A DNA stretch of 64,000 nucleotides from Candidatus Tayloriibacteriota bacterium. Its GTDB lineage: Bacteria > Patescibacteriota > Minisyncoccia > Phycocordibacterales > UBA6065. The notes under the pieces are model-generated. The model made no database searches. It worked only from the letters and a program-made list of their open reading frames with translations, and was not told the origin of the DNA. The position numbers and the translations under genes are program-made. Positions within the stretch are counted from its first letter, which is position 1. The number at the start of each line of letters is the position of its first letter. Positions 1 through 64,000 of this stretch are shown piece by piece. Location of the stretch: assembly GCA_016215405.1 (NCBI GenBank), contig JACRJQ010000008.1, positions 124,898-188,897 of the forward strand. The letters are read 5' to 3'.

Positions 1-954
1 CTTCGCGGTCGCTTCTTCCGCCTCTATATCGCCCGAGAGGTCTTGGCCGAGAGCGTTCTTGAGGCGTACGGTCATGGTCCTGAATTCGAGGTCCGAAAAG
101 AGCTTTGAAGCCTTGTCGATGTCGATGCCGTCCCTCCAAGTCTTCTTTGGAAGGGCCCAGTCGATAGGCGCGTCGCGGCGTATGGTCGCGAGGACTTTAG
201 AGAATTCGGCGTCTTCCTTGCCCTGCTCCAAAAGCTCGATCGTGCGAGGGGTGATCCCCGCTTCCTCGAACTTCGATTTACCTTTTTTGAGCTCTTTGTA
301 TATATCCTCGACCGAGCCGAAGGTCGTGATGAGGATCGTCGCGGTCTTCTCGCCTATGCCCTTTATGCCGATGATGTTATCAGACGGGTCGCCGCGCAGG
401 CCTTTGTAGTCGGGAAGGAGCTCTGGGCCGAATCCGAACCTCTCGCGCACGCCCTTCTCGTCGTATATGACCGTATCTTTGATGCCTTTCTTGAGCGTGT
501 AGACGCGCACGCACTCGCCTGAGATCAATTGGAGCGTGTCCATGTCGCCCGAGGCGATGATCACTTCGAGGTCGCCTTTGGCGCATTCCTTCTTGACCTT
601 CTCGACGATGGTGCCGAGGATGTCGTCGGCCTCGAAGCCTTCCTTGTCGTATATCGGGATGCCCAACGCGTCGAATATGTCGCGCGAGCGGATGATCTGA
701 GCGACGAGCTCATCGTCAGTCTTGGCGCGGCCGGCTTTATAGTCTTTATATGCCTCGTGCCTGTGAGTAGGCTTTGGCAGGTCGTATGCCGCGACGATGT
801 AGTCCGGCTTCAATTTCTCGACCGCTGAAAAGATCATCGTACAAAGGCCATAGAGCGCGCCGGTCGCCTCGCCTTTCGACGTCGCGAAATCGGGCAGGGC
901 GTGATACGCCCTATGGAGGATGGCGTGAGAGTCGAGGAGGATGAGGCGTTTCAT
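1..954 (-). CDS. DNA polymerase I-type 5'-3' exonuclease (FEN domain), N-terminal part; gene runs off window start
   Basis: Minus-strand ATG at 954..952, no stop to position 1. Translation MKRLILLDSHAILHRAYHALPDF...GIKGIGEKTA is the classic PolA N-terminal 5'-3' exo signature. Not in the ORF track because it has no stop in the window. Confidence 0.75.
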   Translation of the reverse strand, partial: MKRLILLDSHAILHRAYHALPDFATSKGEATGALYGLCTMIFSAVEKLKPDYIVAAYDLPKPTHRHEAYKDYKAGRAKTDDELVAQIIRSRDIFDALGIPIYDKEGFEADDILGTIVEKVKKECAKGDLEVIIASGDMDTLQLISGECVRVYTLKKGIKDTVIYDEKGVRERFGFGPELLPDYKGLRGDPSDNIIGIKGIGEKTATILITTFGSVEDIYKELKKGKSKFEEAGITPRTIELLEQGKEDAEFSKVLATIRRDAPIDWALPKKTWRDGIDIDKASKLFSDLEFRTMTVRLKNALGQDLSGDIEAEEATAK

Positions 955-1079
955 ATTCTTATTATAGCTATTTTACGATGTCGCGCCTCGGCAAATAAAA
1001 AGGGCCACGCTATCGATTGATCTAGAATTAACTGATCGACAACGTGGCCCAGATAGGCGCAAGCATTGGACCAACAACC

Positions 1080-1300
1080 GTCTTTCGGCCGGCCGTATCT
1101 CAGGTCGGCTACCCGTCATAGCCTTGGTGGGCCATTACCCTGCTTGAGTGAACTCAAGCCAACGGAATCTTCCCTCGCCGGTACTTATCCGTTCGCCAAC
1201 TAGCTGATAGGCCGCGAACCCGCTCTATGAATTCAAGCGGTATCCGCGTGTTACTTCGCACCAGCTTGTCCTCCTGTGATGACCATAAATCGTCTGGGAA
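1080..1300 (-). other. 16S rRNA-derived fragment (homolog of the helix ~8-12 region), not a full rRNA gene
   Basis: Minus strand reads ...TAACACGCGGATACCGC...ATCAGCTAGTTGG...GGTAATGGCCCACCAAGGCTATGACGGGTAGCCGACCTGAGA, matching conserved 16S segments (GGTAAYGGCYCACCAAGGC...GTAGCCGACCTGAGAGG). Only ~200 nt, with a ~55-nt insertion. Sits in an ORF-free 415-bp gap. Confidence 0.4.
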
Positions 1301-1374
1301 CGACCACGTCTATCACGAGAACCTCGCCTGACGGCAGGTGAGCGCCTGGATAAGAAGCTATCAGATCGTCTCGA

Positions 1375-1809
1375 TTAGTCAAAGTAAATTTCCCTTGTCA
1401 CCTCATCCACAAATTTGAATCTGATCGTCGTTGCTTCTTTAGGCAGGGCACCGCCTATATTCTCTGGCCATTCGATGAGAACGAGATTCCCAGGATCACC
1501 GATCGTCTCCTTCCACCCGAGCCTCTCGACCTCCTCTGCCCTTTCGAGCCGGTATGCGTCTATGTGTATGAATTTTTTAAAATGATTCCGATTATGGAGG
1601 TCGTAGGATTTCATGATGACGAAGGTCGGGGACGAGACTTCGGATTCATGGATGCCGAGAGCGGCAGCGAACGCCTTGGAGAATGTGGTCTTTCCCGAGC
1701 CGAGATCGCCGGAAAGGGCGAGGACGGCCGCACGCGAAGCGTGCGGCCGTATCTTATCCGCCAATCCCTTCGCGATCTTAGCGGTCTCTTCGAGGCTCTT
1801 CGATATCAT
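1375..1809 (-). CDS. tsaE: tRNA threonylcarbamoyladenosine biosynthesis ATPase TsaE (YjeE)
   Basis: 144 aa; Walker A LSGDLGSGKTTFSKAF and an SPTF motif, typical TsaE size. Confidence 0.8.
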   Translation of the reverse strand: MISKSLEETAKIAKGLADKIRPHASRAAVLALSGDLGSGKTTFSKAFAAALGIHESEVSSPTFVIMKSYDLHNRNHFKKFIHIDAYRLERAEEVERLGWKETIGDPGNLVLIEWPENIGGALPKEATTIRFKFVDEVTREIYFD

Positions 1810-1891
1810 GCCTAGATTCTACAGCCTATCCGAGAATAAAAAAGGAGGCCCCGCTTTCGCAAGGGCCTCCGGAAACAGTCTTGTCGTTGTC

Positions 1892-2350
1892 TTAACGAGC
1901 CGCGTAGGACGGATACGGGAAGATCTCCCGATACCAGTGGTCTCTGCCGTCGACATAGTGAGTCTCGACAGAGGTTCCTGTCTCGCGGCCGGAGGCGTCC
2001 ACAAAAGTCACGAAGACCTTCATGAACTCCCGTTCGCCCGTGATCCGAGGAGAGGCGATGAACGCGTCCTTTCCGACCGATCCCGTGCCGTAGTCGTATG
2101 ACCCGGTGGGAAGCGGTTCGGAGAGGGACGGCCTCCAGAGGAATATACCGACTCGCACTTTGAGGGCGCGATCGGCATAGGGATTCTTCACGAGGAAGCC
2201 GGCGCGGTCGGGAGCGCTGCTCTCAGGACACGGGTTAGCGTATCCAAAGGTGCCAAGGACCGGAATCGTGTATGTGCCCATCCCGTTGGATTGGCACCCG
2301 CACAAGGCGACAGACAAGCTTACGATGAGCGAGCAGATCAGGATTTTCAT
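1892..2350 (-). CDS. putative lipoprotein (unknown function)
   Basis: Internal start MKILICSLIVSLSVALCGCQ gives a signal peptide with a lipobox-like Cys. The longer ORF start at 2398 overlaps the divergent promoter region. Confidence 0.5.
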   Translation of the reverse strand: MKILICSLIVSLSVALCGCQSNGMGTYTIPVLGTFGYANPCPESSAPDRAGFLVKNPYADRALKVRVGIFLWRPSLSEPLPTGSYDYGTGSVGKDAFIASPRITGEREFMKVFVTFVDASGRETGTSVETHYVDGRDHWYREIFPYPSYAAR

Positions 2351-2478
2351 GGAAAGACCGAAATTCGGAGGTTCAGGAATCTCACGGCGACGTGCCATGA
2401 TATTAATATTATACTCCTATTTTCGCTAAAAGTCAATATGTAGTTTCGATAGGTAAAACGACGAAGTGACGCTAAAAT

Positions 2479-4161
2479 ATGGCCATGACAGTATCTTTCG
2501 ACGAGGACAGGCAGGATAAAAAGCTCGAGGAGTGGAAGAGACGCGAAGAGGAGGACGTCGCCCAGATCCTCGCCTCCCGATACGGGCTCGAATACGCGGA
2601 CCTCGGTCCGGTGCCTATCAATATGGACGCCCTCAGGCTCCTTACCGTCGACGAGGCGAAGGAGGCGCGGCTCGCTCCTTTCTCTCTCGTGGGAAAGCGG
2701 GTAAAGATCGCCGTGATCTCTCCGGCGAACGAAAAGACCGTCCTCGCCCTCGACAAGATAAAGGCCAAGGGATACGAGGTGACCCTCGCCGTAGTCTCTC
2801 CCCTCTCTTTGGAAAAGGCATGGTCGCGCTACGCCGACCTCTCGTTCTCGACCGAGACCAAGGCCGGCGCGCTCGATATATCGAGCGAGGATATAAAGAA
2901 CTTCATCGGCCGGATAAAGACCATCGACGACGTGCGCGAGCAGATAAACGAGATACTCAAGCTCAAGAAAGGCTTCCGCATCTCGAAGATACTCGAGATC
3001 GTGCTCTCCGGCGCGCTCGCGACCAAAGCGTCCGACATCCATATCGAGCCGGAAGAGGTCTATGTGCGGCTGCGCTACCGCCTCGACGGCGTGCTCACCG
3101 ACATCCTGACGTTCGACCTCGAGACGTTCGGGCTCCTCCTCTCGCGCCTCAAGCTCCTCTCGGGCCTTAAGCTCAATATCAAATCCGAGGCTCAAGACGG
3201 CCGTTTTTCGGTCAAGATAGGCGAAGACGACATCGAGATCCGCACGTCTGTCCTCCCCGGCGCCTACAACGAGTCAGTGGTCCTCAGGCTCCTCAACCCG
3301 AAATCGATCCAAGTGCCCCTCGAGTCTTTGGGCATCCCGAAGAAGCTCCTCTCCGTCATCATGAAGGAGATCGCGAAGCCCAACGGCATGATCCTCACGA
3401 CGGGACCGACGGGATCGGGAAAGACGACAACCCTCTATGCGTTCCTCCGAAAGATCCACACGCCCGACGTGAAGATCATCACGATCGAAGACCCTATCGA
3501 ATACCATCTCCCGGGCATCGTGCAGACCCAGGTGAATTCGGACAAAGGCTACACCTTCGACCTCGGCCTCCGCTCCGCCCTGCGCCAAGACCCTGACGTG
3601 ATCATGGTGGGCGAGATCCGCGATCCCGAGACCGCGCAGACCGCAGTGAACTCGGCCCTCACGGGGCACCTCGTCTTCTCGACCCTCCACACGAATTCGG
3701 CGGCAGGCTCCTTTCCCCGCCTCATCGACCTCGGAGTCAACCCGCGCACGATCTCGTCGGCTATAAACCTGGCTCTGGCGCAGCGCCTCGTCCGAACGCT
3801 CTGTAGCGCCTGCAAAAAGGAAGAGAAGCTCGAAGGCGCCGACAAGGCGACGGTCGAAAGGGTCCTCGCGACCATCGTCGACAGGTCGGAGATACCGGCA
3901 AAAGCTGATTCTCATTTTCGACCGGTAGGGTGCCCCCAGTGTAACGGCTCCGGATACAAGGGCCGCATCGGCCTCTACGAGGGAATCCTCCTCACCGAAG
4001 AGATCAACAAGGCGATCGAATTCTCGACGTCGGCAGCGGAGGTCGAGAAAGTCGCGGCCGCGCAAGGCATCCTCACGATGCTCCAAGACGGGGTCATAAA
4101 ATCCATCACTGGCGTGACGTCTCTCGAGGAGCTGCAGAGAGTTATAAACATAGAACAATAG
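2479..4161 (+). CDS. pilB: type II/IV secretion-family assembly ATPase (GspE/PilB)
   Basis: 560 aa; Walker A TGPTGSGKTTTL, Asp/His boxes (GEIRDPETA, LVFSTLHTNSAAG), tetra-Cys CSAC...CPQC, GspE-N-like N-terminus. Confidence 0.85.
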   Translation: MAMTVSFDEDRQDKKLEEWKRREEEDVAQILASRYGLEYADLGPVPINMDALRLLTVDEAKEARLAPFSLVGKRVKIAVISPANEKTVLALDKIKAKGYEVTLAVVSPLSLEKAWSRYADLSFSTETKAGALDISSEDIKNFIGRIKTIDDVREQINEILKLKKGFRISKILEIVLSGALATKASDIHIEPEEVYVRLRYRLDGVLTDILTFDLETFGLLLSRLKLLSGLKLNIKSEAQDGRFSVKIGEDDIEIRTSVLPGAYNESVVLRLLNPKSIQVPLESLGIPKKLLSVIMKEIAKPNGMILTTGPTGSGKTTTLYAFLRKIHTPDVKIITIEDPIEYHLPGIVQTQVNSDKGYTFDLGLRSALRQDPDVIMVGEIRDPETAQTAVNSALTGHLVFSTLHTNSAAGSFPRLIDLGVNPRTISSAINLALAQRLVRTLCSACKKEEKLEGADKATVERVLATIVDRSEIPAKADSHFRPVGCPQCNGSGYKGRIGLYEGILLTEEINKAIEFSTSAAEVEKVAAAQGILTMLQDGVIKSITGVTSLEELQRVINIEQ

Positions 4162-4164
4162 ACC

Positions 4165-4572
4165 ATGGTATACGCGAACGGCACAGGAGATATAAGCACG
4201 AAGGTCCGAGAGCTCGAAGCGGAGATGGACAAAAGCGCCCTCGAATTCCAAGGCCACGAGAAGAAGGTCCAGGAATTAAAGCTCGGCATACAAAAAGCGC
4301 AGGCAGACGCGAAAGCGAAAGATTCCGTAGTCCATCAGAAGGAGAACGAGATAACGAGGACCCGCGAAGAGAAGCGCGAGCTCGAAAGGACGGCTATAAA
4401 GCTGGAATCCGAGCTTCGAAGGGCCGAAACGGACCTCGCCAACTTCAGGCGCGAATACGACAAGCATAAAATGGAGCTCCAGAGGCTCCAACAGGCCCTT
4501 CAGAGCGTCCAAGCCGCCGAAAGAGACTCCTCGAGGATGCGCGGCCAGCATGGCGGATCGATACGCCGATAG
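4165..4572 (+). CDS. coiled-coil hypothetical protein
   Basis: 135 aa, charged heptad-like sequence. Starts 3 nt after the pilB stop, so likely co-transcribed. Confidence 0.4.
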   Translation: MVYANGTGDISTKVRELEAEMDKSALEFQGHEKKVQELKLGIQKAQADAKAKDSVVHQKENEITRTREEKRELERTAIKLESELRRAETDLANFRREYDKHKMELQRLQQALQSVQAAERDSSRMRGQHGGSIRR

Positions 4573-4683
4573 CCCTCTGTCGATGGACGATTTGCCTCCC
4601 GCTCCATCTCGTGTCGTTTTGCTTATCCTCTGTTGCAGGAGCAGATAGGAAGAGTACTATGGCAAAAGATGGCAAAAGAAAAA

Positions 4684-4706
4684 CCCGCCCCTGCGGGCGG
4701 ATCGTT
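4684..4706. terminator. GC hairpin (CCGCCC-CTGC-GGGCGG) with a T-tract on the minus strand; intrinsic terminator, more convincing for a leftward transcript
   Basis: aaaaacccgcccctgcgggcgg; minus strand reads ...GGGCGGGTTTTTCTTTT. Confidence 0.45.
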
Positions 4707-4716
4707 CCAGAACATA

Positions 4717-4857
4717 AATCTCTAAGCAATACATAATGGTGTGCACCAAATGTTAAGCAGAGTTCTTAGGATGGCACCAGTAGGAAGACCGGAGTCTAAC
4801 CAGAACGTCCCGAGAATATCAACTAGTAAACCGTAAAGGTTTAATTGCTTAGAGATT
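4717..4857. repeat. AT-rich island bounded by a 14-bp perfect inverted repeat (AATCTCTAAGCAAT / ATTGCTTAGAGATT); candidate structured ncRNA or MITE-like element
   Basis: Inverted repeat at 4717-4730 and 4844-4857 encloses ~113 bp of low-GC sequence in a high-GC genome. Sits between an intrinsic terminator and ruvB. Confidence 0.4.
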
Positions 4858-4916
4858 CATGGCCTGGAATCCCTTGTTTCAATCTTTCATAACTAGCTTA
4901 GCATACTCGATTCAAA

Positions 4917-5966
4917 ATGTCAAGTACCCGTAACACCCCCTCTTCCGGCGGCAAAGATACGGCCTCGAACAAGGCTGGTTTGGGAGGCGACGAGCTTTTC
5001 CTCGATACGACCCTCCGACCGTCGTCATGGGACGAATATGTCGGCCAAAAAACCATTAAAGAGAACCTGCGGGTCCTTTTGCGCGCCGCGGCCGAGCGAA
5101 AGCACCCTCCGGAGCACATACTCTTCTACGGCCCCCCGGGCCTCGGCAAGACCACCCTCGCCCACCTCATCGCCAAAGAGACCGCGTCGCAGCTCAAGGC
5201 GACCTCGGGCCCCGCGATAGAGAAGGTAGGAGACCTCGCGTCGATACTCACCAACCTCTCTCCGGGCGACATGCTCTTCATCGACGAGATCCACCGCCTC
5301 AACAAGGCGATCGAAGAGGTCCTCTATCCGGCGATGGAGTCTGGCTCGCTCGACATCATCATAGGCAAAGGGCCGTCCGCGCGCACGATCCAGCTCGAGC
5401 TCCCTCCGTTCACTCTCATAGCCGCCACGACGAGGATCGCCCTCCTCTCCTCTCCTTTGCGATCGAGGTTCTCCGGCGGCACGTTCCGGCTCGAATTCTA
5501 TACCGACGCTGAGATACAAAGGATAATCCATCGCTCGGCCAAGCTTTTGGGCCTTGAGATCGACGAGAAGTCGTCCGAAAAGATAGCTAAACGAAGCCGT
5601 TTTACGCCGCGAACCGCCAACTTCCTCCTCAAAAGGGTCCGCGACCTCGCTCAGGTCGAAAAGGCGCCGGTCTCCGTCGAGATCGTAGACAGGGCCCTCG
5701 CCATGCTCGGTATCGACGAGCTCGGCCTTTTGCAGAGCGACCGCGACCTTCTCTCGACCCTTATCGACAAATTCGGAGGCGGCCCCGTAGGCCTTAACAC
5801 CCTCGCTGCATCGCTTGCTGAAGAAGAGGCGACGATCGAAGAGGTCCACGAACCCTATCTCCTCCAGCTTGGCCTCATCGAGAGGACCCCGCGAGGAAGG
5901 AAGGTCACCGAGAAGGCGTACGGGCACATGAAGGTCGAGCCTTCCAAAAGAGGAAAGCTCTTGTAG
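4917..5966 (+). CDS. ruvB: Holliday junction branch-migration helicase RuvB
   Basis: 349 aa; LRP..WDEYVGQ, Walker A GPPGLGKTTLA, Walker B LFIDEIHRL. Confidence 0.9.
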   Translation: MSSTRNTPSSGGKDTASNKAGLGGDELFLDTTLRPSSWDEYVGQKTIKENLRVLLRAAAERKHPPEHILFYGPPGLGKTTLAHLIAKETASQLKATSGPAIEKVGDLASILTNLSPGDMLFIDEIHRLNKAIEEVLYPAMESGSLDIIIGKGPSARTIQLELPPFTLIAATTRIALLSSPLRSRFSGGTFRLEFYTDAEIQRIIHRSAKLLGLEIDEKSSEKIAKRSRFTPRTANFLLKRVRDLAQVEKAPVSVEIVDRALAMLGIDELGLLQSDRDLLSTLIDKFGGGPVGLNTLAASLAEEEATIEEVHEPYLLQLGLIERTPRGRKVTEKAYGHMKVEPSKRGKLL

Positions 5967-5995
5967 GATCTAGAACGCGTTAACCTGAAACCACT

Positions 5996-6523
5996 ATGGC
6001 AGGACATAACAAATGGAAGCAGATAAAGGACAAGAAGGCGAAGACCGACGGGGCGAAGTCGAAGCTCTATTCTAAATATTCGAAGCTTATCTCGGCAGAA
6101 GCGCAAAAGGTTAAAGGCGACAAGAGCGCCCCTTCCCTTCGAGCCCTCATCGAACGCGCGAAAACTGAAAACGTGACGAACGACGTCATCGACCGCGCCA
6201 TAAAGAAGGCCTCCGAGCCTGGATCCGCCCTCGAAGCGATAGTCTACGAGGCTTACGGCCCAGGAGGATGCGCCATGATGATAGAAGCGCTCACCACCAA
6301 CAAGAACAAGGCCGCTCAGGAAGTGAAGCATATCCTTTCGGATAATGGCTTCTCCCTCGCCACTCCCGGAAGCGCCTCGTGGGCGTTTAAGCGCGAAGGC
6401 ACGACATGGATCCCGACCATGACGGTCGCCCTCGAAGACGCGGACCTCGGCATCCTCGAAAAGCTCGTCGACGACTTGGAGAACAACGACGAGGTGCAAG
6501 ACGTCTTCACGAACGTGGAGTAA
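5996..6523 (+). CDS. yebC: YebC/PmpR-family probable transcriptional regulator (short form)
   Basis: Starts MAGHNKWKQIKDKKAK (YebC hallmark), ends ...VQDVFTNVE; 175 aa. Confidence 0.75.
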   Translation: MAGHNKWKQIKDKKAKTDGAKSKLYSKYSKLISAEAQKVKGDKSAPSLRALIERAKTENVTNDVIDRAIKKASEPGSALEAIVYEAYGPGGCAMMIEALTTNKNKAAQEVKHILSDNGFSLATPGSASWAFKREGTTWIPTMTVALEDADLGILEKLVDDLENNDEVQDVFTNVE

Positions 6524-6589
6524 ATAAAAGGCTGTTCTCTGATCTACTGGACCGGGCTCGAACTTTTCTTTTTGGCCTCTCTCGTTTCG

Positions 6590-6670
6590 TCGCTGCGGGG
6601 CGCAAGGCGTCCCTCGGCGGAATACCGCGCTCGGGCATGTCCTCGCTCCGAAGCCGAGAGGGGCGGGATT
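6590..6670 (-). repeat. copy of the terminator-linked repeat element (inverted orientation)
   Basis: Matches the reverse complement of the 51.2-kb copy (GCGCAAGGCGTCCCTCGGCGG...CTCGGGCATGTCCTCGCTCCGAAG). Confidence 0.5.
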
Positions 6671-6692
6671 GTTTACGAGAAGAGGGATGCTA

Positions 6693-6725
6693 GCCGCGCC
6701 GCAAGGCGCGGTTTTCCCTTTCTTA
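6693..6725 (+). terminator. intrinsic terminator after yebC, at the centre of the repeat-element pair
   Basis: GCCGCGCC-GCAA-GGCGCGG followed by TTTTCCCTTTCTT. Confidence 0.6.
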
Positions 6726-6835
6726 CCCTCCCGCCGAGTCCGCGTTCTTCTTTGCGAGGACTTACTCCGAAGGAGGCGCTTGCGTCTCGCAGCAAAGAAA
6801 ACGCGGACCGGCTTAAAAGAAATCTCTTCTGGAGA
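6713..6835 (+). repeat. copy of the terminator-linked repeat element (direct orientation)
   Basis: ~75% identical over ~140 nt to 51157-51300 (CCCTCC-GCCG-TCCGCG-TCTTC...CGAGGAC...CGCTTGCG-TC-CGCAG...GCGGA-CGGCT-AAAA...CTCTTC). Confidence 0.55.
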
Positions 6836-6856
6836 GAGAAATGGTAAAATCAATCC

Positions 6857-7333
6857 ATGCGAATCCTCGCCATCGATCCCGGATACGAACGCCTCGGCGT
6901 CGCCGTTCTCGAAAAGAACCCCCGCGAGAAGGAGACCCTCCTTTATTCTGACTGCTTCAAAACGTCGACAAAGCTTCCCCACGCCGAGAGGCTCGCCCTC
7001 ATCGGCGGCGAAGTCGCGCGCGTCATCGAGGAGTTCGAGCCGAAGGCGCTCTCGATAGAGACCTTGTTCTTCAGCACGAACACGAAGACCGCCATAGCCG
7101 TCGCGGAAGCGCGCGGGACGATACTCTACGAGGCGGCAAGACACGGATTAAAAGCCTATGAATATGGGCCTGGTCAGATAAAAGTAGCTGTCACCGGCTA
7201 CGGTAAAAGCGATAAAGAGCACATGATCGCGATGGTCCCTAAGCTTATAAAGATAGAAAAGGAGATAGGGCACGACGACGAGTACGATGCCATAGCCGTC
7301 GGCCTGACCTGCTTCGCAGTAGAGAGATTTTAA
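6857..7333 (+). CDS. ruvC: crossover junction endodeoxyribonuclease RuvC
   Basis: MRILAIDPGYERLGVAVLE...; 158 aa RNase H-fold resolvase. Confidence 0.85.
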   Translation: MRILAIDPGYERLGVAVLEKNPREKETLLYSDCFKTSTKLPHAERLALIGGEVARVIEEFEPKALSIETLFFSTNTKTAIAVAEARGTILYEAARHGLKAYEYGPGQIKVAVTGYGKSDKEHMIAMVPKLIKIEKEIGHDDEYDAIAVGLTCFAVERF

Positions 7334-7481
7334 AGGACTCGCCCTCTCGGTCTATGTCTCGCCAAGAAGCCCGCGCGACTCGTCTCGCTCTCGGCGGCTG
7401 CTTTAGACGGTTTTCCACACCGCCTGCTACTTGCAAAGAAAATCCTATTTGCTACAAATAGGGGCGTTACATTAAATTTGC

Positions 7482-7715
7482 ATGCCCCGAAAGAAGATCC
7501 AAAAAGAAGAGGTCCTCAAGGTAGAGGATGATCGTGAGAAGAAGGACGACGACAAGGAAGAGGAAGAAGACGATGATCCGAGCCCGAAGAAAGTGGCGTC
7601 GGACGACGATGAAGCCCTTCCCGATCCTGACGAAGACGATCCTCTCGACGAGGACGATGAGGACGAGGACGATCCTCTCGTCGATTTTATGACGGAAGAG
7701 GAGGAGAGCTGGTAG
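7482..7715 (+). CDS. small highly acidic protein (Asp/Glu-rich), unknown function
   Basis: 77 aa, more than 50% D/E. Followed directly by an intrinsic terminator. Confidence 0.45.
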   Translation: MPRKKIQKEEVLKVEDDREKKDDDKEEEEDDDPSPKKVASDDDEALPDPDEDDPLDEDDEDEDDPLVDFMTEEEESW

Positions 7716-7720
7716 CGAAA

Positions 7721-7754
7721 GAAAACCGCCTAACGGCGGTTTTCTTTTTATTTT
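7721..7754. terminator. bidirectional intrinsic terminator (acidic-protein gene / tyrS)
   Basis: GAAAACCGCC-TAAC-GGCGGTTTTCTTTTTATTTT. Confidence 0.6.
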
Positions 7755-8983
7755 ACGCGTATCTTTATGAAGCGGTGCTTTCCGACCTTCAGATCGAGAT
7801 CTGACTCGACCTTGGCGTCGAAAGCCTCGATGGGTTTGCCGGATTTAAGGTCCTTGATCGCCTTTTCTGCCACCAGCCGCTTGAACTCTGCCTTGGAGGA
7901 GACGATCTTGTTCTCTACGAGGACATCTGAGACGAGAGCTCCTTTCGAAGCTAGGGCCTCGGGAGCTTCCGACGACATGTCCCCTTTGGAGAAGGCGGCG
8001 AGGAAGGATCCCTTCGCCTTCTCGGCGCCCTCCTTTCCGTGGTAGATGGATACGAGAGCGAGGGCGAGACGCAGCTTCGAGTCGCGAGGATTGCCGCCTC
8101 GATCGAGGAAGGCCTTCTCTTTGGCGATGTCGTCCTCGGACGCCTCGGTGCAGAGCTCGAAGCCGGGGAGTATCATTCCGTCCGGCCAGCTCATGACCTT
8201 TCCGAACATCTCGGAGGCGGAATCGAGGAGGGTTATCATGTTGCCTTCGGTCTTGCCCATCTTCTTTCCCGATGGGTCGACGAGGAGCCTGGTCGCGACG
8301 ACGAACTTCTCTTTGTCCTTAAGCGATCGCAAGAGGTGCCTGCCGGCGAGCATATTGAAGGTCTGGTCGTTGCCGCCTATCTCCGCGTCCGTATCGAGAG
8401 ATACCGAATCGTACCCTTGCATGAGCGGATAGAGGAATTCGTGTACGAATATAGGCTTTTTCTCAGCCATCCTCTTTTCGAACATGTCCCTTTCGAGCAT
8501 CTGGCTCACCGTCATTGTCGATGCGAGCGAGACGACGTCGGAAAAAGTCATCTTGGAGAGCCATGTGCTGTTGAATACGAGCTTGGCTGGATTCTTTCCA
8601 CCGAAAGAGAGGAATTTCGAAGCCTGTTCTTTGTAGAGCCGGCAATTCGCGAGCACCTCTTCTCTCGTAAGCGCCTTGCGGGCGGCCATCTTGTCGGTCG
8701 GGTCGCCTATCATCGCGGTGAAATCGCCGATAAGGAGAGTGACCTTATGCCCCATCTTCTGGAGCTTTCCGATCTTCATGAGAGGGATCGCGTGGCCGAT
8801 ATGGAGCGTCGGACCCGTCGGGTCGATGCCGAAGTATATCGAGATGGGCTTTCCGGAGGAGAGCGCCTTCTTGAAAGCCTCTTTCGAGGGAAATACGGCC
8901 TCTACGCCGCGCGAGAGAAAAGCGTCTATCTCCTTCGTATTAACATCGATCGTCGCCGGTTTGCCGCTTCGCGAGAATATCAT
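7748..8983 (-). CDS. tyrS: tyrosyl-tRNA synthetase
   Basis: HIGH motif (GIDPTGPTLHIGH), KMSKS motif (KMGKT), C-terminal S4-like domain; 411 aa. Confidence 0.9.
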   Translation of the reverse strand: MIFSRSGKPATIDVNTKEIDAFLSRGVEAVFPSKEAFKKALSSGKPISIYFGIDPTGPTLHIGHAIPLMKIGKLQKMGHKVTLLIGDFTAMIGDPTDKMAARKALTREEVLANCRLYKEQASKFLSFGGKNPAKLVFNSTWLSKMTFSDVVSLASTMTVSQMLERDMFEKRMAEKKPIFVHEFLYPLMQGYDSVSLDTDAEIGGNDQTFNMLAGRHLLRSLKDKEKFVVATRLLVDPSGKKMGKTEGNMITLLDSASEMFGKVMSWPDGMILPGFELCTEASEDDIAKEKAFLDRGGNPRDSKLRLALALVSIYHGKEGAEKAKGSFLAAFSKGDMSSEAPEALASKGALVSDVLVENKIVSSKAEFKRLVAEKAIKDLKSGKPIEAFDAKVESDLDLKVGKHRFIKIRVK

Positions 8984-9043
8984 GACAACAATGTATCACA
9001 GGGCTATTTCGTTGTCTTGTAGAGCCATTCCTTTGGTGGTATC

Positions 9044-11605
9044 TTGAGTCTACTTCATATGAGAAAAAGCACCTTCCGGAGGGTTTTCGCGCATTTTAAG
9101 GCGCACACCCTGAAAGATATCGCCATCATCTTCGCGTCTTTCGCCGCCATCGCTTTGGGGGCAGCGGTACTCTGGGTATCTTCGTTCCGGCTTCCCGACC
9201 TCTCTTCCTTCGAGCAGCGAAAGGTGAGCGAGTCGACGAAGATATATGACAGGACAGGAAAGGTCCTCCTCTACGACCTTAATGAAGGGGTAAAAAGGAC
9301 CGTGGTCTCCTCGTCGGAGATCTCCGACCTCATAAAAAGGGCGACGGTCGCCATAGAGGACGCCGATTTCTACGACCATAACGGCATAAAGATATCCTCG
9401 TTCATCCGCGCGGTCCTCGCGAACCTCAAGACCGGCGAATTCAGCCAGGGCGGATCGACCATAACCCAACAGGTGGTCAAGAACACCCTCCTCACCCAAG
9501 AGAAGAAGATATCGAGGAAGCTCAAGGAGTGGGTCCTTGCCATCAAGCTCGATAAAGCCCTCACCAAAGACGAGATCCTCACGAGCTATCTCAACGAGAA
9601 TCCCTACGGCGGCGCCGTCTACGGCGTACAAGAAGCTTCGAGGAGATTTTTCGGGAAATCGGCGAAAGATGTCACTTTGGCCGAAGCGGCGTACCTCGCA
9701 GCCATCCCCCAGGCGACTACCTACTACTCGCCTTACGGCAAAAACGTGGAGAAGCTCGAGGATAGGAAGAACCTCGTCCTCCGCAAGATGGTCGAGGTCG
9801 GATACATAAGCGAGGAAGAGTACGAGGCCGCAAGAAAGGAGAAAGTGGCCTTCCAGGCCCAAGAAGAGTCGGGGATAAAAGCTCCTCATTTCGTATTCTT
9901 CGTCAAAGACTATCTCGAAGGGATCCTCGGGGAAGGCTTCCTCGAAGAGGCCGGCTACAAGGTCGTGACGACTCTCGATATCGACCTTCAGGAGAAGGCG
10001 CAGGACCTCGTAAAGGCGACCGCGCGCTCCAACCAGGAGAATTTCGATGCGGAGAACGCGGCGCTCGTAGCGCTCGACCCAAAGACCGGCGATATCCTCT
10101 CCATGGTCGGATCGCGCGACTATTTCGACAAGGAGATAGACGGGAAATTCAACGTGGCGACATCTCCCAACCGCCAGCCCGGCTCTACCATGAAGCCGAT
10201 AATATACGCGAGAGCTTTCGAAGAGGGGTACACGCCCGAAACGATCCTCTTCGACCTCGAAACCGAGTTCAGCTCGGAGTGCACGACGGAATTCAAGCCG
10301 AAGAACGAGGGGGCGGACCCGAAGACCTGCTACCACCCGAAGAACTACGACGATAGATTCCGCGGGCCTATAAGCCTCCGGGAGGCCCTGGCTCAATCTA
10401 TAAACGTCCCGTCTGTAAAGCTCCTCTATCTCGCCGGCGTGCGAGACTCTCTCTCCCTCGCCAAAGACATGGGCATAACGACCCTTACAAACGCCAACCA
10501 GTATGGGCTCACCCTCGTTCTTGGAGGCGGCGAGACGTCCCTCCTCGAGATGACCTCGGCGTACGGCACCTTCGCAGCCGAAGGGGTCCACGTCCCTTAT
10601 AAGCCGGTCATCGCTCTCTATGATGCCAAGGGCAAGGAGATAAGGCTCCCTTCGGAGAAGCCTCGCCAAGCCCTCTCCGCCGACTCTGCTCGCGCGATCT
10701 CCGACATCCTCTCCGATAACGCCGCGCGCACGCCGGCATATGGGGCGAATTCCGTCCTCTATTTTCCAGATCGCGACGTAGCGGTAAAGACGGGTACCAC
10801 GAACGATTCTAGAGACGCTTGGACGATCGGATACTCCCCCAACATCGTGGTCGGCGTCTGGGCGGGAAACAATGACAACGCCCCGATGGTAAAGAAGGTG
10901 GCCGGACAGATCGTGGCCCCTATGTGGAGCTCGTTCATGAAACAGGCGCTCCAGAGCGTTCCAGATGAGAGGTTCTCGCCTCCTTCGCCGAAGGATTCGG
11001 CCAAGCTTAAGCCGGTGATGAAAGGTATCTGGCAAGGAGGCACGACCTATACGATCGACACCATCTCGGGGAAGCTCGCAACAGAGTTCACTCCGGCAGA
11101 GACGAAAAAGGAAGTCGCGATCCAGTCCGTCCACTCCATATTGCATTGGCTCGATAAAGACGATCCCCTAGGCCCCGCCCCCCTCTATCCTCAGCGCGAC
11201 TCTCAATACGAGAAATGGGAGTTCGTAGTGAGGAAGTGGGCGCTCGAGAACGGCTACGCCGACCAGACCACCTCCTCGATGCCTACACAGTACGACGACG
11301 TCCATACGGCAGGGAACATGTTCACGATAAGCATCCAGAACATAGAGCAGTCGAAGCCTTATGGGCTAAACGACACCGTCTCCGTCTACGTGAACTCTAC
11401 AGGAAAGTACCAAATGGCTAAGGCGAGCCTCTACGTGAACGGCTCTTTCGTCGAAACGACGGAGAGGCAGCCGTTCATCTTTAGGTTCTCTCCTTCGTCT
11501 ATAGCGAACGTTAAGGACAAGAATATGGTGCGGATCGTCGGGCAAGACTCGGTATATAACCGCGCAGAGGCATCGGCGGAATTCAGCGTGGCTCTCGAGG
11601 GCTAA
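9044..11605 (+). CDS. class A penicillin-binding protein (transglycosylase + transpeptidase)
   Basis: GT51 motifs (EDADFYDHNGI, GGSTITQQVVKN); transpeptidase motifs STMKPI, SxN and KTGT; N-terminal TM anchor; 853 aa. Confidence 0.9.
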   Translation: MSLLHMRKSTFRRVFAHFKAHTLKDIAIIFASFAAIALGAAVLWVSSFRLPDLSSFEQRKVSESTKIYDRTGKVLLYDLNEGVKRTVVSSSEISDLIKRATVAIEDADFYDHNGIKISSFIRAVLANLKTGEFSQGGSTITQQVVKNTLLTQEKKISRKLKEWVLAIKLDKALTKDEILTSYLNENPYGGAVYGVQEASRRFFGKSAKDVTLAEAAYLAAIPQATTYYSPYGKNVEKLEDRKNLVLRKMVEVGYISEEEYEAARKEKVAFQAQEESGIKAPHFVFFVKDYLEGILGEGFLEEAGYKVVTTLDIDLQEKAQDLVKATARSNQENFDAENAALVALDPKTGDILSMVGSRDYFDKEIDGKFNVATSPNRQPGSTMKPIIYARAFEEGYTPETILFDLETEFSSECTTEFKPKNEGADPKTCYHPKNYDDRFRGPISLREALAQSINVPSVKLLYLAGVRDSLSLAKDMGITTLTNANQYGLTLVLGGGETSLLEMTSAYGTFAAEGVHVPYKPVIALYDAKGKEIRLPSEKPRQALSADSARAISDILSDNAARTPAYGANSVLYFPDRDVAVKTGTTNDSRDAWTIGYSPNIVVGVWAGNNDNAPMVKKVAGQIVAPMWSSFMKQALQSVPDERFSPPSPKDSAKLKPVMKGIWQGGTTYTIDTISGKLATEFTPAETKKEVAIQSVHSILHWLDKDDPLGPAPLYPQRDSQYEKWEFVVRKWALENGYADQTTSSMPTQYDDVHTAGNMFTISIQNIEQSKPYGLNDTVSVYVNSTGKYQMAKASLYVNGSFVETTERQPFIFRFSPSSIANVKDKNMVRIVGQDSVYNRAEASAEFSVALEG

Positions 11606-11853
11606 CGGATATCGTAAACCTTCGAACCCGGCGACTTGGAGCGAAGAGACGCGAGCACCGCGTCTTTTTTCGTATATACCGCGGACTTGAGCATCGACGA
11701 CCCCTTAACGTACAGGACGCCCTTCTTCACCTCGAATTCTGCCCCCTCGACGCCGCAAACCTCTCTAAGCGAGGAAAGTATCGCATCCCTCTCGTGAAGG
11801 GCGCTCTGGCCCAACGTAGCGAACTTCTTGAGGTAGTCGGAGATGTTGAACAT
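11602..11853 (-). CDS. DUF721/DciA-like small protein downstream of dnaN
   Basis: 83 aa. Conserved position after dnaN, and the pattern KKGVLYVKGSSMLKSAVY...VYDIR resembles DUF721. Confidence 0.45.
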   Translation of the reverse strand: MFNISDYLKKFATLGQSALHERDAILSSLREVCGVEGAEFEVKKGVLYVKGSSMLKSAVYTKKDAVLASLRSKSPGSKVYDIR

Positions 11854-11898
11854 AGGCTCTAAAGGCGAATCCCGGCTTTGACCGGGATTTCGAACCGA

Positions 11899-12999
11899 CT
11901 ATCGATTCATCGGCATCACCAGATAGGTGAACGATTTGTCCGAGACGCCTCGCATCACGAGAGGCTTATTCGACCCGCTGATGGAGAGAGATATCGAGTC
12001 GGAGTCGATCGATTGGAAGCAGTCCGAGATATATTTATGGTTGAAGTTTATCTCCACATCCTCGCCCGATACAGAAGAGTCGATAGCGTTGGTATACTCG
12101 CCCACATCGCTATTCTTTGTCGCGATGACGAAGTTCTTCTTCGAAGGCAGAGCCTTCACGTTGACCTGATTGAACTTATCGGAAAAGACGTGAGAGGTCT
12201 TGAGAGAATCGACGAGGTCCTGCTTGAGGACGACCACCTCCGTGACGAACGCCTTCGGGATGATCTGCCTGTAGTCGGGGAAGGTTGCGTCTATGACTCG
12301 CGACATGAGGTAGATATCCTTTCCTTCGAAGGCGATCTGATTCCTATCGAAATAGACCTTTATGTCCTCGGTGAGGCCGTCGAGGGTTCTTATGACGTCG
12401 CTTACGTTCTTTGCTGGGATAATGACCGAAGGAAAATCTACGGAATCTTTTATCTTGACCCTCTTCTCGGCGAGCCTAAACGAGTCCGTCGATACGAAAA
12501 CCAAGTCAGACCCCTCCTTGTAGACGTATACAGAGGAGAGCTCGGGCTTTACCGTCGATACAGAAGCGCTGTATACGACCGATTTGAACCCTTTGACGAG
12601 AAGGCGAGGATTGATCTCGATCGTCCTCTGGCTATCTATCTTCGGTATCGCTGGAAAATCATCGGGAGAATATGTCTTGATGAGAGTGGTGTTCGCCGAG
12701 GTAGAGACGAGGACGTTGCCCTCTTTCGATTCGAGGATTATATTCTTCTCTTTCGGAAGGCCGGAAAGAAGGGATGTGAGGACTGCGCCGTGAATCGCGA
12801 CCTCGCCCTCTGTATCCACCTTCGCCGGTATCTTTATCTCTATGCCGCAGTCGAGGTTCGTCGCCCGTACCGTAAGCGAATTCTTCGATGCGCGCAGATC
12901 GACGCACGAGAGTATCGGTAATGAGAGGTTTTTAGAGGTCAGCCTGTCTGCTTTCGTTATAGCGTCTATAAGCTTGTCTTTGATGCATTCGATTTTCAT
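11899..12999 (-). CDS. dnaN: DNA polymerase III beta sliding clamp
   Basis: 366 aa; MKIECIKDKLIDAI...LSLPILSCV... three-domain clamp; adjacent to dnaA. Confidence 0.9.
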   Translation of the reverse strand: MKIECIKDKLIDAITKADRLTSKNLSLPILSCVDLRASKNSLTVRATNLDCGIEIKIPAKVDTEGEVAIHGAVLTSLLSGLPKEKNIILESKEGNVLVSTSANTTLIKTYSPDDFPAIPKIDSQRTIEINPRLLVKGFKSVVYSASVSTVKPELSSVYVYKEGSDLVFVSTDSFRLAEKRVKIKDSVDFPSVIIPAKNVSDVIRTLDGLTEDIKVYFDRNQIAFEGKDIYLMSRVIDATFPDYRQIIPKAFVTEVVVLKQDLVDSLKTSHVFSDKFNQVNVKALPSKKNFVIATKNSDVGEYTNAIDSSVSGEDVEINFNHKYISDCFQSIDSDSISLSISGSNKPLVMRGVSDKSFTYLVMPMNR

Positions 13000-13243
13000 A
13001 GTCCCAGTATATCCTCTTAATTATCTATATATAAGACTATTACTATTAATATACCTGTGGATATGTGTATAAGTCGCGCTTGAGACTATAAACAAGGTTA
13101 TTTCGGATATTTCTCTTGCCGCTACGTGGGGATATCCGGTTTTGTTTCAGAACAACTTTTCGCTCTATGATCGAAAGCTCGAAGTTATCCAACAGCATCC
13201 CTCTCTTATCCACTCGAAATCTACACTTTTCCCCAGGCTTTTC
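13000..13243. other. putative oriC (dnaA-dnaN intergenic region): AT-rich unwinding element plus DnaA boxes
   Basis: Low-GC tract ttaattatctatatataagactattactattaatatacc. DnaA-box-like 9-mers TGTGGATAT (13056-13064), TTATCCAAC (13185-13193), TTATCCACT (13206-13214). Confidence 0.5.
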
Positions 13244-14587
13244 CTACGAGATGAGAGATCGTATGTGATTTACCTCTTGGAGAAGGATCTGGTTTGATTT
13301 TATATCCTCCTTTATCTTCTCGCATGAGTGGATCACGGTCGTATGGTCGCGGCCGCCGAGCTTCTCCCCTATCGAAGGGTATGAGATGTTCATGTCCTCG
13401 CGCAGAAGGTACATGATGACCTGGCGCGGCTTAACCACCTCCTTCTTTCGCGTTTTCTCGTAGATATGGGTCTCTTCGATGTTGTAGAAATCCGACACAA
13501 TCTTCACCACATCCTTGATCGATATCGATTTCTTGGGCTTCGAATTGTTCTTTATGAGGTTCTTTATCTCAAGGATATTGAGCTCTCGGCCTCGAAGCTG
13601 CGTCTGCATGGCGATCGAGTTGACGACGCCCTCGAGCTCGCGGATATTCCCGTCTATCGAAGATGCTAGGAATTCTAGATGCTCTTCTGGCAAAGGGATG
13701 CTCTGGCGCGAGAGCTTCGTCCTCAGTATGGATATCCTCGATTCGTAGTCGGGAGCCGATACGTCGACGATCATCCCCGACCCGAAGCGGGATTTGAGCC
13801 TGTCTTCGAGGTCCGGCATGTGGTTAGGGTGCTGATCGGACGAGCAGATGAGCTGTTTGTTCGACTCCTTGAGGGTGTTGAAGAGATGGAAGAACTCCTC
13901 CTGGGATTTTTCCTTCGAAGAGAAGAACTGTACGTCGTCCATGATGAGAACGTCGTATTTTCGGTAGCGCTCCTTGAATTGGTTGGCCTTTCCGAGCTGG
14001 ATCGAGTTCATGTAGTCGACGGCGAAGCGCTCGGAAGTCACGTAGAACACCCTTTTTGCCGGGTGATTCTGCTTTATGTGGTTTCCTACGGCTTGCATGA
14101 GATGGGTCTTGCCTCGGCCGGTGCCCCCATAGATGTAGAGCGGGTTGTACGCGATGCCGGGATTTTTCATGACGGCCTGAGCAGCCGCGTGGGCGAGCTC
14201 GTTGAAGGGCCCTACGACGAACGTCTCAAAGGTGTATTTAGGGTTGAGGTTGTCGTCCTTGCTTATGTAGAAGTCCTGAAGAGGCAATTCATAGGCGGGA
14301 AGGGCCCTCTTTGGCTCTTCGGAGACCTCCCTTCTCTCTTGGGACTTGGATATCACGTATTCGAGCGACCTCACGTCGTTGCCGAAATCCCTAAGGTATT
14401 TAAGGATGGTCTTGTGGAACTTCGAGGAGAGCCATTCTTTGGCGAATATAGAGGGGACGGCAAGATATACGACCCCATCGTCGAGCCTGTGGATATACGT
14501 ATCCCTAAACCACATATTGAAGTTAGCCTTCGAGACTTGAAGCTCGATTACCCCCAGAACGTTCTCCCAAAGCTTTTTATTATCCAT
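13244..14587 (-). CDS. dnaA: chromosomal replication initiator DnaA
   Basis: 447 aa; AAA+ Walker [11 protein letters not shown] and a C-terminal DNA-binding domain. Confidence 0.95.
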
Positions 14588-14644
14588 GATGCAAGGTTTA
14601 GCGAGCGACCTAAAGTATAGTCGGCCTCAGGGAATTGTAGTACT

Positions 14645-14653
14645 TGTGGATAG
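14645..14653. promoter_or_regulatory. DnaA-box-like site (TGTGGATAG) in the dnaA upstream region
   Basis: One mismatch from TGTGGATAA. A second site, TGTGAACAA, is nearby. Confidence 0.35.
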
Positions 14654-14742
14654 GATGTAAATGTGTTAATAATATGTGAACAAACTGTTGAGAGCGGAGT
14701 TTCCCAAATCTCCGGTTTCGGTTTACACTTTATTCCCTACTT

Positions 14743-14880
14743 ATGGCAATCGTATACAAGACAAAGAATAGGAAACGAGCTCGCGCTCACGGCTTCCTCG
14801 CGAGGAAGGCCACAAAGAACGGCAGGAACGTCATGAAGCGCCGAAGGCAGAAGGGCCGAAAGCGCGTAGTGAAGGTATAA
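14743..14880 (+). CDS. rpmH: 50S ribosomal protein L34
   Basis: 45 aa: [45 protein letters not shown]. Missing from the ORF track because it is under 60 aa. Confidence 0.8.
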
Positions 14881-14891
14881 TCCCATACCCC

Positions 14892-15215
14892 ATGCTCCCG
14901 AAGGCGAAACGCCTCACGACGGAGGATGTCGGTTCGCTCGATACTGGAAGAAGCGTCTTCGGGACGCTTCTTTCTTTGAGGCTGAGGCCGTCTAAGGCCC
15001 TTAAATGCTCGGTTTCGGTATCGAAGAAGGTGGCGCCGAAGGCGGTAGACAGGAATCGCGCTCGACGAAGGGCGTACGCGGCGGCAGAGAAGGCCCTCAG
15101 CGCCGTGAAGTCGCCAGCTTTCATGCTCATCATGCTCAAAAAGGAAGCGCTTGCCGCGTCCGTCGAAGATATCGCCGCTGAGATCTCTTCCTTGCTCGAA
15201 AGGGCCGGTTTGTAG
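14892..15215 (+). CDS. rnpA: RNase P protein component
   Basis: 107 aa; LPKAKRLT... and the basic motif KKVAPKAVDRNRARR; sits in the canonical rpmH-rnpA-yidC order. Confidence 0.8.
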   Translation: MLPKAKRLTTEDVGSLDTGRSVFGTLLSLRLRPSKALKCSVSVSKKVAPKAVDRNRARRRAYAAAEKALSAVKSPAFMLIMLKKEALAASVEDIAAEISSLLERAGL

Positions 15216-15245
15216 GCTTTCTCACCCTCGCTTATACTTATCCCT

Positions 15246-16007
15246 ATGCGTTACATCTACAATAGCTTCATTTACGAGCCCCTCTATAACGGCCTTATAA
15301 TCCTCGTCGACCTCCTCAAAAGCCTCTCGTGGGTCGATGCCGGCATCATAATCATCCTTTTCACGATCATCGTTAAGCTCGTCCTCTTCCCTCTTTCGAA
15401 GAAGGCCGTCCGTACCCAGGCTGTAATGAAGCTCGTCGAGCCGGAGCTCGCCGCTCTTAAAGAGAAGTATAAGGGGGACAAGCAGGCCCAGGCGGTCCAT
15501 ATCATGAATTTCTACAAGGAGAAGGGCATAAACCCCTTCTCGAGCATCTTCCTCCTCTTTATCCAGCTCCCGATAATATTCGCGCTCTATAAGGTCTTCT
15601 ACGCCACAGGCTTCACTTCGATCCATACAGAGCTCCTCTATTCGTTCGTCTCCGTTCCTCCCCTCCCGTCGCCTCTATTCCTCGGTATTCTCGATGTCAC
15701 GGAGAAGAGCGCCGTCCTCGCCGTCCTCGCGGCGGTCTCTCAGTATTTTCAGATAAAGCTCTCCGTTCCGGTATTGCCAAAGAAAACAGGAGGAGAAAGG
15801 AACTTCCAAGAGGATTTCGCGCGCAACATGCAGGTCCAGATGAAATACGTTCTGCCTGTGATGATCCTTTTCATCTCCTATCACGTTGCCGGCGCGCTCG
15901 CCCTCTACTGGATAACCTCGAACCTATTCACCATTGGCCAAGAGCTGGTGATCCGCAGGCAGCTCGAGCGAGAAAGGGTCGCGGCGAAGGCAGTCGTTAA
16001 GGCCTAA
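15246..16007 (+). CDS. yidC: membrane protein insertase YidC (short form)
   Basis: 253 aa polytopic protein; conserved YidC core ...FPLSKKAVRTQAVMKLVEPELAALKEKY... and ...FISYHVAGALALYWITSNLF. Confidence 0.85.
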   Translation: MRYIYNSFIYEPLYNGLIILVDLLKSLSWVDAGIIIILFTIIVKLVLFPLSKKAVRTQAVMKLVEPELAALKEKYKGDKQAQAVHIMNFYKEKGINPFSSIFLLFIQLPIIFALYKVFYATGFTSIHTELLYSFVSVPPLPSPLFLGILDVTEKSAVLAVLAAVSQYFQIKLSVPVLPKKTGGERNFQEDFARNMQVQMKYVLPVMILFISYHVAGALALYWITSNLFTIGQELVIRRQLERERVAAKAVVKA

Positions 16008-16035
16008 GCGCTTTTACCGAGGCGAAACCTCGGTA

Positions 16036-16067
16036 AGAAAAGCCCCGCGAGAGCGGGGCTTTTCTTA
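16036..16067. terminator. bidirectional intrinsic terminator
   Basis: AAAAGCCCCGC-GAGA-GCGGGGCTTTTCTT. Confidence 0.6.
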
Positions 16068-16076
16068 GGATGCGGG

Positions 16077-17309
16077 TTACGGCACCAGGGCGTATGCCCA
16101 CGGAGTCATATCCCTTTTGTTCCTGAATACGAGCATGGTCTCCTTCTCGTCGAGGCTCAGATCGAATATGTCCATCGAGACGCCAGCTTCGGAGAGAGGG
16201 TTGAATATTTCCTCGGTTACTCCTGTCGAAACATTTATTTTCCAGAAGCTGTCCTCAAAGGAGATCCTTCCTTTATACCAGTCATCCGGGTAGAGGCCTG
16301 ATTCGATGAATCGAGGGACGGCGCAGTAGATCGAGACTTTTTCTTTCGCGCTCCAGACGCATTTATCAGAGAGAGTGGAGACCCCTACGCCGAAGCTGTT
16401 TTCCTCTTTGACGTCTGCGACCGCAGAGGCGAGGCCGTCTGCCCCGTCTGAGCCTGAATAGAATACGAAGCTGCCATCGACGTTTCCGAGAGGCCTTAGA
16501 CCGAGGGTGCCGCCTATGACTTTGGTATATGCGCCGGTCGCGCTATCGAGGAGATATGCGCTGCCTCCGGATTTTCCGCTCGGCCGAGAATAGAGGGTGA
16601 TTGCCTTTGGCGATGACCATACAGCATCCCAATCTCCGAAGGTGGAGGAGAACACGACGGTCTTCTTCGAGCCGTTCATCTCAGACACTATGCCTTGCGC
16701 GCCAGCACCGGTCTCGTCGAGGTAGAAGGCTCGGTTCCCCTGTACGGACACGCTGGAAATGCCGTCCTGGAGGAAAAGCCCTTCAAGCGCAGCTTCTGGG
16801 GATGAGGTCGAGAGCTGGGCATAGAAGGTCCTCACTATCCCGTCTTTCAGATATCGGATAAGGAGCTTCGATCCGTCCTTGCTCCAGAGCGCCTCGTGTA
16901 TCTTCGGGAGAGTGGTGTTGGATATCTTGGTCGAGGAAGTCGTCTCGTCCGAGGTCTCGTAGATGTGGCCGGTCGCGCGTTCTACGTATCTCATGAACAC
17001 CGTCTCTCCCTTATCGAACGCGACGACGCCCGCCGAAGGAGAGGTCGAGAGCTGCCGAAGGCGAGGCTTTTCGGAGGAGCTTCCGCCACCAAGGTCGATG
17101 ACCAACCCTTCATCCCCTTCTTCGCCCTCGCCCGTACCGCCCGTCGCACCTCCCTGGCTTCCTGTCCCGCCCGGGAATAGCCCCCCCTGGACGTTCTCGC
17201 CCGTTTCTTCCGGTATGTTCGAGCTAGACCTGTTCCAGATGTACCAACCGACTATCGCGAATATGGCGAGGACCGCAATGACGAGTATTGTAAAGGTTTT
17301 CTTCGACAT
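16077..17309 (-). CDS. membrane-anchored hypothetical protein, possibly beta-propeller
   Basis: 410 aa; N-terminal TM helix, Gly-rich linker, then a repetitive beta-rich domain. Confidence 0.5.
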   Translation of the reverse strand: MSKKTFTILVIAVLAIFAIVGWYIWNRSSSNIPEETGENVQGGLFPGGTGSQGGATGGTGEGEEGDEGLVIDLGGGSSSEKPRLRQLSTSPSAGVVAFDKGETVFMRYVERATGHIYETSDETTSSTKISNTTLPKIHEALWSKDGSKLLIRYLKDGIVRTFYAQLSTSSPEAALEGLFLQDGISSVSVQGNRAFYLDETGAGAQGIVSEMNGSKKTVVFSSTFGDWDAVWSSPKAITLYSRPSGKSGGSAYLLDSATGAYTKVIGGTLGLRPLGNVDGSFVFYSGSDGADGLASAVADVKEENSFGVGVSTLSDKCVWSAKEKVSIYCAVPRFIESGLYPDDWYKGRISFEDSFWKINVSTGVTEEIFNPLSEAGVSMDIFDLSLDEKETMLVFRNKRDMTPWAYALVP

Positions 17310-17315
17310 ATAGGA

Positions 17316-18332
17316 TTAATTGTTACATCCGTTCTCGACTGTATAGCCGCGAGGGCATTTTTTGAGATTTTCGAGCCACTTATCATCCATTACTTTTAGT
17401 TGAGCGAGAGCGTATTGCCTGTATATTTCCGCAGCCGCGCTATCTGTGTTTCTTAACTCGGCATAATCTCGGCTCATCGTGGAAAGGAAATCGCCCCTTG
17501 TCTCTTGAAAAAGCCTCGGTCCGCTGTCTGATGCGACGGGATATTTTCCACTTTCTAAGCCTGATATTATTGCGGTTGTTCCAAGCGTGACGTTGGTCTT
17601 TGCCACGTTAAACTTAACAAGCACCTGCGCCTCTTTCGCGGCCAGGGGGTCCGTTATCTGGGAAGCAACGTTCTGCTGACTTTGGATTGTGTCCTGGGCG
17701 ATCTTCTGGGCCGCCGCGGTGTCGCCATTTTGTATGGCCTCGACGATCTTTTTGTCGATTTGCGCTTGCGAAGCGGCGATAGCAGCGACTTTCGGATCGC
17801 CCGTCGTCGAGCTGAGAGAGACTTTCTGTGCATTATTTAGAGCACTCTCATAGGCTTTGCCGAGAACGTTACTACCTGCCAACTCCCCTGCTTTTGGCGC
17901 CCCCAAGTCGAGATTGATATTCACGAGATCGGAGTTGATCGTCCGCAGTATGAGATACGAGGCGAGGAGAAGGAGGAGCCCCCAGAGAGCGCCTGTCCAT
18001 TTCTCCTTAGCGGCCGACTTTCCGGTTATCGCCTCCGTAGTCGCGTATTCTATGCCCGCCCAGATGATCATGCCCACAGCGAGCACCGCTGCGAGCCCTA
18101 TGGATACGCCGTATATGTTGGTTATCACCTTGATGGGGTCCACCGCCTTGGTCGGCTCGAACGCTCCAGGAAGGGTCGTGAGGGAGCAATATTTTCCGGA
18201 GCCGTCGGCCGCTTTGCCGTTCACGCAGGCTACTTGCGCCTCTGCGTATGCGAAACCTCCGAATATGGAGAGCGCGATGAGCGAGAGAGCGCTTGCCGCG
18301 AGAGCCTTCCTTAGGATGCGAGCGTATCTCAT
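17316..18332 (-). CDS. membrane protein of the T4SS-like operon (signal peptide + two hydrophobic helices; possible pilin-like component)
   Basis: 338 aa; N-terminal signal, hydrophobic segments IGLAAVLAVGMIIWAGIEY and WGLLLLLASYLIL, then a long low-complexity region. Confidence 0.45.
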   Translation of the reverse strand: MRYARILRKALAASALSLIALSIFGGFAYAEAQVACVNGKAADGSGKYCSLTTLPGAFEPTKAVDPIKVITNIYGVSIGLAAVLAVGMIIWAGIEYATTEAITGKSAAKEKWTGALWGLLLLLASYLILRTINSDLVNINLDLGAPKAGELAGSNVLGKAYESALNNAQKVSLSSTTGDPKVAAIAASQAQIDKKIVEAIQNGDTAAAQKIAQDTIQSQQNVASQITDPLAAKEAQVLVKFNVAKTNVTLGTTAIISGLESGKYPVASDSGPRLFQETRGDFLSTMSRDYAELRNTDSAAAEIYRQYALAQLKVMDDKWLENLKKCPRGYTVENGCNN

Positions 18333-19336
18333 TGATTTATAGTTATAGATCCCTGCGCGCCCTGGAGGAGCTTCGCGCGGTGCTGTACCACGAGGTTTAT
18401 GTCAGACCTGCCGCCCGTCCCTGATTTGCGCAAGACGATCTCGTTCCTGTCCTTAAAATCGGCGATGCTGCCGCCGTTCATCTTCCAATCGAAGCTCAGG
18501 AATCCGTCGAGCGGGTCGAGACCGGAGATATAGAAAGGCTCGGCGCGGAGCGTTATCTCTTCGGAGAGGAGATCGAACGAGTTTCGGAGAGCCTTCTCGT
18601 ACATAAGCCCATAGAGAGGGCTGTTCTCGTAGAAGACGATCTCAGGAAGGCTCGGTACCACTGTGGTGAACGCCGATCCGGCGAGGTTCTCTTTAGGCGA
18701 GGACACCTCGACCGTTATCTCCTCCCCTTCCCTCATGTAGCTCGTCTGGGAGGTGGTGAAAGAATCCCTCCCGAAGCCAGACGCGCTCCCCTGGACGGTA
18801 CCGTTCTTCTTCCAGGTGTATATAAGGTCTTTCGGGTTTATCCTTTTGCCGGACTGGTCGAAGAATTCGGGGATGGCGGTCACCTTAAAGGCGCCGTTAT
18901 AGGAATGCAGAGCTTTCCCTTCGTAGAAGGGCGGCACATACGTATCCGATTGCCAGAGTAAGGTGACGTCGGCGGGACGGAATAGCATGCCGTTCCTTAT
19001 CACTCCGAAGTCTGGAGTGCTCACCTCGATCGAGATCGAGGTCGCCGTGCCCGTCTTGCCGAGCTTGAGGCTTATCTCTTTGAGGCCTACCCCTTCGGCG
19101 TAGATCTCCCCGTTGACCGACCATTTAAATATCGCCTTGTTGAGGTCTGTGCTGTAGCTCTGCGCGGAAACGTAGATGGTCTGGTTCGGCCGAGGATATT
19201 CTGGCACGACGCTAAAGACGATGGGCTCGCTGATGCCCGGTATCGTCTGCGCGGAGACGCCGCTCGAGAGGGCCGAGGCGACCAAAAGAAGGGCTGCGAA
19301 AAGGGAGAGGATTGTGCCTTTTATGAAGCGCAACAT
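18329..19336 (-). CDS. secreted hypothetical protein of the T4SS-like operon
   Basis: 335 aa with an N-terminal signal peptide; 4-nt overlap with the downstream gene. Confidence 0.5.
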   Translation of the reverse strand: MLRFIKGTILSLFAALLLVASALSSGVSAQTIPGISEPIVFSVVPEYPRPNQTIYVSAQSYSTDLNKAIFKWSVNGEIYAEGVGLKEISLKLGKTGTATSISIEVSTPDFGVIRNGMLFRPADVTLLWQSDTYVPPFYEGKALHSYNGAFKVTAIPEFFDQSGKRINPKDLIYTWKKNGTVQGSASGFGRDSFTTSQTSYMREGEEITVEVSSPKENLAGSAFTTVVPSLPEIVFYENSPLYGLMYEKALRNSFDLLSEEITLRAEPFYISGLDPLDGFLSFDWKMNGGSIADFKDRNEIVLRKSGTGGRSDINLVVQHRAKLLQGAQGSITINQ

Positions 19337-19379
19337 GGATATATTGTATCACAAGGAAAAGCCGCGCAGGATGCGCGGC

Positions 19380-21185
19380 TTACTGCATATCTGCCTTCGC
19401 CTGCTTCATGGCGAGGACTTGGGAAGGGTCGGACGTTATTATCTGGTCTTCCGTATACGAGGCTATGATCTTGATCGCCACATGTTTGAGGCCCACGAAG
19501 AATATGCCTTCCCCGACATCGGATTCGAGAAGGAGGTATTTCTCTTCGTCTGTGAGGTTGAATACCTGCTGGAGCCTGTCGATCGACGAGGGCGACTGCT
19601 TGAGGAGGACTTGGATAGACGAGTTCGTGATGATAGGCAGGCCGTAGGGCGATTTGAGGAAGTCGTCGACGTCCTGGGTGATAGTCGCGACGCCGAGGTA
19701 GTATTTTCTCCCTCGCTTGGCGAGGCCGAGGAGGAACGACGCCGTGTCGTCCGATTTCATCATCCACCACGCCTCGTCGATGACGAGGAGGCGTTTCTTG
19801 AGGTTCTTCCTGATAGCGTTCCAGATATAGTGGGTGACGATATACATCGCGACCGGTTTGAGCTCTTCCTCCATGTCGCGTAGGGAGAACACGATGAACT
19901 TCGCGCCGATATCGACGTTCGTCGGCCTGTTGATGAAGCCCGACCACGTGCCTTTCGTATATTTCGTGAGGCGCTGGACGAGAGACTCCCCTCCTTCCAT
20001 GCCGGCGAGGACGAGCTCGAAATCGGAGAGGAGCGGCGGCTCTATCGCAGAGAAGTCCGAGTCTGGCGTGATGTCTTTGAGGGCGTACGTCTCGCTTATC
20101 GCCTTGTCGATGATGGCATCCTCCTCGGGGGTTAGGCCTCCCATCATGATCCTGAAGAGCCCTACGAGGTTTATGATGTTCGAGCGCAGCACGTCTGCTC
20201 CCGACTCGTCTTCGCGCGGGATAGGCAGATCGAACGGATTGATGTGGTGCTCCGAGTTGAGCGATATGTTGAAGTATTTTCCGCCGGTCGCCTCCGCGAG
20301 GAATTCGTATTCCCTCTCAGGGTCGATGACGATGACGTCGGTGTCGAACATGAGTGTTCGGAGTATCTCGAGCTTCGTGGTATAGGACTTTCCCGCGCCG
20401 GATTTGGCGAACGTGATCGAATTGTAGTTCTCGAGAGAGAAGCGGTCGAAGAGGACCAAAGACGAGTTATGGCGGTTGATGCCGTAGAGGATGCCCTTGT
20501 CGGAAGTGAGGTCGAACGAGATGAATGGGAAGAGCGACGAGAGGGGCGACGAGTTGAGCTTGGAATGCACCCCGAGCTCGTCGGAAGCGGTAGGAAGGTT
20601 AGATTTGTAGCCCTGTTCCTGCTGGAAGAGCGCCGGCTTTACATAGACAAGCTTTGATTCGAGGATGGATTTTATCTCCGATTCGGTCTTGTCGAGCTCC
20701 TGCTCGTTCTCGCCGTAGATGGAAAGGTATACCCCGACGTCGAAGAGCTTCTCTTGGGCCTGCTGGAGCTGATCGCGCAGCTGCTCGAGGTCCTGATACG
20801 CCGTGTCGAGCATCGGGTCGCGGACGAGGCCCTTCTGCTCGCGTATCGATATCTGGCTCTGCACCTCCGCCACTTTCTTTTGGAATTGCCTGAGGACCTT
20901 CGCGGTCTCTATCGGGTGGATGAATATCGAGATGTTGAATACCTTGTCGAGGTTTATGATGGGCGCGAACCAGCTCTCGGAGAGGAAGCGCGGATATGAG
21001 ATGACGAAGAACGATCGAACGATCTTATCGCCGAGGGAGAGCTCTCGCGGGGATATCTTGAGTGCGGACGGAGCGATCACGTCTTTGAGCTCGAGGACGC
21101 CGGCTTCGTATATCTCCTGCGGGAGGATAGGCGCTATTGATGCCCTGTTCCCGTCCTTTTTCTTCATAAAGTCGAAAAGTCCCAT
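19380..21185 (-). CDS. virB4: VirB4/TrbE-family conjugative/type IV secretion ATPase
   Basis: 601 aa; Walker A FAKSGAGKS and Walker B LLVIDEAWWM, characteristic of VirB4. Confidence 0.85.
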   Translation of the reverse strand: MGLFDFMKKKDGNRASIAPILPQEIYEAGVLELKDVIAPSALKISPRELSLGDKIVRSFFVISYPRFLSESWFAPIINLDKVFNISIFIHPIETAKVLRQFQKKVAEVQSQISIREQKGLVRDPMLDTAYQDLEQLRDQLQQAQEKLFDVGVYLSIYGENEQELDKTESEIKSILESKLVYVKPALFQQEQGYKSNLPTASDELGVHSKLNSSPLSSLFPFISFDLTSDKGILYGINRHNSSLVLFDRFSLENYNSITFAKSGAGKSYTTKLEILRTLMFDTDVIVIDPEREYEFLAEATGGKYFNISLNSEHHINPFDLPIPREDESGADVLRSNIINLVGLFRIMMGGLTPEEDAIIDKAISETYALKDITPDSDFSAIEPPLLSDFELVLAGMEGGESLVQRLTKYTKGTWSGFINRPTNVDIGAKFIVFSLRDMEEELKPVAMYIVTHYIWNAIRKNLKKRLLVIDEAWWMMKSDDTASFLLGLAKRGRKYYLGVATITQDVDDFLKSPYGLPIITNSSIQVLLKQSPSSIDRLQQVFNLTDEEKYLLLESDVGEGIFFVGLKHVAIKIIASYTEDQIITSDPSQVLAMKQAKADMQ

Positions 21186-21189
21186 AGGT

Positions 21190-21825
21190 TTAATTTAGAG
21201 GGATAGGCTTCTCCGTGTCTCCGGGATTGAATATCTTGTAGAAGAGCTCGACGATCTCTTCGGTTCCGAGCTCGACCGACCTGATGCCGCAGCGGACGAG
21301 GCCTTGAGTGACCACCCCCACCCTCTGCTCGAGCTGGCTTCTGTGCTCTTCGAAGAGCTCGATCCTCTTTTCGGCAGATTGAGCGTCGGTCCTTTTCGAG
21401 AAGACGTCGGTCACGCTCGATTTGTTGAGGGTCGCGGGAGAGTAGGGCACGACCACGAAGAACGTCTTGGTCATGATGTTGGAGTTCTCCGTGAAATTCT
21501 TGATGAATCCGATGTACTCGCGGGTCTGGATCTTGAGGAGGTCGGAGACCTGCTCTTTGAGCCTGTTCTCGAGGAGGGCGATGTAGGGCCTGATGTCGAG
21601 CTTTCTAGACTGTATGAATATCTGGATCGAGAAGTCGAGAGAGTTCACGAAATTCTGGAACTGCATGAGGATCGACTGCTGTTCGTCGGCTGATTTGAGC
21701 GCGAAGTTGAGCGAGGACGCCATGATGACGGCGCGAAGCGATCCGTCTTTGAGGACGACGATGCCTTGGCGTATCTCCTTTATAGGGACGAACTCCTGCG
21801 TCGTCTTGGCGTTAACGGCTGGCAT
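21190..21825 (-). CDS. hypothetical protein (T4SS-like operon)
   Basis: 211 aa, tightly packed between virB4 and the VirB3-like gene. Confidence 0.45.
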   Translation of the reverse strand: MPAVNAKTTQEFVPIKEIRQGIVVLKDGSLRAVIMASSLNFALKSADEQQSILMQFQNFVNSLDFSIQIFIQSRKLDIRPYIALLENRLKEQVSDLLKIQTREYIGFIKNFTENSNIMTKTFFVVVPYSPATLNKSSVTDVFSKRTDAQSAEKRIELFEEHRSQLEQRVGVVTQGLVRCGIRSVELGTEEIVELFYKIFNPGDTEKPIPLN

Positions 21826-21842
21826 GGATGAAGTATATCAGA

Positions 21843-22298
21843 TTAGATATTCGACCTGCCCTTCTGGCTCTGGACGGGATTCTGCGCCTGCTTGATGTCG
21901 AGAGACCACGTGAGATCCTTGAGCTTGGAGTCCGAGAGCTTCGGGACGTAGAAATCGTTAGTCGTCGCCTCTGCGGCCTGTTTCGCGATCACCTGCTTGT
22001 CGACCTTCTTCCAGATGTAGAGCTTGTTACCTATGTAATATCCCCAGGCGGCCTCGACGACGTTTATGAACGGCTTGTTGTTTATCTTGTAGAACGCCAG
22101 AGCGAGGGTGAATCCTACGATAGGAAGGATGAGGATGGCGCTTAGGAAGAGGTTGCCCGCAAAGGAATACACGAGGAACGAGAGCCCGGCGCCGCCGAGG
22201 AGGTATATGAACTGCCTGAGGGTGAGGGGGCCGAATATCTTGTCTTCAACCTCTATGAACTGGGGCACCTGGAATCGCATAGCGATATTATAGCGCAA
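21843..22298 (-). CDS. VirB3/PrgI-like small membrane protein
   Basis: 151 aa with two adjacent TM helices (LGGAGLSFLVYSFAGNLFLSAILILPIVGFTLALAF), directly upstream of virB4 as in Gram-positive T4SS. Confidence 0.5.
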   Translation of the reverse strand: MRYNIAMRFQVPQFIEVEDKIFGPLTLRQFIYLLGGAGLSFLVYSFAGNLFLSAILILPIVGFTLALAFYKINNKPFINVVEAAWGYYIGNKLYIWKKVDKQVIAKQAAEATTNDFYVPKLSDSKLKDLTWSLDIKQAQNPVQSQKGRSNI

Positions 22299-22324
22299 AA
22301 AACATCGCCCTTGCGGGCGATGTT

Positions 22325-22954
22325 CTAGGCGATAGGCTCTCTGTAAGGGTCCGCGGAGTATTTTGGCTTTGGCGGTTCGGGGACTGGGTGCTGTAGCGTC
22401 GGTTCGGGCTTTATCTGGGCCCTTTGGGCCGGGAGATTGACCGTTTCCGTGAGTTTCCCTGCTATGAATTCGTTGGCCACCGTCTTTTTCGATTCCTCGA
22501 GGACCTCTTTTGGTACCGCCGGGCCTCCGGTATCGACGGTTATAGGAGGCGTGGAAGGAGTCGGATTCTCGATTTCGGCGAGGAGGCTCTCTCGTTCGAG
22601 GTTCTCGAGTTTTGATTCTTGTGGCGTAGCCGACGCTTCGACCGGAGTACCTGCAGCGATATTTCGGAAAGGGAGGAATACGCTCTGATTGAGCTCATTC
22701 ACCACTCCGTTGAGGTCTTTTACCGACCCTCCGAGAGCCTTGCCTAATTCCCGCGGGAAGTCTGAGGTGTTCAGGAGGCCCGTGAGAGCGAGAAAGACAA
22801 GATCACCCATCTTCCCTATCCCATCGAGGAGGAGGCCGTGCCGGGTTCCGATGTCACGGAGAGAGGATGTGAAATCCACAGACGCGAGGAACTCCTTTTC
22901 CCTTTCAGAGAGCCTTTTGTACGAATATATTTTTTGTTCGTTGGTGAAATCCAT
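22325..22954 (-). CDS. hypothetical protein (T4SS-like operon)
   Basis: 209 aa soluble protein with a Pro-rich C-terminus. Confidence 0.45.
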   Translation of the reverse strand: MDFTNEQKIYSYKRLSEREKEFLASVDFTSSLRDIGTRHGLLLDGIGKMGDLVFLALTGLLNTSDFPRELGKALGGSVKDLNGVVNELNQSVFLPFRNIAAGTPVEASATPQESKLENLERESLLAEIENPTPSTPPITVDTGGPAVPKEVLEESKKTVANEFIAGKLTETVNLPAQRAQIKPEPTLQHPVPEPPKPKYSADPYREPIA

Positions 22955-22956
22955 CT

Positions 22957-25392
22957 CTAGAATGTTTTACCTACGGGATTGTCGCGGAACCACTCGATGA
23001 CCTTATCGACATTCTCTCTTACGTCTGGAGGTAGGGTCGCGGGAGCGTTCTGGATTCTGGTCTTGATCTCAGTCCTTTCGGCAGAGCCGAGCTCGTCGAG
23101 CACTTTTCCGAGGGTCTTCGGAGTGAGGCGGTAGATGACCTCGGAGTGACTGAGCCTCTTATCTGGACCTCCTGGATCTCTCCAGCCGAGCTTTGCGATC
23201 TCGTTCTCCTCGAGCTCCTTGAGCTCGTCGCGAATCACAGCGACGTTTCCTAGAGATATCGCGTCATCGAGCTTCTTATAGCGGGCATCCTTCATCTTTT
23301 TCTTGGTCGTGCCGGTGAGCCTCGAGCTCTTCATGAGCTTGTCGAACTTGTCGTAATCCATGACATGAGGATTGACGAAGGATTCTTCGATGAGGGTGTC
23401 AGGAGTGAGATTCTCGAGCTCTTTGTCGGAGTGGCTCTTGATAGCCTTTTTGACCTCTTCTGCCGATGCTCTGTTCTTGACCGCGCCCGATACGTCAGCG
23501 AGCCGAGCGCCCCAGATCTTCGCTTTGTCCTCGTCGTTTTCCGCCTTATCGGCGAGATGCTCTGCCTGGCTCTGCGATATGACCTGGACGAATTGCTCGT
23601 TCTTCGTCGCTTTCTTGTCGAGCTTCTCGAGCTGCTTGTTGCCGAGCTTCTGCGCCTCTTCGGCGATCTTCGCTTTGGCATCTTTTACCGCATTGTTCGA
23701 GTTGTACCCTTGGAGCGCCGTCATGTATTGGGTCTGAGCGGTGCGGTATGCGGCCTCGCTCGCCGCTGTCGGATTCGCTTTCCATGCACTTTCCGCTTGA
23801 TCGAGGCCGACTTTAAGGGCCTTTGTGTTGTAGTGTCCAGGGCCTGCCATGACTTCGAGGACGCTTTCGATCTGTTTGAGTATCGCCTGATTCGCCTTTT
23901 CGATCTTGCGCTCCTCTGCCCACTCGGCGGTATCGGCCTTGATCGCTTTCGCGTCCTTGCCCTTGAGGTCGATTCCCTTGTCTCCGGTGGCGCCGCCTAC
24001 GATATTGGTCATCAGGTTGCCCACCTTGTTGTCCCCGATGCCGATGTTTCGTACGTCCCATGTCCCCGACTTCATCTTGTTCGTCGTCGCCTCCCCTGCA
24101 TCCTTGAGGGCCTTTCGAGGGTCTTTGACATACTTCATAACCTTAGGATCGGTCATCCATGGAGCGAGGTTCTCTTTTCCTGTCTTCTTGAAAGCGTCCC
24201 AACCCTGACCTTTTTCTGCGGTAAGGGCCGCGCCGAGGCCTCGGCCTCCGGCTCGCAAGCCCATCATAAGGCCGCCCGTCGCGTACGTTCCTACGGCTCC
24301 TACAGCGAGCTTGCCGAGAGAGGACGCGAGGCCACCAAGGGCCGTCCCCATCTCGCCCGAGTTCTTCTTTGCGATGTTAAGCGTCGCTTTGAGGAGAAAG
24401 ATGATGAGGAAGTACTGGAAGTACTGCGATACGCTGATGCCCATGCTGTCGATCGCCTTGTCCTGGAGCATCTCGAGGCTGAGGTCTTGCAGGCTATTTA
24501 TGAATTGGAGCGATATATAGAGCATGAGAAGGAACGCGACCGGGAATATTGCGGCGCTCGAGAGCTCCTTCCACCACTTTTTCGAGTACTCGCTTATCTG
24601 AGGCAAGACGCTGCCCATGAATCCTATAGGCGAGAAGACCATGAGGAAGAGTATCGTCACGCTTCGGGCGATGAAGAGCACGGCGCAGTACATGAATATG
24701 TATGTCGCGATGGAGACGACGGTGAGGCGCAGTATCCCGGCTATGAAGCCCTTGCTCGGATCGGTAAGGTCTGCGGGATTCTTTCCCACCCCGTTCGCGT
24801 TCTCTTTGGCGTTTCCGAGCCAGAACTGCATGACGCCGAGCCTCGTCGCGATGAGGCCCGAGAGGCTCGTCGGCTTGTTCTGATCCTGGCTATTGACGAC
24901 GAGGGTCTTCTGGATGCCTCCGTAGAGCCAGTTGCCGAAGACGTTCGAGACATCGACGAGGGTCTTGGTGAAGAAGAGGCTGAAGTTTATGAGAAGGGCG
25001 GCGATGACGACGTTCTTGAGCATGTTCATCGTGCCAAACCTCGTGCCGTTCACTATAGTGCCGAGGCTTATCCAGATGAGGATGAATATGAAGAATATGT
25101 TCGCGATGTCGCGGATGATGACCCAGCCGAGGTTTATCGCCGGAGAGAGGCTGAATATGTAAGCCGTGTGGAGACCGAACTGGATCGAGGTGTCCATGAT
25201 CATGCCTGCGAGGTACATGAAGAAGGACGAGAGCGGGAGTATGAGGATCTCGACCGGCCATATGAAGAATCGGCCTATCGCGCTCGTCGCGATATCTATG
25301 AACTGCGCATGCGCGATCTGCGGCACTACGAAGACCAGCCCTGCGAGGGCGATGAGAGGGAGCGCCGGTCTAAGGTTTATGGATCGCCGCAT
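22957..25392 (-). CDS. VirB6/TrbL-like polytopic membrane protein with a large hydrophilic C-terminal domain
   Basis: 811 aa; signal peptide, at least 6 TM helices in the N-terminal half, long charged coiled-coil-like tail. Confidence 0.6.
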   Translation of the reverse strand: MRRSINLRPALPLIALAGLVFVVPQIAHAQFIDIATSAIGRFFIWPVEILILPLSSFFMYLAGMIMDTSIQFGLHTAYIFSLSPAINLGWVIIRDIANIFFIFILIWISLGTIVNGTRFGTMNMLKNVVIAALLINFSLFFTKTLVDVSNVFGNWLYGGIQKTLVVNSQDQNKPTSLSGLIATRLGVMQFWLGNAKENANGVGKNPADLTDPSKGFIAGILRLTVVSIATYIFMYCAVLFIARSVTILFLMVFSPIGFMGSVLPQISEYSKKWWKELSSAAIFPVAFLLMLYISLQFINSLQDLSLEMLQDKAIDSMGISVSQYFQYFLIIFLLKATLNIAKKNSGEMGTALGGLASSLGKLAVGAVGTYATGGLMMGLRAGGRGLGAALTAEKGQGWDAFKKTGKENLAPWMTDPKVMKYVKDPRKALKDAGEATTNKMKSGTWDVRNIGIGDNKVGNLMTNIVGGATGDKGIDLKGKDAKAIKADTAEWAEERKIEKANQAILKQIESVLEVMAGPGHYNTKALKVGLDQAESAWKANPTAASEAAYRTAQTQYMTALQGYNSNNAVKDAKAKIAEEAQKLGNKQLEKLDKKATKNEQFVQVISQSQAEHLADKAENDEDKAKIWGARLADVSGAVKNRASAEEVKKAIKSHSDKELENLTPDTLIEESFVNPHVMDYDKFDKLMKSSRLTGTTKKKMKDARYKKLDDAISLGNVAVIRDELKELEENEIAKLGWRDPGGPDKRLSHSEVIYRLTPKTLGKVLDELGSAERTEIKTRIQNAPATLPPDVRENVDKVIEWFRDNPVGKTF

Positions 25393-25399
25393 TTAGTAT

Positions 25400-27799
25400 C
25401 TATTGTACTACGAAGTTGCCCGTCGCGGTCTTAAGGACGGTGCCGAACTTATCCTCAACCGTGGTTTCGATGGTATAGGTCCCAGCCGGAGCGCCGACCT
25501 TTATGCTCTGGGCCTTTTGCCTGAAGAGATAGTATTTGGCCGGATTGCTCTGGGTTACCCGCGAGAGCTCGAAGGAGCCCGAATCGTTCTCCGGCGATAT
25601 CGCGAATATCGAGATCTGCTCGCCTTCCCTACCGTACGCGAAGTCCATGGTCGAGAATACCGATAGGTACGATACCCTAGAGCCGTTTCGCTTGATGTTC
25701 GATTTTATGGTGAGCTCGTTACCAGAAGATATCGGCTTTTCTGCCGTAAGGCGGAGCTCGTAGCCCTGAGAAGAGCCGTTCGCTATCGAAGACGTCGGCG
25801 AGGAAGTAAGCCATGCGAGAGTGCTCGTCGCTGTTCGGCCATCGTCTTGTACGGTCGACGAGGATCCGGATGAAGACGACCCCGACCCGCCCGAGATAGG
25901 GGTAGTCGAGCCGACGGAGACGTTACCGATCACTTCGACCTCGATGAGCTCGAGAGGGTGATAGCAGCTCTCGTACTCTCGCTCGCCTCGGAATTCGAAG
26001 GTGACGCGGCATTGGTCGTCGAGCTGGCCCTGCTTCTCTATCCTCACATACCTCCTCGTCTGCCCGACCGGTACGATCGTCGGATTAGGGCTCGAATCTG
26101 CCGGCGAGAGCGAGTCGGATGCCCATGCGTTCTGAGAGGCTCCGTCGGACGCGACGACGCGGATAGATCCCAAGGTCTCTGAGGCGGGCTTGTTCGCGAC
26201 GCGCCAGATGCGCACTTCTTTTATGGCTTTGGCCGCGCCGAGGTCTACTTCCCACCATGGGTTCTCTTCCTCTGCGCTTATCGCCGGTTGATTATATTGG
26301 GTGACGTTACCGTCTTTGTTCCCGTTCACGGCGTTGTTCGCAGAACCGCCTCCGAAGCTCGATTGGGATGCGGGCTTGAGGAGAGCGTAATTCTGCTCGG
26401 TCGCCTCTTCTGATGAGAAATTATCGCTGATGAGCTCTTGCTGGGCCTGCTGCTGGGCGACCGCCTTGTTAGTCGCTATATCGGTCGCCTTATAGATGTC
26501 TTGGACCCCGGCGTCGTTCTGGACGAGGTCGGCGGCCGCATCGAAGTCTCGTACTTGGTAGTCTTCGGCCGGAGACGTCGCTCCGGTCGCTGTTGTCCCT
26601 CCGGCGCCGTAGTATTGGTTCTGGTATTTATTGTAATAGCTCTGGCTCGCCGAGCTCTTCTTGCTCATGCCGAGGAGGCCGTATGCGCCTTGAATCGCCT
26701 TTTGAGCGAGCTGGTTCATCGTCGCTGCGATGACGTCGTCGATCTCCTGCGCGACTGCGGCCTGGATGTCCCCTTGGGCCAAGGTGCTGTTGAGCTTCGA
26801 GGCGATGACGTATCCCGGAGTCTGGGTCACTTGCTTCTTGCAGATAGGCTTTTCGGAGGTCGAGAATATCGTCTGAGTCTTCGTGGCCGAGGTCGGCGCG
26901 GAGGTCTGTTTGCCGTCTAAGCTGTATGTCCCGAACGCGTCGGCGTTGAGGTTGGTCTTTTGGACCTGTACCCCTCCCTCCTTTCCGCCACTTTTCTTTA
27001 CAGCCTCCACTCTCGCTTTAGCTTCTGCTTCCGTCTCGAGGTCTTCCGCCGCGCACTTCCTCGGGATATCGAGGAAGCCTTGGCCCAAAGCGAGCTTGTT
27101 CTGCTTGATCCCCGCGGCGCGCGCAGCCCTCTCCGCAAGCTCGCCGTCGGCTATGACATAGGCGCCGTAGACGTTGTTCTGGGGCTCGGTCGTAAGGGAG
27201 AGCCAGTTGTCCCAGCCTTGTCCGCCGTTCGTCGCTATGTTGTTGCCGATCTGCGATGCCGTACATCGAGCTCTCTCTCGAAACGGCCTACTATATTTGA
27301 GGGCGAGGGCGATTCGGATCTGGAATCCGAAGTCGTTACAGAGGAATCCGAGCTCCGTGCCTTCGATGAAGGTGCCTACTGCCTGGTCGGCCGCGTCGAG
27401 GAGCGTTCCTTCGAAGTCGGTCACGAACGTAGGGCTGCCTTCGAAACCGGAATTCACCCAGTTGACTATGCTCGAGCCGATATTTCGGATGAGCGAAACG
27501 ATCATTATCTTTGCGAGAGGCTGGAGGATGCAGCTGTTGAAGGACGCCGAGTGGACGGCTGCGTTGGTCGACGTGTCCTGGAGCGTGTCGCCGCTGCCGT
27601 CAGAGACGCCGATGATCTCTTTCACCCATGCAGGCGTGCTCACTCCAATAGCGGTGAGGAGGCCGACGATACAGGCTCCGGCTTTGCCTTGACCTTGGGC
27701 ATATACAGGCTTAGGCGGCAGAGCGGCGAGGCTTGCGGGGATGACGAAAGAGAGAGCGAGTATCGATGCTGTTATCTTTGTGAGGACGCTCTTCTTCAT
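25400..27799 (-). CDS. large secreted protein with a discoidin (F5/8 type C)-like domain
   Basis: 799 aa; signal peptide. ...NAVNGNKDGNVTQYNQPAISAEEENPWWEVDLGAAKAIKEVRIWRV resembles a galactose-binding-like fold. C-terminal Ser/Gly-rich linker plus a beta domain. Confidence 0.55.
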   Translation of the reverse strand: MKKSVLTKITASILALSFVIPASLAALPPKPVYAQGQGKAGACIVGLLTAIGVSTPAWVKEIIGVSDGSGDTLQDTSTNAAVHSASFNSCILQPLAKIMIVSLIRNIGSSIVNWVNSGFEGSPTFVTDFEGTLLDAADQAVGTFIEGTELGFLCNDFGFQIRIALALKYSRPFRERARCTASQIGNNIATNGGQGWDNWLSLTTEPQNNVYGAYVIADGELAERAARAAGIKQNKLALGQGFLDIPRKCAAEDLETEAEAKARVEAVKKSGGKEGGVQVQKTNLNADAFGTYSLDGKQTSAPTSATKTQTIFSTSEKPICKKQVTQTPGYVIASKLNSTLAQGDIQAAVAQEIDDVIAATMNQLAQKAIQGAYGLLGMSKKSSASQSYYNKYQNQYYGAGGTTATGATSPAEDYQVRDFDAAADLVQNDAGVQDIYKATDIATNKAVAQQQAQQELISDNFSSEEATEQNYALLKPASQSSFGGGSANNAVNGNKDGNVTQYNQPAISAEEENPWWEVDLGAAKAIKEVRIWRVANKPASETLGSIRVVASDGASQNAWASDSLSPADSSPNPTIVPVGQTRRYVRIEKQGQLDDQCRVTFEFRGEREYESCYHPLELIEVEVIGNVSVGSTTPISGGSGSSSSGSSSTVQDDGRTATSTLAWLTSSPTSSIANGSSQGYELRLTAEKPISSGNELTIKSNIKRNGSRVSYLSVFSTMDFAYGREGEQISIFAISPENDSGSFELSRVTQSNPAKYYLFRQKAQSIKVGAPAGTYTIETTVEDKFGTVLKTATGNFVVQ

Positions 27800-27828
27800 G
27801 TAGGAGGATTAGCGACTTTAATTATACC

Positions 27829-28716
27829 CTATCGCGTAAGGACATATCCCCTTTCGTCTGAGGAGAACGTCACGTTCTTAGAGATGAAATAGCTCCGAAG
27901 CCCGAGGCTACCGGCGGTGAGGAGGTCGATGCCATCCTCGTAGGTTCGTATCTTGGTGAGCGAGGCTATCGGGTCCACGTCCATAGAGAGGATGCCTTCG
28001 ACCGCCCTCGAGAGGTAGGATATGCCGTTTATAAGGTCGATGTGGATCGATGCGGCATCCTGCGGTACCACCACCGATCTAAGCGACTCGGCGATATCTT
28101 GGTAGCGCTTCAGTATGAGTATGAGGCTCTCGACGTCGCCTTTTTCGCTCTCGTCGTTCATTATCCTCTCGAGGATGATGAGCTCTTGGTCTCCCGGCAC
28201 AGGTGGGACGGAAAGAGCCTTTCCTACCGCGTTTCCATAGGATTTAACGCGCGCGCGGCTCGTATCTGTCGTGACGGATATGTCGCTTGCTGTGATAAGG
28301 GGCATTTGCCCAGAATAGTCGTTCGAGAGGGCGAGCTCAGCGATCTTTTCGGCGGTGGCCTCGTCGATCTTTTCCCCGTTCTGTTTCGCCTGAGCATAGA
28401 GGGTGAAAAGCTCGCGAGCGAACCGGTCTGTCGCCGTGAGCTCTGCAGGCGTAGATGAGGCGTAAGCGTCCGGGTCGCCCGCCGTGCTCGTCGCAGAATC
28501 GATCCCTCCGAGGAGCTGGAGGCTTTTCTCCCAATCTATCTCGCCGTTCTTTATCGCCTCTTTGACGCTCGCATCGGCCAAGAGCCCGACCTGCTGTCTG
28601 AGATCTTCCTTTGGAGCGTTCTTTTGCGCGACCTTCATCGCTCCCGCTGCTCCAATCAAAAGGAGCGCGATGACGAGAGAGGCTCCGATCTTCGTCTTGA
28701 GAAACGCAAGAGGCAT
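27829..28716 (-). CDS. secreted/membrane-anchored hypothetical protein (first gene of the T4SS-like operon)
   Basis: Start MPLAFLKTKIGASLVIALLLIGAAGA is a signal/anchor. A TATAAT box lies immediately upstream on the minus strand. The longer ORF start at 29070 was rejected because it would overlap the divergent gene. Confidence 0.5.
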   Translation of the reverse strand: MPLAFLKTKIGASLVIALLLIGAAGAMKVAQKNAPKEDLRQQVGLLADASVKEAIKNGEIDWEKSLQLLGGIDSATSTAGDPDAYASSTPAELTATDRFARELFTLYAQAKQNGEKIDEATAEKIAELALSNDYSGQMPLITASDISVTTDTSRARVKSYGNAVGKALSVPPVPGDQELIILERIMNDESEKGDVESLILILKRYQDIAESLRSVVVPQDAASIHIDLINGISYLSRAVEGILSMDVDPIASLTKIRTYEDGIDLLTAGSLGLRSYFISKNVTFSSDERGYVLTR

Positions 28717-28764
28717 TGCACAGAGATTATAGCAGGTATTCGAGAGGCGCGTTATACTTTTCTC

Positions 28765-29910
28765 ATGAATACTAGGCGCGCCCTGGCTCTTGTCGTCCTT
28801 CTCCTCGTCGCGATCGGCATATTTCTCTTTTTCTGGCTCTTTAAAAAAGACGCTTCTAACCCTGTCGCTCCTTTTCCAGATAGCGGCGCGCCGATATTCG
28901 GCGAATCGGGAGGATCCCTCCCGCCAGCCAACCCTCCGGCAGAAGGAGGCGCCTCGGAAGTGATCCTGCCTCCTACGCCTGAAGCCGCTCTTATCGCCTC
29001 CTGCGATTCGCCTGTATCTATAGAGAGGAACGATTGCGTGAAAAAGGCCGCAGTAAAGGCCCAGAATCAATCTCTGTGCGCGGCCATCCTCGGGACCTTA
29101 GGCCAGACCGATTGTAGGAACGCCGTTTTGCGCACCGAAGATAAGATCGCAGATATCTCTATGGATGCGACCGTACGTTATGATTTCGAGTTCGCCGAAC
29201 CTGTCGTCGCTCCGGCCGAACCTGTCGATACGATATCGACGAGGCTCGCAGAGGCGTTCGAAAAGGCCGCCGACGCGGTGCGGGAGGCGAGGCAGAACCC
29301 GGACCCGAGATATACCGCGGACGGCTTCATCGCCCGATTCAGCTCGTCGTCGCCAATGCTCTATTCGTTCTCGAGGTCTCAGGCTTTGCCTGGAACCGAG
29401 CTCGTCGCCCAAGGCCTCGGCTTCACGAAGACCGGCAATGAGATCCATATCGGAAACTATGCCGTGTCGGGACTCGCGAGCGCCGACGGCATGACGATCA
29501 GGTTCACCCTTCCCGGCAGCATGGAATACGGGACGTACGATACCTGGGTGACGAACGAGAGAGGCTCGAGTAGGAACATGAGCCAGCCGATACGGCTCAC
29601 GATCACCGATTCGCCGCTCTCGCCGCCTACGATAACAGGCATCTCCCCTAGCGTTCCGACACTCTCTGACACCGTCACTGTCTATGGCAGCAATCTACGG
29701 GGGGCGCTCGGCATCTATACCTCTCTCGGCGTGCTTGAGAATGTCTATGCAGGAGACTCGTCTTTGACTTTCAAGATAAGCGACTTCCCCATGATCGAGA
29801 AGATAAAGGATATAAAGGGAGTGAAGGGGAATCTTGTCGCCGTCACCCTCATCGTCGGCACGCCGCAGGGATACAACCAGGAACCTTTCTTATTTAATGT
29901 ACAATTCTGA
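28765..29910 (+). CDS. membrane-anchored surface protein with a C-terminal IPT/TIG-like domain
   Basis: Start MNTRRALALVVLLLVAIGIFLFFWLF is a TM anchor; C-terminal PPTITGISPSVPTLSDTVTVYGSNL looks like an IPT fold. Divergent from the T4SS-like operon. Confidence 0.5.
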   Translation: MNTRRALALVVLLLVAIGIFLFFWLFKKDASNPVAPFPDSGAPIFGESGGSLPPANPPAEGGASEVILPPTPEAALIASCDSPVSIERNDCVKKAAVKAQNQSLCAAILGTLGQTDCRNAVLRTEDKIADISMDATVRYDFEFAEPVVAPAEPVDTISTRLAEAFEKAADAVREARQNPDPRYTADGFIARFSSSSPMLYSFSRSQALPGTELVAQGLGFTKTGNEIHIGNYAVSGLASADGMTIRFTLPGSMEYGTYDTWVTNERGSSRNMSQPIRLTITDSPLSPPTITGISPSVPTLSDTVTVYGSNLRGALGIYTSLGVLENVYAGDSSLTFKISDFPMIEKIKDIKGVKGNLVAVTLIVGTPQGYNQEPFLFNVQF

Positions 29911-29911
29911 T

Positions 29912-30325
29912 ATGAAACCTTTCGCGCACAAGCTTCTTGCTGTATCTGTCGGGATCTCTATCATCGCGTTCTTCGCCTACCCTCTCAGAGCGAAGGCGGT
30001 GATCCCTCCTCTTTTAAGCTACGGCGGCGCGAACATATTCTCTATTCCCTGTACCTGCAGTTTCAGCTCATGGTCCTTTTACGCCCCCCTCTATCTCTCT
30101 TCGATTCCTATGGCAGGCCCTATAGCGTATGTTCCCGGAGCGAGCTGGCTTTTCGCGAATTTCATTCCGCCCTTTAACCTATACGCAGATTACGAAGGAG
30201 CATTTCTTCCGGGAGTCCAGGCTTGCTGGATGTATGCCGGATTCTTCTGCTTCCCTCTTCCGTCCTTAGGCGTCACCGCGTTTACCGGAACAGGACTTCC
30301 CGGAAGCGGCGCTCCCGGTATCTAG
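29912..30325 (+). CDS. small secreted Cys/aromatic-rich protein
   Basis: 138 aa; MKPFAHKLLAVSVGISIIAFFAYPLRAKA signal peptide; CTC and C...C motifs. Starts 1 nt after the upstream stop. Confidence 0.45.
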   Translation: MKPFAHKLLAVSVGISIIAFFAYPLRAKAVIPPLLSYGGANIFSIPCTCSFSSWSFYAPLYLSSIPMAGPIAYVPGASWLFANFIPPFNLYADYEGAFLPGVQACWMYAGFFCFPLPSLGVTAFTGTGLPGSGAPGI

Positions 30326-31104
30326 GCCCTCTTTGAGAGAGCGAGCCATTTGTCGAGCGGAAAGTCCTCGGCTCGAGCATTCTCTCCTATACCGAGCTCG
30401 GCGAACATCTCGCCGAGCTTTTCTTTAGGCGAGACGGACGAGAGGTTGGAGAGGAGCTTCTTCCTCTTTTGGGCGAAGCCTGCTTTCACGACCTCGAAGA
30501 ACCTCTCTTCTTCGCGTTTGTTGGCGAAAGGGCTTCGGATATCCGAGAGCTTGAGCACGGCTGAGTCCACGTTAGGTATGGGAAAGAAATTGCCGCGAGA
30601 GACGGACATGACGAGAGAGGGCTTCGCGTACGCTTTGATCGAAAGCGAGAGGATGCTCTCCTTTCCGTCTCGCGCGATGACGCGCTCCGCGACCTCTTTC
30701 TGGACCATGAGGACCATGAGAGCGGGCTTAGCCTCGGCCGAGAGGAAATTCCTCGCGATCGCTCCGGTGATGTAGTACGGGATGTTCGCTATGACCTTAT
30801 ATCCTTTCGCAAGGCCCAGGGAAGCCGCATCCTTATCCATGATGTCGCCGTGGACGATGCTGAGGGCGCCTCGGGAGACGTCCATGGAGAACGTCTCGTG
30901 CAGGATAGGGATAAGCCGGTCGTCTTTCTCGACGGCTACGACCCGAGCTCCCCTTTCGAGGAGAGCTTTCGTAAGGACCCCTTTTCCCGGTCCGATCTCA
31001 AGGACCGTCTCGCCCTCTCGTATATCGCCCGCGTCCGCGATGGCGCCTGTGACGCGCGGGGATATAAGGAAATTCTGTCCGAGGGACTTCTTTGCGAATG
31101 CCAT
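30322..31104 (-). CDS. rsmA: 16S rRNA (adenine1518/1519-N6) dimethyltransferase RsmA/KsgA
   Basis: MAFAKKSLGQNFLISPRV...LEIGPGKGVLT SAM motif; 260 aa from the internal start. The longer ORF would overlap pcrA. Confidence 0.85.
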   Translation of the reverse strand: MAFAKKSLGQNFLISPRVTGAIADAGDIREGETVLEIGPGKGVLTKALLERGARVVAVEKDDRLIPILHETFSMDVSRGALSIVHGDIMDKDAASLGLAKGYKVIANIPYYITGAIARNFLSAEAKPALMVLMVQKEVAERVIARDGKESILSLSIKAYAKPSLVMSVSRGNFFPIPNVDSAVLKLSDIRSPFANKREEERFFEVVKAGFAQKRKKLLSNLSSVSPKEKLGEMFAELGIGENARAEDFPLDKWLALSKRA

Positions 31105-31111
31105 ACCGGCA

Positions 31112-33052
31112 CTATATATCAAAATAGATGACTTTGCCTCCCGACGAATGCCTCTCTTCCTCTTCGAGATGCTTTTCTGGTATGTCGAAGACGAATTCCG
31201 ACGGGACCGCGACCTGTCTCGAGCCGAATATGGTGCGGATCGAGGCGTGTGACATGAATATCTTCTTTTTCGCCCGCGTGATCGCGACATAGAAGAGCCT
31301 GCGCTCCTCCTCGTCGTCGCGCTTCTCCCTTTTCGACTCCATGGCGCGATGGGGAAAGAGGTCTTGCTCGAGGCCGGTTATGAACACATATTGGAACTCT
31401 AGGCCCTTCGACGCGTGGACCGTCATGAGGCGCACTGCGGGCTTGTCTTCCTCCATCTCGTCCTGGTCGGTGGCGAGAGCGGCGTCCTCGAGGAGCTTGG
31501 AGAGGCCTTCTCCTGGGATCATGAAATCGTATTTTGTCGCGAGGGTCGCGAGCTCGTAGACGTTCTCGAGCCGCTCTAAATCCTCGTCGGCGCCGCTCTT
31601 GAAGAGGTCTTCGAGGCCTGTTCGCTTCACTACGAATCGGACGAGGTCCGAGGCCTTCTCGGCCTGAGATTTTTTCGCTATATCGTCGAGGATCTCATTG
31701 AACGACCTCCACTTCTCCGCATGCGAGGCGGAGAGGCTGTCTATCATCCCTGAGAAGATCTTCGCTATGGTGACCTTCCCTATCCCGCGAGCCGGGACGT
31801 TGATTATCCTCTGGAGGTCGGAGAGCGAATCGCGGTTGAGAGCCGCTCTTATATACGAGAGCACGTCTTTGACCTCCTTTCTCTCGAAGAATTTGACCCC
31901 AAGGACCTGATACGCGACGCCTCGCGAGAGCATCGCCTCTTCGAGCGCTCGCGATTGGAAGTTGGCGCGATAAAGCACGGCTATCTCGCTCGGGTCGACG
32001 CCCTTTTCTATGAGGCTTTGTGCCTTTTCCGCGACGAACCTAGCCTCGTCTCCCTCGTCGTAGGCCTGATAGAGGGCGATCTTCTCCCCCTCGCCCTTCC
32101 TTGTGAACAAGTTCTTCTCGAAGCGGTTCTTGTTCTTCTTGATTATATGGTTCGCGACCTCGAGTATCGTCTGGGTAGAGCGGTAATTCTCTTCGAGGAC
32201 GACCATGGTCGCTCCCGGGTAGTCCTTTTCGAAAGACAGGATATTCTTTATATCCGCCCCTCGCCAGCTGTAGATGTTCTGGTCGACGTCTCCCACGACG
32301 CAGATGTTCTTGTGGCCGCCCGATATGAGCCGCGCCATCTTGTATTGGACCTTGTTCGTATCCTGGTACTCGTCTATATGCACGTATCTCCATCTGTCCT
32401 GGTAGCGCGCTCGGATGTCCTCGTTCTTCTCGAGGAGCTCGGCGGCCTTCAATAAGAGGTCGTCGAAGTCGAGGGCCTTTTCTTTGCGCAAAGAAGCCTC
32501 GTATTTCTGCCAGACGCTGTGCACGACCTCCCTCATATAATCGTTTCCCACCGACTCGGCGAACCTGTGTATATCGGTCGAATTGCCCTTTTCTCGGGAG
32601 ATTATAGAGAGGATGGTGTTCGGCTCGTACTGCTTTGGGTCGAGGCCGAGCTCTACGATGGCGTCTTTTACGGCCCTGCGGCTATCCGATCTGTCGAAAA
32701 TGGTGAAGTGGCGGGTAAGCCCGAGCCTTTGGGCGTTCTCCTTTATGATATGGACGCCTAGGGAGTGAAACGTCGAAACGAACGGCCTTTCCTCGAATGA
32801 GATAGGGGCGTTAAGGCTCTTGTCCTCAGAGAGGAGTTTCCAGACCCTCTCTCGCATCTCTTTCGCTGCTTTGTTCGTAAAGGTGATCGCGAGGATGGAG
32901 TTTGGGGCGATTCCTTGCCGGATAAGGTGAAGGATGCGGTACGTTATGGTCTTTGTCTTGCCGGCTCCTGCTCCGGCGAGGATAAGGAGGGGTCCGTCGG
33001 TCTTAAGGACCGCTTGCCTCTGCTTTTCGTTAAGAGAGTCGAGATGATTCAC
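31112..33052 (-). CDS. pcrA: UvrD/PcrA-family ATP-dependent DNA helicase
   Basis: 646 aa; Walker A AGAGAGKTKTIT and the SF1 helicase motifs. Confidence 0.9.
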   Translation of the reverse strand: MNHLDSLNEKQRQAVLKTDGPLLILAGAGAGKTKTITYRILHLIRQGIAPNSILAITFTNKAAKEMRERVWKLLSEDKSLNAPISFEERPFVSTFHSLGVHIIKENAQRLGLTRHFTIFDRSDSRRAVKDAIVELGLDPKQYEPNTILSIISREKGNSTDIHRFAESVGNDYMREVVHSVWQKYEASLRKEKALDFDDLLLKAAELLEKNEDIRARYQDRWRYVHIDEYQDTNKVQYKMARLISGGHKNICVVGDVDQNIYSWRGADIKNILSFEKDYPGATMVVLEENYRSTQTILEVANHIIKKNKNRFEKNLFTRKGEGEKIALYQAYDEGDEARFVAEKAQSLIEKGVDPSEIAVLYRANFQSRALEEAMLSRGVAYQVLGVKFFERKEVKDVLSYIRAALNRDSLSDLQRIINVPARGIGKVTIAKIFSGMIDSLSASHAEKWRSFNEILDDIAKKSQAEKASDLVRFVVKRTGLEDLFKSGADEDLERLENVYELATLATKYDFMIPGEGLSKLLEDAALATDQDEMEEDKPAVRLMTVHASKGLEFQYVFITGLEQDLFPHRAMESKREKRDDEEERRLFYVAITRAKKKIFMSHASIRTIFGSRQVAVPSEFVFDIPEKHLEEEERHSSGGKVIYFDI

Positions 33053-33164
33053 CGAGACATCATAACATGTTTAGAGCAATTCTTATTAAAAGGCCTTGTT
33101 GAGCCGTATATTTGGCACTCTGCCCCTCTGTCAAGCGGTTGGGGATATCGAGTGGAAAAGAAAG

Positions 33165-33192
33165 TTGACGTAGGGTGGGCATCGGGTATAGT
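33165..33192 (+). promoter_or_regulatory. sigma70-like promoter (TTGACG-N16-TATAGT) for the LysM/M23 gene
   Basis: ttgacg at 33165-33170 and tatagt at 33187-33192. Confidence 0.3.
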
Positions 33193-33225
33193 TATGGGGC
33201 ACCGAAACGGCGGAACTCCCGAAAT

Positions 33226-34362
33226 ATGGCTCAACAGAGCCATAAATTCAGAAAAACGAGGCGAATTCAGGATAAAGCAAGCACTATTTCTAGGATTCTC
33301 ACAGAACTTTCAACCCAGTCGGTTCGTATTGTGGGTTCGAAAGCAAATATATGGCTTAACATCGGGCTTTGCACGGCAAAGCTTACTTTCTTTTATGCAG
33401 CCATAGTATCCCCGATAACCGCCTACGCAGGCGTGTTTTCGTTCTTGTCGAACGCCATACATAGCAAAGAGGCCGATGCCGGGGTAAGCCCTGTCACCTC
33501 TCAGACTATGGGAATCCTCGAAGCGAGGATCGGTCCTTCGGCCGTCGCTCCTACGGGCGGAGCCGAGATAGCCATGGTCGATGGAAGCGCTCTCATCCAG
33601 GAGGTGGGGGTAAACGGCACCCAAGCCGACCTTTCCGAGTCGCGTTCGACCCAGATCAGCCTCTATGTCGTGCGCCAGGGGGATTCGCTCTCCCAGATAG
33701 CGAAGATGTTCGGCGTTTCCGTAAATACCATAGTTTGGGCGAATAACGTAAAAGGGCCTATTCGAGAGGGCGACGAGCTCGTCATCTTGCCTATCTCGGG
33801 AGTCGCTCACACCGTCGCCAAGGGCGACACCATCCGCTCTATAGCCACGAAATACAAGGCGGATATCGACGAGATCCTTTCATATAACGACCTTAAGGCT
33901 TCCGACTCCCTCGCCGTAGGAGCCAAGCTCATCATCCCTGACGGCGAAGTAAAGGCCACACCGCTCGTATCCTCGTCGGCTACCTCGGCTGTAAGGAGCG
34001 CGGGAGGCCCTCTTTATAAGGACTATTACCTGAGGCCTATCTCGGGAGGGTCGAGAAGCCAGGGCCTTCACGGCCTTAACGCCGTCGACCTCGCCGCTCC
34101 TACCGGAACGCCTATCTATGCGGCCGCCGACGGTATCGTGATCGTGGCTCGATCTTCCGGCTATAACGGCGGATACGGCTCGTATGTCGTCATCTCGCAC
34201 GCGAACGGCACTCAGACCCTCTACGCCCACATGAGCAAGGTTTCCGTGTCGTCAGGCTCTCCTGTCGGCAAAGGAGAAGTCATCGGAAACGTCGGAAATA
34301 CCGGAAAATCGACCGGGCCGCACGTTCATTTCGAGATCCGCGGGGCAGCCAATCCTTTCTAA
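33226..34362 (+). CDS. LysM-domain M23 family metallopeptidase (cell-wall hydrolase)
   Basis: Two LysM motifs (YVVRQGDSLSQIAKMFGV; HTVAKGDTIRSIATKY) and an M23 catalytic core (HGLNAVDLAAP...GNTGKSTGPHVHFEIR). N-terminal TM anchor. Start ambiguous (33175 or 33226). Confidence 0.8.
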   Translation: MAQQSHKFRKTRRIQDKASTISRILTELSTQSVRIVGSKANIWLNIGLCTAKLTFFYAAIVSPITAYAGVFSFLSNAIHSKEADAGVSPVTSQTMGILEARIGPSAVAPTGGAEIAMVDGSALIQEVGVNGTQADLSESRSTQISLYVVRQGDSLSQIAKMFGVSVNTIVWANNVKGPIREGDELVILPISGVAHTVAKGDTIRSIATKYKADIDEILSYNDLKASDSLAVGAKLIIPDGEVKATPLVSSSATSAVRSAGGPLYKDYYLRPISGGSRSQGLHGLNAVDLAAPTGTPIYAAADGIVIVARSSGYNGGYGSYVVISHANGTQTLYAHMSKVSVSSGSPVGKGEVIGNVGNTGKSTGPHVHFEIRGAANPF

Positions 34363-34371
34363 GATACAGAC

Positions 34372-34403
34372 AAAAAGCCGCCGGCGGATGCCGGCGGCTT
34401 TTT
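34372..34403. terminator. bidirectional intrinsic terminator (M23 gene / comM)
   Basis: AAAAGCCGCCGGC-GGAT-GCCGGCGGCTTTTT. Confidence 0.6.
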
Positions 34404-35976
34404 AATCGAGCTTGAAATGCTTTTGCCTATACTGAAGCGCTTCGAGGACATGTTGGGGCTCTATCGAATCGGACCCTTCGATATCCGCTATGGTCCGGGC
34501 GAGCTTCACCGTCCTGTGATAGCCGCGGCCCGATAGGTCGTGCGCCTTGGCCGCCTTGTTGAGAGATTCCTCGGCCGCTTCCGATAGGTTCGCCGCTTTC
34601 GCGATGTCTCTGGCGTTGACCGAGGAGTTCGATACGGCGTCTATGCCGAGCTCTGCGAACCTCTTTATCTGCCTTTCTCGCGCTTTTGCCACTTTCGTTC
34701 GAGCGATTTCCGTCTCTTGAGAGCCGACACGCTTTCGCATGAGCTTGTCGTGATCTACCCTCGATACCTCTATCCACATATCGATACGGTCCATGATAGG
34801 TCCGGAGATCTTCCGTTCGTATCTCGCGATATCGCGCGGCGCGCAGGCGCAGGTCTTTCCCTTTATCCCCCTGTTGCCGCAAGGGCAGGGGTTGAGGGCG
34901 GCCACCAAGATGAAATGGGCAGGAAAGCGGGCCGTCCCCTTCGCCCTCGAAACGGTCACCACTCTGTCTTCGAGCGGTTGCCGCAGGGCCTCGATCACCC
35001 TTTTCTCGAATTCAGGGAATTCGTCGAGAAAGAGGATGCCTCTATGCGCGAGCGTTATCTCGCCGGGTTTGGGAACCGCTCCGCCGCCTACGAGCGATAC
35101 GTAAGAGGACGTATGATGGGGCGCCCGGACAGGAGCTCTCGTCACAAGGCTCTCTTCGAGGCAGCCTGCGACCGAATGTATCTCCGTCACCTCGAGCATC
35201 TCTTCGAAGGAGAGGGGCGGCAGTATGCTCTGGAGCGCGCGTGCGAGCATGGTCTTCCCTGTTCCGGGCGGACCGAAGAGCGCGATGTTGTGCCTGCCGG
35301 CCGCCGCGATGACGAGCCCTCGCTTCGCCGCTTCCTGTCCGATGACGTCGTCGAGTTCGGACCTCCTGTCGGCCTCGACGACGAGGCTCGAAGGGTCTAT
35401 CGTCGCGACGGGCGAGAGCGCGTCCTCGGAGGCTTTCTCTCCAGAGGGAGACGCTTTTGGGTCGAGATGGCTCAGGACGTCTTTGAGGCGCTTCGCGCCG
35501 TAGACCTCGATGCCATCTATGACCGCGGCTTCGGCGGCATTATCGGAAGGCAGGTACACCTCTTTTATCCCGAGGGACTTCGCGAGGCGCGCGTATGCGA
35601 GCGCTCCGTCTATGGGCCTGAGCGTTCCGTCGAGCGCGAGCTCGCCGATGAAGAGCTTGCCCTCCGGCTCGAATCTCGCCTCTCCCGACGCGAGCAGGTA
35701 CGAGAGGGCGATAGGCAGGTCGAAGGCAGGACCTTCTTTTTTGAGGTCCGCGGGCGCGAGTGATACGACGATCTTCGCGTTGGTCGATTTCGGAGACTTG
35801 AACCCAGAGTTCTTTATGGCCGCAGATACCCTGTCTCGAGACTCCTCGACCGCCTTGTCCGGCAGGCCTACGAGAGAGAACGAATGGAGGGCTCCGTTCG
35901 ATATGTCGGTCTCTACCGATATGAGATGCGCCTTGAGCAGATGGCTCTGGGCGCTCGATACTTTCGCGAAGCTCAT
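34402..35976 (-). CDS. comM: YifB/ComM-family Mg-chelatase-like AAA+ ATPase
   Basis: 524 aa; Lon-like N-terminal domain, Walker A GPPGTGKTMLA, ChlI-type core. Confidence 0.85.
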   Translation of the reverse strand: MSFAKVSSAQSHLLKAHLISVETDISNGALHSFSLVGLPDKAVEESRDRVSAAIKNSGFKSPKSTNAKIVVSLAPADLKKEGPAFDLPIALSYLLASGEARFEPEGKLFIGELALDGTLRPIDGALAYARLAKSLGIKEVYLPSDNAAEAAVIDGIEVYGAKRLKDVLSHLDPKASPSGEKASEDALSPVATIDPSSLVVEADRRSELDDVIGQEAAKRGLVIAAAGRHNIALFGPPGTGKTMLARALQSILPPLSFEEMLEVTEIHSVAGCLEESLVTRAPVRAPHHTSSYVSLVGGGAVPKPGEITLAHRGILFLDEFPEFEKRVIEALRQPLEDRVVTVSRAKGTARFPAHFILVAALNPCPCGNRGIKGKTCACAPRDIARYERKISGPIMDRIDMWIEVSRVDHDKLMRKRVGSQETEIARTKVAKARERQIKRFAELGIDAVSNSSVNARDIAKAANLSEAAEESLNKAAKAHDLSGRGYHRTVKLARTIADIEGSDSIEPQHVLEALQYRQKHFKLD

Positions 35977-36011
35977 GGAGAGAGCCTATCAGGAGAAGAT
36001 AAAGGAAAAAT

Positions 36012-36041
36012 AAAAGCCCGCGCCTTTGGCGCGGGCTTTTA
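36012..36041 (-). terminator. intrinsic terminator after the dksA-like gene
   Basis: AAAAGCCCGCGCC-TTTG-GCGCGGGCTTTT. Confidence 0.55.
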
Positions 36042-36049
36042 TCGCATGG

Positions 36050-36430
36050 CTAGAGCTGATGCTCCTTATGGGCGAGGCAGGTCCGAGCTGCCGGATTCGC
36101 TTCGAGCCTCTCTTTTTCGATAGGCTCGTTCCCTACTTCGCAGATCCCGTAAGCGCCTTTCTTTATCTTCTCTAAGGCGAGCTTAACGTCGTTGTATTGC
36201 TTCTCGAGGGGCTTCAATATAGCCGTGTTCGATTCATAGCTTCCTATATTGTCCGCTATGTCGGCGAGGTCGGATGCGTTTATGTCTACGACGCCCGAAG
36301 ACGGCTCCCAGTCCTTTGGGTTGTCGGGATTGACGTGGCCTACGCTTCTAAGCTCGGCCTCGAGCGTCTTAAGCTCCTTTTCGAGCTTGGTCTTGAAATA
36401 TCCGGCGTCTATGTTCGTCTGTTTCTTCAT
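36050..36430 (-). CDS. DksA/TraR-family protein
   Basis: 126 aa; coiled-coil N-terminus and a C-terminal C4-type zinc-finger remnant (GICEVGNEPI...ARTCLAHK). Confidence 0.55.
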   Translation of the reverse strand: MKKQTNIDAGYFKTKLEKELKTLEAELRSVGHVNPDNPKDWEPSSGVVDINASDLADIADNIGSYESNTAILKPLEKQYNDVKLALEKIKKGAYGICEVGNEPIEKERLEANPAARTCLAHKEHQL

Positions 36431-36471
36431 GGTTGTTTATGATGCTGGCCCTATGATAGCGGTAATCGGGG

Positions 36472-37740
36472 CTACTGTATAGTACGCACCGCGAGTATCC
36501 TGTCGAGCAGGTATTTGAGGCTGTTGACGCTCGTCGTGAGGGCGATGGTGTCTTTGTCCGCAAAGGCGTAGACGAGTATGACCTCCCCGTTCTTGTTCTT
36601 GAGGGCCCTGGCATCCACGTTCGAAACCACCATGTCTTCGAAGCGGTCGGTCTCCGGGGTTATCGTCTCTTCCGGCCTAGGTATCCGGATGAAGGAAAGG
36701 AGGTCGTTGCGCATCTCTTTCTCCCATTCGAGCATCCCAGCGAACGCGTTCTGGAAGAAGGTGTTCTTGAGGAGGATGAACGGGCTCTCAGAGTCGTAGA
36801 CATAGAGGCCGAGCATGTACTCGCCTCCGAGGGATCTCGCGAGCCTCGACGGCATCTTTGTCTGCGCGAACACGCTCGAGACGGGCGCTGCGGTCGCCGC
36901 TCCCGCAGACTCTACCGGTATGAGTGCGTAGACGTTTCCGAGGCCGGGATTCGATACCGCGAGCTTCGCCGATATGAGCGCGAGAGGGTCGCTCTCCGCC
37001 TCGAGCGTCACTACCGCCGCTTTAGAGTAGGGTATGAGGGTCCTTATCTGGATCGCGGTCGCGGCCTCTTGCGGCGCGCTTTCTTGCGAGGTGAGGAACC
37101 AGTAGTACCAACCCGCGCCGATGAGGGCGATGAGGGCGAAGGCGCCGAGTATGAACGCTTTCGGGGAGGAGCGCTTCTCTTCGTCGTATTCGATAGGCGT
37201 CGATTCTTGCCTCTTTTTCTCGGCGGCGACAGCGATATCTACGGTCGATACGTTCTGATATCGGATCGCTTCCTCGGCGTCGCTTTTGAAGGTGCGCAGT
37301 GGCTTTATGGAGGGGTCGTTCTTGCTGTCGGGCTTTCCATCGAACGTAGGCCTCGCGGTCTCGGTCTTGAGGATGCCTGCTATCTCTCCTTGGAGAGACG
37401 CCGAAGGGGCGCTTTGCGCCGGAGCCGGGCTTTGAAGGCTTCCCTCAGGACGTGCTGCGAATGGGTCTTTCGGCGCTGGAGCTTGCGGCCCTAAGGGTCG
37501 AGGCTCGGGCCTCGGGTACGGGCGGGGCGCCTCTGAAGGCTTTGAGAATCGGTTTTCTGGGCGCGAAGGAGCCGGCCGCGCCTGGGAGGGCGTCGGAGTT
37601 ATCTCTGCCGATATATAGCTGTCTACAGCCATGTCGGAACTCACGATGTCTATGCCTTCTGCGTGAAGGTCAGCCACCGCCGCTTTTTCCTGTTCTTTCG
37701 CCTTCGCGTCGTCCTGGACGCTGTTCTCGTTGGGTTCCAT
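36472..37740 (-). CDS. membrane protein with Pro-rich N-terminal region (hypothetical)
   Basis: 422 aa; single TM (AFILGAFALIALIGAGWYYWFL); low-complexity PAPS-rich N-terminal half. Confidence 0.5.
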   Translation of the reverse strand: MEPNENSVQDDAKAKEQEKAAVADLHAEGIDIVSSDMAVDSYISAEITPTPSQARPAPSRPENRFSKPSEAPRPYPRPEPRPLGPQAPAPKDPFAARPEGSLQSPAPAQSAPSASLQGEIAGILKTETARPTFDGKPDSKNDPSIKPLRTFKSDAEEAIRYQNVSTVDIAVAAEKKRQESTPIEYDEEKRSSPKAFILGAFALIALIGAGWYYWFLTSQESAPQEAATAIQIRTLIPYSKAAVVTLEAESDPLALISAKLAVSNPGLGNVYALIPVESAGAATAAPVSSVFAQTKMPSRLARSLGGEYMLGLYVYDSESPFILLKNTFFQNAFAGMLEWEKEMRNDLLSFIRIPRPEETITPETDRFEDMVVSNVDARALKNKNGEVILVYAFADKDTIALTTSVNSLKYLLDRILAVRTIQ

Positions 37741-37752
37741 GAGGCTATTATA

Positions 37753-39879
37753 CTATCTCGTCTCCGGTTTCTTGAAGAATATCGGGTCCGCCGATCTTAT
37801 GGAGAGATTCACCCTGCCTTTCTCGTCTATCTCTTTCACTACGACCGGGACCATCATTCCTGGCTTTACGAGGTCGGACGCCTTCTCTACGCGCCACGGC
37901 GCGAGCTCGGAGACATGCACGAGGCCTTCGGCAGTCTTCGAGATGCGAACGAACGCGCCGAAGTCGAGCACTCGGGTGACCTCGCCGTCGAGCCTGTCGC
38001 CAGGCTTATATTCCCGAGTCATGTCTTCGATGATTGCCCTCGCCTTATCCGAGCTGCCGTTCTTTCCCGTGATGAACACCGTGCCGTCGTCCTCGATGTC
38101 TATCTCGGCTTTGGTCGCGGCCTTTATCTCGTTTATGGTCTTTCCTCCGGATCCTATGACGAGCCCGATCTGATCGGGCTTTATCCTGATGACGAGTATC
38201 TCAGGCGCGTGAGAGGAGAGCTTCTCGCGAGGCTTAGAAATCTCCTTCTCTATGACGTCGAGGACCTTGAGCCTCGCGGCTCTAGCCTTTTCGAGTGCTT
38301 CTTCCAGGATATCGATCGGAACGCCCGCGACCTTAACGTCCATCTGCACCGCGGTGACTCCCGACCTCGAGCCTGCGACCTTGAAATCCATGTCTCCATG
38401 ATGGTCTTCGGGTCCCTGGATGTCGGTGAGTATCTCGTATTCGAGCTTTTTTCCGCCGAAGAGCTTCTTGCCCTCCCTCATCATGAGCCCCATCGCCATT
38501 CCCGCGACGGGCGCCTTGATGGGAACGCCCGCATCGAGAAGGGCGAGCGTCGATCCGCAGACGGACGCCATCGAGGTCGAGCCGTTCGAGGCCAGCGCCT
38601 CGGAGACTATCCGGATCGTATAAGGGAAATCCTCTTTCGGAGGGATGACCGGCAGGAGGGCTTTTTCGGCGAGGGCTCCGTGACCTATCATGCGGCGGTT
38701 CGTGGATCCTACGCGCCCTGTCTCGCCTGTCGAGAACGGCGGGAAGTTATAGTGGTGCATGTATCTCTTCTGCTCTTCGCCTTCCATGCCGTCGATAAGC
38801 TGCGTGTCCTGGGGGCCGCCGAGAGTGAGAGCCGAGAGGACGTGCGTCCCGCCGCGATAGAAGATGCCGGAGCCGTGGAGCATGTTCGAGACTCCGCCAG
38901 CCTGCGCGTAGAGAGGGCGTATCTCGTCCATCGCTCTGCCGTCGGAGCGGCGCTTGCCGTCGATTGCTTCATCGTGCACGAGGTCGCTTATCCTCGAGTC
39001 GAGATAGCCTGGCGCGAGCCTCTCTTTGCCGGGGAGCCTCTCTTTTACGAGCGCTTCCCATGTCCGGCCGAGCTCTTCGAGAGCGCCCTTGCCTCGCTTG
39101 CCCATCACCGCCTCCGCGAGCCTGGGCGCTATGTTCGCATCGAAGAGGGAGACAAGCTCCGCGGGCGTCTCTACGATGTCGACTGGCGCTTTTTCCTTTC
39201 CCCTCTCGGCGATTATCTTCTCTTGGAAGCTTTGTATCGCTTCGATCTCTTTCGACGCGGCCTTCAGGGCTTTCGAAAGGGTCTCTTCCTTCGCTTCGCG
39301 CGAAGCGACCTCTATCATGTTTATGAGCCCGTCTTTTCCGCACGCAAGCAGTTCGAGCTCGGCTTCGCCGTCCTCATCCCACGAAGGATTCACGGCTAAC
39401 CCCTTCTCGCCCTTCCTTATCCCTATCTTTACGGACGAGACCGGGCCGTTCCATGGAATCTGCGAAACTCCGAGCGCGAGGGATGCGGCGATGACTCCTA
39501 TCGAGTTAGGGTCGCCCTTTCCGAGGGATATCGCCGTGATGACGATCTGGACCTCATTGCGCATCCTCTGGTCGAAGAGCGGGCGGATCGTTCGGTCGAC
39601 GATGCGCCCTGAGAGGATCGCTTCGTCCGAGGGCCGGCCTTCCCTGCGCACGAATCTGGATCCGCCGATCTTGCCGCCGGCATAGAACCTCTCTTCGAAG
39701 TCCACGGTGAGCGGAAAGAAGTCTCCGTCCTTCTTGCCCTTCGACATGACAGCCGTCGCGAGGAGCGCGGTGTCGTCGTACGAGACGAGGACCGAGCCAT
39801 GGGCTTGGTCCGCGAGGTCGGAGAAGGTAGCCTTGAGAGCTCTGCCGCCGACGTCGATCGAATATTCCTTTTTCTGCAT
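37753..39879 (-). CDS. pnp: polynucleotide phosphorylase
   Basis: 708 aa; two RNase PH domains, KH and S1 at the C-terminus (...KPGDRLDGEVTRVLDFGAFVRI...). Confidence 0.95.
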   Translation of the reverse strand: MQKKEYSIDVGGRALKATFSDLADQAHGSVLVSYDDTALLATAVMSKGKKDGDFFPLTVDFEERFYAGGKIGGSRFVRREGRPSDEAILSGRIVDRTIRPLFDQRMRNEVQIVITAISLGKGDPNSIGVIAASLALGVSQIPWNGPVSSVKIGIRKGEKGLAVNPSWDEDGEAELELLACGKDGLINMIEVASREAKEETLSKALKAASKEIEAIQSFQEKIIAERGKEKAPVDIVETPAELVSLFDANIAPRLAEAVMGKRGKGALEELGRTWEALVKERLPGKERLAPGYLDSRISDLVHDEAIDGKRRSDGRAMDEIRPLYAQAGGVSNMLHGSGIFYRGGTHVLSALTLGGPQDTQLIDGMEGEEQKRYMHHYNFPPFSTGETGRVGSTNRRMIGHGALAEKALLPVIPPKEDFPYTIRIVSEALASNGSTSMASVCGSTLALLDAGVPIKAPVAGMAMGLMMREGKKLFGGKKLEYEILTDIQGPEDHHGDMDFKVAGSRSGVTAVQMDVKVAGVPIDILEEALEKARAARLKVLDVIEKEISKPREKLSSHAPEILVIRIKPDQIGLVIGSGGKTINEIKAATKAEIDIEDDGTVFITGKNGSSDKARAIIEDMTREYKPGDRLDGEVTRVLDFGAFVRISKTAEGLVHVSELAPWRVEKASDLVKPGMMVPVVVKEIDEKGRVNLSIRSADPIFFKKPETR

Positions 39880-39965
39880 AGTGCGAAAGACCGTAGGATT
39901 TTAGGCCTCAAATCTTTTTTGAGATCTACCTATCCGACGGCCTGATTAAGGCTGGTAACGGCTCT

Positions 39966-39971
39966 ATTGTA
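39966..39971 (-). promoter_or_regulatory. candidate -10 element (TACAAT) for pnp; the leader contains the CTCAAA-TCTT-TTTGAG hairpin
   Basis: Minus strand reads ...TTTGATACAATAGAGCC...; hairpin at 39921-39938. Confidence 0.25.
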
Positions 39972-40020
39972 TCAAATCCAGAGACGAAGAAGCGCCGGCC
40001 TTTCGGCCGGCGCTCCATTC

Positions 40021-40653
40021 TTATCTGAGCTTTCGGATGACCTTTCTCATGCCTCCGACCCTTCCGTCGTCCCCGCCCCTGTTCTGCTCTTGGGGATTCT
40101 GACCCTGAGGCTTGCGGCGCTCGGGCTGGTCTCTCCTGCCGCCCCCATAGGCGCCGAGGACGTATCGGCGGGGGTCTGAATCGAGGTCGATGAAATCGTC
40201 CGCGACCTCTTTGAGCTTACCTGACGCCGATTTGCCGAAGGTTATGACTTCGACCTGGCATCCCTGCATCTTGAGATACTCGACTAGGGGAATGAAATCG
40301 CCGTCGCCCGAGGCGAGGACGACCACGTCGAGCTTGGAGGCGAGCTTTACCGCGTCTATCGCGAGCCCTACGTCCCAGTCCGCCTTCTTTGATCCAGACG
40401 AGAATATCTGGAGGTCTTTGGTCTTGGTCTCGATGCCCATCTTGTTGAGGGCGTCGAAGAATCCCGATTCCTCGCCCGTCTCCGTCGTTATGACGTAGGC
40501 GATGGCGCGGACGAGCTGGCGCCCCGAGAGCGCGTCCGTAAGGACGTTCTCGAAATTGACGCGGCCGTGATGCAGGTTCTTTGCTGAATGATAGAGGTTC
40601 TGCGCGTCGAGGAATACTCCTACGCGCTGCTCCTTGTGTTTTATGACTGACAT
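40021..40653 (-). CDS. NYN/LabA-like domain protein with Gly/Arg-rich tail
   Basis: 210 aa; RVGVFLDAQNLYHSAKNL...VVVLASGDGDFIPLVEY matches the NYN (PF01936-like) nuclease fold. Inserted between rpsO and pnp. Confidence 0.65.
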   Translation of the reverse strand: MSVIKHKEQRVGVFLDAQNLYHSAKNLHHGRVNFENVLTDALSGRQLVRAIAYVITTETGEESGFFDALNKMGIETKTKDLQIFSSGSKKADWDVGLAIDAVKLASKLDVVVLASGDGDFIPLVEYLKMQGCQVEVITFGKSASGKLKEVADDFIDLDSDPRRYVLGAYGGGRRDQPERRKPQGQNPQEQNRGGDDGRVGGMRKVIRKLR

Positions 40654-40797
40654 ATGTGTTCTTGGCCGGAGGCGGGCGATCGATTCGCGGCTTCCGGCGT
40701 TTATTACGAAAATAATACCGACTCTTTATAAAATATCCCTTGAGTCAAGGATACCATGCGACAAACGAAGAGTCCGCCCTAAGGCGGACCATCGTGA

Positions 40798-41067
40798 CTA
40801 CTTCTTGAGCTCGAGCTTCTTCGTTATCTCGGAGTACCTCTTAGGGTGTTTCTTCTCGAGATACTTCAGATGGGTCTGCCTGTCGGCGACCATGGCGAGG
40901 AGTCCCCTGCGGGAATGCCTATCCTTGTCGTGCTTCTTGAGGTGCTTTGCGAGCTCCTCGATCTTAGAGGTGAGGAGAGCGATCTGGACCTCCGGAGAAC
41001 CGGTGTCGGTCGCATGAACGCCTACGCTCTTAATCACTTTGGTTTTCTTTGTCGTTGAAAGCATGGT
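40798..41067 (-). CDS. rpsO: 30S ribosomal protein S15
   Basis: 89 aa from the internal Met: MLSTTKKTKVIKSVGVHATDTGSPEVQIALLTSKIEELAKHLKKHDKDRHSRRGLLAMV... Confidence 0.9.
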   Translation of the reverse strand, partial: TMLSTTKKTKVIKSVGVHATDTGSPEVQIALLTSKIEELAKHLKKHDKDRHSRRGLLAMVADRQTHLKYLEKKHPKRYSEITKKLELKK

Positions 41068-41187
41068 CTTAGGAGGATAGCACATATATTTTAAAAATGC
41101 AAGGCTTTTAGCCCTCGTTTGGCGGCGAGGGCCTCTTTGAAGGGGTTTTGGTATAATATTGTGCGACACGCGCGGTCATATAGAACC

Positions 41188-42138
41188 ATGGCATCACTTA
41201 AAGAATTAAAGACCCGGTTCCTCGAATATACGGAGATAGAAAAGGGTCGCAGCCTCAATACCGTACAGAACTACGACCGCTATCTCACCCGTTTTCTAGG
41301 TTTTTTAAAGAAGGATTCCCCTTCTGACATCACCGACGCTTCGGTGCGCGATTTTCGCCTGTGGCTTAACCGCCAGTCGACCGGCAACAATAAAAAGACC
41401 GGCGAGACGTTAAAGAAAAAGACGCAGAACTACTACCTTATCGCTTTGCGCGCGTTCCTCAAGTACCTCGCGCGGCAGAATGTAAAATCACTCGCGCCCG
41501 AGCGTATCGAGCTCGCGAAAGTCGGCGAGCGGCACATCGAGTTTATGAACAACGACGAGCTTCATCGCCTCCTGGAGGCGCCGAAAGTCCTAGGGGAGGC
41601 CAAGGATAAGGGCTCTGGCCTTAAGGTCTTGCGCGATTACGCGATCTTGCAGCTCCTTTTCTCGACAGGGCTTCGCGTCTCCGAGCTCTGCTCCCTTTCG
41701 CGCGACATCGACCTTTCGGCGGAGGAAGTGTCTATCCGCGGCAAGGGTGACAAGGTTCGCGTCGTGTTCCTTTCAGACGAGGCGCGCTCGGCGGTCAAAG
41801 CCTATCTCGACAAGCGAGACGACATGGATGACGCTCTCTTTGTGAAAGTCGCGGTGGAGAAGCGCGCGAACGGCGGGTCGGCGCCCTTAACCCGCCGCTC
41901 GGTCGAGAGGATCGTCAAATTCTATGCGGGCAAGGCGGGCATCATGTCGAAGAAGGTAACGCCTCACGTCATACGGCATTCTTTCGCGACCGACCTCCTT
42001 TCAAACGGCGCCGACTTACGCTCGGTCCAGGCTCTGTTAGGCCATGCCAATATCGGCACCACCCAGATCTATACTCACGTGACAGACAAACACCTGCGTA
42101 ATATCCACAAGCAGTTTCACAATCGACGTAAAAATTGA
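41188..42138 (+). CDS. xerC: tyrosine recombinase XerC/XerD
   Basis: Core-binding N-domain plus catalytic HVIRHSFATDLL...LLGHANIGTTQIYTHV (R..H-R-Y). Confidence 0.85.
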   Translation: MASLKELKTRFLEYTEIEKGRSLNTVQNYDRYLTRFLGFLKKDSPSDITDASVRDFRLWLNRQSTGNNKKTGETLKKKTQNYYLIALRAFLKYLARQNVKSLAPERIELAKVGERHIEFMNNDELHRLLEAPKVLGEAKDKGSGLKVLRDYAILQLLFSTGLRVSELCSLSRDIDLSAEEVSIRGKGDKVRVVFLSDEARSAVKAYLDKRDDMDDALFVKVAVEKRANGGSAPLTRRSVERIVKFYAGKAGIMSKKVTPHVIRHSFATDLLSNGADLRSVQALLGHANIGTTQIYTHVTDKHLRNIHKQFHNRRKN

Positions 42139-42213
42139 TCCGTCCGAAGCGGACGATCTTTATCGTCCCGGACTACGATTCGGTGGTTGGTCGGGTGTGG
42201 TATCCTGGTTTTT

Positions 42214-43011
42214 ATGAAGATAATGTCGTGGAACGTGAACGGCATCCGCGCCGTCCTTAAAAAGGGCGAGCTTATGCCGTTCATAGAGAAGCACTCTCCC
42301 GATATCCTCTGTCTTCAAGAGACGAAGGCGTCGAGAGACCAAGTCGAGATCGACCTTGTAGGCTATGAGGAGTATTGGAACTCAGCCGAGAAGAAAGGCT
42401 ACTCAGGCACCGCGATATTCACCAAGACAAAGCCGCTATCGGTCATTCACGGCATCCCTGACGAGATAGCCGAAAAGCACGGCCTGGGATCGGATGATTA
42501 TGGCGATCCGAGGACCGAAGGCCGCGTTTTAACGGCCGAATATAAGGACTTTTACGTAGTCACGGTATATACCCCGAACGCCAAAGACGACCTCACCCGC
42601 ATACCTCTCCGTCACAAGCAGTGGGATCCGGCGTTCCTCGCTTATTTGAAAACGCTCGAAGAGAAAAAGCCCGTCATATTCTGCGGAGATCTAAACGTCG
42701 CTCACACTCCCGACGATCTCGCACGGCCGAAAGAGAACGTCGGATTGAAAGGGTTTACCGCCGAGGAGCGCGAAGGGTTCGAGAGCTTCATCAAAGCCGG
42801 ATTCGTCGACACGTTCCGGCTGTTCCATAAAGGGAATGGATTCTATACCTGGTGGTCACATTTCGCGAACGCTCGCGCGCGTAACGTCGGCTGGAGGATC
42901 GATTACGTTTTGGTATCTGAAAAGCTCGCGAATAAAGTAAAGAAAGCAGAGATCCATCCTGAGGTTACGGGCTCGGATCATTGCCCTGTCTCCATAGAGA
43001 TAAGCCTATAA
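42214..43011 (+). CDS. xth: exodeoxyribonuclease III (AP endonuclease)
   Basis: MKIMSWNVNGIRAV...LCLQETK...; C-terminal SDHCPV motif. Confidence 0.9.
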   Translation: MKIMSWNVNGIRAVLKKGELMPFIEKHSPDILCLQETKASRDQVEIDLVGYEEYWNSAEKKGYSGTAIFTKTKPLSVIHGIPDEIAEKHGLGSDDYGDPRTEGRVLTAEYKDFYVVTVYTPNAKDDLTRIPLRHKQWDPAFLAYLKTLEEKKPVIFCGDLNVAHTPDDLARPKENVGLKGFTAEEREGFESFIKAGFVDTFRLFHKGNGFYTWWSHFANARARNVGWRIDYVLVSEKLANKVKKAEIHPEVTGSDHCPVSIEISL

Positions 43012-43553
43012 ACGTAGAATACAATAGTCCCCATTATAGCGAGGCGAATCAGAGCCGTTTGACGATGTCCTTTATAAGAGATAGTTATCCCCACGTATGT
43101 CCTTTACATGTCCTTTAGTGCTGCTACAATATCTTACGTGAGTCGCCGAGATTAATTTTTCGGGAGGGCTCATGAAGTTCCTTCACATAGTCGGTAGTCG
43201 TAAGGTTTGGTCTAAATTGCTTTGTCGGTTCGGTTGATGCTCGGCAATGTGCGCTTGAAGATGTTTCGAACGCAGATTGTCGGGTGTCATTCGGATCTAT
43301 AAGCAACAATCTAGAGCTTGAGCAATTCTTTGCTCGCTCAAAATCTGAAATGACAGCTCCGACGAGCGCAGATGACGCCTCCATTCAAAAGGCGACATTA
43401 TACAATTTTGCGCGCTTCCCTTATGGAATCGCGCCCTCTGCACTCATCAAGCGGCCATTTTAGGAACCGCTAGGAAATCCCTGGCGGTTTTCTTATTCCT
43501 GGATGTCGGTTCAGAAAGTTAAAACATGGCTCAGTTGAGCCATGTTTTCTATC
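43012..43553. other. AT-rich non-coding island with three ATGTCCTTTA direct repeats
   Basis: ~540 bp of lower GC. Repeats at 43065-43074, 43097-43106 and 43108-43117. The only ORF (43124..43384, minus) has no recognisable features. Confidence 0.4.
43521..43548 (-). terminator. intrinsic terminator after cca
   Basis: AAAACATGGCTCA-GTT-GAGCCATGTTTT, a perfect 12-bp stem. Confidence 0.6.
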
Positions 43554-45047
43554 CTATTTCACCTTATGTTTGTTGCGTATCTTGGCGAGCTCCTCTTCTT
43601 CCGCTTTCATTTTCTTCTCTTTCCCTACCGCCGCGAGCTTGCTTAGCGTGGGCAGATCAAGCTCGTTGAGCTCCTTTGTCCTCGTCGAGAGATACTCGTC
43701 GGTGTTTTTCTTCGGATCGTCGAGCACTTCTTCCATAAGGGCGTTAAGGATGAGCCCGACCTTAGGTCCCGGCGCCATCTTCCCTATCTCCATGACCTTC
43801 TTGCCGTCGATCTTGAGCATGCCTACCGATATTGGGTCGCGCAGAGCCTCTTCGACCATGGCTTTGTACTTGCGGAGCCGATACGGATTCTCCTTAGGCC
43901 TTCCCGTGCCTATCCTGTCGCAGATTCTGACGTTCATGAGGTCCCAGATCCGCTCTTTTCCAACGTTCGCTATCATGCGGCGTACCGCAGAAAGGGTTAT
44001 CTGTTCGGTATCTGAGAAGAACATGTGCCAGCGGACCAGTTTTACCACATAGTCGACCGTTTCACGTGAAAAATTGAGGTTTTTGAGTATCTTTTCGGTC
44101 ATTTTCGCCCCCACGACTTCGTGGCCATAGAACGTATACTTCGTTTCACGGGAAACCCTCCTTGTACGTGGCTTGCCGATATCGTGAAAAAGAGCCGCGA
44201 TCCTTATCTCCAAAGGATATTTCTTGTCTGCTGCATGTTGTACCGTTCTTAGGAGATGTTCCCAGACGTCGTAGGCATGAGCCATATTTTGCTCAATATC
44301 GTAGGATTCCTCGAGCTCTTTCGCTATATAAGGAATAACTCCCAATTCCCTGCTCATTATCAAGGCGTTCATGGGCACATCTGACATAAGGATACGCACG
44401 AATTCCTCGCGGATGCGCTCTTTCGCTATATGGCCCAGGAGGTTTGCGTGCGTTTTGAGGGCTTCTAAGGTTCCCTTTTCTATCCCAAACCCGAGTTCAG
44501 CGGATATTCGAATGGCCCTCATTATGCGCAGGGCGTCTTCCGATAGGCGATCATGAGGGTTGCCGACAGTCCTAATAAGGCCATTTTTAAGGTCCTTTTG
44601 GCCATCGAACATATCGGTTATGCTTCCTGTGAAACTGTCGGTCTCCCCTTTCCTCTCGATTTTGAGGGCAAGGGCGTTTATTGTGAAATCCCGGCGTTTG
44701 AGGTCGTCTTCAAGCTTCTTGCTGAAAGTCACGCTATCGGGTCGTCTCTTGTCGGTATAGCCCGATTCAAGCCTAAAAGGCGTCACCTCGATGACTTTTA
44801 GCCTGGGACTTGAGGCGTCCTCAGAGACGACGCCTACTGTGCCGTAATCGTTCTCATAGAACGTATGTTCGAAGGTCTTTACGATCTCCTCCGGAGACGC
44901 GTCGGTCGCAACATCCCAATCTTTCGGTTCGCGGCCGATGAGTAGGTCTCGGACGCAGCCGCCAACGAGATATGCCTGAAATCCAGATTTCTCCAGACCC
45001 TCTGTTACGTGTGAAACCTCTTTCGGGATCTTAAATGAATTTTTCAT
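43554..45047 (-). CDS. cca: CCA-adding tRNA nucleotidyltransferase with HD domain
   Basis: GGCVRDLLIG...DWDVAT (pol-beta NT), RRDFTINALAL, HD motif LFHDIGKP. Internal start MKNSFKIPKEV with TATAAT upstream. The longer ORF would overlap the tRNA-Arg gene. Confidence 0.85.
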   Translation of the reverse strand: MKNSFKIPKEVSHVTEGLEKSGFQAYLVGGCVRDLLIGREPKDWDVATDASPEEIVKTFEHTFYENDYGTVGVVSEDASSPRLKVIEVTPFRLESGYTDKRRPDSVTFSKKLEDDLKRRDFTINALALKIERKGETDSFTGSITDMFDGQKDLKNGLIRTVGNPHDRLSEDALRIMRAIRISAELGFGIEKGTLEALKTHANLLGHIAKERIREEFVRILMSDVPMNALIMSRELGVIPYIAKELEESYDIEQNMAHAYDVWEHLLRTVQHAADKKYPLEIRIAALFHDIGKPRTRRVSRETKYTFYGHEVVGAKMTEKILKNLNFSRETVDYVVKLVRWHMFFSDTEQITLSAVRRMIANVGKERIWDLMNVRICDRIGTGRPKENPYRLRKYKAMVEEALRDPISVGMLKIDGKKVMEIGKMAPGPKVGLILNALMEEVLDDPKKNTDEYLSTRTKELNELDLPTLSKLAAVGKEKKMKAEEEELAKIRNKHKVK

Positions 45048-45087
45048 TTTACCCTTATTATATAAGCCTTTTAGAGTGCTTTGCTGT

Positions 45088-45158
45088 GCTCCCGGAGGGA
45101 TTCGAACCCCCAACAACGGTTCCGAAGACCGGTATGATATCCATTTCACTACGGGAGC
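45088..45158 (-). tRNA. tRNA-Arg (anticodon UCG)
   Basis: Cloverleaf folded by hand: acceptor GCTCCCG/CGGGAGC, D-stem GTGA/TCAT, anticodon loop CTTCGGA (U33, UCG, G37), T-arm GGGGG-TTCGAAT-CCCTC. One C:U mismatch at 27:43. Confidence 0.7.
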
Positions 45159-45248
45159 AACAGGGTAATCATACGCGAAAAGGGCGATAAATCAAAAATA
45201 TCTGGGATATTTTGAATTTTCGATGGCTTGGTGTATATTGTTTTCATC

Positions 45249-45319
45249 GCGGGTATCGTTTAGTGGTAGGACACGTCCTTGCCAAGGATGAGGTGAGAGT
45301 TCGATTCTCTCTACCCGCA
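45249..45319 (+). tRNA. tRNA-Gly (anticodon GCC)
   Basis: Acceptor GCGGGTA/TACCCGC, anticodon stem CGTCC/GGATG with loop TTGCCAA, T-arm GAGAG-TTCGATT-CTCTC. Confidence 0.85.
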
Positions 45320-45361
45320 CAAATGAAAAGGCGCCTCAGGGCGCCTTTTCATTTGTGCGGG
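45314..45361 (+). terminator. 22-bp perfect hairpin that uses the tRNA-Gly 3' acceptor strand (CCCGCACAAATGAAAAGGCGCC-TCAG-GGCGCCTTTTCATTTGTGCGGG)
   Basis: The stem includes the last 6 nt of the tRNA; likely terminator or processing structure. Confidence 0.5.
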
Positions 45362-45810
45362 TAAGCCCTGCCTTTGACAGGACGTGGAAGAATCGAAGCC
45401 ACTCTCCTATGTTTCTGAGGATGTATCCATCCCGAGAAACAGGAGACGGGTACTGCCCACGTGAGGAACGATTCTCCCCATCTCAACAAAATCTTAAATG
45501 TCCTTTACGCTTTGAAACAATTTTCCCCTCCCTCTCGTATAAAGCATTTTCTAAAAAACGACTATATTTAAGGGTATTTTGCAAAACTGTGGATAACTCT
45601 GTGGATTGTGTTTAAAAGACATGGTCTACGACCGAGTTGAGGGCCCTGTCTTTTGTCCTTGGTAGCGCTTCATAGAGCCTTATATTGACAGATTCTCGAT
45701 ATTAATCCAGAAGATAGGTGCTATGTTACATATGTAACATAATTTACTGTTTCATGTGAAATTTTAGTCGTTTTTATATTTATTTTAGGGTTATCAGGCA
45801 TACTTTCAGT

Positions 45811-46206
45811 GTGAAAATATTTACATCAGCAAATCAAAAGAGGGGTGAATTAGGCGAAAGTGTCGCGTGTAGGTTTCTGCTCGATCGAGGCTTTTCAGTC
45901 ATCGAGAGAAATTATACCCGTAAATGGGGAGAGATCGACATTATCGCTCTTCGTGGAGGAATGCTCCATTTTATAGAGGTAAAGAGCGTTTCACGTGAAA
46001 ATATCGATGATATTTCACATGAAACGGCTGGTTTAAGGCCAGAGGATCAAATGCATAGCCACAAACAAGGGAGACTGAAGAGGATGATAGAGACTTATAT
46101 CGCCGAACACAAAACGAACGCCTGGCAGTTCGATCTTTTGTGCGTCTATATAGACGAGAAATGCAAAAAGGCCAGAGTAAAGGTGATGGGGGACTTGGTG
46201 CTGTAG
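45811..46206 (+). CDS. yraN: YraN/UPF0102-family endonuclease
   Basis: RGELGESVACRFLLDRGFSVIERNY...GEIDIIAL...HFIEVKS is the YraN signature. Confidence 0.75.
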   Translation: MKIFTSANQKRGELGESVACRFLLDRGFSVIERNYTRKWGEIDIIALRGGMLHFIEVKSVSRENIDDISHETAGLRPEDQMHSHKQGRLKRMIETYIAEHKTNAWQFDLLCVYIDEKCKKARVKVMGDLVL

Positions 46207-46240
46207 CGACGTCGGGCCTAGCCTGTCTGTTTTCAGGTGA

Positions 46241-46275
46241 TCTTTTAAATATATGAAAAACCGCCTTAAGGCGGT
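46241..46275. terminator. bidirectional hairpin terminator (ATATGAAAAACCGCC-TTAA-GGCGGTTTTTCATAT)
   Basis: Immediately 3' of tRNA-Pro (minus strand) and downstream of yraN (plus strand). Confidence 0.55.
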
Positions 46276-46286
46276 TTTTCATATTG

Positions 46287-46359
46287 TCGGGGCGCTGGGA
46301 TTCGAACCCAGAGTCACTTGATCCCAAGTCAAGCATGTTAGCCGTTACACCACGCCCCG
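46287..46359 (-). tRNA. tRNA-Pro (anticodon UGG)
   Basis: Acceptor CGGGGCG/CGCCCCG, anticodon stem CTTGA/TCAAG with loop CTTGGGA, T-arm CTGGG-TTCGAAT-CCCAG. Confidence 0.85.
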
Positions 46360-46413
46360 TCTCGAAGTTTTGTCATGGTATCATGGCGCGGATATTTTTG
46401 CTATATTCTCCGC

Positions 46414-46725
46414 ATGTCTAAGAGATTCATCCGTACGATAGAGGACTTCGTCTGCGAGCGTTGCGGCAAGAAGGTTGAGGGAACTGGCTATACGAACCAC
46501 TGTCCAGCATGTCTGTGGTCGAAGCATGTAGACAAGAACCCGGGAGATAGACTCGAGGCCTGCGGGGGAATGATGGAGCCTTTTAGGGCGGAGAGAGAAG
46601 GGAAGAGGGACCTCATAGTATTTAAGTGCCTTAAATGCGGATTTCAAAGGAGGAACGAGCTATCGGCCAAAGACGATTTCGAAGCCTTCATCGCTATCAT
46701 GAAAAAGGCGTCCGCCGAAAGATAG
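46414..46725 (+). CDS. RNHCP-domain-like zinc-ribbon protein
   Basis: MSKRFIRT...CERCGKK...NHCPACLWSKHVD...CLKCGF Cys clusters; ~103 aa. Confidence 0.55.
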   Translation: MSKRFIRTIEDFVCERCGKKVEGTGYTNHCPACLWSKHVDKNPGDRLEACGGMMEPFRAEREGKRDLIVFKCLKCGFQRRNELSAKDDFEAFIAIMKKASAER

Positions 46726-47131
46726 TCAAGATGGGTTTCCTTGCGGCCCAAGAGAGCTGTTTGACAAAATTTATATAAGTTATGGAATACGGTTTCGCTT
46801 GAAAGAAAGCCGCTCTCGGACTCCTCGGCGAACGGCCTTGTCGGGAGAGGTATTACAAAAAACATCGATAATCGATCTGTGTCAACATGCCGAGGGCCCT
46901 TTGACAGGAGCTTTACGGATATTGCTCCTTTGAATGAATCTCTCTTTTGGGGCGTATAGTAGATGCGAAGGGCGGGAGACCGGCCTTCGAGAAAGGTCGT
47001 CGGTTTATACGCGAAGTTAAACGACAACGTTAAATACCATGGCAGATACCAATCGAGATCAGAAGAAGAACCCTAACAATAAGGAGAACCAGGAAGGCGG
47101 AAACAACCAGCAGTAAGCTATCTCCGCGATG

Positions 47132-47168
47132 AAAGCCTCCAGACACCCGTCTGGAGGCTTTTGTTTTT
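47132..47168 (+). terminator. intrinsic terminator
   Basis: AAAGCCTCCAGAC-ACCC-GTCTGGAGGCTTTTGTTTTT. Confidence 0.55.
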
Positions 47169-47198
47169 ACCGCTTCTTTGATAGCATGGATTTCGCTC

Positions 47199-47269
47199 GC
47201 GGGCGTAATTTAGTGGTAGAATGACTGCCTTCCAAGCAGTAAGTCCGGGTTCGATTCCCGGCGCCCGCA
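47199..47269 (+). tRNA. tRNA-Gly (anticodon UCC)
   Basis: Acceptor GCGGGCG/CGCCCGC, anticodon stem ACTGC/GCAGT with loop CTTCCAA, T-arm CCGGG-TTCGATT-CCCGG. Confidence 0.85.
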
Positions 47270-47311
47270 CAAATGAAAAATCCCTTCAGGGGGATTTTTC
47301 ATTTGTGCGGG
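47264..47311 (+). terminator. 21-bp hairpin using the tRNA-Gly 3' strand (CCCGCACAAATGAAAAATCCC-TTCAG-GGGATTTTTCATTTGTGCGGG)
   Basis: Same architecture as at 45314-45361, with compensatory changes in the distal stem. Confidence 0.5.
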
Positions 47312-47460
47312 CGAGAACGTCTGGTAGACGTTCGTCCAGTGATCGAAAAGGTTCTGCTATGTTTTCGAGGATTTCCATCCGAAAAAACGGGAGATCTGTA
47401 CTGCGGCTGTAAGCCGAGATATTCCGGCGCCCGAGACTAGAAGTGATTATAGATAAAGTG

Positions 47461-47483
47461 AAAGCCCCGCTATGCGGGGCTTT
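47461..47483 (-). terminator. intrinsic terminator after hup
   Basis: AAAGCCCCGC-TAT-GCGGGGCTTT. Confidence 0.55.
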
Positions 47484-47496
47484 TACGAGAGGAAGC

Positions 47497-47769
47497 TTAC
47501 TTAACAGCGTCCTTGAGAGCCTTTGCTGCGCGGAACTTCGGAACCTTCATAGCAGGGACGGAGATCGTCTCGCCCGTGCGTGGGTTTCGTGCCTGGCGAG
47601 CCTTTCGGGTCTTTACAGAGAAGATGCCGAGGCCTGCGATCGATACCTCGTCGCCCTTCTTGAGGCCAGCGACGATAGAATCGAATACCTTGTCGACGAC
47701 CTGCTCTGCCTGGACCTTCGTGGTGTTGAGGACACCGTGTACCGCTTCTACGATTGCTGCTTTGTTCAT
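47497..47769 (-). CDS. hup: HU-family DNA-binding protein
   Basis: 90 aa; MNKAAIVEAV...GLGIFSVKTRKARQARNPRTGETI is the HU arm motif. Confidence 0.9.
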   Translation of the reverse strand: MNKAAIVEAVHGVLNTTKVQAEQVVDKVFDSIVAGLKKGDEVSIAGLGIFSVKTRKARQARNPRTGETISVPAMKVPKFRAAKALKDAVK

Positions 47770-48015
47770 GACTTGCGAAAAATAACCTGCTTATAATAAT
47801 TTCCGCGCATTGTTACGTGCGCTAACTAAACACATCCCGTGTAACCGAGAGGTTATGGTCTGTATAAAGTATATATGAAGCCATATTTTCGGCAACACGC
47901 TCGAAATACGGCTTTATTGCGAACTTTACAGAAATCCCTTCGATAACGTTAAAACGGCCTTGTAGGGCCGTTTTAAACGCTAGGCTCGCTATCGATCCGA
48001 AATCGTCCCTGTGGA

Positions 48016-49545
48016 TTATCGTGCGAATTCGACGACGCGCGACTCTCGGATCACCGTTACCTTGATCTCGCCCGGATATTTAAGGTCTTTCTCTATCCTG
48101 TCGGCTATCGACCTCGCCATATTATGTGCTTCGATGTCGGTCACCGCTTCGGGTTTTACGAATACGCGTATCTCGCGGCCGGCTTGGAGGGCGTAAGCTT
48201 TTTCCACGCCCGGCTGCGCAGTAGCGATAGCCTCGAGCTCTTGGAGGCGCTTGAGATAGTTCTCGACCGAGTCGTGGCGGGCGCCAGGTCGAGCTCCAGA
48301 GATGGCGTCGGCCACCTGGACGATGATGGATTCTACCGTCTCGTAAGGATATTCCTCGTGATGGGCCTGCATAGCCTTCACGACGGCTTCGTCCGCGCCG
48401 AATTTTTGGAGGATCCTCCGCCCTATCTCTACGTGGGTCCCTTGGACCTCGTGGTCGAGGGCCTTGCCTATGTCGTGGACGAGGGCACCCGCTTTTGCTA
48501 TCTGGACGTTCGCTCCGAGCTCTTCGGCTATCATCCCCGCGATGTGAGCCATCTCGACCGAATGCTGCAGGACGTTCTGGCCGTAAGAGGTCCTGAAGTA
48601 GAGCCTTCCTAATATCGACACGATCCGCGGGTCGAGGTTCATGACGCCGGTCTCGAAGACCGCCTGCTCTCCCTTCTCCTTTATGACCTTGGCGATATCT
48701 TCCTTCGCCTTTTCGACGAGCTTCTCTATCTTCGCCGGCTGGATGCGCCCGTCTTTGATGAGCTCTTCGAGGGCCATGCGAGCGACCTGCCTGCGGATAG
48801 GGTCGAACGAAGAGAGGATGATGGCGCCGGGAGTGTCGTCGATGATGACCTCTACCCCTGTCATCCGCTCGAAGCTCTTTATGTTCCTGCCCTCTTTTCC
48901 GATGATCTTTCCTTTTATCTCTTCGGAAGGGATCGCCACCGTGGTCGAGAAGAGGTCGGCTGGGACTGAATTGCCGAGCCTGTGGATCGCGGTCGCGAGG
49001 ATGTCCTTCGCTCTGGCCTCGAGCTTGTCCTGGTTTCCCATCTCGAGCTTTTGCATGCGGACGAGGAGGTCGGCTTCGTACTTCTTCTCGATCGATCGGG
49101 CGAGCTCCTCTTTCGCCTCAGCCTCAGAGAGTCTGGCGATTCTCTCGAGAGAAGACTGCCTCTCTACGAGGAGCTTGTCCGCCCTCTCTTTTATCTCTTT
49201 GATCTCAGAGACCTTCGCCTTTACTGCTTCGACTTCCGAATCGAGGTCCGCTTGTTTCTTGTCGACCGCATCCTCTTTTTTGATGAGGCGGTCTTCGGCA
49301 GACTTTATCTTATCTTCTCGCTCCTTCGCTTCTTCGCGCGACTGCTTGAGCGTCTCCGCCGCTTTATGCTCCGCTTCGAGGACGATCTTCTTCGCTTCCT
49401 CCTGAGCGGAGAGCTCCATCTTCTTTATCTCGATCTCCATGGAGCCCTTCTTGCCGAGGGAGATGACGAGCCGCAGGTAATAGCCCAAAGCGATCCCGAC
49501 AAGCCCTGCGACGCTTGCGAGGAAGATGACTATCTTGATTGACAT
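48016..49545 (-). CDS. rny: ribonuclease Y
   Basis: N-terminal TM, coiled-coil, KH domain, HD domain (HSVEMAHIAGMIAEELG...LVHDIGKA); 509 aa. Confidence 0.9.
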   Translation of the reverse strand: MSIKIVIFLASVAGLVGIALGYYLRLVISLGKKGSMEIEIKKMELSAQEEAKKIVLEAEHKAAETLKQSREEAKEREDKIKSAEDRLIKKEDAVDKKQADLDSEVEAVKAKVSEIKEIKERADKLLVERQSSLERIARLSEAEAKEELARSIEKKYEADLLVRMQKLEMGNQDKLEARAKDILATAIHRLGNSVPADLFSTTVAIPSEEIKGKIIGKEGRNIKSFERMTGVEVIIDDTPGAIILSSFDPIRRQVARMALEELIKDGRIQPAKIEKLVEKAKEDIAKVIKEKGEQAVFETGVMNLDPRIVSILGRLYFRTSYGQNVLQHSVEMAHIAGMIAEELGANVQIAKAGALVHDIGKALDHEVQGTHVEIGRRILQKFGADEAVVKAMQAHHEEYPYETVESIIVQVADAISGARPGARHDSVENYLKRLQELEAIATAQPGVEKAYALQAGREIRVFVKPEAVTDIEAHNMARSIADRIEKDLKYPGEIKVTVIRESRVVEFAR

Positions 49546-49715
49546 GACTAATGGTCGGCCGTCTGCTTTTTAGGTCTGTATGAATATCGAGGGTCGCGGT
49601 CAGAGAGGGGAGTGGGTAGGCTATTTCAAGAGATCCAAAGGCCCTACGGCCGGTGATTTAAAAGTAGTAACGATTTCATACTACAACATGTCTCATGGAT
49701 AGCAAGGAAGGCGGG

Positions 49716-49746
49716 AACGAAAAAGCCGCGCGATCTCGCGCGGCCT
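49716..49746 (-). terminator. intrinsic terminator after clpP
   Basis: GCCGCGCGA-TC-TCGCGCGGC, with a T-tract on the minus strand. Confidence 0.55.
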
Positions 49747-49754
49747 CCTTCTCG

Positions 49755-50378
49755 CTAGATCTTCGTGGTCGGCTTGTCGAGGATCTTGTCGACGATCCCG
49801 TACTTCTTCGATTCCTCGGCGTCCATAAAGAAATCGCGTTCGACGTCTTTGTCTATTTGAGAGACCGGCTTGCCGGTGTTCTCCGCCATCATCTTGTTGA
49901 GCCTCTCGCGCATCTTGAGGATGTGCTTCGCGGTTATGGCGATGTCGGACGCCTGGCCCTCGGCCCCGCCGAGCGGCTGATGGATCATGACCTCGGCGTT
50001 CGGTAGTATGTATCGCTTGCCCTTCGCTCCGGAGGAGAGCACCCATGCTGCTCCAGATGCCGCCATGCCGATGCAGACCGTGGCGACGTCGTTTCTTACA
50101 TGCCTCATCGTGTCGATGATGGCGAGGGTCGCCGTGACGGACCCGCCGGGGGAGTTCACATAGAGCCAGATGTCCTTCTTTGCGTCTTCGGATTGCAGGA
50201 AGAGCAGTTGCGCGATGATCGTGTTCGCCATATGGTCCTCGATCTGTCCGGAGAGGAATATGATGTTCTCCTTGAGGAGGCGCGAGTAGATGTCGTAAGC
50301 TCTCTCGCCGAGATTCGTCTTCTCTATGACCGTCGGGATGAGTATGGACATGGTTTTGATGGGGTTAGGTAAGAACAC
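49755..50378 (-). CDS. clpP: ATP-dependent Clp protease proteolytic subunit
   Basis: 207 aa; catalytic Ser region [14 protein letters not shown] and His in MIHQPLGG. Confidence 0.95.
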
Positions 50379-50443
50379 GATATCAAAACGAGGAAGAAGC
50401 GCAATACATTCCCTTTTTCGTGAAACTGGGTAGACTGTTACAC

Positions 50444-51142
50444 ATGCGACTTCACCGCTTCTACGTCACATCAAATATTTCTAAAGAAAAGATAAATTCT
50501 TTCTCAAATCCTGGTTTGGTCCATCAGTTGAGGCGCGTTTTCAGGTTGCACGCTGGGGACAAGGCTATATTCTTCGACGGAACCGGCGACGACCATGTCT
50601 CTGAGATCGTTTCGATGACGGATGAGAAACTCGAGTTTCGCGTGCTCGAAACATCGCCCGTGAAACCTCATTCGTCCCTGAGGCTCTCGCTCGCCGTCTC
50701 TCTTATAAAGAAGGATCATTTCGAATGGGTGATCGAGAAGGGCACCGAGATAGGAGTCTCCGAGTTCATTCCCGTCATGTCCGAGCGCAGCGAGAAGAAG
50801 GGTTTCAATATGGAGCGAGCGCGAAAGATCATGGTCGAAGCGGTCGAGCAGTCGGGGCGGACATTCGTCCCAGAGATCCGGGAGCCTATGACCCTCGAAG
50901 AGTTTCTCGCGGGAGAGAAAAGAGAGGTCGTCGCGTTTCACACGGAAGGAGCGGACCTTGCAGACGAAGACATTGTAAAGACGGGCGAACTCGTCGCATG
51001 TGTCGGTCCTGAGGGAGGGTGGTCGGAGAGGGAGGTGGAGATGTTTCGCGAGAAGGGGGCAGCGATCGTGAAACTGAATTCTCCGGTTCTCCGCGCCGAG
51101 ACTGCGGCGATCGCGGTCGCGACGCTTCTCCTTGTAAAATAG
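50444..51142 (+). CDS. rsmE: 16S rRNA (uracil1498-N3)-methyltransferase RsmE
   Basis: MRLHRFYV... PUA-like N-terminus and SPOUT C-terminus (...[15 protein letters not shown]...). Confidence 0.8.
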
Positions 51143-51154
51143 TTTCCAAAAAAG

Positions 51155-51190
51155 AAAGCCGCGCACTTCGTGCGCGGCTTTCTTTTTCTC
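51155..51190 (+). terminator. intrinsic terminator after rsmE; 5' end of the repeat element copy
   Basis: AGCCGCGCAC-TTCG-GTGCGCGGCTTTCTTTTTCT. Confidence 0.6.
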
Positions 51191-51300
51191 TTCAACCCTC
51201 CGCCGGATCCGCGCTCTTCCGAACGAGGACATGCCCGAGGAGTAGCCTTCGAGGGACGCTTGCGCTCCGCAGTGAGGAAAGTGCGGATCGGCTAAAAAAC
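51182..51300 (+). repeat. copy of the terminator-linked repeat element
   Basis: See alignment with 6693-6835 (~75% identity over ~140 nt including the terminator). Confidence 0.55.
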
Positions 51301-51320
51301 TCTTCAGCCTTTGTCTAGAT

Positions 51321-51350
51321 GCAAAAAATCCCCAATCGGGGATTTTTTAT
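51321..51350. terminator. bidirectional intrinsic terminator after tig
   Basis: GCAAAAAATCCCC-AATC-GGGGATTTTTTAT. Confidence 0.6.
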
Positions 51351-51356
51351 CGAGTC

Positions 51357-52403
51357 TTATTTCTGCTTCTCGAGGAATTCGAACACCGCCTGATTGAGGA
51401 GGATCTGCGAGAAATAATTTCTCGCGTTCTCCTCGGGGATATCCTTGTGATGCTCGAGGGCATGCTTCACCTCTGTCTCTACCCTCGCCTTGTCCGCCGT
51501 TATCTTCTCGACGCTCGCGACGTGGTCGAGGATGAGATCGAGCTTCACGCGCTTTATCGCATCCGGCCTCCACTCCTTCTTGAGGTCGTCCTCGGTCTTC
51601 TTGAGAGCCTTGAGGTAGTCGTCGAACTTCATACCCATTCTCTCGATGTCGTGAGACATCTGTCCCTTCATGCGCGAGAGCTCGGATGCGACCAGCACCT
51701 CGGGGATCGCCACTTCGAGCTCCTTCGAGAGGGCGTCGACAAGCTCTATGCGCCTCTTCTCGACGAGCCTCTGTTTCTTCTCGGCCTCGAGGTTCTTTCG
51801 AAGCTGGGATTTGAAATCCGCGACGTCTTTGAATTCGCCCCAAGTCTTTACGAGCTCATCCGTAAGCTCGATAGGCGCTTTTTCTTTCTCGTCCGTGCCC
51901 TTCGACTTTCCGATGCGTGCGTAGTTCTTCTTTATGTCCTCGACGGCTTTCTCGACGTCTGCGTCAGTGACCTCTGCAGGCTCTGTTTTTTTCGCATTCT
52001 CTCTTTTCGCGATCGCCTTATAGTCGAATTTCGCTATCTTCGGGACGACCGCGGTTCTTACCGTGAATTCGAGGGGGTTGCCCGACGCGATCTTGGTGAT
52101 GGAGACCTGAGGCTGGCCGATAGCGTCGATCTTCTCCGCTTCGAGTATGTGACCGTATGCGTGCGAGATCGCGTGCTCGGCAGCCTCGGCGAGAAGAGCC
52201 GCTTCTCCTATCTTCTCTCTGACGACCTTCTCTGGCGCCATGCCTTTTCTGAAGCCAGGGAGAGATACCTCCTTCTTGAGGTCGGAGAGCGTGTCTTTGA
52301 CCGCGGCTTCGAATTCCTCGGCCGGGATAGAGCTTTTTATCTCGACCTCGCAGGTGTCCGCGAGCTCCTTTACCGTCGCTTTGTATGAATGATGTGATGC
52401 CAT
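51357..52403 (-). CDS. tig: trigger factor (N-terminal ribosome-binding + C-terminal chaperone domains; PPIase domain apparently absent)
   Basis: GFRKGMAPEKVV signature. ~348 aa from the internal Met (52403). The N-domain runs straight into the C-domain-like region. Confidence 0.8.
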   Translation of the reverse strand: MASHHSYKATVKELADTCEVEIKSSIPAEEFEAAVKDTLSDLKKEVSLPGFRKGMAPEKVVREKIGEAALLAEAAEHAISHAYGHILEAEKIDAIGQPQVSITKIASGNPLEFTVRTAVVPKIAKFDYKAIAKRENAKKTEPAEVTDADVEKAVEDIKKNYARIGKSKGTDEKEKAPIELTDELVKTWGEFKDVADFKSQLRKNLEAEKKQRLVEKRRIELVDALSKELEVAIPEVLVASELSRMKGQMSHDIERMGMKFDDYLKALKKTEDDLKKEWRPDAIKRVKLDLILDHVASVEKITADKARVETEVKHALEHHKDIPEENARNYFSQILLNQAVFEFLEKQK

Positions 52404-52456
52404 GTTTCTATATATATGAGAATTGCAGTCTATCCGCAAAGGACCGATTTGTCTAC

Positions 52457-52489
52457 AAAAAGCCGCCTGCCCGGAGCAGGCGGCTTTTT
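52457..52489. terminator. bidirectional intrinsic terminator
   Basis: AAAAGCCGCCTGC-CCGGA-GCAGGCGGCTTTTTG. Confidence 0.6.
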
Positions 52490-52496
52490 GCTTGAC

Positions 52497-52733
52497 CTAT
52501 TCGATCGTGTCGAGCCCAGAGAGGTCTATCTGGGTGTCCGTCCCGGAGAGGTCTGCCTCGATCGAGCTTACATCGTCCGCACCTGCAGGAGCCTTCTCCT
52601 CAGATAGCTTTCCGCCCCAGACGTAGAATGCGCCGATGATAAGGAGTATGACGATGACGATGATGCCGATCGCCGGACCGAAGGATCTCTTCGGAGCTTC
52701 GCCTGCCGGAACAGGATTCTGATTAGGTTCCAT
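52497..52733 (-). CDS. small single-pass membrane protein
   Basis: 78 aa; TM IGIIVIVILLIIGAFYVW; terminator downstream. Confidence 0.45.
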   Translation of the reverse strand: MEPNQNPVPAGEAPKRSFGPAIGIIVIVILLIIGAFYVWGGKLSEEKAPAGADDVSSIEADLSGTDTQIDLSGLDTIE

Positions 52734-52762
52734 GTATTATATTTTAATGCTTATAAACGATG

Positions 52763-53545
52763 TTAGGGGGTCGTGGTGGTCGCCTTTCCCGAAGCTCGCG
52801 CCGTGGCTTCGAATCCTTTCATCTGAGGGATCGATCCCTGGAGCGTCTTGTGGGCATCTTGGACTGCCGTCTGGGCGCTCTTGATAGCGGCCTTGAGAGC
52901 CTCTACGCTCTCCTTCGGGTTCTCTGTAGAGATCGAGACGCTCGCGATCGCGGATATCGCCGTCTTCGCCGCGGCCACTTGGGTCCCGACGAGAGAGAGC
53001 GTCGCGCGCACCTCGGATACGGCTACGCCGCGAGCCTCGAATTCCGAGAGCTTCGCTTCGATCTTAGCCTTTATCTCCTCGATCTTGGAGACTGCTTTGC
53101 CGAGGCGCTCGGCGGATTCCGTCGCGAGCCTCTGCATCCTCTCCGAAGCGTTCTCTTTGACCTCGGCCCTCGTGGTCGACGCTTTTGCTCGAAGCTCTGC
53201 CTTCGTCGTGGAGGCATTCGTCTTTCGCTCGTCTATATTAGCCTTGATCTCGGCGCGTATCTCGACCTTCTTGTCTTTGAGCTCAGCCTTTCTCGTCTCT
53301 ATTTCGCTCTTGATAGCGTTCCTCTTCGCCTCCATCTCCGCCTTGGTCGTCGAAGCAGCCGCCCTGACCTCGATGCGCTTCGCCTCGACCGCGCCCCTTA
53401 TGTCAGCCTTTACGCCTCGAACCTCCACGCGAGCGTCCGCTCTCGCAGGATCTGGCATCACGACCTCGAGCTCAGCCTCCTCGGCGAAAGCCGCGGGTGC
53501 CGCTGCGAAAAGAGCCGCTATACCTAAGATAAGTAGTTTTTTCAT
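52763..53545 (-). CDS. secreted coiled-coil protein (Ala/Lys/Glu-rich)
   Basis: Internal start MKKLLILGIAALFAAAPAAFA signal peptide, then repetitive EIRAEIKA-type heptads. Confidence 0.5.
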   Translation of the reverse strand: MKKLLILGIAALFAAAPAAFAEEAELEVVMPDPARADARVEVRGVKADIRGAVEAKRIEVRAAASTTKAEMEAKRNAIKSEIETRKAELKDKKVEIRAEIKANIDERKTNASTTKAELRAKASTTRAEVKENASERMQRLATESAERLGKAVSKIEEIKAKIEAKLSEFEARGVAVSEVRATLSLVGTQVAAAKTAISAIASVSISTENPKESVEALKAAIKSAQTAVQDAHKTLQGSIPQMKGFEATARASGKATTTTP

Positions 53546-53643
53546 ATGTATGGTTATCCCGCAGCCGTCTTTAAGGGGCCGCCGCGAGTCTCTACTAGTA
53601 TATACCAAAGGAAAAGAGAGGCTTTCGCCTCCCTTTCCCCAGA

Positions 53644-54231
53644 TTAGGCCTCGAACTTCGGCCTATATACGTTGTCGTATCTTTCCTGGCTCTCTCTTAT
53701 TATCTCCATGCCTTCGTCGGCATCGAGGAACTCTCCTACGGCTCCCGTTCCCGGCTTCTTGAGGGCTTTATAGTTCTCCCAATAGTACTTCGTCTCCATC
53801 TGGAAGTGCTCTCCGAGGTCTTTGTAGGACTTGATGTGCTCGACGCGCTTGTCGTTCGCGAGGACCGCTATGATCTTGTCGTCTACCTCTCCGCCGTCCA
53901 TGAATTTCATGGCGCCTATGATGCGTGCCTCTACGAGGGACCCAGGCACTAGAGGTTCGGTGACGCTCAGTATCTCGACGTCAAGGGGATCGTTATCGAG
54001 GTCCCACGTCGTAGGGATCGCTCCATAGGTGAAGGGGTACGCCATGGACGAATATCCGACTCGGTCGAGCTTGAGCTGTCCGGATTCGGTAATGATCTCG
54101 TATTTGTTAAGGGAGCCGGTCGACACCTCGACGATCACGTTTATGATCTTATTCTCCTCGTTCGCGAACGCCGGAAGGACGTGCAGGAGGTTGAGCATGT
54201 ACTTCGAAGGCTTGTGGTTTATGTTAGCCAT
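53644..54231 (-). CDS. ppa: inorganic pyrophosphatase (family I)
   Basis: ...NDPLDVEILSV...IGAMKFMDGGEVDDKIIAV... matches the family I PPase core. Confidence 0.9.
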   Translation of the reverse strand: MANINHKPSKYMLNLLHVLPAFANEENKIINVIVEVSTGSLNKYEIITESGQLKLDRVGYSSMAYPFTYGAIPTTWDLDNDPLDVEILSVTEPLVPGSLVEARIIGAMKFMDGGEVDDKIIAVLANDKRVEHIKSYKDLGEHFQMETKYYWENYKALKKPGTGAVGEFLDADEGMEIIRESQERYDNVYRPKFEA

Positions 54232-54251
54232 GATTCGTTTCTCTTAAGAGG

Positions 54252-55394
54252 CTATTCAGAGGAGACTTCGTCCAGAGAGGCTTCTTTGACGCCGCCGACA
54301 GGGCGGATGTCTATCTTCCAGCCAGTGAGCTTTGCGGCGAGGCGGACGTTCTGCCCCCCCTTTCCGATAGCGAGAGACTGCTGGTCCTCAGAGACCTCGA
54401 CGGTCGCGGTCTTCGCGGATTCGTCGAGCTTTATCGAAGACACCTTCGCCGGAGAGAGCGCGTCTTCGATGAACTTCTTCTGGTCTGCCGACCATTCGAT
54501 GATGTCGATCTTCTCGCCGCCGAGCTCCGAGGTCACGGTCGATACGCGGACGCCGCGCTGGCCGACGAGCGACCCGATAGGGTCTATATGAGCGTCGTTC
54601 GAGATGACCGCGATCTTGGACCTCGATCCCGCTTCGCGGGCGACAGCCTTCACTTCGACGGTCTTGTTAGCGATCTCAGGGGCCTCGATCTCGAAGAGCT
54701 TCTCGAGGAATTTAGGATGGGAGCGGGAGAGCTTGAGGAATACGCCTCGAGGAGACTCCTCTACCCGGAAGAGGAACGCGCGGATCCTCTCGCCTGGCCT
54801 GAAATGCTCGGAGCGTATCTGCTCTTCGAACGGCAAGACGCCGACGGCTCGGCCCATATCCACGAATATAGTCCCTCGCTCGATGCGCTGGACGGTGCCC
54901 GATACGATGTCGCCCTCTCTCTTGCCGTACTCGCCCAGGACGGATACCTTCTCGGCTTCGCGTATCTTTTGGATGATCACCTGCTTCGCGGTCTGAGCAG
55001 CTATCCTTCCGAAGTCGTCCTTAGGCTCGAGAGGGAAGAGCATCTCTTCGTCGAGCTCCGCCGACTTCTTTATCATGCGGGCCTCGTCCATCCAGATGTG
55101 ATGCTCCGGATTGTAGCGGACGCGCTCGTCGTCCGGGGAGAGCTCCGGCAGCTCTTCGCCTTCGGGGATGTCGATCACCCTCGATTCGTCGACTACTATC
55201 TTTACCTGGAAGAATTCGGTGGCGCCAGTATTTACGTCGAACGTGGCGCGCACGATCTGACCGCGCTTTCCATATTCCTTCTTGTATGCGGTCGCGAGGG
55301 CCGCTTCGATAGCCTCGATTATCCTCTCTCTCGGTATGCCGCGTTCCTCTTCGAGCTGGCTGAGGACCGAATGTATCACTTTTAGGTCGAACAT
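54252..55394 (-). CDS. nusA: transcription termination/antitermination factor NusA
   Basis: MFDLKVIHSVLSQLEEERGIPRE... N-terminal, S1 and two KH domains; ~380 aa from the internal Met. Confidence 0.9.
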   Translation of the reverse strand: MFDLKVIHSVLSQLEEERGIPRERIIEAIEAALATAYKKEYGKRGQIVRATFDVNTGATEFFQVKIVVDESRVIDIPEGEELPELSPDDERVRYNPEHHIWMDEARMIKKSAELDEEMLFPLEPKDDFGRIAAQTAKQVIIQKIREAEKVSVLGEYGKREGDIVSGTVQRIERGTIFVDMGRAVGVLPFEEQIRSEHFRPGERIRAFLFRVEESPRGVFLKLSRSHPKFLEKLFEIEAPEIANKTVEVKAVAREAGSRSKIAVISNDAHIDPIGSLVGQRGVRVSTVTSELGGEKIDIIEWSADQKKFIEDALSPAKVSSIKLDESAKTATVEVSEDQQSLAIGKGGQNVRLAAKLTGWKIDIRPVGGVKEASLDEVSSE

Positions 55395-55559
55395 TGTGCT
55401 GTATTGATTTTTTCTAAAAAAACGAGTCCGCCGCGAGGCGAACTTTCGATTCATATATGTTATCACGGTCAGAGGCTTCGGTCAACGCCCTTGTTCCGCG
55501 GCCTCGTATCGACCGCTACCGTGATATCATTTATCCCATAATCGATACACATACAATAT

Positions 55560-58500
55560 ATGTCACATGTAGCACGCAGGTTCGGTATCGCGATGTTGTC
55601 GGTCATGACGCTCGTTCTGCCGATCGTCGCGTCTGCCCAGGCGTTCGAGCCGCAAAAGGCGGTCGTCCTAGCTCGGATAGCGGTCCTCGACGGCGTCATA
55701 CAGGGCCAGGAAGGGAACGCGCTCTCGCTCTCGTTCAGGCTCAAGAATGACGGCGAGCCGACCGCGGCCATACGCTATAGCGCGGTCCTCTACGACGAGT
55801 CGATGTCGGCCCAAGCCCATGAGTATGTCGCTCCCGAGGAATTGTCCCTCGGCGGCCGCGAAGTCCGCGAGATATCTTTCACGTATAAGGTTCCGGACGC
55901 CCTCTCGGGGACGTACAAGCTCGCTCTTCGCGCCCAGCTCTCGTCGGGCATGCCTCTTTCTCTTTTCGTCTTTCCGCAGACGGTGACCTTCGAATCGAAG
56001 GGCGGAGGGCTTGTCGTCGACCAAGGCTCGTGCCTCCTCCGGGTCGAGGGCGAGGACGAATCGAAATTCTATACGACGAGGCAGGGGGTCGATATCCTCC
56101 CCTCTGAGAGCCTTGTCGGCTCCTGCTTCGTGAGGAACACAGGGACGGAGGAGGTCTCCGCGAGGGCCGCGTTCGATACCTATCAACGATCGAGGAGCGG
56201 CCCGCGCGTAGGCGATCAGGCCCTCTCGTCGGAGCTTTACGCGTTCGCATCGGGCGAGGAGAAGAGGGTCGACTTAAGGATCCCCTCGCCGCAAGAGGCT
56301 CAGGCGTACGACGCGGTCGCTTACTTCGTCTCGGAAGGAAAGGCTGTCTCGAACGACGTAGACTTCCATTATGTCGTAAGGGGAGCGAGCGCTACTATCC
56401 AGACTTTCTCTCTCGATAAGGTCTCCTACGCGGTAGGGGAAGAGGCTCGCGCAAGGCTCGTCTGGTCCCGCTCGGCCGATTCTTTTCCGGATTCGAGGCT
56501 GGGATCGGGGTCGCCCCTCGCCTCGCCGATGGCTACTGTCTCCTTGTTTTCAGGCAAAGACAGATGCGCTTCGGACCAGACCGTGCCGCTCGATCGCGAC
56601 GGCGTCCCGACGGAATTCTCCATAGCGATCGAAGAAAAGTGCCCGGATGTCCGCGCCCTCGTGTCGATATCGGATGAAGGGAGGCCTCTCGCCTCTTTCG
56701 ACTACAAGGTCGAGCTTCCGCGCGCGGCTTTGCCTTGGAAGACCGTCGCTTATGGGGCGTTCGGAGCAGTTCTTTTGGCCGCGCTCGTCGCTTTCAAGCT
56801 TCGGTCTAAGGATAGGTCGGGCGCCATACCGCTCGCGATGCTCCTTCTCGCCGGCGCCTTACTCTCTCCTCAGCTCGCCCGCGCGGGCGCGCAGACCGTC
56901 ACATGGACGGACCGCGGCAATAACAATCTGAGCGGCACGATAACCGTCGCCGATAGCTTTAACGAAGGAAGCGACGTGACTTTCACGGCCGATTTCAGCA
57001 AGAGATATCAATGGTGCACGAACGGCGCCACGAGGGACCTTACTTTCGGCTATAAGATACTCAATAGCCAGGACGAGGTCGTCGCCCATAGAGGCGCGAT
57101 AAGGACAGAGGTCGTCTCCGAGAACGTGGGCCAGCTCGCCGTCGGATCATATCGTCTCATCGCTTCGTTCGGCGAAGGGAACGGCACCATCACAGGCTAT
57201 ACGGATTCGACGTGCACCACGTATGTCGACTACGACGGCGATGGCTATGACGACGACAGCTATGAAGTGCAGTGTCGGATACCTATATATGGAGACCTGG
57301 CGAACGCAGAGCTTCCGTTTACGGTGAATGCGGTCGCTAAATCTCCGGACGGCTGGGTGGATAGCGCGGATTGCAACGCTATCAACGGCTGGACGTTCGA
57401 CGCCGACTCGGAAGCGACCTCGATCCAAGTCCATTTCTATAACGGCCCTGCTGGATCGGGCCAGTGGATAGGCGCGATCACGGCCGATTCGGGCCGTCCC
57501 GACGTGAACCAGGCTTACGGCATCTCCGGTAATCATGGATTTAGCTTCACTCCGCCTGCGAGCCTAAAGACAGGAGCCGAGATAAACGTATACGCATACG
57601 GCATCGGAGTGAATTCCTCGGGAGGGAACGACGGCCTCAATAGCCAGCTCTCGGGAACTCCGAAGACGTTTAGGTGCGCCGTCCCTGACGTCTGCGCCAA
57701 TATCGCTGGCGATCAAGCGAGCGTGCCCGGCGACCGCGTCCAGAGCGGACCGAATTGCGTCTGCCCTGCGGATAAGGTCGAGAACGGCTCAGGGCAGTGC
57801 GTTGCTCCCGACCTCGGCACGCCGACCGTGAACGTGTCCGCGAGCCCTCGGTCGATCTCTCCCGGCGGATCCGTGACCGTCTCGTCGGTGGCGGAAGGTT
57901 CGGGTCTCACCCATCACGGCTTCGAGGAGAGGTATAACGGAGGCGCTTGGCAGAACATCGGAGGCTTCTCTCCGATAAGCGGGCAGGCGCGGTCGGTGTC
58001 GAGGAATCCGTCGTTCGAAGGCACGTATGAATATCGAGCATACGCGAGCAACACGAACGGAGCGTCGTATGTATATGCGTCCCCGGTATCCGTATCCGTC
58101 ACTTCCGCTCCTCAGCCTTCGCAATGCTCGAACGGGCTCGACGACGACAACGACGGTCTCATCGACTATCCGAGCGATCCGGGCTGTACGGGATCTTCGG
58201 ATAACGACGAGTACAACACGGTCGTCATAAATCCGATCAACGGCATCTCCTATATCTCGGTCCCTTCTCCCGTCGCCGCGGGCACCGATTTCTCCGTGCG
58301 AGCGAGGAATAGCGGGACAAAGCCTTGGGGAAGCTCTCACGACCTTCTTTTGGCCACGGCGGACCTGTCTTCGAACATAGCCCTCGCTGACCTCGATCCT
58401 ACGATATCCGGAGGCGACAAAGTCGTGACGTTCAGGGCGCCTTCCATTCCGGGGACCTATGCGCTCCGGGCGGTCGAGCAGAACGTCGAATATTTCGGGC

Positions 58501-59111
58501 AGAACCAGTCGTTTCAAGTGACCGCGAATTCTTGTGACGATTGCGGCACGACCGATGTCTGTCCGAATATCGCCGGCACCCAGTCGAGCGTTCCGAACGG
58601 AATGACGGTCGACGGGAGCGGCAACTGCGTGACGAGCGGCTCGGGCACGGGAGGCAACGGCACCAATCCTGGCGGCGGAACCAATAATCCGCCCGGGTCC
58701 GGATTCACGGTTTCCGGCACATCGATCGTTCCTATACAGTTCATCGCCGACCTGCCGGCAAAATCCCAGAACGCTTCGATCTCGATCAACCCGGTCTCGT
58801 TCAGCGCGCCAGTCGTGCTCTCCGTCCAATCGATAGCTTCGGCTCAAGGGGCGGCGCTTCCTCAGGGCGTCACACCTACGTATTATTTCGGCGACAGAGA
58901 GGTCTCGTCGATGCTCCTTACCTTCGATCCGAACATCGGCACCTATCGCGATTCGAACGGGGCGATAGGCACGACCTTCTCGGTCAAGCTCTCGAAGAAG
59001 GTCGCCGAAAGCTATTTCGTCACCCTTATCGGCTCCTCCGGGACGAGGCAGGCCACGATGAGGATAGAGGTCGATCCGAACAATCTTAATCCTGAGTTCA
59101 GAGAATTCTAG
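55560..59111 (+). CDS. very large cell-surface protein (1183 aa) with signal peptide, mid-protein TM segment, Cys-rich repeats and the conserved C-terminal ~130-aa module
   Basis: Signal MSHVARRFGIAMLSVMTLVLPIVASAQA; duplicated VC(A/P)NIAG(D/T)Q(A/S)SVP motif; C-terminus ...VKLSKKVAESYFVTLIGSSG...NNLNPEFREF. Confidence 0.7.
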   Translation: MSHVARRFGIAMLSVMTLVLPIVASAQAFEPQKAVVLARIAVLDGVIQGQEGNALSLSFRLKNDGEPTAAIRYSAVLYDESMSAQAHEYVAPEELSLGGREVREISFTYKVPDALSGTYKLALRAQLSSGMPLSLFVFPQTVTFESKGGGLVVDQGSCLLRVEGEDESKFYTTRQGVDILPSESLVGSCFVRNTGTEEVSARAAFDTYQRSRSGPRVGDQALSSELYAFASGEEKRVDLRIPSPQEAQAYDAVAYFVSEGKAVSNDVDFHYVVRGASATIQTFSLDKVSYAVGEEARARLVWSRSADSFPDSRLGSGSPLASPMATVSLFSGKDRCASDQTVPLDRDGVPTEFSIAIEEKCPDVRALVSISDEGRPLASFDYKVELPRAALPWKTVAYGAFGAVLLAALVAFKLRSKDRSGAIPLAMLLLAGALLSPQLARAGAQTVTWTDRGNNNLSGTITVADSFNEGSDVTFTADFSKRYQWCTNGATRDLTFGYKILNSQDEVVAHRGAIRTEVVSENVGQLAVGSYRLIASFGEGNGTITGYTDSTCTTYVDYDGDGYDDDSYEVQCRIPIYGDLANAELPFTVNAVAKSPDGWVDSADCNAINGWTFDADSEATSIQVHFYNGPAGSGQWIGAITADSGRPDVNQAYGISGNHGFSFTPPASLKTGAEINVYAYGIGVNSSGGNDGLNSQLSGTPKTFRCAVPDVCANIAGDQASVPGDRVQSGPNCVCPADKVENGSGQCVAPDLGTPTVNVSASPRSISPGGSVTVSSVAEGSGLTHHGFEERYNGGAWQNIGGFSPISGQARSVSRNPSFEGTYEYRAYASNTNGASYVYASPVSVSVTSAPQPSQCSNGLDDDNDGLIDYPSDPGCTGSSDNDEYNTVVINPINGISYISVPSPVAAGTDFSVRARNSGTKPWGSSHDLLLATADLSSNIALADLDPTISGGDKVVTFRAPSIPGTYALRAVEQNVEYFGQNQSFQVTANSCDDCGTTDVCPNIAGTQSSVPNGMTVDGSGNCVTSGSGTGGNGTNPGGGTNNPPGSGFTVSGTSIVPIQFIADLPAKSQNASISINPVSFSAPVVLSVQSIASAQGAALPQGVTPTYYFGDREVSSMLLTFDPNIGTYRDSNGAIGTTFSVKLSKKVAESYFVTLIGSSGTRQATMRIEVDPNNLNPEFREF

Positions 59112-59119
59112 AAGATACG

Positions 59120-59149
59120 AAAAACCCCGCTATTGGCGGGGTTTTTCGT
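59120..59149 (+). terminator. intrinsic terminator
   Basis: AAAAACCCCGC-TATTG-GCGGGGTTTTTCG. Confidence 0.6.
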
Positions 59150-59245
59150 ATATCTGCGGAGCCTTCGCGGAGATAGCTTTCGCACGCCGCGGGCGATGGG
59201 GAAAACGAGGGGCATCATCGAAGGGTTTTCTCTGGTATCATCTTC

Positions 59246-60538
59246 TTGATGCGAATAAAGCTAGGAAACGCCGTTTTCGATAGAAATCCTGCGGCTTTAG
59301 CTTTCTTTGTTTGGTTCACGCTCGCTTTCGTCCTCGTATTCGCTTTTGGCCATGCCGTGCATGCCCAAGGAGTGTGGACGCAGACGAGCGGTCCCACGAA
59401 TATCGCGGGCCCGACCGGTTGCCATTATGAAGAAGAGTGCACCGACCAATCTGGCTGGTCGAATGCTTTTAGGGCAGGACAGTCTTGCTCGAGCGTAGGA
59501 TCTTCTGTCACATGCTATTTTAACGACAGCGCTTCGGGTTGCGGTACGGATAAGGTGCAAGGTTTCTTTAGGACGAGGTATCAGTATTCCTGCCAGGCTA
59601 TCCAGTCTTGTCCCTCCCCGATCGATCTCTGCGGGTCGCCCTCAGGCGGACAGCCGTCCGTCCCTTCGAGCTTCAGTTCGGCGTGCTCAGCGAACGGCGG
59701 ATCGACGAGCGTCACGTTCGACGGGACGATCGGGTGCAATCCGTCTCAGTATCCGCCAGAAGGAGGCAGGGATTGGACCGCGACCTGCAGCGCGTGCGCG
59801 CCCGCCTATTCCCAAGGCTATTATTACGGGCAGGGATATTATGAAGGCTACTACTACGGCCAGGGATACTATTATTCCCAGGGATATTACCAAGGCTACT
59901 ACTACGGACAAGGCTACTATTACAGCCAAGGAACCTATCAGGGAGCTTATTATGCGCAGGGATATTACCAAGGCTACTACTACGGACAAGGCTACTATTA
60001 CAGCCAAGGGACGTATCAGGGATACTACTATACTCAGGGCTACTACTACGGCCAGGGATACTATTATTCTCAAGGATATTATCAGGGCTATTATTACGGG
60101 CAGGGGTATTACTACGGCCAGGGATACTATTATTCTCAATCTTCGTATCTTCCTCCTCCCGGCTTCACTCTCGGCGGGACAGAGGCTATAAAGATACGAT
60201 TCCTCGAGGCGGGCGCGTCAGATTCGGAGCCAAAGGCGATCCCGGTGAACGCGGTGAGCGGATTTACGGGCAACGTCTCGGTGTCGATAACATCGAGCCC
60301 GGCTTTGCCGAACGGCGCGGCTATCAGATACTCGTGGAACGGAGGCGAGTGGTCATCGAATCCGAGCCCGATACTCATACCTTACGAAGGGTCCGCCACG
60401 CTAAGAGTCCAGGTATCGAAGAAGGTCTCTGGCACCTATGTGATCACCCTTACGGGCACCTCTCCTGGATATTCGAGCGTGACCAAAGACCTCATACTCA
60501 CTCCGACGACGCTCACCCCCGTATTTCAGGAGACCTAA
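59246..60538 (+). CDS. secreted Cys-rich protein with long (Q/S)GYYYG Tyr-Gly-Gln-rich tandem repeats and the conserved C-terminal module
   Basis: Signal/TM ALAFFVWFTLAFVLVFAFGHAVHA; Cys-rich domain; ~110 aa of QGYYYGQGYYYSQGYY repeats; C-terminus ...VSKKVSGTYVITLTGTSPG...LTPVFQET. Confidence 0.7.
   Translation: MMRIKLGNAVFDRNPAALAFFVWFTLAFVLVFAFGHAVHAQGVWTQTSGPTNIAGPTGCHYEEECTDQSGWSNAFRAGQSCSSVGSSVTCYFNDSASGCGTDKVQGFFRTRYQYSCQAIQSCPSPIDLCGSPSGGQPSVPSSFSSACSANGGSTSVTFDGTIGCNPSQYPPEGGRDWTATCSACAPAYSQGYYYGQGYYEGYYYGQGYYYSQGYYQGYYYGQGYYYSQGTYQGAYYAQGYYQGYYYGQGYYYSQGTYQGYYYTQGYYYGQGYYYSQGYYQGYYYGQGYYYGQGYYYSQSSYLPPPGFTLGGTEAIKIRFLEAGASDSEPKAIPVNAVSGFTGNVSVSITSSPALPNGAAIRYSWNGGEWSSNPSPILIPYEGSATLRVQVSKKVSGTYVITLTGTSPGYSSVTKDLILTPTTLTPVFQET
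59806..60140 (+). repeat. in-frame tandem repeat (78-nt unit, 24-nt sub-period) encoding the YYYGQG-type low-complexity region
   Basis: A near-identical 54-nt block cagggatattaccaaggctactactacggacaaggctactattacagccaagg starts at 59879 and again at 59957. Confidence 0.7.
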
Positions 60539-60571
60539 GAGCCTCTCGCCTCTTTTATCCTTTGAGGCATC

Positions 60572-60611
60572 GCGCTTCGCCTGATATGATTATCAGGCGA
60601 AGCGTTTTTTG
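60572..60611 (+). terminator. intrinsic terminator
   Basis: GCGCTTCGCCTGATA-TGAT-TATCAGGCGAAGCGTTTTTTG. Confidence 0.6.
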
Positions 60612-60640
60612 CCGCGCCGCGGCTCCTAATAAAAATCGAT

Positions 60641-61816
60641 TTGATGAAAAAGAAAATCCTCTCGGGCATGATCGTTCTTGCAGCGGTCTTGCTTTCGCCG
60701 GCAGGGGTCGACGCCCAATGGTCTGCCCCTACGCAGGCGCCTCCGGGAGGGAACGTGTCCGCTCCGATCAATGTCGGGTCTACGGCCCAGGTAAAGAACG
60801 GAGGGCTCTCGGTAAACGCTTTTACCGCCTGGCTCGATTCATATTTCGCAGGCAATGTTGGGGTGGGGGTCCTAAGCCCGACTCAAAAGCTCGACGTCGC
60901 GGGAGGTTTTCGGGTGGGCAACGGCAATGTGATCCACAACGTCGCGCACGGCAACTATGGCGTGCAGATGCTCAGGGCTGCCGATAACGGGGGAGGGGCC
61001 GGAGATGCCGGCCTCTATTACTGGATAAGCGAGCCGAGCGCGACATGGACGGGGGCTGGGATCGCGAGGAATATGAGGAACAGCAGCGCCGCGTTTCCTC
61101 GCGTGAACGCTTCTCTTTCCGGTCAGATGATCAGGTTCGACGAGGGGACAGGGATAAATTTCACCGTGGAGACGTCGGGAGGATCGAGGACGACGCCTCT
61201 CTCGGTGAGCGCCGGACAGACGGCGATGACGGGCAATCTCTGCCTTAACGGCACCTGCTATAGCAGCTGGCAATCCGGACCTCAAGGCCCTCAGGGTCCC
61301 GCTGGAAGCACTGGCGCCACTGGACCTCAAGGCCCGCAAGGCCCCGCAGGAAATACCGGAGCTACCGGACCTCAAGGCCCGCAAGGCCCGACCGGTCTTA
61401 CGGGAGCAACGGGTCCGCAAGGCCCTTCTGGACCTCAGGGTCCTGCGGGTCCGACCGGTAACACGGGTGCTACGGGAGCTCAAGGCCCGCAAGGCCCCGC
61501 AGGAAATACCGGAGCTACCGGACCTCAAGGCCCGCAAGGTCCACAGGGCCCGCAAGGGCCGACCGGAAGCACCGGAGCTACCGGCCCTCAAGGCCCTCAG
61601 GGTCCTGCCGGACCAGGCACGACTAAATTTAACGTTTCTGTATGGAGCATCTCTGCGGCGAGCGGCTGCTATCCTCCGAACGGCTCCCCGTGCGGAAACT
61701 GGAATCTTACCGCTGGGCATCGATACTGCTACCCCATGGGCTATGCGACCGGTATGATCGTAGAACAGACGGGCAATAACTCATGGGACTCCGCCGAAGT
61801 CGCCTGCTGGTACTAA
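60641..61816 (+). CDS. secreted collagen-like triple-helix repeat protein with tail-fibre-like N-terminal domain
   Basis: Signal peptide ending ...[22 protein letters not shown]; [18 protein letters not shown] motif; ~39 G-X-Y triplets ([18 protein letters not shown]...); Cys-containing C-terminal globular domain. Confidence 0.75.
61264..61617 (+). repeat. collagen-like G-X-Y coding repeat (9-nt period; 45-153-nt higher-order units)
   Basis: An exact ~50-nt block caaggccccgcaggaaataccggagctaccggacctcaaggcccgcaagg is duplicated 153 nt apart. Confidence 0.7.
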
Positions 61817-61912
61817 ACAGCGAGGAAATCGTATCGCGTTCCCAGCTCTGTGCCTCCTTTGCACGTTTCTTGTCCTTTGAGCCTTGACCCCCTGCCTGAT
61901 ATGATAGTAGGG

Positions 61913-63124
61913 ATGAGATTCTCATTTTTTCTTAAGATAGCCTTTGCGATCGTCCTCCTTTCGTCTCCCCTTTTCTCGCATGCGGGGACCGAGCATAATA
62001 TGACCGGCTATGCGTGGTCCTCGAATATCGGCTGGATAAGCTTCAACTGCACGAACGAATCTACCTGCGGGACCGTGAACTACGGAGTGAACAAGGCTGC
62101 TGATGGGACGATGACGGGATATGCGTGGTCTTCGGCGATCGGGTGGATACAGTTCGGCGGTCTCTCGGGTTTCCCTTCGGGGTCCGGAACCACCGCGGTA
62201 AACGCACAGGTCGTAGGGTCGAACGTGCAAGGGTGGGCGCGAGCACTCTCATATAGCGGGACATGGGACGGCTGGATATCCCTCGCCGGCACGTCTCCAA
62301 GTTACGGAGTCACTCACTCCGGAGGGTCTTTTGCGGGCTACGCCTGGGGAGGCGAGGTCGTGGGCTGGGTCCTCTTTGACGTTCAGGGCGTCTATCCCGC
62401 GATCTGTAGCGACTGCGGCGTCACGATCGAAGGTGATGCGTCCCTCGACATAAAATCGGGAGGGGTCAGCATCGTGGGTAACGGAGCGGTCCCTTACGGC
62501 ACGATTCCCGTATTCGAATGGACTCTCGTCAACATGCCTGTCGGCACGACATGCAGTGTTTCCAAGACCTCGGCTGGCGGCACCTCTTTCACGACCATAA
62601 CAAACATCGGCGCGTCGGGGACCTATACCGGAAGCGCACTTACGAACACTTCCTATACCTATCAGATAAGCTGCACGAACGGAGTCCTCAAGACGGCGAG
62701 CTTCACGGTCGCGCCTCAGCCTCCGGGATTCTCGCTCGGCTCTAGCGAGACGGTCGCTATCCAATTCGTGTCTCCAGGGTCGGCGGTCTCTGAGGAGAAA
62801 TCTGTGTTCGTGAACGCTATCGGAGGATACTCTAATCCGGTGACGATCTCGATAACCGGCTTTCCGCCCGCGATCGCTTCGACGACGTTCTCATACTCGT
62901 TCAATGGAGGCTCATCCTATTCCTCCTCGCCGACAGCAAATATAACGAGCCCTTATTCTTCCGGCATCGGATTTAAGGTTCGAGTGACGAGGCTCTCCGG
63001 AGCGCCTGCGTTCACCGGACCTTACACCATAACTCTCACAGGCACCGGATCCGGCGCGCCGAACGCAACCAAGAGCATGATCATAAATCCGACTTCTTTC
63101 ATCCCGAAGTTCGAAGAGTTCTAA
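61913..63124 (+). CDS. secreted protein with Trp-rich GYAWSxxIGWIxF repeats and the conserved C-terminal module
   Basis: Start MRFSFFLKIAFAIVLLSSPLFSHAG; three copies of (M/A)TGYAW(S/G)..(I/V)GW(I/V).F; C-terminus ...ITLTGTGSGAPNATKSMIINPTSFIPKFEEF. Confidence 0.65.
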   Translation: MRFSFFLKIAFAIVLLSSPLFSHAGTEHNMTGYAWSSNIGWISFNCTNESTCGTVNYGVNKAADGTMTGYAWSSAIGWIQFGGLSGFPSGSGTTAVNAQVVGSNVQGWARALSYSGTWDGWISLAGTSPSYGVTHSGGSFAGYAWGGEVVGWVLFDVQGVYPAICSDCGVTIEGDASLDIKSGGVSIVGNGAVPYGTIPVFEWTLVNMPVGTTCSVSKTSAGGTSFTTITNIGASGTYTGSALTNTSYTYQISCTNGVLKTASFTVAPQPPGFSLGSSETVAIQFVSPGSAVSEEKSVFVNAIGGYSNPVTISITGFPPAIASTTFSYSFNGGSSYSSSPTANITSPYSSGIGFKVRVTRLSGAPAFTGPYTITLTGTGSGAPNATKSMIINPTSFIPKFEEF

Positions 63125-63134
63125 TCAATACATC

Positions 63135-63428
63135 ATGAAGAAAACAGCATATATAGCATTGGCGGCAGTATTGGCAGGAGGATTCGTGTGGTATCTCACG
63201 AACGGAGAGGTGGGAGTCCCTCAAGGCGGCGATGCGTCGGTGCCGCTTACTGAAGAGGAGAGGATAGCCGAGCTCGATAGGCTCTCCTCTTCGTCCGTGC
63301 CGGTCGAGGAAGAGGAAGAGGAGAGGGTAGAGGCTCTCGAAAAGCTCTCTGCCTCGAGTACCCCTGTCGACGCCTCTATCGAGGAGAGGTTAAGAGCTCT
63401 CGACGCCCTTGAGAGATCGAGCCGTTAA
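63135..63428 (+). CDS. small membrane-anchored acidic protein
   Basis: 97 aa; TM AYIALAAVLAGGFVWYL; Glu-rich repeats. Confidence 0.4.
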   Translation: MKKTAYIALAAVLAGGFVWYLTNGEVGVPQGGDASVPLTEEERIAELDRLSSSSVPVEEEEEERVEALEKLSASSTPVDASIEERLRALDALERSSR

Positions 63429-63464
63429 ACAATAGCCTTTTATTAAGAATCGCTTATCAAGCCT

Positions 63465-64000
63465 ATGAACTATCGAACCATCGCATCGGCCCTCGCCATC
63501 GCTTCGCTCGCCCTGCCGTTTTCGGCATCGGCGCAATGGTCTGCTCCGACCCAGTCGCCTCCGAACGGGAACGTATCGGCGCCGATAAACACCGGAACCG
63601 GCACCCAGGCTAAGAATGGCAACCTGTCGGTGAATGCCTTTAGCGCGGTCCTGAACTCCTATTTCTCTCAGAACCTCGGCGTCGGAAATTCGAACCCGAG
63701 CGAGAAGCTCGTCGTGGGAGACGATTTTGGCGTCCTTACAGGAGCGCCGTCAAAAGGCGTCGTGTTCGGAAACACGGGGGGAAGCTTCTATTTTTACACA
63801 GGCCAGAGCTCAACGAGGAACATCTCCTTCGCTTGGCTTTACAACGCTACCCCAGCGAGCGCTTACGGCCAAATACAGACGTTCAGCCGGTCGAACCCTC
63901 TCTACATAGACGGTTCCCAACTCTATCTCAACGCGCAGTCTGCTGCGGGAAATGTCGGCGTGGGAAATACGATCCCTGGATACAAGCTCGACGTCACCGG
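63465..64000 (+). CDS. paralog of the collagen-like/tail-fibre-like protein N-terminal domain (partial; runs off window end)
   Basis: [67 protein letters not shown]...NVGVGNTIPGYKLDVT, open to the last base. About 60% identical to the 60641 protein N-terminus. Confidence 0.65.
   Translation, partial: MNYRTIASALAIASLALPFSASAQWSAPTQSPPNGNVSAPINTGTGTQAKNGNLSVNAFSAVLNSYFSQNLGVGNSNPSEKLVVGDDFGVLTGAPSKGVVFGNTGGSFYFYTGQSSTRNISFAWLYNATPASAYGQIQTFSRSNPLYIDGSQLYLNAQSAAGNVGVGNTIPGYKLDVT

Follow-up and report, generated by a model that had tools for sequence, protein, structure and literature searches.

The closest described counterparts of the proteins considered here are adhesins that dock at the tips of type IV pili. 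[quoted passage not shown] MshQ is predicted to dock likewise, and the PilY1 plugs are reported to have little sequence conservation (PMC12918778; 10.64898/2026.09.18.752573). The PilC plug is disordered when modeled alone (10.64898/2026.09.18.752573). The pili of monoderms are said to be without PilC/PilY1 (PMC12918778; 10.64898/2026.09.18.752573), and the published scheme includes systems that have the strand in cis and do without a PilY1-type partner (PMC12918778).

The cluster described here lies at one end of the window—the whole 64,000-nucleotide stretch of DNA that was analysed—and might form the adhesin end of a locus for a type IV pilus (type IV filament) in a Parcubacteria genome. 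Its six plus-strand genes, with starts from 55560 to 63465, are present as the original prediction had it:

55560..59111, plus strand: secreted-protein gene, 1183 aa; product identical to MBI5134602.1 (hypothetical protein, Candidatus Taylorbacteria)
58683..59108, plus strand: C-terminal Ig-like module of the 1183-aa protein (aa 1042–1183; profile match 1042–1183; HMM 2e-54)
59073..59108, plus strand: 12-residue tail of the 1183-aa protein, DPNNLNPEFREF-COOH, the proposed docking tag
59125..59146, plus strand: hairpin resembling an intrinsic terminator, CCCCGC / GCGGGG then T5, 3' of the 55560 gene (read from the sequence)
59246..60538, plus strand: secreted-protein gene, 430 aa
60143..60535, plus strand: C-terminal Ig-like module of the 430-aa protein (HMM 1.7e-59)
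60500–60535, plus strand: tail of the 430-aa protein, TPTTLTPVFQET-COOH
60572..60605, plus strand: strong terminator-like hairpin, 15-bp stem then T6, between the 59246 gene and the collagen-like gene
60641..61816, plus strand: collagen-like secreted protein, 391 aa, with GXY repeats, untagged (Pfam Collagen, 1.1e-14)
61850..63124, plus strand: gene of the Trp-rich GWAWS protein, 424 aa from GTG or 403 aa from ATG at 61913
62702..63121, plus strand: C-terminal Ig-like module of the GWAWS protein (HMM)
63086–63121, plus strand: tail of the GWAWS protein, NPTSFIPKFEEF-COOH, modeled without secondary structure and at lower confidence
63135..63428, plus strand: 97-aa protein with an N-terminal transmembrane (TM) helix and three [ST]xEExxxxLxxLxA/S repeats, a candidate partner
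63465..64000, plus strand: 5' part of the gene of a 284-aa secreted tail-fiber-like protein with a C-terminal Peptidase_S74 intramolecular-chaperone domain

Signal peptides had been predicted throughout the cluster. Cleavable-looking ones can be read from the sequence in five of the six products, of the n-h-c type and with AxA-like cleavage sites, as expected for Sec (type I) export; the 97-aa protein has its N-terminal TM helix instead. The 1183-aa protein continues from its signal peptide into an N-terminal domain, an internal TM plus second signal-like segment (aa ~393–445), a Cys-rich/acidic double-disulfide repeat region, the Ig-like module and the tail. In the 430-aa protein, a Cys-rich head and some 20 YYYGQG-type Tyr/Gly repeats stand between the signal peptide and the module and tail; in the GWAWS protein, whose family is represented in 68 related loci, a β-rich GYAWS..IGWI.F head and an Ig-like domain do so. 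The collagen-like protein has homologs at the same position in related loci, and shares its N-terminus (20 protein letters) with the product of the 63465 gene, which is complete (284 aa) on an identical short contig, L081. In at least 23 related loci, the tagged GWAWS gene is followed within 30 bp by a gene for a TM protein of the 97-aa type (80–130 aa, with 2–3 ExxxxxLxxLxA repeats).

The C-terminal segments (~135 aa) of the 55560, 59246 and 61850/61913 proteins are collinear, as first noticed: pairwise identities are 29–40%, 23 columns are invariant, and a six-frame scan of the whole window with the module HMM matches these three only, at 1e-54 to 1e-59, the next match having E > 1. This three-way similarity is far beyond chance. 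When 1.84 billion cluster representatives were searched with the module profile at E ≤ 1e-3, 164 representatives matched, 57 of them at E ≤ 1e-10, and the module-bearing loci with assignable names all belong to Patescibacteria/Parcubacteria. Confinement to C-termini holds for the whole module—of 36 matches across related loci totaling 1.23 Mb, 35 have a stop codon no more than 3 aa past their end, and the other is interrupted by a contig end—but not for its core (profile positions ~42–113), which also matches internal tandem repeats in about a dozen giant proteins. The module is therefore probably a generic Ig-like repeat, modeled as a β-sandwich domain. Its description as something that matches no known tag stands insofar as Pfam-A, NCBIfam 20.0 and PDB sequences hold no match to it, the sub-threshold Pfam matches being K319L-like_PKD (E 0.048) and GldM_3rd (E 0.67); the modeled fold is an ordinary Ig-like sandwich.

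Most likely, the functional tag is not this module but the tail of 6–12 residues, which is also present on proteins that lack the module. The ending [FYWI]-x-[EN]-x-COOH is seen in 123 of the best 150 among the 164 profile matches, and 115 of these 123 have P at −6. The ending given earlier, P.F.E[FT], is seen in the window as ...EFREF, ...VFQET and ...KFEEF, but a more fitting form of the motif is [ND]-P-x-[FWY]-x-E-[IFL]-COOH. The proteins stop at these letters, and no TM helix follows, as the original prediction stated. In its longer form, [ND]-P-x-x-Φ-[ND]-P-x-[FWY]-x-E-[IFL]-COOH, the tail would be a short free end after the Ig-like stalk. The residue at its very end varies (I, F and L, but N, G, D, H, Q and R as well); the neighboring Glu is invariant. 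Sixty of the 68 GWAWS-family members end in Φ-x-E-x and only 24 have the module; tails such as KKIPGFIEN, LSPIFQEF and DFSFIEF come after Cys-rich, PKD-like or acidic-repeat domains. The extreme C-terminus is conserved, then, on otherwise unrelated proteins with signal peptides, much as had been supposed.

Across the related loci, 73 of 1383 genes end in P-x-Φ-x-E-x, against 1.4 expected. Codon usage within the tail is varied (GAA 39 and GAG 34, four Pro codons, and TTT, TTC, TAT and TAC), and selection therefore acts at the level of the protein. Within a locus, the tails of different proteins vary together, with 35 identities versus 21.2 ± 3.0 when permuted (p = 5e-5), which fits a shared, co-evolving receptor. 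Tagged genes also cluster: further ones make up 11 of 331 within 2.5 kb of the GWAWS gene versus 2 of ~490 beyond 5 kb. Domain independence, protein-level selection and within-genome co-variation are the behavior of a targeting or docking tag, much as proposed, but they belong to the tail and not to the ~130-aa module.

Type IV pilus genes adjoin the tagged genes in many relatives. PilB is present within 6 kb downstream in 21 of the 45 related loci that have at least 6 kb of downstream sequence, with a gap of less than 130 bp in 12; in about half of the loci with enough flank, there is no PilB within 6 kb. After PilB come PilC (T2SSF), a GspH-like prepilin (G|FTLLE), a further pair of prepilin-like genes and, lastly, a protein of 420–630 aa with a pilin-like N-terminal helix that lacks Glu5. 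This large protein, putatively a PilK-like minor pilin, matches PilX_N weakly, in 2 of 15 members and at E 0.0055 at best; it has no relative in the PDB. In all 16 such proteins, a Gly/Ser/Pro linker leads to a C-terminal [IV]-x-[ST]-W-x-E-Φ(-x). The same aromatic-x-E-Φ terminus is seen in the tag.

A different query, the non-GWAWS subfamily of the module, retrieved three loci, and all three repeat the order of the window: the minus strand has ClpP, trigger factor, PPase and NusA, and there follow a large tagged protein, a tagged GWAWS protein, a ~95-aa TM protein and fiber proteins. Two of the three extend far enough, and both continue into PilB, PilC and pilins. The window stops 0.9 kb past its last tagged gene, ahead of the expected pil operon; minor pilins and the prepilin motif G|F[TS]L.E are absent from it, and its only PilB (2479–4161) is an orphan 51 kb away from the cluster. 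From this synteny, we infer that a pil operon lies just beyond position 64000.

We propose, tentatively and with somewhat less than even confidence, that the tail is a β-strand plug that docks interchangeable adhesins onto the minor-pilin tip of a type IV pilus. The three tagged proteins would be exported by Sec, each with a variable head—the Cys-rich domain, the Tyr/Gly repeats or the Trp-rich GWAWS domain—followed by Ig-like stalk domains. [quoted passage not shown] By analogy with the described plugs, the large PilK/PilX-like minor pilin is the presumptive binding partner. This protein has a plug-like cis strand of its own, and published systems of that kind are without a PilY1-type partner; the slot at the tip may, therefore, already be filled.

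Co-variation and the tight clustering of tagged genes require only some shared partner, and the tail might instead be a docking or sorting signal for another component of the envelope, with the pilus operon merely its neighbor. We consider this rather unlikely. The partner could be the small TM repeat protein just downstream, an S-layer or wall component, or a peptidase or transpeptidase that recognizes the free x-E-x-COOH; a variable last residue beside an invariant Glu would suit a leaving group in cleavage or transpeptidation. PilB is absent nearby in half of the loci, and the small TM protein near the GWAWS gene (at least 23 loci, and the window) is about as frequent as the PilB link. The small TM protein has no recognizable peptide-binding domain, however, and a partner of this sort does not account for the presence of the motif at the end of the PilK/PilX-like minor pilin, too. 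Neither the window nor the annotated recurrent neighbor families of the related loci include a sortase, rhombosortase-like enzyme, exosortase or S41/PDZ protease; the sortase- or rhombosortase-like processing enzyme that had been expected alongside the tag did not turn up there. The conserved neighbor is the type IV pilus operon, instead, and docking at the pilus tip is therefore favored over sorting of the cell-wall type.

Less probable still is that the tail has no partner at all: it would cap the final Ig-like or PKD-like domain structurally, helping it to fold or to resist proteases, and the proteins would be ordinary Ig-stalked adhesins. The module is a generic Ig-like fold, the tail usually comes directly after the last β-strand, and conserved termini are common in Ig-like adhesin domains. 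Against this, the same tail follows structurally unrelated domains (Cys-rich knots, acidic repeats) and co-varies between non-homologous proteins of one genome, and a tail-like ending occurs also on the PilK/PilX-like pilin, past a flexible Gly/Ser linker. The models leave the tail outside the fold: the last 9 residues have no DSSP element, and the pLDDT of the last block is 78 in one model and 76 and 62 in others, compared with > 90 for the preceding domain.

It is very improbable that the tail is a donor strand for self-assembly, accepted by an incomplete, chaperone-usher-pilin-like module of another tagged protein to form a fiber or sheath. The module does bear some likeness in fold to self-complemented CsuA/B and FimA (TM 0.45–0.54), but it is modeled as a complete β-sandwich, with no added strand, at very high confidence (pLDDT 94.7). 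Outside this clade, the module is missing from most tagged proteins and therefore cannot be a general acceptor, and neither the window nor the related loci showed any usher or chaperone genes. That the module is a T9SS-like export domain, or another known sorting domain (LPXTG, PEP-CTERM, WxL), is next to impossible: an Ig-like sandwich at the extreme C-terminus of diverse secreted proteins, with the N-terminal domain of PorA as top Foldseek match, recalls T9SS, but the reading is effectively refuted by the absence of any Pfam or NCBIfam sorting-domain match at E ≤ 1 (TIGR04183 and the Pfam T9SS CTD families included), the motif is followed by neither the TM segment nor the basic tail of LPXTG and PEP-CTERM signals, WxL has no Pfam match to the module, and the host lineage, the Patescibacteria, is not known to have an outer membrane or T9SS.

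If the tail is indeed a pilus-tip plug, a broader role can be imagined, though we find it doubtful: Parcubacteria might use a lineage-wide tag of 6–12 residues, P-x-aromatic-x-E-Φ-COOH, as a universal plug-and-display adaptor, by which any Sec-exported head could be mounted at the tip of the type IV pilus; the tag might do so by pushing aside the similar strand that the PilK/PilX-like minor pilin has in cis. Monoderm-type bacteria would then have their first example of a plug that acts in trans at the pilus tip, and one that operates without a PilY1 propeller and with several interchangeable cargo adhesins per locus. The tag system could then be a host-recognition toolkit of these episymbionts.

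Comparison with known systems brings out both likenesses and differences. In T9SS CTDs, too, an Ig-like β-sandwich ends many unrelated secreted proteins; there is no sequence match, however, and the conserved part here is the tail past the sandwich, found also without it. LPXTG, PEP-CTERM, PGF-CTERM, MYXO-CTERM and GlyGly-CTERM signals are likewise short signature motifs common to many surface proteins of a lineage. In those signals, the motif precedes a TM helix and a basic tail, and a dedicated enzyme does the cutting, whereas the motif here is the free C-terminus, and the search for an enzyme in the window and neighbor families was negative. TcpF and CofJ of T4bP are non-pilin cargo that uses a short terminal peptide to dock on a minor-pilin tip and is exported as the pilus extends, but the signal is at the N-terminus, a homotrimeric minor pilin serves as the receptor, and such systems occur in diderms only (10.64898/2026.09.18.752573). 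GspK, the PilK-like pilins of ComG, and Tad CpaL (TadG) resemble the large minor pilin of Parcubacteria, which is without Glu5 and has a pilin-like N-terminus, a big middle domain, and a flexible linker with a conserved terminal strand, W-x-E-Φ, much like a cis plug strand (PMC12918778). This likeness concerns the neighboring pilin of related loci, not the proteins of the window; these have cleavable Sec signals and no pilin domain, and their strand would therefore act in trans.

PilC/PilY1 come closest. They differ in that the tagged proteins lack the β-propeller (IPR008707) and have an Ig-like stalk ahead of the tail, in that the host, a Patescibacterium of the monoderm type, has no secretin, in that the tail motif of the tagged proteins is conserved across many genera, and in that the candidate PilK/PilX-like partner already has a similar strand in cis. 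In common, both are large, Sec-exported non-pilin proteins with signal peptides and variable, adhesin-like N-terminal heads. In both, several paralogs with different heads and similar tails occur in one genome. The PilC/PilY1 genes adjoin those of minor pilins; tagged genes do so in 21 of 45 related loci and in 2 of 3 from the different query, the window itself having no pilins. And in both, the key element, putatively so in the tagged proteins, is a short C-terminal tail of ~6–12 residues, unstructured in the monomer model.

All six plus-strand genes that the original prediction described between 55560 and 64000 are present, and the last ~135 residues of three of their proteins align collinearly, as it claimed.

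Genes and terminator-like hairpins of the cluster (window positions)
55560–59111, plus strand: 1183-aa protein, tagged (ending in the short tail P-x-aromatic-x-E-Phi-COOH, Phi being hydrophobic); identical to MBI5134602.1, 'hypothetical protein', from a Candidatus Taylorbacteria MAG
59125–59146: hairpin 3′ of the first gene
59246–60538, plus strand: 430-aa protein, tagged, with a Cys-rich head and ~20 YYYGQG-type repeats
60572–60605: hairpin 3′ of the second gene
60641–61816, plus strand: 391-aa collagen-like protein (Pfam Collagen, 1.1e-14)
61850/61913–63124, plus strand: 424/403-aa GWAWS protein, tagged, with Trp-rich GYAWS..IGWI.F repeats
63135–63428, plus strand: 97-aa protein with an N-terminal TM helix
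63465 onwards, plus strand: partial gene; the full version (284 aa) has a C-terminal Peptidase_S74 intramolecular-chaperone domain

The full version of the last gene was read from an identical short contig (L081 1956–2810; Logan contigs of 2.9 and 5.4 kb). Its product and that of 60641–61816, the one carrying Peptidase_S74 (63465–64000 in the window) and the other collagen-like, are secreted, untagged, tail-fibre-like proteins that share the same 20-residue N-terminus and are constant members of the cluster. Relatives lie in related loci recovered by our searches (L085 12000–13699 and L007 11524–12114), and the one in L085 has a further match, to the constant region of PilV (Shufflon_N, 8.5e-10). 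The interior of the 1183-aa ORF (aa ~393–445, nt ~56740–56895) has a TM helix, the short basic loop KLRSKDRSG and another stretch that resembles a signal peptide, its end reading ARA↓GAQ. This suggests either that two genes have fused or that the region is a two-TM hairpin; the architecture may be real, since a 974-aa protein from the representative search, P0021, has the same N-terminal domain.

By its fold, the C-terminal module common to the three proteins looks like an ordinary Ig-like domain. Its HMM, in a six-frame scan of the window, matches the same three proteins alone (E 1e-54 to 1e-59), and searches of Pfam-A, NCBIfam 20.0 and PDB sequences with the module and the whole proteins found no significant family for it. 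A word-indexed protein database returned one or two partial proteins even with a 55-sequence profile, and evidently lacks the family; 1.84 billion cluster representatives, searched with a profile, yielded 164 module proteins at E ≤ 1e-3. Among the best 150 of these, 92 of the 108 Met-starting proteins have a hydrophobic N-terminus, about 12 giant proteins match the module core alone, as internal repeats, and 123 end in [FYWI]-x-[EN]-x-COOH. The terminus logo of those 123 reads [ND]-P-x-[FWY]-x-E-[IFL], with proline at −6 in 115. Of the 36 module matches in 1.23 Mb of sequence from 80 Patescibacteria/Parcubacteria loci, 35 stop no more than 3 aa from the stop codon; the loci were gathered with full-length GWAWS proteins as the query, so this sample leans toward that family. 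Three proteins from the representative search (P0059, P0077 and P0103) run on from P-x-F-x-E-V, with no stop, through 14–25 further aromatic or hydrophobic residues, and could be anchored variants, products of read-through or errors of gene calling. The GF[TS]L at the N-terminus of the module, read as a prepilin-peptidase site, has no hydrophobic helix after it, and we treat it as coincidence.

The original prediction read the whole module as a possible C-terminal sorting or anchoring tag. A tag does exist, but it is the final 6–12 residues rather than the module. The deciding observation is that proteins without the module can still have the tail: 60 of 68 members of the GWAWS family end in Phi-x-E-x, and only 24 carry the module. 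In the members that lack it, Cys-rich, PKD-like or acidic-repeat domains immediately precede tails such as KKIPGFIEN, LSPIFQEF and DFSFIEF. Across the loci, 73 of 1383 genes end in P-x-Phi-x-E-x, against 1.4 expected from its internal frequency, and 13 of them code for other signal-peptide proteins, with no relation to either the GWAWS or the module family. The conserved tail positions show a mixture of synonymous codons, and selection therefore acts on the protein, not on an overlapping DNA signal; a ribosome-binding site or terminator overlapping the tail Glu codons is ruled out by this mixture and by variable gene spacing. Tails of different proteins within a locus resemble one another more than tails from different loci do (35 identities versus 21.2 ± 3.0, p = 5e-5), and further tagged genes occur almost solely within 2.5 kb of a tagged GWAWS gene. 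Taken together, tail frequency, codon mixture, within-locus likeness and tight clustering amount to a linear motif at the C-terminus, co-evolving with a common partner encoded in a compact locus.

The surroundings of the tagged genes point to a type IV pilus locus. Related genomes repeat the gene order of the window, in which the plus-strand tagged genes come after a minus-strand run of RNase Y, ClpP, trigger factor, PPase and NusA. Where enough downstream sequence is available, 21 of 45 loci have PilB no more than 6 kb further on, with a gap below 130 bp in 12 of the 21; about half of the related loci have no PilB nearby. After PilB come PilC (T2SSF), a GspH-like prepilin (G↓FTLLE), two more prepilin-like proteins and a large protein of 420–630 aa, which has an N-terminal helix resembling that of a pilin, without Glu5, and gives a weak PilX_N signal; TIM and PGK come after this pilin gene set. 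To offset the bias toward GWAWS proteins, metagenomes were scanned with a non-GWAWS module subfamily that includes the window's first gene. All three loci found have the gene order of the window, and the two that reach far enough continue into PilB, PilC and pilins ~2.3–3 kb past the GWAWS gene. There are no pilins within the window itself which, judging from these related loci, most likely ends just short of a pil operon. One related locus, L015 (JAUXUT010000149.1), has two tagged genes at 8624–10420 and 10501–11733 and its four minor-pilin genes at 17056–20302. Between its PilB and PilC, at 14884–15720, a 278-aa protein is encoded that carries a Laminin_G_3 domain; its C-terminus is PEP-CTERM-like below the threshold (Pfam 19.9 bits; cut-off 20.7), which would be unexpected for a Patescibacterium.

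The large protein, PilK/PilX-like, is encoded after the third prepilin-like gene in L006, L012, L013, L015, L018, L020, L022, L025–L029, L040, L041, L049 and L067. All 16 of these proteins (420–750 aa) finish with a Gly/Ser/Pro linker and then [IV]-x-[ST]-W-x-E-Phi(-x), which has the aromatic-x-E-Phi pattern of the tag. Its identification as PilK is based mostly on gene order: Pfam PilX_N matches 2 of 15 members, both below threshold, and a PDB profile search with the family gave no match. In some members the middle domain is of the choice-of-anchor R or DUF5649 type.

We suggest, tentatively, that the tail is a docking element for the minor-pilin tip complex, on which it would hold the tagged proteins for display or release. 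As the PilK/PilX-like protein already has a strand of its own in cis, a plug acting in trans would have to displace that strand or take another site. The prediction's reading of a sorting or anchoring tag at the C-terminus survives in part: docking at the pilus tip is favoured over sortase-type anchoring. Less probable, though not remote, is a different recipient, with the tail serving another envelope receptor or some processing enzyme. A candidate is a small TM protein of 80–130 aa—an N-terminal TM helix and two or three repeats of [ST]xEExxxxLxxLxA/S—encoded no more than 30 bp downstream of the tagged GWAWS gene in at least 23 loci; it directly follows the GWAWS gene in the window (63135–63428) and in L002, L005, L007–L009, L011–L016 and L083–L086. 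Proteins of the 63135–63428 type match no known family; they may act as chaperones of the tagged proteins or as their partners in the membrane. That the tail is a purely structural end-cap is improbable, given that it is independent of the preceding domain and that tails co-vary. Donor-strand self-assembly is more doubtful still: the fold does match self-complemented pilins, but the module is modelled as a complete fold and most tagged proteins do not have one. An already described sorting domain, for example a T9SS CTD or LPXTG, is hardly credible after the Pfam-A and NCBIfam searches of the module and whole proteins, which exclude it.

The remainder of the window is typical Parcubacteria chromosome, with DnaA, DnaN, YidC, PBP1, PNPase, RNase Y, ClpP, trigger factor, PPase and NusA. 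It also holds a T4SS-like gene set (16077–27799, minus strand) and a PilB gene.

Other features of the window
2479–4161: PilB-type (T2SSE) ATPase, orphan, with no PilC or pilins beside it
11899–12999, minus strand: DnaN
13244–14587, minus strand: DnaA
15246–16007, plus strand: YidC
17316–18332, minus strand: T4SS_pilin, weak match
19380–21185, minus strand: VirB4/TraG P-loop ATPase
21843–22298, minus strand: PrgI-family protein
22957–25392, minus strand: 811-aa TrbL/VirB6-like protein, weak match
25400–27799, minus strand: 799-aa protein with an F5/8 type C (discoidin) domain

This orphan and the PilB expected downstream of the cluster are probably two different paralogues; after the orphan come a coiled-coil protein and ORFs that are RuvB-, YebC- and RuvC-like by sequence. 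DnaN, DnaA and YidC sit together at 11899–16007, which suggests that the chromosomal replication origin is within the window. Four tRNA genes at 44–48 kb occupy a dip in GC to 0.46–0.49.

Patescibacteria (CPR) account for a large share of bacterial diversity; those in cultivation live attached to host cells, and the few surface machines conserved among them include type IV pili. Neither Pfam-A nor NCBIfam contains the family or its tail, named members are all 'hypothetical protein', and literature searches for a C-terminal sorting tag in Patescibacteria found no description of one. If the tail is a pilus-tip plug, a simple sequence rule would list candidate host-binding adhesins in thousands of uncultured genomes, and reveal a natural, modular way to fix any tagged cargo to the pilus tip, such as has been proposed for bioengineering. 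Even with some other partner, it is an uncatalogued, lineage-wide C-terminal signal, with at least 164 module cluster representatives and module-less members besides.

The closest parallel is with the PilC/PilY1 adhesins, whose last 10–12 residues hold them on the pilus tip; disordered alone, these residues add as a β-strand to a sheet of the minor pilin PilK (PMC12918778; 10.64898/2026.09.18.752573, both 2026). The same strand is present in cis on GspK, ComG-type PilK homologues and Tad CpaL, and MshQ is predicted to supply it in trans (same sources). PilC/PilY1 is absent from monoderm T4aP, according to Denic et al. (10.64898/2026.09.18.752573), and a study of the TM7x pilus described only large minor pilins; our proposal, if true, would carry the 2026 plug mechanism over to bacteria of monoderm type and to proteins without a propeller, the GWAWS head having no recognisable PilY1-like propeller. 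We propose docking at the pilus tip because the Parcubacteria proteins fit the trans pattern of PilC/PilY1: they too are Sec-exported non-pilins with variable heads and a short free tail, and they have Ig stalks, several paralogues per genome, genes adjoining those of minor pilins, and tails that co-vary.

Follow-up and report, generated by a model that had tools for sequence, protein, structure and literature searches.

In a 64,000-nt stretch of DNA assigned to Candidatus Taylorbacteria (Parcubacteria, CPR), which we refer to as the window, we identified a gene for a 430-aa secreted protein that carries a 111-residue tyrosine-rich repeat. The repeat is genuine, shows selection at the protein level and, as judged from sequence, apparently represents an undescribed module that is restricted to CPR bacteria and portable between proteins. 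We propose, at a probability of about 0.42, that this module may act as a tyrosine "velcro", uncharged and multivalent, for the tethering or anchoring of surface domains. A large part of bacterial diversity belongs to the CPR/Patescibacteria, which live in attachment to other cells; to our knowledge, their surface and attachment molecules are mostly unannotated.

The repeat and the gene that carries it

The gene, taken from the list of open reading frames (59246..60538, forward strand, as are all features described here), ends with a TAA stop (60536-60538) that is followed by an intrinsic-terminator-like hairpin with a 15-bp stem and a T-run (60572..60615). Translation could start at TTG 59246 or at ATG 59249, the latter being the start called on an independent Logan contig (L044, locus position 4752). 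The product consists of a Sec-type signal peptide, a head with 12 cysteines, the repeat and an Ig-like C-terminal domain, in this order. The signal peptide (aa 1-40, 59246..59365; MMRIKLGNAVFDRNPAALAFFVWFTLAFVLVFAFGHAVHA, followed by QG), recognized by reading the sequence, has a K/R n-region, a 20-residue hydrophobic core and a VHA|Q cleavage motif with small residues at -3 and -1, features that bear out the original prediction of a secreted protein; aa 14-35 form a helix in the AF2 model. The head (aa 41-187, 59366..59806), delineated by composition, is an orphan of the disulfide type, and its 12 cysteines (aa 59, 65, 81, 90, 99, 116, 122, 129, 147, 164, 181 and 184) agree with the Cys-rich character that had been assigned to the protein. 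After deletion of the repeat, no homologue was detected at E ≤ 0.01 among 5.8 × 10^9 proteins, which precluded an orthologue series for this gene, and all proteins returned by a search with the whole 430-aa sequence share the repeat. Comparison with Pfam, NCBIfam and PHROGs yielded nothing meaningful (0 families in NCBIfam); the sole Pfam match at E ≤ 1, K319L-like_PKD (0.048), falls in the C-terminal domain.

This C-terminal domain (aa 299-430, 60140..60535), defined by paralogue alignment, profile search and AF2, is an Ig/PapD-like beta-sandwich, modelled at pLDDT 95, the fold of which matches generic Ig-like structures (TM about 0.5). It belongs to a family of ~128-aa beta-sandwiches that normally end in P-x-[F/Y/W]-x-E-[F/I/L]-COOH; the end of the 430-aa protein, PVFQET, fits 5 of the 6 motif positions, the last one being Thr and not hydrophobic. 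The profile of the domain recovered 146 representatives, nearly all with the domain as the last element of the protein, and the searched literature held nothing relevant to it. Two paralogous domains in the window, 36-41% identical to this one, were found in the upstream 1183-aa surface protein (58701..59108, end PEFREF, by alignment and profile search), which corresponds to MBI5134602.1 of a Candidatus Taylorbacteria MAG, and in a downstream protein of 424 aa (GTG start at 61850) or 403 aa (62720..63121, end PKFEEF; 39% identity, E = 2e-27). The gene after that of the 430-aa protein (60641-61816) encodes a genuine collagen-like protein (Pfam Collagen, 1e-14), and the neighbours also include a gene of the Peptidase_S74 fibre type.

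The module itself (aa 188-298, 59807..60139) comprises 52 Y, 27 G, 20 Q, 6 S, 3 T, 2 A and a single charged residue (E). Y, G, Q and S account for 95% of the 111 residues, in line with the predicted run of about 110 residues of almost nothing else, and Tyr alone accounts for 47%, compared to a background of 3.0% in the 12 other genes of the window (binomial P = 9e-49 for 52 or more Tyr among 111 residues). Seven matches to the DNA pattern for YYYGQGYY were counted in the window, as opposed to 0.00 in 100 shuffles. As assembled, the module is built not of 8-aa units, as had been thought, but of 14 hexapeptides [Q/E]G-x-Y-Y-x (typically QGYYY[G/S/T/A]) and 6 tetrapeptides (QGYY or QGTY), which combine into super-units of 16 aa (48 nt) and 26 aa (78 nt). 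Tandem Repeats Finder (TRF) reported periods of 18, 30, 48, 66 and 78 nt in the module. The 78-nt higher-order repeat that had been described was thus recovered (59861-60046, 2.4 copies, 86% matches), and the near-identical 54-nt blocks noted at 59879 and 59957 correspond to a 53-nt exact duplicate within this period (59879..59931 and 59957..60009), the longest exact internal repeat. Glycines in the module are spaced by 2, 4 or 6 positions and never by 3, so that the module is not collagen- or PPII-like; the Collagen model had no match in the 430-aa ORF at E ≤ 1. PDB sequence searches with the repeat and with P0004 found no relative. The AF2 model of the whole protein, built without an alignment (mean pLDDT 43), renders the repeat as short hairpins (pLDDT about 27-60) and is uninformative for this part of the protein.

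A single frame holds the signal peptide, the repeat and the C-terminal domain with its paralogues and 146 family representatives; every repeat period is a multiple of 3, and the codon differences among 12 hexapeptide units are 188 synonymous vs. 41 nonsynonymous. Translation of the repeat in the predicted frame is accordingly borne out by the signal peptide, the C-terminal family and the mainly synonymous differences, and the frame error that had been raised as an objection is contradicted by a frame that is intact across the repeat, the remaining five frames containing stops or mirror-image junk. The other objection, an assembly artefact, falls for the existence of the repeat and stands for its exact length: Logan contig SRR12113407_236869 matches window positions 54498-59875 with 0 mismatches and stops 69 nt inside the repeat, where 31-mers cease to be unique, so that the existence and the start of the repeat are independently confirmed, the exact copy number excepted. 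A second Logan contig matches positions 61510-64000. It is true that short-read assembly cannot cross the repeat, that the copy number is possibly collapsed or expanded, and that several assemblies end inside repeats of this type; that the repeat is altogether an artefact, or non-coding, is nevertheless extremely improbable, given that the independent contig is the same into the repeat, the frame is held from the signal peptide to the conserved C-terminal domain, and the same peptide repeat is present in dozens of unrelated assemblies. Because such repeats break short-read assemblies, module genes are expected to be systematically truncated in MAGs.

Distribution, architectures and gene neighbourhood of the module

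We identified 23 stretches with the decapeptide QGYYYGQGYY in 185,579 species genomes (about 0.01 chance matches expected, by our own estimate), of which 21 are labelled Patescibacteria, a taxonomic picture that is skewed to the strictest form of the repeat because the census was keyed on this one exact decapeptide. The protein of L002, which is labelled Gammaproteobacteria, is homologous to CPR proteins nonetheless. The predicted rarity of such repeats in bacteria is therefore upheld, with almost all occurrences in CPR, and the metagenome search that had been suggested gave 20 stretches with the same decapeptide in 241 M records. In viral contigs, two motif patterns yielded 0 copies, and a phage origin of the module was rejected on this ground. 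The searched literature contained no description of a Tyr-rich repeat motif in Parcubacteria/Patescibacteria.

Pooled modules (n = 61, 4,107 aa) consist of 44% Y, 22% G, 15% Q, 14% S/A/T and 2% E, with essentially no K, R, D or W, almost no aliphatic residues and about 0.6% Pro, and range from 16 to 196 aa among relatives. We defined the class by hexapeptides [Q/E]-G-Y-Y-Y-[G/S/T/A] and tetrapeptides [Q/E]-G-Y-Y in tandem, a Tyr content of 40% or more and the absence of K/R/D; the window module (14 + 6 such units, 47% Tyr, a single charged residue) belongs here by sequence and also by location, in a signal-peptide protein of a Patescibacteria genome. Weak matches to SBSN_GxHH, Conotoxin (L019) and NF058595 (P0008) were dismissed as compositional or sub-threshold.

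Carriers of the decapeptide are extracytoplasmic in all cases and have at least 6 unrelated architectures, often with the module at a free end. In four loci (L006, L015, L017 and L041), PG_binding/Ig-like proteins of 780-980 aa have the module at their extreme C-terminus, and in two loci from Saccharibacteria (L001 and L031), it tails a pilin-like protein that ends a run of prepilin-type genes; these two proteins have no Pfam match and are called pilin-like on the basis of an N-terminal G-F-T-L-L motif and the adjoining genes. In a CPR family of 2,158 members, the module directly follows AxA-type signal-peptide cleavage sites, and among the top 121 members, Tyr-rich repeats of one flavour or another occur in about half and are lacking from 66. 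Internal modules occur in the window protein and in L012, L020, L022 and L043. Modules are often flanked by cysteine knots or disulfide-type domains, and one genome can encode several different module proteins (L012 and L020-22 in Colwellbacteria; L010, L016 and L017 in Saccharibacteria). Flanking domains are exchanged between close relatives: the heads of L009 and L032 are 93% identical, with repeats of 28 vs. 40 aa and unrelated tails; P0005 and L033 share C-terminal domains (95.8% over 24 aligned aa, the rest by eye) and have unrelated heads; and the heads of P0003 and L026 are 55% identical, with unrelated tails. The length variability that had been anticipated is thus observed among relatives, in the L009/L032 pair and in the 2,158-member family, where the repeat is present, absent or changed in length.

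Of the 43 related loci, 21 have the module gene next to a conserved cluster that encodes membrane-anchored Cys/His-rich proteins; in 9 loci, this cluster begins within 64 nt downstream of the module gene and in the same orientation. The order (module protein, B, C, (C), A paralogues) is conserved across differing module architectures and, in L046 and L047, it is the paralogue with the module that abuts the cluster. In subfamily B, 6 His and at least 12 Cys are invariant, and the N-domain of subfamily A shows a weak cupredoxin/plastocyanin-like match (E = 0.05-0.06, below threshold). The cluster proteins had 0 matches in Pfam, NCBIfam, PADLOC and a PDB sequence search, and their motifs led to nothing relevant in the searched literature. 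This association suggests that the cluster may be a specific partner of the module. No ORF in the window (1-64000, that is, 59 kb upstream and 3.5 kb downstream of the gene) contains the motif C-x-H-G-x-G-H-G, and an extra 383 nt from L045 hold no cluster gene, so that the evidence for this partnership comes from the relatives only.

Possible roles of the module

In the sticky-tether reading that we favour, the dense tyrosines would engage in numerous weak contacts by pi-stacking and hydrogen bonding, Gly and Gln being the flexible spacers between them, and by virtue of these many weak contacts, the module would stick to its own copies or to polymers of the envelope or of a host surface, thereby tethering or anchoring the fused domain at the cell surface. 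In the 430-aa protein, the module would link the Cys-rich head and the C-terminal sandwich and keep both in the surface layer. The positions of the module at free ends argue that it is autonomous and more than a linker. Enzymatic modification or cross-linking of the tyrosines may further reinforce it, a separate and weaker suggestion. A wider reading, which we consider doubtful, is that the module and the Cys/His-rich cluster form a CPR-specific extracellular system, whereby Tyr tails would be captured or oxidatively cross-linked into an adhesive or protective matrix, with which ultrasmall episymbionts would fasten pili, wall enzymes and adhesins to their own cells or to those of a host; the repeats might, in addition, serve as junctions at which surface-protein cassettes are shuffled.

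The internal position of the module in the window protein is explained equally well by a passive spacer or stalk that fixes how far the head lies from the C-terminal domain, for instance across the wall or an S-layer, without binding, comparable to the stalks, Pro/Thr-rich or collagen-like, on surface proteins of Gram-positive bacteria. The four other internal modules, the wide length range, the dispensability of the module within one family and the collagen-like stalk protein encoded by the next gene fit such a spacer as well, but it is unlikely, considering that many module copies occupy a free N- or C-terminus, where there is nothing to space, that the tight composition (no charge, 44% Tyr) and the mostly synonymous unit differences are needless for a mere spacer, and that coupling to a conserved gene cluster is unexpected of an inert linker. 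This coupling, with its gene order conserved across architectures, the invariant His and Cys of subfamily B and the sub-threshold cupredoxin likeness of subfamily A, would point to a substrate of tyrosine chemistry (dityrosine, DOPA-type or Tyr-Cys) that yields a covalent adhesive or sheath, the Cys/His-rich proteins being metal-dependent modifiers; Tyr-rich cross-linked materials, such as resilin, spore coats and oocyst walls, are a known design. However, the family matches no known enzyme in the databases searched, the repeated C-x-x-G-x-G units of its proteins could be a non-catalytic scaffold, the window contains no gene of the cluster, and motif-based screens of the neighbours revealed no oxidase, peroxidase or tyrosinase, which makes this chemistry quite unlikely.

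An ordered fibre, that is, a cross-beta, beta-hairpin-stack or solenoid rod forming an amyloid-like structure or a fibre stalk, is compatible with the even unit lengths (4 and 6 aa), with the short strands and Gly/Gln turns that AF2 places in the first half of the repeat (pLDDT about 47-60), with the location of the module where fibrous proteins have stalks and with the neighbouring genes for collagen-like and S74-chaperone fibre proteins. Yet the AF2 confidence is far below trustworthy, the PDB holds no sequence relative, and the irregular mix of 4- and 6-residue units and the free length variation conflict with a fixed rung geometry, so that we regard an ordered fibre as improbable. Finally, the repeats could be a DNA-level device with little protein role, providing homologous junctions at which cassettes are shuffled and copy numbers change: domain swaps fall exactly at the module in the three pairs described above, the 53-nt duplicate is exact, and contig ends fall at repeats. 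This is very improbable as the main role, because the peptide is conserved despite a DNA identity that synonymous scrambling keeps low, and the longest DNA shared by modules within a genome is 12-22 nt vs. a median of 15 and a 95th percentile of 24 between genomes. Gene conversion between modules of one genome is likewise unsupported, shared DNA words being no longer than between genomes.

Three features lie outside the Pfam/NCBIfam models and the searched literature: the Tyr-dense module, the candidate partner cluster and the C-terminal P-x-F-x-E-[F/I] domain. The module is carried by pilin-like, peptidoglycan-binding, Hint-domain and small surface proteins and, if it is a sticky or cross-linkable tag, it would offer a way to find the surface proteomes of CPR bacteria and, possibly, a new motif for protein materials. 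The combined system of module and cluster, if true, would represent in bacteria the equivalent of dityrosine/DOPA bioadhesives or of sticky FUS-like condensates.

Comparison with known systems

The layout of the 430-aa protein, with a signal peptide, a variable head, a length-variable repeat in the middle and a conserved C-terminal part, is that of Scl1/Scl2, BclA and Lcl, whereas the module differs from these collagen-like proteins in having no Gly-X-Y periodicity and no match to the Collagen model. Similarly to the module, CW_binding_1, GW, SLH and LysM are aromatic-rich repeats that occur at either end of diverse secreted enzymes or adhesins and are common to many proteins per genome, a logic that the proposed anchoring by the module would share; these Gram-positive wall-binding repeats, however, are folded units of 20-80 aa with defined ligands, and their models are not matched by the module (CW_binding_1, GW, SLH, curli/functional-amyloid and HMW glutenin models from Pfam/NCBIfam had no match in the 430-aa ORF). 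HMW glutenin (PGQGQQ + GYYPTSPQQ), spider silk (GPGGY/GPGQQ) and resilin share with the module secretion and short Gln/Gly/Tyr tandem units, and such elastomeric repeats often lie between Cys-containing cross-linking terminal domains, a layout that resembles that of the module proteins; they are eukaryotic, are not homologous to the module and depend on Pro (beta-turn spirals), which makes up about 0.6% of the module. Bacillus CotC/CotU/CotG, Eimeria oocyst-wall proteins and mussel foot proteins likewise are Tyr-high constituents of extracellular protective or adhesive layers, and the modifiers of dityrosine/DOPA materials might find a parallel in the possible dedicated modifier encoded near the module in relatives. 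The spore-coat, oocyst and mussel proteins are charged (Lys/Asp-rich), in contrast to the module, which is uncharged.

The originally noted likeness to FUS-like SYGQ domains holds for composition and fails for grammar. The adhesive, cross-linking or phase-separating behaviour with which such repeats had been associated may, by analogy of composition, extend to the module. In common with FUS-family SYGQ or LARKS-type sequences, the module has at least 90% S/Y/G/Q, with Tyr beside Gly, Ser or Gln, is uncharged and varies in length. It differs from them in its 44-47% Tyr, strict YYY/YY blocks and 4- and 6-residue tandem units, in being extracellular and bacterial, with no RNA-binding partner domain, and in the lack of sequence homology (no Pfam/PDB match). 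The FUS low-complexity domain has about 13% Tyr, spaced at about 1 Tyr per 8 residues in dispersed [G/S]Y[G/S] motifs, and FUS-type self-association is generally attributed to multivalent Tyr 'stickers'; if the module is sticky or cross-linkable, it would be a rare bacterial case of extracellular low-complexity 'sticker' chemistry.

Composition, frame and assembly of the repeat

The ORF at 59246..60538 on the plus strand encodes 430 aa, of which residues 188-298 (nt 59807-60139; YSQGYYYGQGYYEGYYYGQGYYYSQGYYQ...GYYYSQ) form the Tyr/Gly/Gln module, with 52 Y, 27 G, 20 Q, 6 S, 3 T, 2 A and 1 E among 111 residues. The background Tyr frequency in twelve other window genes is 3.0%, and the probability of at least 52 Tyr in 111 residues is 9 × 10−49. 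The YYYGQGYY DNA pattern occurs 7 times in the window vs. 0 times in 100 shuffles. Tandem Repeats Finder identified periods of 18, 30, 48, 66 and 78 nt, the last with 86% matches over 2.4 copies, and the longest exact internal repeat (53 nt) is located at 59879 and 59957. The original prediction had thus placed the repeat, its 78-nt period and its duplicate blocks correctly, but the 8-aa unit that it proposed is wrong: the peptide parses into 14 hexapeptides QGYYY[G/S/T/A] and 6 tetrapeptides QGYY/QGTY, which build super-units of 16 and 26 residues.

In the same frame, the repeat is preceded by a typical Sec signal peptide (aa 1-40; basic n-region, 20-residue hydrophobic core, VHA|Q) and a 12-Cys head (aa 41-187); the 132 residues behind the repeat form a domain alignable at 36-41% identity with the C-terminal ends of two neighbouring ORFs (tblastn E = 2 × 10−27 against a neighbouring C-terminus). 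The remaining frames across the repeat contain stops or a mirror-image I/V/L-rich string, and the ORF ends in a TAA stop followed by a terminator with a 15-bp stem. Codon differences among twelve QGYYYx units comprise 188 synonymous and 41 nonsynonymous changes, and therefore it is the peptide that is conserved, not the DNA. The signal peptide before the repeat, the conserved domain behind it and the mostly synonymous unit differences bear out its translation in the proposed frame.

The product of 55560..59111 is identical to MBI5134602.1 (HZA81_04480), a protein from a Candidatus Taylorbacteria MAG; this places the sequence in the Parcubacteria group of Patescibacteria. A Logan contig (run SRR12113407) is identical to window positions 54498-59875, has the gene called from ATG at 59249, and ends 69 nt into the repeat, exactly where 31-mers turn non-unique; a second Logan contig corresponds to 61510-64000 and begins inside the collagen repeats of the next gene. 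Because an independent contig reaches into the repeat, the latter is not an artefact of a single assembler, a confirmation that applies to its start (the first 69 nt only) and not to copy number.

The window protein and its neighbours

No Pfam, NCBIfam or PHROG model fits the window ORF, and a search of 5.8 billion proteins with the repeat-deleted sequence found no homologue at E ≤ 0.01. The C-terminal domain of the ORF is predicted, with a 34-sequence alignment, to be a beta sandwich (pLDDT 95) whose fold likeness is generic Ig/PapD-like only (TM ~0.5). This Ig-like domain of ~128 aa occurs in three neighbouring genes (58701-59108, 60140-60535 and 62720-63121). An exhaustive profile search identified 146 representatives (48 at E ≤ 1 × 10−10), and in nearly all of them nothing follows the domain; chains normally end in a strict P-x-[F/Y/W]-x-E-[F/I/L]-COOH (NPDFREI, PKFEEF, PGWQEI and similar), with no TM helix afterwards, and the window protein (PVFQET) fits this motif at five of its six positions. 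No Pfam or NCBIfam model covers the domain, which may be a C-terminal sorting or anchoring signal.

The gene lies in a run of surface-protein genes on the same strand. Upstream is a 1183-aa surface protein with the same C-terminal domain (55560-59111), hydrophobic segments mid-protein (~aa 390-470), an acidic double-disulfide repeat (NF033662, E = 2 × 10−5, aa 852-878) and recurring CPNIAGTQ/CANIAGDQ motifs; two surface modules may be fused in this protein. Downstream is a collagen-like protein (60641-61816; Pfam Collagen, 1 × 10−14) with ~40 GPQ/GPA/GPT triplets, tandem arrays at 61270-61605, an N-terminal domain (19 protein letters not shown) and a C-terminal end that contains Cys; the repeats of this gene, too, interrupt the Logan assembly. 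The next protein (61850-63124) carries three GYAWSSNIGWISF copies at its N-terminus and the same C-terminal domain, and the GYAWSSNIGWISF motif also heads many members of the P-x-F-x-E-[F/I] family (e.g., P0011, P0016, P0021 and P0048). The last gene (63465-64000, continuing to 64319 in the Logan contig L045:1956-2810) encodes a secreted 284-aa protein with an N-terminus paralogous to that of the collagen-like protein and a C-terminal Peptidase_S74 intramolecular-chaperone domain; since such domains typify trimeric fibres and tail spikes, the gene looks like a fibre-protein gene on a CPR chromosome. Elsewhere in the window, dnaA lies on the minus strand at 13244-14587 (13.2-14.6 kb), and the window is therefore near the replication origin; four tRNA genes (45087-47269) lie within a low-GC stretch at 44-48 kb (46-49% vs. 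~56%).

Distribution, architectures and genomic context of the module

In a set of 185,579 species, each represented by one genome, a degenerate DNA pattern for QGYYYGQGYY matched 23 stretches, with an estimated chance expectation of ~0.01. Twenty-one of them carry the label Patescibacteria (Saccharibacteria, Gottesman-, Colwell-, Nomura- and Kaiserbacteria, Parcubacteria and Paceibacterota); the remaining two are an unclassified bin and a 'Gammaproteobacteria' MAG whose module protein is homologous to CPR proteins. The metagenome search that the original prediction had proposed, run with the same pattern on a 241-million-record set, yielded 20 stretches, and no viral contig contained the motif. 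The repeat is a portable, CPR-restricted module, and several proteins per genome carry it. Across 61 modules (4,107 residues; lengths 16-196), the pooled composition is Y 44.4, G 21.7, Q 14.8, S 6.2, A 4.3, T 3.2 and E 2.3%, with K, R, D and W essentially absent, and the units comprise 300 QGYYY[G/S/A/T] and 129 QGYY plus E-for-Q variants.

The module occurs in at least six protein architectures: (i) small proteins with an unannotated 'FxIDHPLDPxNKLLYHSFVESPDVKN' domain, in which it comes straight after the signal peptide; (ii) proteins of 780-980 aa with PG_binding_1 and bacterial Ig-like domains, in which it forms the extreme C-terminus; (iii) proteins with a Hint/intein-type domain, which the module immediately precedes (PT-HINT, 8 × 10−11; loci L002, L005:1785-2837 and L013, the last a type (ii) protein with an added Hint domain); (iv) a protein in which it alternates with six-Cys knots (L019); (v) a pilin-like protein whose C-terminal tail it forms (L001:5998-6834 and L031:2-646, minus strand); and (vi) proteins in which it separates globular domains, such as the window ORF, L012, L020, L022 and L043 (PKD domains). 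The Hint junction (...Y-x-C-F-x-A-G-T) suggests an autoprocessing step by which the Tyr repeat would become a new C-terminus, possibly transferred to another molecule. The pilin-like gene of the two Saccharibacteria loci stands last, after 2-5 prepilin-type genes; its product has the N-terminus RGFTLLIAV, without Glu5, and a tail of ~110 aa in L001 and 61 aa in L031, where the contig end cuts it.

The type (i) domain, which has no Pfam, NCBIfam, PHROG or PDB match, defines a family (that of P0004; loci L014, L018, L023, L046:6460-8312 and L047:6421-8213) of 2,158 members at E ≤ 1 × 10−5, the named ones all from CPR. Among the best 121 members, 66 lack any insert separating the signal peptide from the domain, and ~50 have a Tyr-rich repeat of differing flavour ((QGYYYx)n, (QSYY)n, (SQxTYY)n, YGYGQGYYY or YQYQYE), usually beginning right after the AxA-type cleavage site; the module is hence optional and variable in length and, in the mature protein, stands at the free end. 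The QGYYY/QGYY module is the strict end of this wider class. Genes of the family often form tandem triplets with the Tyr repeat in the last copy only.

Domains on either side of the module are exchanged. In L009 and L032, heads of 93% identity are combined with modules of different length (28 and 40 residues) and unrelated Cys-rich domains at the C-terminus; P0005 and L033 pair unrelated heads with near-identical C-terminal domains (BLAST aligned the last 24 residues only, at 95.8% identity, the rest being matched by eye); P0003 and L026 have unrelated tails and heads 55% identical; and L017 encodes two near-identical paralogues with different tails. Ongoing gene conversion between modules is unsupported because DNA words shared between different genes of one genome (12-22 nt) are no longer than those between genomes (median 15, 95th percentile 24).

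In 21 of the 43 loci, the module gene adjoins genes of one unannotated family, and 14 of the 22 loci without it have <2.1 kb of downstream sequence. The 44 ORFs of this family form a single BLAST network and encode Cys/His-rich proteins with an N-terminal membrane anchor, many conserved Cys and His and the motif C-x-H-G-x-G-H-G; FRNACSHS and WGGEN are further motifs. Searches of Pfam, NCBIfam, PADLOC and PDB sequences gave no match. In subfamily A (480-540 aa), the N-domain is weakly cupredoxin/plastocyanin-like (sub-threshold), and subfamily B (~405 aa; Saccharibacteria and Parcubacteria) has six invariant His and at least 12 invariant Cys. In 9 loci, the first cluster gene has the strand of the module gene and starts ≤64 nt downstream of it, and the slot before the cluster is filled by type (i) genes in Kaiserbacteria and Paceibacterota and by type (ii) genes in Saccharibacteria. 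In two further loci (L046 and L047), fetched via module-less type (i) proteins, there are three tandem type (i) paralogues, of which only the third, abutting the cluster, has a Tyr repeat. Clusters comprise 2-5 paralogous genes per locus, beside Tyr-module genes of different architectures (L002, L005, L006, L008, L010, L011, L013, L015, L017-L019, L021, L023, L028, L030, L032, L035, L036, L038, L039, L041, L046 and L047; e.g., L023:1548-6437, minus strand). No cluster gene lies within the window, so that this evidence bears on the module class and not directly on the window gene.

Interpretation and comparison with known systems

Taken together, these results show a conserved extracellular module, uncharged, Tyr-dense and variable in length, whose fusion partners are unrelated domains. 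It often occupies a free end, several proteins per genome share it, and in relatives it shows genomic coupling with a conserved cluster of envelope genes. Tentatively (with a probability of roughly 0.4), we infer that the module acts as a tether or anchor of multivalent aromatic character: its densely placed tyrosines, with Gly and Gln as spacers, would touch other module copies, or polymers of the envelope or host, through numerous weak contacts that would hold the fused domains at the surface. The internal position of the module in the window protein would also fit an inert spacer, an unlikely reading that neither the free-end positions nor the tight composition fit. Enzymatic cross-linking of the tyrosines by the neighbouring cluster is doubtful, and we assign little probability to an ordered beta fibre, for which the AF2 model is too poor to judge. 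It is highly improbable that the repeat acts mainly in DNA-level recombination, and the chance that it is an artefact is close to negligible.

Several known systems resemble the module in composition or architecture. FUS-type SYGQ low-complexity domains are similar in composition, but the Tyr density of the module is three to four times that of FUS LC; Q/G/Y elastomeric repeats are also similar, whereas the module is nearly without Pro; and Tyr-rich cross-linked materials share its composition. In architecture, it resembles non-covalent wall-binding repeats and bacterial collagen-like surface proteins, although its Gly residues are never three residues apart. A full-text literature search for the motifs and for tyrosine-rich repeats in Parcubacteria/Patescibacteria returned nothing relevant. 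No model match links the module to known repeat classes, and with its Gly spacing, near-absent Pro and Tyr density, it appears to belong to none of these five classes; its broad kind, a Tyr-rich low-complexity structural or adhesive repeat, is already known.
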